From an uncultured virus (IMG/VR IMGVR_UViG_3300042691_045142) (taxonomy: Duplodnaviria; Heunggongvirae; Uroviricota; Caudoviricetes): a stretch of 20,000 bases of DNA. Positions 1-20,000 of the stretch are shown piece after piece. Where the stretch lies: the IMG/VR virus record IMGVR_UViG_3300042691_045142. One strand, 5' to 3'. The first letter of the stretch is position 1. Each line of letters opens with the position of its first letter. The notes under the pieces are model-generated. The model did no database searches. It saw only the letters and a program-made list of their open reading frames with translations, and had not been told where the DNA came from. The translations under genes and the position numbers were made by a program.

Positions 1-791
1 TTGTGATAGTCAACAAGCCCGGTGCTGACGGAGTAATAGCCACCAATCAGCTGGCTGAATCTGCGCCTGACGGACTGACCATAGCCACTGCCAGCCAAAT
101 GAGTACCTTCGTTACACAGGACATATTCCAACGAGATATCAAGAAGTATACCTCGGATACTTTCGTAGTTCCTGTATTGCCCACTCGTTCGCCCTTGGCC
201 ATCGTGGCCAAAGCAGATAGTGCTGTAAACACACCTAGGGAGTTCCTAGACCGTGTGAAAAACAGCACACAGCCTGTGAACATCGCCATTGGTGGTGGAC
301 CTCACAAGCTCACATATGAATACATCCTGGATCGTTTTCCCAACTCTAATGTACAGTCTATCGCATTCCAAGGGCCACTGCAGGCAGTCACAGGTGTGGC
401 CAGCGACAGCAATATTGAGTTTGGTATCATGCCACTACAAGTGGCCTGGCCTTTGGTGCAGGGCGGCAAAGTCAAAGTCATTGCTATCACTGCTGACCGT
501 CCATTGTCGACCCATCCCAACATTCCATTGATCAAGAACAGTGTACCTGGCCTGGAAGTATCTGCAGGATCTGCACTGTTGTTGCCACCTGGCACACCAC
601 GAGAAGTTGCCGATTGGTACAACCGTGCGTGGAGTCGAGCCATGCAAACTGCCGAAGCTCGCAAGCTATACGCAGATAACTTCTTGTACTTTAATGGAAC
701 GGATCTACAACAAGAAGGAGTGCGTGTATGGATCAACAATACACGACAGTTTTGGAAATCCTACATTGACGGTCCTACCAGAAAGTATTGA
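1..791 (+). CDS. Bug/TctC-family tripartite tricarboxylate transporter substrate-binding protein (5' partial)
   Basis: Open frame from the window edge. Family-typical segments: 'IVNKPGADGVIA...SAPDGLT', 'GKVKVIAITADRPLSTHPNIP', 'LLLPPGTPREV'. The true start lies upstream of the window. Confidence 0.85.
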   Translation, partial: VIVNKPGADGVIATNQLAESAPDGLTIATASQMSTFVTQDIFQRDIKKYTSDTFVVPVLPTRSPLAIVAKADSAVNTPREFLDRVKNSTQPVNIAIGGGPHKLTYEYILDRFPNSNVQSIAFQGPLQAVTGVASDSNIEFGIMPLQVAWPLVQGGKVKVIAITADRPLSTHPNIPLIKNSVPGLEVSAGSALLLPPGTPREVADWYNRAWSRAMQTAEARKLYADNFLYFNGTDLQQEGVRVWINNTRQFWKSYIDGPTRKY

Positions 792-804
792 TCATTGACC
801 CAAC

Positions 805-832
805 AAAAAAGGCACCTAAGGTGCCTTTTTTT
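805..832. terminator. Bidirectional rho-independent terminator
   Basis: AAAAAAGGCACC-TAA-GGTGCCTTTTTTT: perfect inverted repeat with A-tract before and T-tract after, lying between two convergent genes (stops at 791 and 846). Confidence 0.92.
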
Positions 833-845
833 ATGACAGTACTTT

Positions 846-1577
846 TTAAATAGTGTCAAGTTTTAGTTCACGTGTGGGTGTACCATATACTTCGCGCATG
901 CGTGCCTTGGCAGCTTCGTTGGGCATGTAGGTATTCAAGCATGCAACTTCATACAGGTCCCAGCACATTTGTAAAGCAATGTCCATCACGCGATCTTGTG
1001 CTTGTTGTGTATCGCACAACTCAAGCAACTTCATACGACCGATGTTGCTATGGAACTTTTCATCGCGAGCGATCTTGCCATAACGTGTGGCGATGAACTC
1101 GTCTTCGACACAGTCGGCCATGGTTGCCCATACGCGAGCGGCACGGCCTTCACCCAGGAACTGGTACAGAGCCATGATCAATGGATCATCCTGTGCTTCG
1201 TAACGATCGATCAAGGTCACGCCCTTGGCGCTGTCTTTTTCGCCGTGTGTAGAGTTGGCGTCGTCCATGGAAATTGGACCACCGTTTAGGTGCTCTAGCA
1301 CTTCACGTACCATGCGGTAGTGGTTGGCTTCGTCAAATGTTTGTTTGCAAAGCAACATGGCTTCTTCGCCCGAGGTTGTCACAGGCAATGCGGCTACTTT
1401 TTTTGCAAACTCAACCATGTTCCAACGCTCATTCATCATGCGCAGTTTGAAATGGTCCATGAGGTGTTCTTTGCTGGGGTTACTAGCAAAGTAGTTACGT
1501 GTTACTTCTTCGCTGACTTGATACAGAGTTTCTACTTTTTGTTCAAGATCAACTAAAAATTCTTTTGCTGATTTCAT
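846..1577 (-). CDS. Ferritin-like (diiron-carboxylate) domain protein
   Basis: 243 aa. E...ExxH...E...ExxH ligand pattern: 'MNERW', 'DEANHY', 'LGEGRA', 'RDEKFH'. SD AAGGAG at 1585-1590 (minus). Confidence 0.75.
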   Translation of the reverse strand: MKSAKEFLVDLEQKVETLYQVSEEVTRNYFASNPSKEHLMDHFKLRMMNERWNMVEFAKKVAALPVTTSGEEAMLLCKQTFDEANHYRMVREVLEHLNGGPISMDDANSTHGEKDSAKGVTLIDRYEAQDDPLIMALYQFLGEGRAARVWATMADCVEDEFIATRYGKIARDEKFHSNIGRMKLLELCDTQQAQDRVMDIALQMCWDLYEVACLNTYMPNEAAKARMREVYGTPTRELKLDTI

Positions 1578-1617
1578 CGATGTTCTCCTTTTGTAAAGCC
1601 CGTCGGCTTGGTATTTT

Positions 1618-1623
1618 TATTTA
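1618..1623 (-). promoter_or_regulatory. Putative T4-like late promoter (TAAATA) for the ferritin-like gene
   Basis: TAAATA on the minus strand about 40 nt upstream of the ATG at 1577. A small hairpin AAGCC-GACG-GGCTT (1596-1609) lies in the leader. Confidence 0.45.
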
Positions 1624-1650
1624 GCCAAACAGAGCAAGGTAAGTAGATGC

Positions 1651-2364
1651 ATGGATGAATTCAACTCTTATTATCATTCGGGATTTCCTGCCTCATTTGC
1701 CCCAAAATATCAGGTCTACGTCCTCTACAGCGTTCAACTTGATTGTTTTTTATATGTCAATCACAACCTAGATATACTGCGTAGAGTGCATTATCTCATG
1801 AGCAGTAAAATTCCCACCTGGGTGTATGAACTACGTCTGCCAGGACATTATGAACACGGAATATCGAATCAAAATGCCGAATGTTGGACTTTGCAAACAA
1901 CCATATCTGGCAGACCAAACATATCTAAGTACCAGACCAATCACAACGAAATGGGCATATTGGACTGCACTACGGTCAATGTGCTTGGGCAAATTTCTGG
2001 GCAAATAGACTTAAAATCAGGACCTGCTCCCCAGGAATCTTTAGAGCTTAAAAACTGGGCTATGTTTTTAGGCAACATGGTAGAAAAAATAAAAAAATCT
2101 GAGCTTCCTGAAGAAGAGATCATTCACAGGATTTCCATGGCTGAATCAATCCATACCAAGAGCGATATTTCCAACGACGATTTATCTTACTATATTAGTA
2201 AAATTTACAAACTCCTATTGATCAGCACCAGCGTGAAAGATTTCCAACAACGAGCCAAAAAAGAAATACTTGATATAGAGGACTCGTATTCTCGCATAAA
2301 CAAAATGGAACAGGCATCATTATTGAAAGAACTTTTGTTGCACAATGACATCACTACTGATTAA
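1651..2364 (+). CDS. Hypothetical protein
   Basis: 237 aa ORF, AT-rich. Overlaps the next ORF by 20 nt. TAAGTA at 1640-1645 just upstream. No recognisable motif. Confidence 0.7.
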   Translation: MDEFNSYYHSGFPASFAPKYQVYVLYSVQLDCFLYVNHNLDILRRVHYLMSSKIPTWVYELRLPGHYEHGISNQNAECWTLQTTISGRPNISKYQTNHNEMGILDCTTVNVLGQISGQIDLKSGPAPQESLELKNWAMFLGNMVEKIKKSELPEEEIIHRISMAESIHTKSDISNDDLSYYISKIYKLLLISTSVKDFQQRAKKEILDIEDSYSRINKMEQASLLKELLLHNDITTD

Positions 2365-3559
2365 CTACACACATCTTGACCACAGTAGTCTTGATGATTG
2401 CTGGCCCGATGATGGTATTCGTGAAGATATACACCAGCTTGCTTCTATCTGCAGAGACACATCAATGGCGTTTCTTTCTCCATTGATGGGAGCAGACAAC
2501 TTTCCATTTCCTAAAAATCTAGCATTATCAACGTTGCGTGTACCGGTGGCCGAGTATGATCCCAACTTTGGCATGTCATATGAAGAAATCACTGACCTCA
2601 AAGCACAGGAACTACTGAAACTCAGTAAAAAAACCAATCGACCCATCGTTGTGGGGTGGTCCGGTGGTATTGATTCAACTTTGGTCGTGGCCGCTTTGCT
2701 GAAATGTGGTACTCCTGTAGATTATAGCAGAATTATCATAGCCACTAACAAAACTGGAGTTTGGGAAAATTCAACTTTCTTTTTTGATTGTATTTTGAAA
2801 AACAATCTCAAAGTAGTTGAATATGATCGTTTTGTAAGTTCACTGAATACTTCTAACTTTTCTAACTACATACATGTAAACGGTCATCCCAATGATCAAC
2901 TGTTGATTGGTCTAAACAGCAGTGCTGTCAGCAGTTCAGAAATGGCGTTCGAGGATCCTCGGTGGTTCAATATTCCTTGGCAGGATTCTGCAAAAGCACT
3001 GGAGTATCTATCTGCTTACTGGACAACTCCTGGCACAGCTCAGTGGTTGTTTCGCAAACTGTCAGAAAATGTGTTATCAATGAATGCTCCAGTTAAATCT
3101 TGCTACGACCTGGTTCGATGGCTGAACTTTAACTATGCTTTCTTGCCTGCATTTTCAAACGACTATGGAAATATGTACGCGAATGTTTGTCGTATTCCCA
3201 TAAATCAATGGGCCGATTGTGCTTATCAATGGTTTACTGATATGAAATATCAGCAGTGGGGTTTGAAAAATTTTTCAAATCTTGAACAACTGCTTGGCCC
3301 AGATCGAGATCAATGGAAGTGGGTGGCAAAAAAGTATATCTATGATTATGATAAAAATAAGTTCTACTTAAGATACAAAACAAAAATGGGTTCTTCGGGT
3401 CGCCGAGCAATGTTTGGAAAAAATCTCAATGAAAAAGGCCCAGCTAAAACTTGGGTAGCTATCACGCCGGATCAAAGATTTCTAACCATTCATAATGATC
3501 TAGATGAACTAAAACAGTTACTAGTCCAATCGTTATCTTCCAGCGATCGAATCACTTAG
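2345..3559 (+). CDS. Adenine-nucleotide alpha-hydrolase (PP-loop) superfamily protein, asparagine synthase/QueC-like nucleotide-binding motif
   Basis: 404 aa. 'IVVGWSGGIDSTLVVAAL' is a canonical SGGxDS PP-loop, followed later by 'VNGHPNDQL' (GxxxDxL-like). No glutaminase domain is evident. Confidence 0.65.
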   Translation: MTSLLINYTHLDHSSLDDCWPDDGIREDIHQLASICRDTSMAFLSPLMGADNFPFPKNLALSTLRVPVAEYDPNFGMSYEEITDLKAQELLKLSKKTNRPIVVGWSGGIDSTLVVAALLKCGTPVDYSRIIIATNKTGVWENSTFFFDCILKNNLKVVEYDRFVSSLNTSNFSNYIHVNGHPNDQLLIGLNSSAVSSSEMAFEDPRWFNIPWQDSAKALEYLSAYWTTPGTAQWLFRKLSENVLSMNAPVKSCYDLVRWLNFNYAFLPAFSNDYGNMYANVCRIPINQWADCAYQWFTDMKYQQWGLKNFSNLEQLLGPDRDQWKWVAKKYIYDYDKNKFYLRYKTKMGSSGRRAMFGKNLNEKGPAKTWVAITPDQRFLTIHNDLDELKQLLVQSLSSSDRIT

Positions 3560-3718
3560 GGACTTGGCCACAGGCAATGCAGGATCAATCATGATCATCA
3601 GCGTTTGTTCCAACCAAGGCGGTTGTTTTTCATTTAGCCAAACAATGTACCATGTGATCAGCGATACAAAACAAACGATCGCAACAAATAGTAGTAGATT
3701 ATAAAAAAGTTGTTTCAT
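3533..3718 (-). CDS. Small single-pass membrane protein
   Basis: 61 aa with hydrophobic N-terminus 'LFYNLLLFVAIVCFVSLITWYIVW'. Fills the gap between flanking genes. Confidence 0.5.
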   Translation of the reverse strand: MKQLFYNLLLFVAIVCFVSLITWYIVWLNEKQPPWLEQTLMIMIDPALPVAKSLSDSIAGR

Positions 3719-3749
3719 AACTTTATGTATGTTTTTGTGATGTTTTTAT

Positions 3750-3755
3750 TAAATA
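3750..3755 (+). promoter_or_regulatory. Putative late promoter TAAATA
   Basis: TAAATA about 25 nt upstream of ATG 3780, followed by SD AAGGAG. Confidence 0.45.
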
Positions 3756-3779
3756 AACTAACCAACAAAGGAGACCATA

Positions 3780-4016
3780 ATGTTGACATTTCTTAAAAAG
3801 TTTTTTAGTAAAAGGCCCACAGTATCACCCTGCCCCGAGGCACCTTACAAAGTAGAAACACCGCAGACCACAGTAGGCACAGTGCCAATGAGCACACAGT
3901 ATGCTGAATCACCTGTGGTCATGGCCAAGAAAAAACCAGCTGCCAAAAAGCCTGCTGGTGACAAGAAGCCTGCGGTACGAGCAAAAACTGCCAGGACTAA
4001 GAAAACAACATCCTGA
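3780..4016 (+). CDS. Small basic protein with Lys/Ala/Pro-rich C-terminus
   Basis: 78 aa, strong SD AAGGAG upstream, tail 'AKKKPAAKKPAGDKKPAVRAKTARTKK' (histone H1-like low complexity). Confidence 0.75.
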   Translation: MLTFLKKFFSKRPTVSPCPEAPYKVETPQTTVGTVPMSTQYAESPVVMAKKKPAAKKPAGDKKPAVRAKTARTKKTTS

Positions 4017-4287
4017 TCAATCCGATGGCATCGATGGTCGTGAGCAGTAGATAGTTAGCCAGCATGCCAAAGGAACCACGACTAAGAGCACACCCAGCGT
4101 ATATAGCACAACCAAGTATCCAAACGGGGTAAAGAGCCAGGAGAGGTGGGTTTGGAACGGTGAATGCCATAACGAGAGAGCAGCCAATAGACAGAGCCCA
4201 AGCAAGGACCTCAAGACAAAAACGTATTCTATGGCTTTGGTAATCTTCACAGATCCATCTCCAGGTATTTAAAAACACATCAATCAT
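3997..4287 (-). CDS. Small multi-pass membrane protein
   Basis: Start re-assigned to ATG 4287 (MIDVFLNTWRW...), which forms an ATGA overlap with the uvsE stop. 96 aa with about 3 hydrophobic segments. Confidence 0.7.
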   Translation of the reverse strand: MIDVFLNTWRWICEDYQSHRIRFCLEVLAWALSIGCSLVMAFTVPNPPLLALYPVWILGCAIYAGCALSRGSFGMLANYLLLTTIDAIGLIRMLFS

Positions 4288-5312
4288 ACTGCCTTCACAA
4301 ATTTGGCAAATCCGTCGCGAGCTAGATTCTTGCCCTTGGCTTCGCATTCAATATCGAAGTAGGGTGAAAACCCAGCGGCCCATTCATTCACAGCGTCGTT
4401 CCAGTAGAAGTCTGAGTGGGCACGGAGTTGCTGTTTTTTATGACCTCTTGCAAGAAGTCCAGCAAGATCTGGCCTAGTTCGGGTATCATGACCAACAAGA
4501 ACATCTTCGCGACTAACGCTGTAATGCATACCAGGGCGAATGTCACGCCAAGACTCAGCCACACGCTGAACACGAGGGTCTTGGGGATCGATGTATTCTC
4601 CTGTTTTGACCCAATGGTGATGAATGTCCAGCACAAGAGCCACACGATCAGCCACAGTAAGAGTGATGTCAAGACCATTAGATACCTCGTCGTTTTCGAT
4701 AGTTATGAGATTGCGAGCCTCGGGGCTGAGTTTACCCAGAGTGCGCAGGAACTTTTCAGGACCACCTTTGCCCGACAAGTGTACATTGATCATGAATCCA
4801 TGATCGTGCCAGGTGGCACCATAGCCCATCCAACGAGCCATGTCTGCATGATACTCAAACTCTAGGATACTACGCTCTACGATGCCGTCATTTTCTGACG
4901 CCAGCACACAGAACTGCCCTGGATGGAAACTCAGCCTGACGTCGAGTTCTCTAGCACGAGCACCCACAGGAGAAAAAATCTTCTCTAGATGGCGTTGGAC
5001 ATCTGCTTGTTGCCACCAGTCGATCCACGAAGGTTCTGTGTAGCCTTGTAGCATTTCTGAGCCCAGGCGCACCATCCGCAGATGCTTGGGCAAACTGCCC
5101 ACTCGTTCTACCATGTTAAGAGCGGCCTGCGCATTATGATTCATAATATCCCACTGGCGTTGCTCAGCTTCTTCCTTGTGCTCGCGTAGCCAGCGCATGG
5201 TAGTGCTTCGTCCGTTTAGATCACGGCTTGCAGATGTGGGTTTACGCCCGGCTGTTTCATCCGGGTGATCTATCCATTTGCAACAAAAACCAATGCGAGG
5301 GGTAATAATCAT
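4284..5312 (-). CDS. uvsE: UV DNA damage endonuclease (UVDE/UvsE)
   Basis: 342 aa. 'RIGFCCK', 'RLSFHPGQFCVLAS', 'INVHLSG', 'ITIENDE', 'LVLDIHHHW', 'RAHSDF', 'IECEAKGKNLA' match the UVDE TIM-barrel metal-binding motifs. Confidence 0.93.
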   Translation of the reverse strand: MIITPRIGFCCKWIDHPDETAGRKPTSASRDLNGRSTTMRWLREHKEEAEQRQWDIMNHNAQAALNMVERVGSLPKHLRMVRLGSEMLQGYTEPSWIDWWQQADVQRHLEKIFSPVGARARELDVRLSFHPGQFCVLASENDGIVERSILEFEYHADMARWMGYGATWHDHGFMINVHLSGKGGPEKFLRTLGKLSPEARNLITIENDEVSNGLDITLTVADRVALVLDIHHHWVKTGEYIDPQDPRVQRVAESWRDIRPGMHYSVSREDVLVGHDTRTRPDLAGLLARGHKKQQLRAHSDFYWNDAVNEWAAGFSPYFDIECEAKGKNLARDGFAKFVKAV

Positions 5313-5321
5313 AATAGTGCT

Positions 5322-5350
5322 ATTTTACGATAAATATCATTAGAGAGCAA
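5322..5350 (-). promoter_or_regulatory. Sigma70-like promoter for uvsE (likely near-leaderless mRNA)
   Basis: Minus strand TTGCTC (5350-5345) - 17 nt - TAAAAT (5327-5322). ATG is 9 nt further on, with no SD. Confidence 0.55.
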
Positions 5351-5381
5351 GTGCTTCTTTGGTGAATACCACCCTTTCAGG

Positions 5382-5387
5382 TAAATA
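5382..5387 (+). promoter_or_regulatory. Putative late promoter TAAATA
   Basis: TAAATA at 5382-5387 (second copy at 5331-5336) upstream of SD AAGGA and ATG 5411. Confidence 0.45.
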
Positions 5388-5410
5388 TTTGATAGATAAA
5401 GGAAAATATC

Positions 5411-5719
5411 ATGGCCATTTACACTCAATCAACAATGGATTTTGATGCATCATCAGCGATCCAATCACAGTATCAAGCAGGAGTTGGACCTATTGTTCAA
5501 CCTTATATCACTGCCGGGTTTACCGAACCGATTCCAACTTGGACACCGCCACTGCCAGACGGAACGTACCCAGCACCCAGCGGACAATATCAAAATCATC
5601 GTAGTTGGACTGACCTAACACAAGCTCAACAATGTGCAAATCAGGTCAATGCTTGGTTAGATAGTAATCCTGAGTGCAAAGCATTCAACACAACAGGACC
5701 AATAGTGGTGCAAGAGTAA
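5411..5719 (+). CDS. Hypothetical protein, tandem paralogue 1
   Basis: 102 aa, SD AAGGA. Shares 'IPTWTPPLPDGTYPAPSG...WTD...GP' with the next ORF. Confidence 0.75.
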   Translation: MAIYTQSTMDFDASSAIQSQYQAGVGPIVQPYITAGFTEPIPTWTPPLPDGTYPAPSGQYQNHRSWTDLTQAQQCANQVNAWLDSNPECKAFNTTGPIVVQE

Positions 5720-5721
5720 AC

Positions 5722-6036
5722 ATGCGAGTATTCACTAGAGCTACAAAAAACTTTGCTGTTAGCAGAGAACTGCTTGAAGAATATCATAAGGTCATTGGCG
5801 CCGAAATAAAACAAAGATATCTAGATTCGGGAGCTATTAAAAATAAAATACCAACGTGGGTTCCACCGTTACCTGGACAGTATCCACCTTCCTCTGGCAT
5901 CTTTGTGACCATACACGAATGGACCGATGAAGAGCAAGCTAGAAAAGAAGTGGCTGAAGTCACTGCAAAACTAGAGCAGTATCCGCATCTTCGCGCCTAT
6001 ACAAGTGGACCTGAAGTTTATATCGAAAACGATTAA
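5722..6036 (+). CDS. Hypothetical protein, tandem paralogue 2
   Basis: Start re-assigned to ATG 5722 (MRVFTRAT...), 2 nt after the previous stop. 104 aa with 'IPTWVPPLPGQYPPSSG...WTD...SGP'. Confidence 0.75.
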   Translation: MRVFTRATKNFAVSRELLEEYHKVIGAEIKQRYLDSGAIKNKIPTWVPPLPGQYPPSSGIFVTIHEWTDEEQARKEVAEVTAKLEQYPHLRAYTSGPEVYIEND

Positions 6037-6578
6037 GACAATAACTTAACAACGCTGTCAAAACTATCTTGTGTTAGATTTGACAGCGTTATTTTTTTGG
6101 TCACAGGATTAGGATGGTCTATCAACACCCATTGCGTTTCAGGATAGGTATTGAGGGTGGCGCGAAAAGCATTGTAGTAGTTTAGTTGTTTGTGATTTTT
6201 AAACTTGTCATCAAAGATTTTATCAGTGAGATCAAACCCCAACAATAATACCAGGTCATTTTGCTCAGCCACAAGGTGCATGGCTATTATTTCTTCTGGA
6301 TAGTCAAGAGCACCAGGAAAATCCCCTTCATAGAGATTTACCCGAGCAGGACGATTTAACTGTGCATAGTTTTTGTTGGCAGTATAAAAGTTGCACACGC
6401 TGTGGAATGCTCGTTGTATTAACTCTTGTGCCTTGTTCACGTCGTGACACAGTACATTATCTGTGTTCCAGGCACGCCATGTCTTCCAACTACCCCAGCT
6501 GGGTGCAATGTCTTTGAGCTGTTCGGGCGTGACGTGAGTGCTGGCAAACTGCTCGCTGATGATCCAACATACTCTCAT
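6033..6578 (-). CDS. Hypothetical protein, last gene of the minus-strand operon
   Basis: 181 aa, start abuts the stop of the upstream gene (6579). 'VLLLGFDL' resembles the LxGFD motif of MAF/DUF115-like sugar-transferase folds (weak). Confidence 0.7.
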   Translation of the reverse strand: MRVCWIISEQFASTHVTPEQLKDIAPSWGSWKTWRAWNTDNVLCHDVNKAQELIQRAFHSVCNFYTANKNYAQLNRPARVNLYEGDFPGALDYPEEIIAMHLVAEQNDLVLLLGFDLTDKIFDDKFKNHKQLNYYNAFRATLNTYPETQWVLIDHPNPVTKKITLSNLTQDSFDSVVKLLS

Positions 6579-7871
6579 TTATTTTGCCTTCAATGCTTGC
6601 CAACGGAACGCACCAAGACAGATCCAAGCAAACACACCTTCAGCAGTGGTATTGATGTTGATCACCAAATCGCCTTTGGTTCCACTGTAGCCCGGTGTTT
6701 CTGCAGACCATGAAATGGTATTGCGTCCAATGCGCAATCGTTGTATCGTGGTCATACCATCACCGTCGATCTCGATGTGATTCTGGCGGTTGGTACCCAG
6801 CACCAAGTTACCTTTGCGCCCTGTGCCAACAAATGCCGTGTTTTTGCTGAGTTTGCCCAGGCTCACGTTGACTTCTTCGTCCCATACAGACAGTGCAGAA
6901 TCAGGATCTTCTGTGTTGATGCCCACACGTCCGCGATTAACTGTCACGGTATCTCTTAGACTCACGTGACCATCTACTTGCAGACTTTCCAGTGCGCCCA
7001 CAGAAGTGATATTGGTGTTCTTGATACCGGGACTGAGAGCGTTGCCCGATACCAAAGGACGTCCGCCCACAGATACGTCTTCAATGTTGATACCACGTTT
7101 GATGGTTTTCAACATTGATTCTGTGAGCTCTTGGGCAAAATCATTTTTGATACGATCGTAGGTCACCGTGCCCACATGTTCGCTGAGATCTTGCCAGGCT
7201 TTGTTGTCCACAGCGATACGACCTTGCACACCAAGATCTCCCTTGACCAGCAAGTTACCTTTGAGTGTGGTATTGCGTTCTACCGACAGATCCTGGGTGA
7301 CTGTTTCACCTTCGACTACAATCACTCCATCCATCACAGTGAGCTGTGTGTTCGATGCTTGATCGTCAATACCATTGGATTGGAAGTTACGAGCAAGCTC
7401 TTGTGTGAGATGATCTCTGTGTTCCATGATCACTTGCCCTAACACAACGTTCATATCCAGCTCTCGAAGTCTAGCTCTCACACGATCTTCCATGCGCTGT
7501 GCTATGAGATTTTCAATCTTGACCACCCAAGCAGGATCTATGCTCAATGTATCAATGGTGTGTTCTACAAACTTTTCTACACCCTGATCCACGGCCTGGC
7601 GTATACGAGGTTGATCCACGTAGCTGGCCAGATCTGGCACAAATCCGTTGGCAAACATTTCACCAACTTTTTGTTCTACTGTGGTTACTAAATCAGGTAG
7701 GGTACCAATGTTGGCAAATCTAGCTGTGATGCGGTCCTGGACAAATCCAATGATCTGTTGCTCAAGATCCTCAATCCAGGCAGTCTGGCTCACTGCCTGT
7801 TGCACCTGTTGTGCTACAGCAGTTTTGATTTCTTGTTCTACCAGCTGAGCCAGTTGTTGTGCGTCAAGCAT
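6579..7871 (-). CDS. Probable virion structural/fibre-like protein (N-terminal helical region, C-terminal beta-rich region)
   Basis: 430 aa. 'LKGNLLVKGDLGVQG', 'ITSVGALESLQVDG' and 'GRVGINTEDPDSALSV' are repeat motifs typical of phage tail-fibre/beta-helical proteins. Confidence 0.55.
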   Translation of the reverse strand: MLDAQQLAQLVEQEIKTAVAQQVQQAVSQTAWIEDLEQQIIGFVQDRITARFANIGTLPDLVTTVEQKVGEMFANGFVPDLASYVDQPRIRQAVDQGVEKFVEHTIDTLSIDPAWVVKIENLIAQRMEDRVRARLRELDMNVVLGQVIMEHRDHLTQELARNFQSNGIDDQASNTQLTVMDGVIVVEGETVTQDLSVERNTTLKGNLLVKGDLGVQGRIAVDNKAWQDLSEHVGTVTYDRIKNDFAQELTESMLKTIKRGINIEDVSVGGRPLVSGNALSPGIKNTNITSVGALESLQVDGHVSLRDTVTVNRGRVGINTEDPDSALSVWDEEVNVSLGKLSKNTAFVGTGRKGNLVLGTNRQNHIEIDGDGMTTIQRLRIGRNTISWSAETPGYSGTKGDLVININTTAEGVFAWICLGAFRWQALKAK

Positions 7872-8784
7872 GTTCTCTCCATAGATCTAATGTGACACAG
7901 TGAAACCCACCGCCCAGGGTGCGACTGTGACTTAATTTGTGTGGTATCACTGTAAACCCACGAGTTTCTAGAGCATACCGCAGATCAGCTTGATCTGCGT
8001 CCATGATCACTGTAGTAGGATCAACCACTAACATATTTAACGCAATCCACTTTGAAGCGTAAGGGTACTGATAAAAGCCTTGTTCGACCACCTGATCTAC
8101 GTACAGAACATCCCAATCTTGGAATGCTCGGGGCAAGGTTTCACTGTTTACCCGTGCGCCATTGACGATGACCAGTCCTTCACGCAAAGGAACTATGGTT
8201 GAATCTATGTGTACTCCAGCGTAGAAGTTGCAAAGCTCAATGTTAATGTTGGGAAACTGGTTGCATAACCATTCATAGGCGGCTCGATTACCCGATGCAC
8301 TTTCTAAATACAACCAAGTGTCGCCCAGCCTACATACATTGGCCGCATCCAGCGTCATGCCTTCGTTTCTTGGCATATGGAGATAATGTTCAGCGGCATC
8401 AACAATGTCATAGTAGGCCGCCAACTCCATGTCTCTGCAGGGGTACATCATAGCGGGATCAACAATGGTAGTTCCTGCCACCAGCAATCTATCTCTAGGG
8501 CAATAGTTATACATACCACCCAACTGCACAAAATCCATTTCTTGCGGACGATGTACTTCTACTCCAAGATCAGTGAGTTTGCGAGCTAGATCATCCAGCT
8601 CTGCTTCGGCTTCGTTGATGATCCACCCAGGCACGGGTCCTGAGGGAACAGGAGTTTGTTTCCAAAGAGTTTTCTCACTTTCCTGTGCAAACACAGGGTC
8701 CGTGGTTGGCCAGTTGGCATGTCGAGCACTGCCTACCACAATGCTACGCAGTGGATCCCACTCGTTATAGGAATGGATCTTCAA
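7864..8784 (-). CDS. Amidinotransferase (glycine/inosamine-phosphate amidinotransferase family)
   Basis: 306 aa. 'SYNEWDPLRSIVVG', 'YNYCPRD', 'LDAANV', 'HIDSTIVPLREGL' and C-terminal 'SRTLGGGFHCVTLD' with the catalytic Cys, giving the Asp-His-Cys triad of AGAT/StrB1-type enzymes. Confidence 0.9.
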   Translation of the reverse strand: MKIHSYNEWDPLRSIVVGSARHANWPTTDPVFAQESEKTLWKQTPVPSGPVPGWIINEAEAELDDLARKLTDLGVEVHRPQEMDFVQLGGMYNYCPRDRLLVAGTTIVDPAMMYPCRDMELAAYYDIVDAAEHYLHMPRNEGMTLDAANVCRLGDTWLYLESASGNRAAYEWLCNQFPNINIELCNFYAGVHIDSTIVPLREGLVIVNGARVNSETLPRAFQDWDVLYVDQVVEQGFYQYPYASKWIALNMLVVDPTTVIMDADQADLRYALETRGFTVIPHKLSHSRTLGGGFHCVTLDLWREHA

Positions 8785-9298
8785 TGGGGACTCCTGTGAT
8801 TTGTAGTGTGTAACGATTGGTCATGCCGTTGTTGGCAGCTAGATGCTGGACATCATTGCGCCAGATATACGTGTCTCCGGCTATCCATTTTGTTATAGGG
8901 TTGCCATCTATTTCAAGATAGTGACCGCTTTGCCAATCTTCCAACATGACTATGGCACGGTATATAGAATCATCATCCACAATTTTGTAGAGTTTTTTAA
9001 ATCGAGCATAGGTGTCTGAGTGATTGGGCAACACAGTACCCGGAGGCATGCGATACACTGACCAGGAAAAATATTGCCAGGGAAAATGAAAACGGAAAGG
9101 TGCTATCCAAGGTGGTTCAGGATTACGCATGTCATACATATCTCCCGTGAATCTTGTTTGGGTATAGCCTAGACTGCGCCATAGCTCTAGACTTTCAGGA
9201 TCGTTGAAAGGTTCGTTGACATAGGGCAGACTCTGATGGCTGACCCACCAAGGTTCCACCCATTTCTTGACCCACTGTTTATTTTCTGGTATTACCAT
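8765..9298 (-). CDS. 2-oxoglutarate/Fe(II)-dependent oxygenase-like (cupin/DSBH) protein
   Basis: 177 aa. HxD 'LPNHSDTY', distal His 'QHLAAN', and 'RYTLQITG' with a candidate 2OG-binding Arg. 20-nt overlaps with both neighbours. Confidence 0.7.
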   Translation of the reverse strand: MVIPENKQWVKKWVEPWWVSHQSLPYVNEPFNDPESLELWRSLGYTQTRFTGDMYDMRNPEPPWIAPFRFHFPWQYFSWSVYRMPPGTVLPNHSDTYARFKKLYKIVDDDSIYRAIVMLEDWQSGHYLEIDGNPITKWIAGDTYIWRNDVQHLAANNGMTNRYTLQITGVPIEDPFL

Positions 9299-10511
9299 AG
9301 TGGATGATTTCGTAACCCTTCATGTCTGCCATTTTACGCCAAGGATCAACTATGACCGATCCTGCTTCGATAGGAGCATAGAAAGTATCGTCACGCACAT
9401 CACCTGTATAGCCATATGTGATTTGTCTATTGTGTGCCATCAACAACACACAAGCACCTTTGACTGATTGGATCACATTGGCATCGTCATCGGCCAAAGG
9501 ATCCAAATAACTCACAGAGAATCCAGCTTCCTTGATATAATATCCAATCAAAGTTGAGTAGCTACCGATGCAATAAGGCACATCAGGCTTGTAGGCTTTG
9601 CCATGTATGACGATGGGAAGATTCTTTTCTTTGGCTTTGTCTATCAAAAAGTGTGCAAGATTTTTTGCTTGTATTTCACGGGCATGCATGATGGTATCAA
9701 ACAGGTCGTATCCGATGTCATACTCTTCTGCCAGCCAACGCAGAGCGATGTTGTCTCGAGGATGACAAGCGCCAGCATCGCCCATGCCTGCTGTCATGTA
9801 CTTGGGTCCCATGATGCGCATGGTACTTTGTGCTAGAGCGTCTGTCACAACATCTACATTGATGTTGCCGATCTTCAGTGCAAAGTCCTGGATCATGTTG
9901 ACCAATCCAACCTTGGCAGAAATGAATGTGTTGTAGAAGATCTTGATGGCTTCGCACTCGTCCCAGGTGCCTGTGACATAGCGTGGATTGTTTTTCATCA
10001 GCGGACGATATAAATCAATGAGATCGCGCATTTCACTTGGATCACCGGTTTCCGTGCCAATCATGACCATTTCTGGATTGGCCATGTCCCACTTCACAGA
10101 ACCCATGGCAATGAGATATGGGTTGTACAAAAACTGATGGCGCTTGTCTAACAATGTAGCAAAATGTCTGCGAGTTGTGCCAGGCAGTACTGTAGAGATC
10201 AGCACCACACGTTTAGATTCTTTGGCATAGGCATTGACATACTCAATGGCCTGTTTCACGGCATCATGCCCAAAATCTCGTGGTTCCATGTGTGAGCTTG
10301 GAACTGATCCATCATAACCCTCTGAGTGCGGAGTGGGCACTGCGATAAACAACCAGTCACTGTTGTCTACGACTTCTTCTACATTGGTGCAAACTTTGAC
10401 TGTGTCACTGTAGCGTGGATATATATCATAACCGTAAACTGTGTAACGTTCTGCAAAGACTTCGGCGCAGTCCAGACCCAGTTTACCTAACCCAATAAAA
10501 CCTATATTCAT
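9279..10511 (-). CDS. UDP-glucose/GDP-mannose dehydrogenase family protein
   Basis: Start set at ATG 10511 (MNIGFIGLGKLG; SD GGAGG at 10517-10521). Rossmann GxGxxG, 'FIAVPTP', 'STVLPGT', 'IKIFYNTFIS', catalytic 'GACHPRD', 'GKAYKP'. Confidence 0.92.
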   Translation of the reverse strand: MNIGFIGLGKLGLDCAEVFAERYTVYGYDIYPRYSDTVKVCTNVEEVVDNSDWLFIAVPTPHSEGYDGSVPSSHMEPRDFGHDAVKQAIEYVNAYAKESKRVVLISTVLPGTTRRHFATLLDKRHQFLYNPYLIAMGSVKWDMANPEMVMIGTETGDPSEMRDLIDLYRPLMKNNPRYVTGTWDECEAIKIFYNTFISAKVGLVNMIQDFALKIGNINVDVVTDALAQSTMRIMGPKYMTAGMGDAGACHPRDNIALRWLAEEYDIGYDLFDTIMHAREIQAKNLAHFLIDKAKEKNLPIVIHGKAYKPDVPYCIGSYSTLIGYYIKEAGFSVSYLDPLADDDANVIQSVKGACVLLMAHNRQITYGYTGDVRDDTFYAPIEAGSVIVDPWRKMADMKGYEIIHYGNTRK

Positions 10512-10523
10512 TGTATCCTCCAT

Positions 10524-11783
10524 ATGTCGGTTCCTACAGATAATTTATATGATTTCATCCACCAGGTCACAGAAAAGCAGTACTGGCTCATGCGATTCTA
10601 TCCCTGGGGTAGCCGACGTCTGCTAGACTGTGGGGATTATCAATCCACAGTAGCGCATCTCAACGGGCCCAATGGCATACCCAAACATCAGAGAACAGTG
10701 GATCAGATCTTGCCTGAACTATTGCCTGCATTGCCATATGAAAAACAAGTTAGAAACTTCCAGCCTGTATTATTTTGTCATGATCAAGAACCCCTGAACT
10801 TTGATTTATATCAAGACTCTGATCCAGGAATGGCTGAATTTTTCAATAGCCAAAGCCACGACCCGACCTTTCCACATCCAGACTTCAATCTAAGAAACAC
10901 CATAGTATGGTCTTGGCAAAAAGCCTGGACACTGTTACACAGCGAAGTCAACAGTGCAGAGCTGGTCAAGTACGAAAACACCGGGCGATATGTTGGAGCA
11001 TACTGGTGGAGCCATGGTATGATTGCTAGAGACTGGTATAGGTATGCTGAGAATGATAGATCATTTTGTTACACTGACCCAAATAAGTTATTTTTAGTGT
11101 ATGCACGAGATTTTACCGGTACTAGGGTGTACAGAAAAGAGTTCTTGTCTAAACTCGCAGACATAGAACACAGTTGTCAAATAGGATCCATTGGTAGTCA
11201 TTCAGTGACATCAAACAGCAGTGCTGTGTATTGCAGTGACGATTTCAATGCCACGGGAATAAGTGTTGTGTTAGAGACTCTGTTCGATGATGTTAGGATA
11301 CATTTAACTGAAAAGATACTCAGGCCCATCGCATGTGGGCATCCTTTTATTTTGGCTGCGGGCCCAGGAAGTTTGGCGTTGCTCAGGCGCTACGGTTTTG
11401 AAACATTCAGCCCTTGGATCAACGAAAGCTACGATGACATCACTGACTCTGCCCTCAGAATGGAGGCCATTATTAACGAAATGAAAAGACTGGCCAATCT
11501 CAGCAGACAACAGCAACACTGGATTTTAGAATCCTGCAGGGCCGTGGCTCAAAGAAATAAAAAGAGATTCTTTCACAATGATTTCTTCAATCACATTGTG
11601 AAAGAACTTATAGACAACGTTGGTCTGGCTTGGGAAAAACATCAGGGCCAGTTAAGCCCTGATTTTTATTGGCAAACTCTGCGCTGGCGTCGTAAAAACA
11701 AACCTGAATATTTTACGCCTGAACGCAGAGACGATCACCGATTGTTGTTACCTCTAGTGCGTCAACTACGTAGATCTACTTAA
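10524..11783 (+). CDS. Putative glycosyltransferase-like protein (GT10-like TEK motif)
   Basis: 419 aa. 'SVVLETLF...HLTEKILRPIACGHPFI...GFETF' resembles the E(N/T)...TEK...P donor-binding motif of GT10 fucosyltransferases. Adjacent to a nucleotide-sugar dehydrogenase. Confidence 0.5.
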   Translation: MSVPTDNLYDFIHQVTEKQYWLMRFYPWGSRRLLDCGDYQSTVAHLNGPNGIPKHQRTVDQILPELLPALPYEKQVRNFQPVLFCHDQEPLNFDLYQDSDPGMAEFFNSQSHDPTFPHPDFNLRNTIVWSWQKAWTLLHSEVNSAELVKYENTGRYVGAYWWSHGMIARDWYRYAENDRSFCYTDPNKLFLVYARDFTGTRVYRKEFLSKLADIEHSCQIGSIGSHSVTSNSSAVYCSDDFNATGISVVLETLFDDVRIHLTEKILRPIACGHPFILAAGPGSLALLRRYGFETFSPWINESYDDITDSALRMEAIINEMKRLANLSRQQQHWILESCRAVAQRNKKRFFHNDFFNHIVKELIDNVGLAWEKHQGQLSPDFYWQTLRWRRKNKPEYFTPERRDDHRLLLPLVRQLRRST

Positions 11784-12099
11784 ACAGTATCATGGCCATC
11801 AGCACTGCTTGGATGATAAATCCAGCACCAATGGTCACGATATTCAGTGTATCCTTGAGTACCACTGCACGACCAAACAACAACACCAGGCCGCCCCACA
11901 TCAGCATGATGATATCCACCGAAGGGGTACGATCGCTGAGTCCTGTGAGTATGGCCAACAGCGTGGGCATTGTGGCGCCATGGATCAAGATCACTGCCAA
12001 CCAACCCAGGGTTTCTGCCGAGATGGTGTGCAGTTGTGTGGCTAGATAGTTGCTGAATCCCGATCTGATATTTCCGATGAACTGAAAGAACTTGCTCAT
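11776..12099 (-). CDS. Small multi-pass membrane protein coupled to the cell-wall hydrolase
   Basis: 107 aa with about 3 hydrophobic segments. ATGA overlap with the hydrolase stop at 12096-12099. Confidence 0.75.
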   Translation of the reverse strand: MSKFFQFIGNIRSGFSNYLATQLHTISAETLGWLAVILIHGATMPTLLAILTGLSDRTPSVDIIMLMWGGLVLLFGRAVVLKDTLNIVTIGAGFIIQAVLMAMILFK

Positions 12100-12701
12100 A
12101 CTTTACCTTCTTTCTTTTTGTAGAATATATGCCGACCAAACTGCCCCAAATACTGCATGTTGGGCCATCCGGGTTTCACATAGTCAGCGTGAAAATACAG
12201 TGCTTCTTTGAGACTGGGCAGTCGGAATCCTTCCAACAGGACCTTCTTGGCCACTTCCATGCTTTCATCCCATAGTGCAGGATGTACAGGCCGGATCTTG
12301 TGTGTGGGTTCGCAATACCATGAAAACTGGCACACGACTTTTTCATAGATTACGTTCTTCTGATATACCACTCCGCAGACGTCTTTGCCGAAACGTCCGT
12401 CATTGACACGGTTCATGGTTACCTGGGCCACACCCACTTTGCCTTCAAAAGGCTCAGAGGCGGCTTCCCAGTAGATGTTGCGGGCCAAGCATTCTAGTTG
12501 CTTGGAACGATCCGCGGTGGACACGAAGCCTTGGCGCCATGAGGCTGCTTCGTTGTCAGATGCTAGTGCATCCAGACGCAAATTTGTGACTGTGATCAAG
12601 ATCGATGCTACGATCATTAGGCCGATCACACGGGGCAGACTTACTAAAAGTTTGACCATGCCAACTTGGTGCGTTCTTGACTTTGATACTGTCGCTGTCA
12701 T
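12096..12701 (-). CDS. SleB/CwlJ-like cell wall hydrolase (Hydrolase_2) with N-terminal membrane anchor
   Basis: Start set at ATG 12701 (MTATVSK; SD GGAGG upstream). 'CLARNIYWEAASE', 'VAQVTMNRV', 'VCGVVYQ', 'CQFSW', 'ALYFHADYVKPGW', 'GRHIFY' are Hydrolase_2 hallmarks. Confidence 0.9.
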   Translation of the reverse strand: MTATVSKSRTHQVGMVKLLVSLPRVIGLMIVASILITVTNLRLDALASDNEAASWRQGFVSTADRSKQLECLARNIYWEAASEPFEGKVGVAQVTMNRVNDGRFGKDVCGVVYQKNVIYEKVVCQFSWYCEPTHKIRPVHPALWDESMEVAKKVLLEGFRLPSLKEALYFHADYVKPGWPNMQYLGQFGRHIFYKKKEGKV

Positions 12702-12834
12702 AACTTCCTCCTTGTTTACAGGTTTGTTTTTACCGTAGTAATATGTACAACTCCTACGACCACGGATAACTGCGCACATTTCCAAAAGAGCTATATTTAA
12801 CACAATCGCTCCAAAAGAAACAAACACAAGCTAT

Positions 12835-12863
12835 ATTTTAGCTGATTTTCTGATTGATGTCAA
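12835..12863 (-). promoter_or_regulatory. Near-consensus sigma70 promoter upstream of the cell-wall hydrolase
   Basis: Minus strand TTGACA (12863-12858) - 17 nt - TAAAAT (12840-12835). An additional minus-strand TAAATA at 12794-12799. Confidence 0.65.
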
Positions 12864-12903
12864 AATATTTTTCACCGTTCATCGAGAGCCACTGACATTT
12901 TGG

Positions 12904-12909
12904 TAAATA
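12904..12909 (+). promoter_or_regulatory. Putative late promoter TAAATA
   Basis: TAAATA upstream of SD AAGGAG and ATG 12947. Confidence 0.45.
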
Positions 12910-12946
12910 CTCCAAAGAATCCCACAAGAGGATCAAAGGAGCTAGG

Positions 12947-13225
12947 ATGGACTTTTTCAAACTCGTGGCCGAGGTCGGTTTCCCGATCGCGGCGGCATGC
13001 GCTGGTGGTTACTTCATTTTCCTCACACTGAAATTCATACTCGCTGGAGTGATGAGCTCGGTGCAGGGACTTTCAGGCATAATCACTGCTCTAGATAATC
13101 GTGTAAAAACAATGAACCATGATGTCATACGCATCGACACCGTGGTATCCAATGCATTGGGTCTCAAACCCGACACCAATCGTATTGCTAGAGCAGATGG
13201 CAAAAATGATGCCCGACGTGACTAA
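12947..13225 (+). CDS. Small membrane-anchored coiled-coil protein, paralogue A
   Basis: 92 aa, SD AAGGAG. 'MDFFKLVAEVGFPIAAACAGGYFIF' TM segment then 'ALDNRVKTMNHDVIRID'. Confidence 0.8.
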   Translation: MDFFKLVAEVGFPIAAACAGGYFIFLTLKFILAGVMSSVQGLSGIITALDNRVKTMNHDVIRIDTVVSNALGLKPDTNRIARADGKNDARRD

Positions 13226-13430
13226 AGATCCCCGTACCTGGACTGCTCAAGAACGCACCCATGTTTTTTGCAACAGGAACGAGTGGACCCAAATGTGCAT
13301 AGATTATCACGATCAAGAAAAGAATATTAGGAAGTTAGTTGATTTTGTAACCAAAAAGGAAGAAAAATGCTCTACGTGGACTACTCGTGGGATCTGTCAG
13401 AAAATCGCATCATTCTGGACGAAGAATTAG
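13206..13430 (+). CDS. Possible hypothetical protein (start uncertain: ATG 13206/13209 or GTG 13218)
   Basis: Fills the gap 13225-13367 on the same strand but overlaps the next gene by 64 nt. Confidence 0.35.
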   Translation: MMPDVTKDPRTWTAQERTHVFCNRNEWTQMCIDYHDQEKNIRKLVDFVTKKEEKCSTWTTRGICQKIASFWTKN

Positions 13431-13642
13431 ATATTGATCGGCTGGGTTGGAAAGCCGGTGATCTTTTCAAGGTCACTAATATAAATGGTCAAGCACAGTT
13501 GGTCAAGGTTGACCCGTTGGAAAAGTTTGTTCGCGGGCATGGCCCTGCCATGATGGGTATCGTCAACGAAGAAGATGATACTGTGCATTTTGTAAATGTG
13601 CCTACACCGCAGGATACGTTTGATATTTTAAAAAGGAAATAA
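13367..13642 (+). CDS. Hypothetical small protein
   Basis: 91 aa, SD AAGGA upstream. 'LGWKAGDLFKV' is reminiscent of AbrB/SpoVT-like swapped hairpins (weak). Confidence 0.7.
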   Translation: MLYVDYSWDLSENRIILDEELDIDRLGWKAGDLFKVTNINGQAQLVKVDPLEKFVRGHGPAMMGIVNEEDDTVHFVNVPTPQDTFDILKRK

Positions 13643-13643
13643 C

Positions 13644-13793
13644 ATGGGAAAATGGGAAAAATGGTATGAAGCGCAACCTGCACATATCAAGGCATGGTAC
13701 GATCAACCCAGAGCTATTTGGTATGATAGCGATATGTTGAAAGCCGTTGTGTTTGGAGTTTTGATCGGAGTGTTAGTTGGGCTTGCTGTTTGA
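13644..13793 (+). CDS. 49-aa membrane peptide (not in ORF track)
   Basis: MGKWEKWYEAQPAHIKAWYDQPRAIWYDSDMLKAVVFGVLIGVLVGLAV*. SD AAGGA. Starts 1 nt after the previous stop. C-terminal TM helix. Confidence 0.65.
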   Translation: MGKWEKWYEAQPAHIKAWYDQPRAIWYDSDMLKAVVFGVLIGVLVGLAV

Positions 13794-13800
13794 AGCATTC

Positions 13801-13923
13801 ATGATTTTTTACTTGTTGGAAACGCTGGTATTGATATCAGTGGCTGTTTGGTATTATCACGAACCTAAAACGGAACAAAAGAAAATACATGATCCTTGGG
13901 GATTTTGGAAAGAGGAAAAATAA
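13801..13923 (+). CDS. 40-aa membrane peptide (not in ORF track)
   Basis: MIFYLLETLVLISVAVWYYHEPKTEQKKIHDPWGFWKEEK*. Stop abuts the ATG at 13924. Confidence 0.55.
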   Translation: MIFYLLETLVLISVAVWYYHEPKTEQKKIHDPWGFWKEEK

Positions 13924-14274
13924 ATGGACTTAGTAGCACTGATTAACAAATACGGATTTCCTATAGTGGCTGCCGGCGGTATGGGATATATGATTTACTA
14001 TGTGTGGACCTGGGCCACCAAAGAAGTCAAACCTATCTTGAAAGAAGCCAACACTGTGCTGATTGCCTTGATCGATCGTATACGCATGTTAGACAATGAC
14101 TTGATCCGCTTGAATCAAAAAGTTGATGTGGTACTGCACTTACGTGGCAAGATCATCGAAGGTGAACGTGTGATAGAACAACAGAAAACCGAGCGCGAAG
14201 CTGATGCCAAGTTCCGCGAAGCACTCAAAGCTGACGAAGACGATAAAAAGACTGCCTCCGCTGGCGAGGGCTAA
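13924..14274 (+). CDS. Small membrane-anchored coiled-coil protein, paralogue B
   Basis: 116 aa, SD GAGGA. 'MDLVALINKYGFPIVAAGGMGYMIYY' and 'ALIDRIRMLDNDLIRLN' align with 12947..13225. Confidence 0.8.
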   Translation: MDLVALINKYGFPIVAAGGMGYMIYYVWTWATKEVKPILKEANTVLIALIDRIRMLDNDLIRLNQKVDVVLHLRGKIIEGERVIEQQKTEREADAKFREALKADEDDKKTASAGEG

Positions 14275-16341
14275 TCACTTGCTGGTTGCTCGATAGATGC
14301 CATCCCAGTCCAAGGGCAAGCCAGCAGACTTCATTTCCACACAGCGTTCTTGCCACATTTCATAGTAATGATCCATGGCGCCGTTGAAACGACCCATTAG
14401 GTCATTGCAAAACTTCACTGCCTGATCAAACTTCTGCTGTCGATAAAGATTCAGCATCGCATCATGCATCTGTGTGTCTGCTGATGAAACACGTAACTCA
14501 TCTCTGTGTCCTAACACTGTATAAATGTTCACACCTTCTTTTTTGCCTTTTACTGCGATACAGTCTAGCTCAAGCACAAGGTATTCGTCTTTTACATATT
14601 CGGCAGTTTTTGCCCCCACCACGATCTTGACACCGTACGGTTTACTCTGGCCTTCCAGTCTGGAAGCCAAGTTGACGCCATCACCAAGACAAGTATAGTC
14701 AAAACGCTGATCACTTCCCATGTTACCCACCACAACGGTGTCAGTATTGATGCCAAGGCCCATACCAAAAGGTGGTACGCCTTCTGCTTGAACTTCTTTA
14801 TTGAACTCATCCAAACTCCCTAACATTTCTAAACCTGTTTTTACAGCATCCTTGGCATGCTGAGTATTGTCCAAGGGTGCGTTCCAAAATGCCATCTGTG
14901 CATCTCCAATGTACTTGTCTAACGTGCCTTTGTTTTCCAAGATCTTTTTAGTCATGGCTGTCATATAACGATTCATTATTTTTGTTAGCCCTTGCACGTC
15001 TTTACCATAGTGTTCGCTGATACTTGTAAAGCCACGCACATCTGTGAACATGATTGACAGTTCACGACTGTCACCGCCCAACACCAACAGATCGGGATTG
15101 CGTTGTAACTGTGCCACAAGATCTGGGCTGAGATAAGTTCCAAACTGTTTCTTGATCTGTTGCTTCTGCAGGAACTCACTTATAAACTTAACGCCGTAAG
15201 TATGCAGAGCCACGAGAACAAGACCAGCTGTGCTTGCCGTCGCGTCTGCCAAGATTCGCCACTCACTATAAGCCAGGCCACTGGCAACAACAGGGGCAAT
15301 GACCCCAACAATAGATATAAGAATACCTGCATAAGTCCACCTCGACATTCCAATGATAATCAGTCCCATGACCGCTATGAATATGATTTCAACTCCATCT
15401 GCATAGTCAGGACGTTCGATCGTGACGCCGTTGAACATGGTAGCTATCACAGCGGCTTGTACTTCGTGTGGCCATACTGAACCACGAGGAGTGGGCACAG
15501 GATTGCCTAGCCCCCCGGCGGCCACGCCCACAATGACATCAGCACCACCAAAGTCCTTGGGCAAGTTTATAGCCGACACGCTTTGACTGCGCTGGCTCCA
15601 GTCGATCCATATGCGACCCAGACTGTCTGTGGCGATGGGACCAAATGCAGGTATACGCATCTTTTCTACGCCCAGTTCCGTGAGCTTGATCTGTGTGGTA
15701 CTGTCTCCTGCGCTTACACGCAATACTTCCATGGCCAAGCTGGGATACACTCGACCATCCACTGCCACGACCAAAGGCATCCTACGGTTGACACCGTCCA
15801 CTTCAGGCAGTGTGGCTACGATGCCCACGCCTTTAGCTCTCTTTTCCAGCATGTCAATGTTGGCTATGATGCCAGGGTACTGTACTATCTGATCGGAGAA
15901 CTCTGCTCCTATCACAGCAGTGCCCGGCTGTTTTGGTGTATTTTTCATACGATCCGCTGGCAAGTTAGGCAGTATGACATCAAGTTCGTTGAGTGTGGCT
16001 GCCAAGGATCCATCGCCACCGGATCGATCGCGTTCGGGCATCATGACATTGAATATGACCAGGCCTGCATTTCTTTTGTACAATTCCTCAATGAGGTTAG
16101 CGTACACCCGTCGATCAAAAGGCCACTGCCCGTGTTTGGCGATGGTATCTTCGTCGATGTTTACTGTGTAGATATCGGTGGGTGTAGGTGGTTGGGCAGT
16201 GATCAGGGTATCAAAGTAGCGTAGGCGCACACTTTCTACAAAGACAGGATCGGCAATTCTTATACTTAAAATAAGTGCCAATGTTATAAGTGCAGTCCAA
16301 GGACTTGTCAATAGTTTTTTGAGAGTGGATTTTTTCAACAT
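14275..16341 (-). CDS. CHASE2-domain class III adenylate cyclase
   Basis: 688 aa. N-terminal TM, CHASE2 motifs ('VNIDEDTIAKHGQWPFDR', 'DGVNRRMPL', 'YPSLAME'), three TMs, then cyclase 'IMFTDVRGFTSISE', 'GTLDKYIGDAQMAFWNAP', 'DYTCLGDGVNLASRLEG'. The Lys/Asp specificity pair indicates ATP as substrate. Confidence 0.93.
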   Translation of the reverse strand: MLKKSTLKKLLTSPWTALITLALILSIRIADPVFVESVRLRYFDTLITAQPPTPTDIYTVNIDEDTIAKHGQWPFDRRVYANLIEELYKRNAGLVIFNVMMPERDRSGGDGSLAATLNELDVILPNLPADRMKNTPKQPGTAVIGAEFSDQIVQYPGIIANIDMLEKRAKGVGIVATLPEVDGVNRRMPLVVAVDGRVYPSLAMEVLRVSAGDSTTQIKLTELGVEKMRIPAFGPIATDSLGRIWIDWSQRSQSVSAINLPKDFGGADVIVGVAAGGLGNPVPTPRGSVWPHEVQAAVIATMFNGVTIERPDYADGVEIIFIAVMGLIIIGMSRWTYAGILISIVGVIAPVVASGLAYSEWRILADATASTAGLVLVALHTYGVKFISEFLQKQQIKKQFGTYLSPDLVAQLQRNPDLLVLGGDSRELSIMFTDVRGFTSISEHYGKDVQGLTKIMNRYMTAMTKKILENKGTLDKYIGDAQMAFWNAPLDNTQHAKDAVKTGLEMLGSLDEFNKEVQAEGVPPFGMGLGINTDTVVVGNMGSDQRFDYTCLGDGVNLASRLEGQSKPYGVKIVVGAKTAEYVKDEYLVLELDCIAVKGKKEGVNIYTVLGHRDELRVSSADTQMHDAMLNLYRQQKFDQAVKFCNDLMGRFNGAMDHYYEMWQERCVEMKSAGLPLDWDGIYRATSK

Positions 16342-16345
16342 TATG

Positions 16346-16351
16346 TATTTA
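16346..16351 (-). promoter_or_regulatory. Putative late promoter TAAATA directly ahead of the cyclase start
   Basis: Minus strand TAAGTAAATACATAATG: TAAATA ends 4 nt before the ATG. No SD. Confidence 0.4.
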
Positions 16352-16358
16352 CTTAACG

Positions 16359-17459
16359 TTATTTTTGTACAATGGTTATAGTAGTGGATCCACTGCGATT
16401 CACAGGTTGTGTGATGGCCACACCATCTTGTGTGATATTGAGGACCATGTTGTGTTCTCGGTCAACAATGACTCTAGCGATATGTCCCACAGATCTATCC
16501 AGCACCAACTTGCTGTCATCATCAGCATCAATGTAATATTTTAGTTCAGTGGCTGCATTGTATCCAGGTAACATCTGATTCTGCATGGCAAACTGTTCTT
16601 GGCTCATAGCCAACTGTGCGTTGCTGATGTCCAGCATGTTGACCAAGAACTCTCCGTCCAAAAAGTTTTGATCCAAGGCTGTGAACTTTTTGAGTTCATC
16701 CTCATCCAAGGCATTGTATTTTAAAAAATCCTGATTAAGGAAATTTACGTCCAAGGCAGTCTTGACCGAGTTTTGCAGTTCTTCATCTTGAAACTGTGGT
16801 GGTGGCGACACTATCAACAAGTTATTGATGTTGGTCTGATCTATGTTGATGATTATTGGTGCGCTGGGCGGTGTAGAGAGCGATTGTACCAGCGTGGCTT
16901 GGTAGGCATGTTCCAACAGTACTGAACCTGCTTCGTTTGATACTTCGATGGCACCTGTGACACATCCTTTGTTGTCACAGCTGGGCAACAGCATCACGAG
17001 ACTGCGACCCAGCTCGTCCACGGTCATTGAAAAGTCTGTACCGCGCACAGCAATGCTGGCTGTGGGAGTTTTTACTGCTACCTGCTGTGGGTTGTTTTTG
17101 GCTATCTGCCCCGATGCATATCTAGCAGTGCCCAGTGCCATTTTAAGCGCCAGCTTGCCTGTGCCTCGTCGAGGATCATAAACAAAATCATCTATTATCA
17201 GTTTTGACTGTTCAGTGATCTGAACCGTGGTCTTGTCTTCAAACTCCAGCTTGGCTCGAGCACGAGCCGTGACAATGGTGTCGTTGGATTCTATAGATGC
17301 ATTGACCTGACTACTCAATGACTTTTTATTTCTAACTATCTCAGTAGGACCAGTCTGTTCAGAAACTCGCCCTACTGCTGCCTCAGTTGGTCTGATTGAT
17401 AGTAATATTGTTGTTATCGCCAGTACTATTAACAGTAACGCTTTTAGCCGTTGTGCCAC
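16359..17459 (-). CDS. Secreted FecR-domain protein
   Basis: 366 aa. GTG start with SD AGGAG 9 nt upstream, signal peptide ending 'TEA|AVG', FecR motifs 'DTIVTARARAKLEFEDKTTVQITEQSKL' and 'VKTPTASIAVRGTDFSM'. Confidence 0.85.
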   Translation of the reverse strand: MAQRLKALLLIVLAITTILLSIRPTEAAVGRVSEQTGPTEIVRNKKSLSSQVNASIESNDTIVTARARAKLEFEDKTTVQITEQSKLIIDDFVYDPRRGTGKLALKMALGTARYASGQIAKNNPQQVAVKTPTASIAVRGTDFSMTVDELGRSLVMLLPSCDNKGCVTGAIEVSNEAGSVLLEHAYQATLVQSLSTPPSAPIIINIDQTNINNLLIVSPPPQFQDEELQNSVKTALDVNFLNQDFLKYNALDEDELKKFTALDQNFLDGEFLVNMLDISNAQLAMSQEQFAMQNQMLPGYNAATELKYYIDADDDSKLVLDRSVGHIARVIVDREHNMVLNITQDGVAITQPVNRSGSTTITIVQK

Positions 17460-18015
17460 TTTGAGTGACTCCTATGGTGTTAGTATTGCCGGTAACAGTG
17501 ATATTAGCACTCGTGGCACCAGTATTGGTACTGGTGTGTGTCACGTTGTTAGTATCTCCTGTGATAGTGATCTCACTGGTGTGATTGGCACCGCCGCCCA
17601 AGTTTTGAGTCACTATGTTTGAATCTCCTGTGATCGCTTGCTTGATAAAACTAGCATTACAGCCAGCTGATGCAGTGGTTCCGCAGTCGATGGTTGACAA
17701 GTTATTACTGCCCAACACATCGACCACGACATCCGTGGCCAACCCATTGACCACAAGATCCAACTCGTTGGCACTGCCAATCTGATCTATAGTCACTGTG
17801 TTTGACCCTGACCCAATGTACGCTGGACTCAAGGCTGTACCTATTCGATTGCTAGAACCATCCTGTGTGATAGCTATGGTAGAGTTATCGCCTACCTGTT
17901 CCATATAAACTTCGTTGGCCACCGCCATGGTGGTACTGCAAAACATGGCCGCTAACCAGAAGTTGGTAAGTATTTTTCTCGACAACTTACCAGCGCCTGT
18001 CATACTTGTTTTCAT
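17383..18015 (-). CDS. Curlin-repeat (CsgA/CsgB-like) secreted protein
   Basis: Probable start ATG 18015 (or 18003). Signal peptide ending 'AVA|NEV'. Gly/Asn/Thr/Ser-rich beta-arc repeats 'EQVGDNS', 'TQDGSSN', 'DQIGSAN', 'TGDSN', 'TGDTNN', 'TGNTN', 'TGDNNNITINQ'. Directly downstream of csgG. Confidence 0.72.
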   Translation of the reverse strand: MKTSMTGAGKLSRKILTNFWLAAMFCSTTMAVANEVYMEQVGDNSTIAITQDGSSNRIGTALSPAYIGSGSNTVTIDQIGSANELDLVVNGLATDVVVDVLGSNNLSTIDCGTTASAGCNASFIKQAITGDSNIVTQNLGGGANHTSEITITGDTNNVTHTSTNTGATSANITVTGNTNTIGVTQSGTTAKSVTVNSTGDNNNITINQTN

Positions 18016-18044
18016 TTTATTTTTTCCTGGGTACTTTATCATTT

Positions 18045-19151
18045 TTATTGGTGTACCTTCATGAACCGTTTTGCTACCCAACCTTCTTTGCCATCCACCC
18101 GGATGTTGTAGAAGTCTTTATCTTCTGCTAGTATTTCAACAGTGGCACCTGGACGAAGATTTGCTATTTTTTCGCTTTGATGTTCTCTGCTGACTCTAAC
18201 ATTACTCCACTCAACGACGGTAGCTCGTCGTGTTTGTGTTTTAGATACTGGTACATCAGCTGGTGCGACCGCTGGGCTGGCCTCGGGGGCTGATGTGGTC
18301 TTTGTGGTGTTTTCTTGAACCAACTCATTTTTTCGTTCCTCCTTTACAGCAGGAGGGGCCATCGATATTTCAGGCTTGTGGGCCCGAAATCTCCATAGTC
18401 CCTTTTTTTCTCCGGCCATGATCATTTCATACACACCTTGTTCAATGGCCACTCGCACAGCATAAGTGGTGGGCTCATTCAAGGCCGCACCATTCTCTAA
18501 CTCAAGGCTTCTAGTGCCTTGATCAAAGAACTTGAACACTCCCACGTTGTGGGCTGTGGAGTATATGGTCTTGCTCACAGCAGTGGTCAGTAACACTTCT
18601 CCGGAGTTGATACTAACCAATCTCAAACTGATTATGACTTCATCTACTCTATACTGCTGGCTGGCGCCTATGCCCAACCAACGAGCACCGTTGCCGCCTG
18701 ACCGTATGTTCGAGTCATACCCAATGATGCCACCTTCGATCATGATTCCGGCCACTGTGAGTGGTTTGAGTGGTCTGGCATCTTTGCCTTCGTATACTTC
18801 ACGTTGGTTACGTATGAGCTGTCGCTCTTTGATGAGGTTATCTAACCCCACACGCTCTACTACCCGGAACCAACTTTTAGAATCTTGCAAACTTTTGATC
18901 AAGAAACTTTCTGCACCTTGTGTGACTGCTTTGCTAAACAGGGCCAACTTGTCGTTGGATTTGTTCTGTCCGGTGAGATCACGGAATCCATACACAGCAA
19001 TGGTCATGGGAGGCCCATCTAGATCTGGTAGCTTGGCTATGAGATCCTGTTTGGCTGTGACAGCCACAGGTTCTTCACGCAAGGCTTCCATGGTCAAACT
19101 GGCACAGCCTGTGAGAGTAGTCGCGAGCATGATCATCAATAGTTTTTTCAT
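18045..19151 (-). CDS. csgG: Curli secretion channel lipoprotein CsgG with C-terminal SH3-like domain
   Basis: 368 aa. Lipobox 'LTGC', CsgG motifs 'IAVYGFRDLTGQ', 'SKAVTQGA', 'WFRVVERVGLDNLIKERQLIR', 'EGGIIGYDSN', 'LRLVSINSGEVL'. Pro/Ala/Thr linker then 'NVRVS...IANLRPGATVEIL...YNIRVDGKEGWV'. Confidence 0.92.
   Translation of the reverse strand: MKKLLMIMLATTLTGCASLTMEALREEPVAVTAKQDLIAKLPDLDGPPMTIAVYGFRDLTGQNKSNDKLALFSKAVTQGAESFLIKSLQDSKSWFRVVERVGLDNLIKERQLIRNQREVYEGKDARPLKPLTVAGIMIEGGIIGYDSNIRSGGNGARWLGIGASQQYRVDEVIISLRLVSINSGEVLLTTAVSKTIYSTAHNVGVFKFFDQGTRSLELENGAALNEPTTYAVRVAIEQGVYEMIMAGEKKGLWRFRAHKPEISMAPPAVKEERKNELVQENTTKTTSAPEASPAVAPADVPVSKTQTRRATVVEWSNVRVSREHQSEKIANLRPGATVEILAEDKDFYNIRVDGKEGWVAKRFMKVHQ
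18164..18328 (-). CDS. Candidate 54-aa out-of-frame ORF nested in the csgG 3' region
   Basis: Perfect SD AAGGAGG (18344-18338), 9 nt spacer, ATG 18328. MSWFKKTPQRPHQPPRPAQRSHQLMYQYLKHKHDELPSLSGVMLESAENIKAKK*. Confidence 0.35.
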   Translation of the reverse strand: MSWFKKTPQRPHQPPRPAQRSHQLMYQYLKHKHDELPSLSGVMLESAENIKAKK

Positions 19152-19600
19152 CAGAAACTAAAGCTCGCTATAGGTACTGTAATCTCAGTGCGATTACCGT
19201 TGGTTTCAATGATGCTCAGCGTGACATCTGTGCCGGTCTTGACCCAACTGATATTGGTGCCTTGGAAATCCATGGCACCCGAAGTGGCACCACTTTCGGT
19301 AAACATGGCATCAGCCAGTTGTTTGGAAAGTTGTGCGTATATCCTTGACTCTACATTGACCAAGAACTTGGCCAAGTTGGTATTTTTAGCATCTCTCTCG
19401 GCTTTGTCTTGAGCGGCCCGTTGTGCATCGGCTATGGTTTTACGACGTTGTGATTCCAGTTGTTCAATGGTAAGGACGTGAGAACTGTAGCCGTTGCCTG
19501 GTATAAAGGCCGGACTTTGGAATTGATGTACCAGCTCACCACTTATTGCGATGCTGGTCATAAAAAGATTTATAGTTATGGCGACCAGCCACTTGTTCAT
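19151..19600 (-). CDS. csgF: Curli assembly protein CsgF-like
   Basis: 149 aa. Signal peptide, then 'ELVHQFQSPAFIPGNG' matching the CsgF N-terminal FxFxxPxF-G pore-binding peptide, 'FLVNVESRIYAQLS', and C-terminal 'NGNRTEITVP'. 1-nt overlap with the csgG start. Confidence 0.8.
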   Translation of the reverse strand: MNKWLVAITINLFMTSIAISGELVHQFQSPAFIPGNGYSSHVLTIEQLESQRRKTIADAQRAAQDKAERDAKNTNLAKFLVNVESRIYAQLSKQLADAMFTESGATSGAMDFQGTNISWVKTGTDVTLSIIETNGNRTEITVPIASFSF

Positions 19601-19626
19601 AGTCTGCTCCTAGACTTCGACTAGTT

Positions 19627-19632
19627 TATTTA
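19627..19632 (-). promoter_or_regulatory. Putative late promoter TAAATA for the csgF operon
   Basis: Minus strand TAAATA about 27 nt upstream of ATG 19600. SD GGAG at 19610-19607. Confidence 0.45.
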
Positions 19633-19672
19633 CTAGAAAGCAGACAAAGTTTAGCTAGGGTTTTAATGCAGG

Positions 19673-19915
19673 CTATTTGATAGGGAGATTTTTCAACAGT
19701 TCTATGCACTCGTTGAATGCGATCTGTGCGTCTAATTCTCCAGCACTGAGTTGGATGTTTTCCAACCGTTGTAGATCGACTAGGAGTTCTTGATACTCGG
19801 CATCTGACATATCACCACGTGCTAGTGCGTCTCGATAACTCACTGCCAGTCTCACACGATTTCCAAGTTCGCCTTCACTGTTGCAAAAATTATTAACTAC
19901 ATCTATAATGCTCAT
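19673..19915 (-). CDS. Hypothetical acidic helical protein
   Basis: 80 aa, SD AAGGAG upstream, ATGA overlap with the preceding partial ORF. Confidence 0.7.
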   Translation of the reverse strand: MSIIDVVNNFCNSEGELGNRVRLAVSYRDALARGDMSDAEYQELLVDLQRLENIQLSAGELDAQIAFNECIELLKNLPIK

Positions 19916-20000
19916 GGTCTAGGTCTCCTTCCACTGACGTCAAGCATGCGAACAGTGGCTTCATGTATTATTTTTATCTTGGCCCGGCAATAAAACTGAC
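19912..20000 (-). CDS. 3' end of a hypothetical protein (partial)
   Basis: Open frame from the window edge ...QFYCRAKIKIIHEATVRMLDVSGRRPRP* ending in an ATGA overlap at 19912-19915. Confidence 0.55.
   Translation of the reverse strand, partial: QFYCRAKIKIIHEATVRMLDVSGRRPRP

Follow-up and report, generated by a model that had tools for sequence, protein, structure and literature searches.

For pelagiphages, Wittmers et al. (2022, mSystems; PMC9599517) give the gene order CsgF-CsgG-CsgA/B-FecR-(CsgA/B)-adenylate cyclase and describe viral curli modules without csgC, csgD, or csgE; partial descriptions were given earlier (Zaragoza-Solas et al., 2020, PMC7029224; Buchholz et al., 2022, PMC9004378), and what these three articles offer on function consists of hypotheses. 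The cassette is carried by two isolates, HTVC008M (KC465899) and Melnitz (MZ577097). The adjacency of FecR and CHASE2 genes, which an earlier sequence-only reading of the DNA analyzed here had taken as established, is indeed documented in bacteria: in Sinorhizobium meliloti the CHASE2 adenylate cyclase gene cyaD1 adjoins SMc02177, which encodes a FecR domain and is dispensable for plant-signal perception (PMC5498481), and a Burkholderia/Pseudomonas operon combines a LysM-FecR protein with a CHASE2 histidine kinase (PMC5192318). In addition, RTX adhesins of the LapA/MpIBP type have an N-terminal periplasmic retention domain that holds the adhesin in the type I secretion pore (PMC5550230).

We identified, in a window of 20,000 nucleotides (the whole stretch of DNA that was analyzed), five genes in a single orientation on the minus strand, in the order csgF, csgG, curlin-repeat gene, FecR-domain gene, and CHASE2 cyclase gene (Table 1); the locus is almost certainly a new copy of the known viral type VIII secretion (curli) cassette. 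The five co-oriented genes had been recognized from the sequence alone, and Pfam backs their identities; the implied novelty does not survive, since the whole cassette, including FecR and adenylate cyclase, has been in print since 2022 (PMC9599517). The gene order is identical to that of HTVC008M and Melnitz, the carriers are T4-like myoviruses, and csgC, csgD, and csgE are absent in both; the proteins share 29-51% identity with those of the two isolates. Unlike the pelagiphage cassette, the window has no second curlin gene between FecR and cyclase, so the FecR and cyclase genes abut (a gap of 17 nt), and its CsgG carries an SH3 domain at the C-terminus. The carriers also differ in size (344 kb for the closest large relative of the window, 141-147 kb for HTVC008M and Melnitz) and in source, the records that contain the DNA here being labeled as fungus, freshwater, or lake metagenomes and not as marine.

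Table 1. Genes and promoter-like motifs of the cassette and its flank, in positions of the window.
Feature	Position	Strand	Product and evidence
csgF	19600..19151	-	149 aa; PF10614, E 7.9e-14, 52.4 bits vs cut-off 25.8; phrog_35372 E 1.2e-49
csgG	19151..18045	-	368 aa; PF03783 E 3.3e-53 and SH3_3 E 4e-10
Curlin-repeat gene	ORF 18081..17383; likely ATG 18015	-	210 aa from likely ATG; PF07012 Curlin_rpt 31.2 bits vs 20.7
FecR-domain gene	17459..16359	-	366 aa; PF04773 44.5 bits vs 24; phrog_37870 E 5e-102
CHASE2 + Guanylate_cyc gene	16341..14275	-	688 aa; CHASE2 125.6 bits, E 3.2e-36; Guanylate_cyc 73.6 bits, E 2e-20; phrog_35576 787 bits
orf116	13924..14274	+	small conserved protein; phrog_18771 E 7.7e-31; convergent with cyclase
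GTAAATA, late-promoter-like candidate	19633..19627	-	26 nt before csgF ATG
GTAAATA, late-promoter-like candidate	16352..16346	-	4 nt before cyclase ATG

The carrier is a jumbo T4-like phage of a non-marine water or soil-type community. A 19.5-kb IMG/VR record shares 100% identity with the stretch, and positions 3761-20000 of the window are syntenic, at 76-84% nucleotide identity, with a viral contig of 343,632 bp (99% complete by CheckV) in which a T4 Gp23 major capsid protein is encoded (E 3e-100); both findings confirm that the stretch is viral. Strong PHROG matches were found for 10 of 22 ORFs of the window, and the Pfam scan revealed no hallmark phage structural gene in the window itself, which has a G+C content of 39-51%. 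Host-like proteins are also encoded there (a TctC-type binding protein, UvdE, and UDP-glucose dehydrogenase), and a SleB-type cell-wall hydrolase gene lies at 12096-12827, 1.4 kb from the cassette.

The genes are tightly packed: csgF and csgG share one base, and there is a 77-nt overlap between the curlin gene and the FecR gene. The TAAATA motifs that had been noticed ahead of csgF and the cyclase are both present, within GTAAATA (Table 1). This heptamer occurs four times in the window, each copy at most 45 nt upstream of a correctly oriented ORF; the count does not exceed chance expectation (four or more copies in 28 of 200 shuffles). A search of the window showed that the complete T4 late consensus, TATAAATA, is absent; the copy before the cyclase start is a candidate separate promoter for the cyclase. 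The claimed absence of csgE, csgC, and csgD also holds, as the Pfam scan found none of these families among the 27 window ORFs. The neighboring orf116, which has no Pfam family match, has homologues in 62 of 80 cyclase-anchored viral loci (the best 80 of at least 589 relatives), placed either directly ahead of csgF, its position in Melnitz and HTVC008M, or past the cyclase, as here on the opposite strand; its membership of the system is uncertain.

The csgG product is predicted to be the outer-membrane curli-channel lipoprotein, and CsgF its cap. Residues 1-256 align to E. coli CsgG (3x2r; E 1.3e-47), with the lipobox Cys16 aligned, and are followed by a linker and the SH3_3 domain at residues 317-364 (nt 18060-18203), an extension also found in three of 11 long viral CsgG tested (L004, L029, and L080) and in none of eight bacterial CsgG tested. 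The constriction loop is altered relative to E. coli (Y51 to N, N55 to L, with F56 kept). The csgF product, an exported CsgF-family protein, has a hydrophobic N-terminal segment (residues 5-24), and a CsgF homologue lies upstream of csgG in every one of the 76 viral loci whose upstream flank spans 600 nt or more.

The curlin-repeat protein, whose start we placed at the internal ATG because a signal-peptide-like N-terminus comes after it, is a secreted CsgA/B-like beta-solenoid subunit. Its NCBIfam CsgA and CsgB matches are weak, far under their cut-offs; its AlphaFold model (pLDDT 86.5, pTM 0.79) has 14 paired strands and best matches Pontibacter CsgA (8c50_A; Z 17.1 over 167 residues), with Z 9.7 against the E. 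coli CsgA fibril (8enq). A curlin gene is present in 57 of 58 csgG-anchored viral loci, and a second one is frequent in relatives, often with PA14; among the gap ORFs of relatives, 7 of 52 contain PA14, and four of those seven also contain curlin repeats.

The FecR gene encodes an exported FecR-fold protein, with an N-terminal signal-like helix, a beta domain (residues 30-191), a disordered linker (about 205-275), a helix (271-296), and a small C-terminal beta domain (306-365). In its structure model (pLDDT 80.8), residues 57-214 match the C-terminal cell-surface signaling domain of PupR (6ovm_R; Z 15.2). Residues 26-120 match the RTX adhesin retention domain RIN (5ix9; Z 7.4, rmsd 2.1, 73 of 76 residues), a match that involves a small beta domain at a middling Z and so serves as a lead, not as a demonstration. 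As in LapA/MpIBP, a folded periplasmic beta domain would be tied to an adhesin spanning the outer membrane via its export channel; unlike in LapA/MpIBP, the phage FecR is encoded as a protein of its own, and CsgG takes the place of a TolC-like channel.

By sequence, the last gene encodes a CHASE2 receptor adenylate cyclase of the inner membrane, and its catalytic residues are intact. A TM segment, with hydrophobic residues at 16-36, and a periplasmic CHASE2 domain (residues 20-328; nt 15358-16284) come first; a hydrophobic block (about 312-359), the class III cyclase domain (427-608; nt 14518-15063), and a tail of some 80 aa at the C-terminus follow. Among domains of solved structure, the nearest are those of adenylate cyclases (6fht, and CyaB 3r5g). 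All 22 relatives share D434, K476, D480, R561, K598, and K600; position 550 is occupied by T, S, or D, and 19 of the 22 have N at position 557. The nearest bacterial homologues are alphaproteobacterial (29-50% identity).

Gene neighborhoods were compared in two sets of viral loci with partly common contigs, one anchored on the cyclase (the best 80 of at least 589 viral relatives) and one on csgG (79 loci). Within the best 80 of at least 589, FecR was found in the flank of 67 loci and all four partners in 57; where 8 kb was available on both sides (36 of these loci), the counts were 35 and 32, respectively. Other window genes are rare among the same best 80 (UGDH in nine, UvdE in six). In the csgG-anchored set, FecR follows csgG in all 58 loci whose downstream flank spans 3 kb or more, and 41 of 43 loci have the cyclase within 10 kb. 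These counts bear out the expected conservation of the neighborhood, even if part of the co-occurrence is shared ancestry, since every linked locus belongs to a single group of related phages. The cyclase stays near the csg block through many rearrangements of its surroundings: among the best 80 of at least 589, the spacing runs from -10 to 5698 nt, with 60 same-strand, six convergent, and one divergent arrangements, and many relatives carry unrelated cargo between FecR and the cyclase (for example RimK-type ATP-grasp, metallophosphoesterase, glycosyltransferases, PstS-like binding protein, and nuclease). The two halves are occasionally apart: L042 has the cyclase and neither csg nor FecR within 8 kb, L226 has csg and FecR and no cyclase within 10 kb, and L225 has a cyclase fragment only.

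Comparison of distance matrices across 88 cassettes revealed that FecR is co-inherited with the csg genes, whereas the cyclase has been shuffled and has a different evolutionary history. FecR distances correlate with those of CsgF, CsgG, or curlin at r 0.79-0.83; across the 88 cassettes, values within the FecR and csg set are 0.75-0.83, against 0.28-0.41 for pairings with the cyclase (0.38 with FecR, 0.32 with CsgG, and 0.28 with CsgF). Similarly, the cyclase of the window gives a different set of nearest relatives than the other four proteins do. A tightly matched receptor pair would not be expected to show such discordance.

The 80 closest bacterial CHASE2 cyclase loci resemble the phage arrangement in that an exported FecR-domain protein may be encoded beside the CHASE2 receptor: a FecR protein lies within 10 kb of the cyclase in 23 of the 80, and csg genes in none. 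The bacterial FecR partners are often large, with cadherin, Big_9, RTX, VWA, NIDO, or TPR modules, unlike the phage FecR (of 18 scanned, seven have cadherin, Big_9, RTX, or VWA adhesin modules and one has NIDO). Type I secretion parts are present in 6 of the 23 FecR-CHASE2 cyclase loci. In L088, a cNMP-binding domain fused to HlyD is encoded directly upstream of the cyclase, and in L086 a LapG-family protease adjoins a FecR-RTX protein. Alphaproteobacterial csg loci (eight, from 401 genomes) have adjacent CsgF, CsgG, and curlin genes like the phage cassette, and a phage-derived profile matches their CsgG at E 1e-84 to 1e-93. They lack csgE yet carry curlin genes, in agreement with PMC9599517, and none of the eight has a FecR protein or CHASE2 cyclase within 10 kb. 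The FecR-CHASE2 pair and csg are separate modules in the bacteria sampled, which suggests that the phage lineage joined them.

It is plausible, if not quite probable, that the two halves of the cassette work as one trans-envelope signaling device. The curlin subunit would exit through CsgG-CsgF and build a surface fiber or adhesin layer; the FecR-fold protein, taken as the periplasmic coupling element since its gene is always found inside that of the csg set and has been inherited together with it, would report the state of the export or adhesin apparatus to CHASE2; and the cyclase would then set cAMP inside the infected cell. This cAMP may act on host receptors, as PF00027 (cNMP-binding) was found in none of five related phage records or genomes. 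The inputs proposed in the sequence-only reading (superinfection, cell contact, or pore occupancy) are speculative. The linkage of the closest bacterial CHASE2 cyclases to another outer-membrane adhesin export system via FecR-tagged substrates counts for one machine. The single machine of the sequence-only reading is thus upheld in part: FecR is always inside the csg block and the cyclase is kept nearby, but the discordant cyclase history, the intervening cargo, and the halves sometimes found apart speak against it, as would a promoter of the cyclase's own.

The same three observations, with the variable spacing and orientation, favor a less likely alternative of two independent functions in a hypervariable island. 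Here csgF, csgG, curlin, and FecR would form a surface fiber or an adhesin coat for aggregation ("sibling capture") or for receptor shielding against superinfection, with FecR serving the secretion block only, and the cyclase, an auxiliary gene in its own right, would reset host cAMP on another periplasmic cue. Relatives in which a second curlin gene is fused to PA14 lectin-like domains point to real adhesive display, and aggregation and superinfection ideas have already been published. However, the cyclase keeps its place within 10 kb of csgG while other island genes come and go, FecR-CHASE2 adjacency recurs among unrelated bacteria, and in bacterial relatives CHASE2 cyclases are coupled to type I secretion and to secreted adhesins that carry a FecR tag; as for aggregation, cells infected with Melnitz did not clump in the study of Buchholz et al. 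(PMC9004378).

It is improbable that CsgG-CsgF is a gated pore rather than a fiber exporter, acting in lysis timing, envelope permeabilization, or large-molecule uptake, with curlin and FecR as a plug or gate replacing CsgE and cAMP as a timer. Lysis timing and uptake have been proposed in print, csgE is missing from the window and, according to PMC9599517, from viral modules, and the nearby SleB-type hydrolase, the altered constriction loop, and late expression, with which the GTAAATA motifs are compatible, would all suit a pore. However, a CsgA-type beta-solenoid in nearly every locus, frequently with a second copy, fits a substrate better than a plug, and the alphaproteobacterial csg loci without csgE carry curlin genes all the same. 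Moreover, CsgG is an outer-membrane channel and cannot alone depolarize the inner membrane.

A bacterial chromosomal csg operon or misbinned host fragment, as the missing hallmark gene and the host-like proteins might suggest, is a scarcely credible reading of the region given the identical viral record, the syntenic Gp23-encoding contig, the PHROG matches, and the finding that the halves are combined neither in any of the eight alphaproteobacterial csg loci nor in any of the 80 bacterial loci closest by CHASE2 cyclase.

The new findings on this viral cassette are the constancy of FecR with csgG, the proximity of the cyclase, the separation of the two halves in the bacteria sampled, the frequent placement of the closest bacterial CHASE2 cyclases next to FecR-tagged RTX or cadherin adhesins with type I secretion genes, and the co-inheritance of FecR with the csg genes as against a shuffled cyclase.

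We identified five co-oriented open reading frames (ORFs) on the minus strand of the window, between 19600 and 14275, that encode CsgF, CsgG, a curlin-repeat protein, a FecR-domain protein and a CHASE2 class III cyclase; Pfam matches to all five proteins bear out the annotation made in the sequence-only reading (see the table). The genes are tightly packed: csgF and csgG have one base in common, curlin and FecR have 77 nt in common, and 17 nt separate FecR from the cyclase. For the curlin ORF, the ATG at 18015 is the most likely start, since a signal-peptide-like stretch comes next. The TAAATA motifs noted earlier ahead of csgF and the cyclase are indeed there, as GTAAATA at 19627 and 16346 (minus strand); the heptamer also occurs at 5381 and 12903 (plus strand), and each of the four sites lies no more than 45 nt 5′ of an ORF start on the matching strand. 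This number shows no excess over chance for the window, and the T4 late promoter form, TATAAATA, was not found in it; GTAAATA may be a late-type promoter core unlike that of T4. The tRNA and Rfam scans of the window returned no matches.

Cassette genes in the window, and PA14-curlin fusion genes in related viral loci
Feature	Coordinates	Strand	Profile matches
CsgF	19151..19600	minus	PF10614, E 7.9e-14; 52.4 bits vs cut-off 25.8; profile positions 3-132 of 132
CsgG	18045..19151	minus	PF03783, E 3.3e-53, 180.5 bits vs cut-off 20.8; plus C-terminal SH3_3
Curlin-repeat protein	17383..18015	minus	PF07012 (Curlin_rpt), E 2.1e-7, 31.2 bits vs 20.7
FecR-domain protein	16359..17459	minus	PF04773, E 2.2e-11, 44.5 bits
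CHASE2 (PF05226) and class III cyclase protein	14275..16341	minus	E 3.2e-36 (CHASE2, 125.6 bits); E 2e-20 (cyclase)
PA14-curlin fusions, relatives	L003:7604-8929; L047:6829-8004; L051:4711-5937; L065:5224-6420		

The novelty implied by the sequence-only reading did not hold, as a CsgF-CsgG-CsgA/B-FecR-adenylate cyclase cassette is already described in Wittmers et al. (2022; PMC9599517). A curli cluster had been reported in pelagimyophages (Zaragoza-Solas et al., 2020; PMC7029224), and a pore for lysis timing was proposed by Buchholz et al. (2022; PMC9004378); the words “cyclase” and “FecR” do not appear in the main text of either paper. For pelagiphages of both podovirus and myovirus type, Wittmers et al. 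describe CsgF, CsgG, CsgA/B, FecR, another CsgA/B and an adenylate cyclase; they place FecR and the cyclase outside bacterial T8SS operons, and report expression of the viral cassette in metatranscriptomes and curli proteins of viral origin at each of the 65 ocean stations analysed (PMC9599517). The window matches this description in its CsgF, CsgG, CsgA/B-like, FecR and adenylate cyclase proteins, their conserved order and the phage genome that carries them; its cassette is the published one, in a new copy with minor variations. It differs from the published viral cassette in its compactness, with five genes, in the fusion of CsgG to an SH3 domain, in the displacement of orf116 (13924-14274, plus strand) and in its carrier, a jumbo phage of non-marine origin. 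A Pfam scan of 27 window ORFs detected no CsgE, CsgC or CsgD family, in agreement with the sequence-only reading; the enterobacterial csgBAC-csgDEFG system has csgE, csgC and csgD, whereas viral and alphaproteobacterial T8SS modules are likewise described as lacking all three (Wittmers et al., 2022; PMC9599517).

Among GenBank phages, a protein search found the cyclase-FecR set only in Pelagibacter phage HTVC008M and Methylophilales phage Melnitz, both with the order csgF-csgG-curlin-FecR-second curlin-cyclase; megablast of the 5.3-kb stretch against the same phages returned nothing, so that the matches are at the protein level only. Podovirus versions are described with a “histidine kinase” gene ahead of csgF (Wittmers et al., 2022; PMC9599517). 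The ORF directly 5′ of csgF in the window (19673-19915) matches nothing in Pfam, NCBIfam or PHROG; the gene in this position in Melnitz and HTVC008M has its window homologue in orf116, which matches phrog_18771 and, by Pfam, has no family and no kinase domain. Homologues of orf116 flank the cassette in 62 of the 80 best viral loci (of at least 589), either directly 5′ of csgF (Melnitz, HTVC008M) or past the cyclase on the opposite strand (the window), and orf116 may be the “HK” gene of Wittmers et al. Two copies adjoin a cyclase without csg genes in one locus, L042. In the collection of papers searched, none names both CHASE2 and CsgG, four name CHASE2 together with FecR, and CHASE2 is missing from all 12 papers listed for it with adhesin, adenylate cyclase and RTX.

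The viral origin of the contig was confirmed. An IMG/VR record of 19.5 kb matches the stretch at 100% identity; positions 3761-20000 share synteny, at 76-84% nucleotide identity, with a viral contig of 343,632 bp (CheckV, 99% complete) on which a T4 Gp23 capsid protein is encoded (E 3e-100); and PHROG profiles from known phages gave very strong matches for four of the five cassette proteins. The window is phage DNA of a jumbo T4-like virus. The 24 runs containing the stretch are all DNA runs, labelled as fungus, freshwater or lake metagenomes, with no RNA run listed among them. The 343,632-bp relative has about 3 kb extra between FecR and the cyclase, where a 664-aa ORF (L004:4997-6991) lacks a Pfam or NCBIfam match. 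Window positions 1-3760 have no DNA match in this relative: a TctC-type solute-binding protein (3-791) continues past the window start, followed by a PaaA/PaaC-like protein (846-1577, weak match) and two ORFs without known function (1651-3559). Further in, a UvdE-type UV endonuclease (4284-5312) and a UDP-glucose dehydrogenase-like protein (9279-10523) have phage-family matches and also occur in islands of some relatives, and a SleB-type cell-wall hydrolase (12096-12827) matches endolysin PHROGs.

Conservation of the gene neighbourhood, a check suggested by the sequence-only reading, was clear among viruses. In the best 80 of at least 589 related viral stretches anchored on the cyclase, FecR lies in the flank of 67 and all four partners are present in 57; among the 36 of these with 8 kb on both sides, the counts are 35 and 32. 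Eleven of the 13 cyclase loci without a tblastn FecR match have at most 2.1 kb of upstream flank, and in two of them (L014 and L019) FecR or curlin was recovered by profile search. Anchoring on CsgG (79 viral loci) gave CsgF in 76/76, FecR in 58/58, curlin in 57/58 and a cyclase within 10 kb in 41/43; the two sets are not independent samples, since some contigs are in both and all the loci belong to a single group of related phages. FecR and the cyclase are spaced from -10 to 5698 nt apart in the cyclase-anchored loci and are mostly on the same strand (60, against 6 convergent and 1 divergent). Of 52 ORFs in the gaps, 16 are second curlin genes, 7 carry PA14 and 4 carry both; the other gap genes are unrelated cargo (ATP-grasp, metallophosphoesterase, glycosyltransferases, a PstS-like protein and a nuclease). 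The metallophosphoesterases were considered as cAMP phosphodiesterases and set aside: LpxH-type models matched weakly, far under their cut-offs, and no CpdA-type model did. The second curlin gene of many relatives fuses a PA14 (sometimes GLEYA) lectin-like domain to curlin repeats, which would put a carbohydrate-binding head onto an anchor of amyloid type; this fusion gene is not present in the window.

We compared pairwise distances between families in 88 cassettes (the window and 87 non-identical loci with all five genes). Distances for CsgF, CsgG, curlin and FecR correlate mutually at r 0.75-0.83, whereas the cyclase correlates with each of them at r 0.28-0.41, and the window's nearest relatives form one set for CsgF, CsgG, curlin and FecR and another for the cyclase. 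Judged by these correlations and the differing sets of relatives, FecR belongs integrally to the csg block and is inherited with it, and the cyclase is swapped by recombination yet kept nearby.

In sampled bacteria the csg half and the FecR-CHASE2 half are separate modules, since the genes of one were never found beside the other. Of the bacterial CHASE2 cyclase loci, the 80 closest (29-50% identity, most of them alphaproteobacterial) include 23 with a FecR protein within 10 kb, but phage-derived profiles found CsgF, CsgG or curlin within 10 kb in none (0/80). As a positive control, the same profiles found strong CsgG in 8 of 401 sampled alphaproteobacterial genomes, with CsgF and curlin genes adjoining in 8/8 and FecR or a cyclase within 10 kb in 0/8. 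The separateness of the two halves in bacteria is also stated by Wittmers et al. (2022; PMC9599517). In phages, the looser inheritance of the cyclase speaks for independent functions of the fibre and the cyclase, and its retention near the csg block speaks against them; we regard such independence as a real possibility but on the unlikely side.

The bacterial loci have an export association of their own. The FecR partners scanned (18 of the 23; lengths are approximate, as ORF starts are longest-frame calls) comprise seven large proteins with cadherin, Big_9, RTX or VWA modules, one with NIDO, three with TPR and seven with FecR only. Type I secretion parts (HlyD, an ABC exporter or a TolC-like OEP) lie beside 6 of the 23 FecR-CHASE2 loci, and all six have adhesin-type FecR fusions. 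For example, L088 comes from the single-cell genome of a marine alphaproteobacterium; there, an HlyD protein with a fused cNMP-binding domain (8267-9982) lies directly 5′ of the CHASE2 adenylate cyclase (9989-12346), in a locus that also has an ABC exporter and a FecR-RTX protein and looks like a cAMP-controlled type I secretion circuit. In a Bradyrhizobium locus, a BTLCP (LapG-family) cysteine protease (L086:4012-4803) accompanies a FecR-cadherin-RTX protein and a CHASE2 cyclase, a layout that recalls LapA/LapG adhesin release, with the cyclase standing where LapD would be; a third locus, L095, has a cNMP-gated channel nearby. In some of the bacteria, then, the pair of FecR and CHASE2 cyclase is once more tied to a system that exports adhesins across the outer membrane; the sample of 23 loci is small and no census, and gives independent circumstantial support for a coupling of export or adhesion to cAMP.

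Judged from their features, the CsgG, curlin, FecR and cyclase proteins look functional. CsgF passes its family profile and has an exported-protein feature, a hydrophobic N-terminal segment at residues 5-24; solved CsgF gave no match by sequence at E ≤ 1. As known for the curli family, CsgG forms a nonameric 36-strand channel to which CsgF binds 1:1. The window CsgG aligns to E. coli CsgG (3x2r; E 1.3e-47) over residues 1-256, the whole core with the lipobox Cys included; at the constriction, which we take to be Y51, N55 and F56 in E. coli numbering, the phmmer alignment shows F56 retained, with N opposite Y51 and L opposite N55. Its C-terminus (18060-18203, minus strand) adds a linker and a bacterial SH3 (SH3_3) domain, also found in L004 and two other viral loci (L029, L080) and missing from 8 of 11 long viral CsgG and from 8/8 alphaproteobacterial CsgG; peptidoglycan anchoring is our guess at its role. 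The curlin protein was modelled as a regular strand-turn-strand solenoid of 14 paired strands (pLDDT 86.5), with solved CsgA (8c50_A) as best structural match (Z 17.1) and unrelated beta-helices just 2-3 Z units lower; the CsgA match was seen solely with a wide structural aligner, and Foldseek found nothing at E ≤ 0.001. Nor does the protein reach equivalog level (NCBIfam CsgA, 26.7 bits vs cut-off 160; CsgB, 20.4 vs 165). That the CsgG-CsgF pore acts alone, beside a curlin gene kept in nearly every CsgG-anchored locus, strikes us as improbable.

The FecR protein is predicted to be exported and to have the FecR fold without being a regulator of FecR type, since a hydrophobic signal-like helix (residues 1-29) stands at its very start and leaves no space for a cytoplasmic domain; it lacks the N-terminal cytoplasmic anti-sigma domain of FecR/PupR regulators and the TM anchor that these have ahead of the periplasmic part. 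Its beta domain resembles the PupR cell-surface signalling domain (6ovm_R; Z 15.2, rmsd 2.6, 134 residues aligned), the first half also the periplasmic retention domain of an RTX adhesin (5ix9; Z 7.4), and the C-terminal beta domain (303-365) has generic Ig-like matches only (Z about 4). In CHASE2 receptors, a TM at the N-terminus leads into about 300 aa of extracytoplasmic domain, followed by a TM block and a cytoplasmic output domain; the cyclase, with CHASE2 at residues 20-328 and hydrophobic segments at 16-36 and 312-359, fits this usual layout. The nearest solved structures of its cyclase domain (427-608) are bacterial adenylate cyclases. It has D434 and D480, presumably metal-binding, K476, which with T550 we take to specify adenine, and N557 and R561, presumably transition-state residues; D434, K476, D480 and R561 are invariant in 22/22 cyclase relatives. 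Complex prediction for FecR (28-366) and the CHASE2 periplasmic domain (37-315), run without controls, scored 0.00, which speaks neither for nor against binding.

The mechanism proposed in the sequence-only reading, one machine from surface to cAMP, is a reasonable hypothesis. We lean towards the export and FecR-CHASE2 halves acting together, at a little short of even chances, and leave what probability remains to readings other than those weighed here. A curlin fibre or adhesin would be exported through CsgG-CsgF, the FecR-fold protein would link the export apparatus to the CHASE2 cyclase, and the cyclase would set cAMP in the infected cell. This cAMP would act on host receptors, since the PF00027 profile found a cNMP-binding protein in 0/5 related phage records or genomes, some perhaps fragments. 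A broader and rather doubtful extension is that the FecR-fold domain is a general coupler of outer-membrane adhesin exporters to CHASE2 receptors. In Alphaproteobacteria it would sit at the N-terminus of RTX/cadherin adhesins with type I export, once with a cNMP-binding membrane-fusion protein closing a cAMP feedback loop; in phages the pair would have been grafted onto a curli (type VIII) exporter, and the infected cell would turn the state of fibre export, anchoring or adhesion into cAMP, timing late events.

The window alone adds little, being one further carrier of the cassette. Aquatic phages carry the cassette in abundance, with at least 584-589 related viral stretches, and it encodes a predicted envelope structure absent from its known hosts. 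CHASE2 ligands were described as unknown in 2016 (PMC5192318); if the FecR-CHASE2 half reads the export or adhesin half, this would be a first input signal for the CHASE2 domain, and a phage would have installed a surface-to-cAMP sensing pathway of its own.
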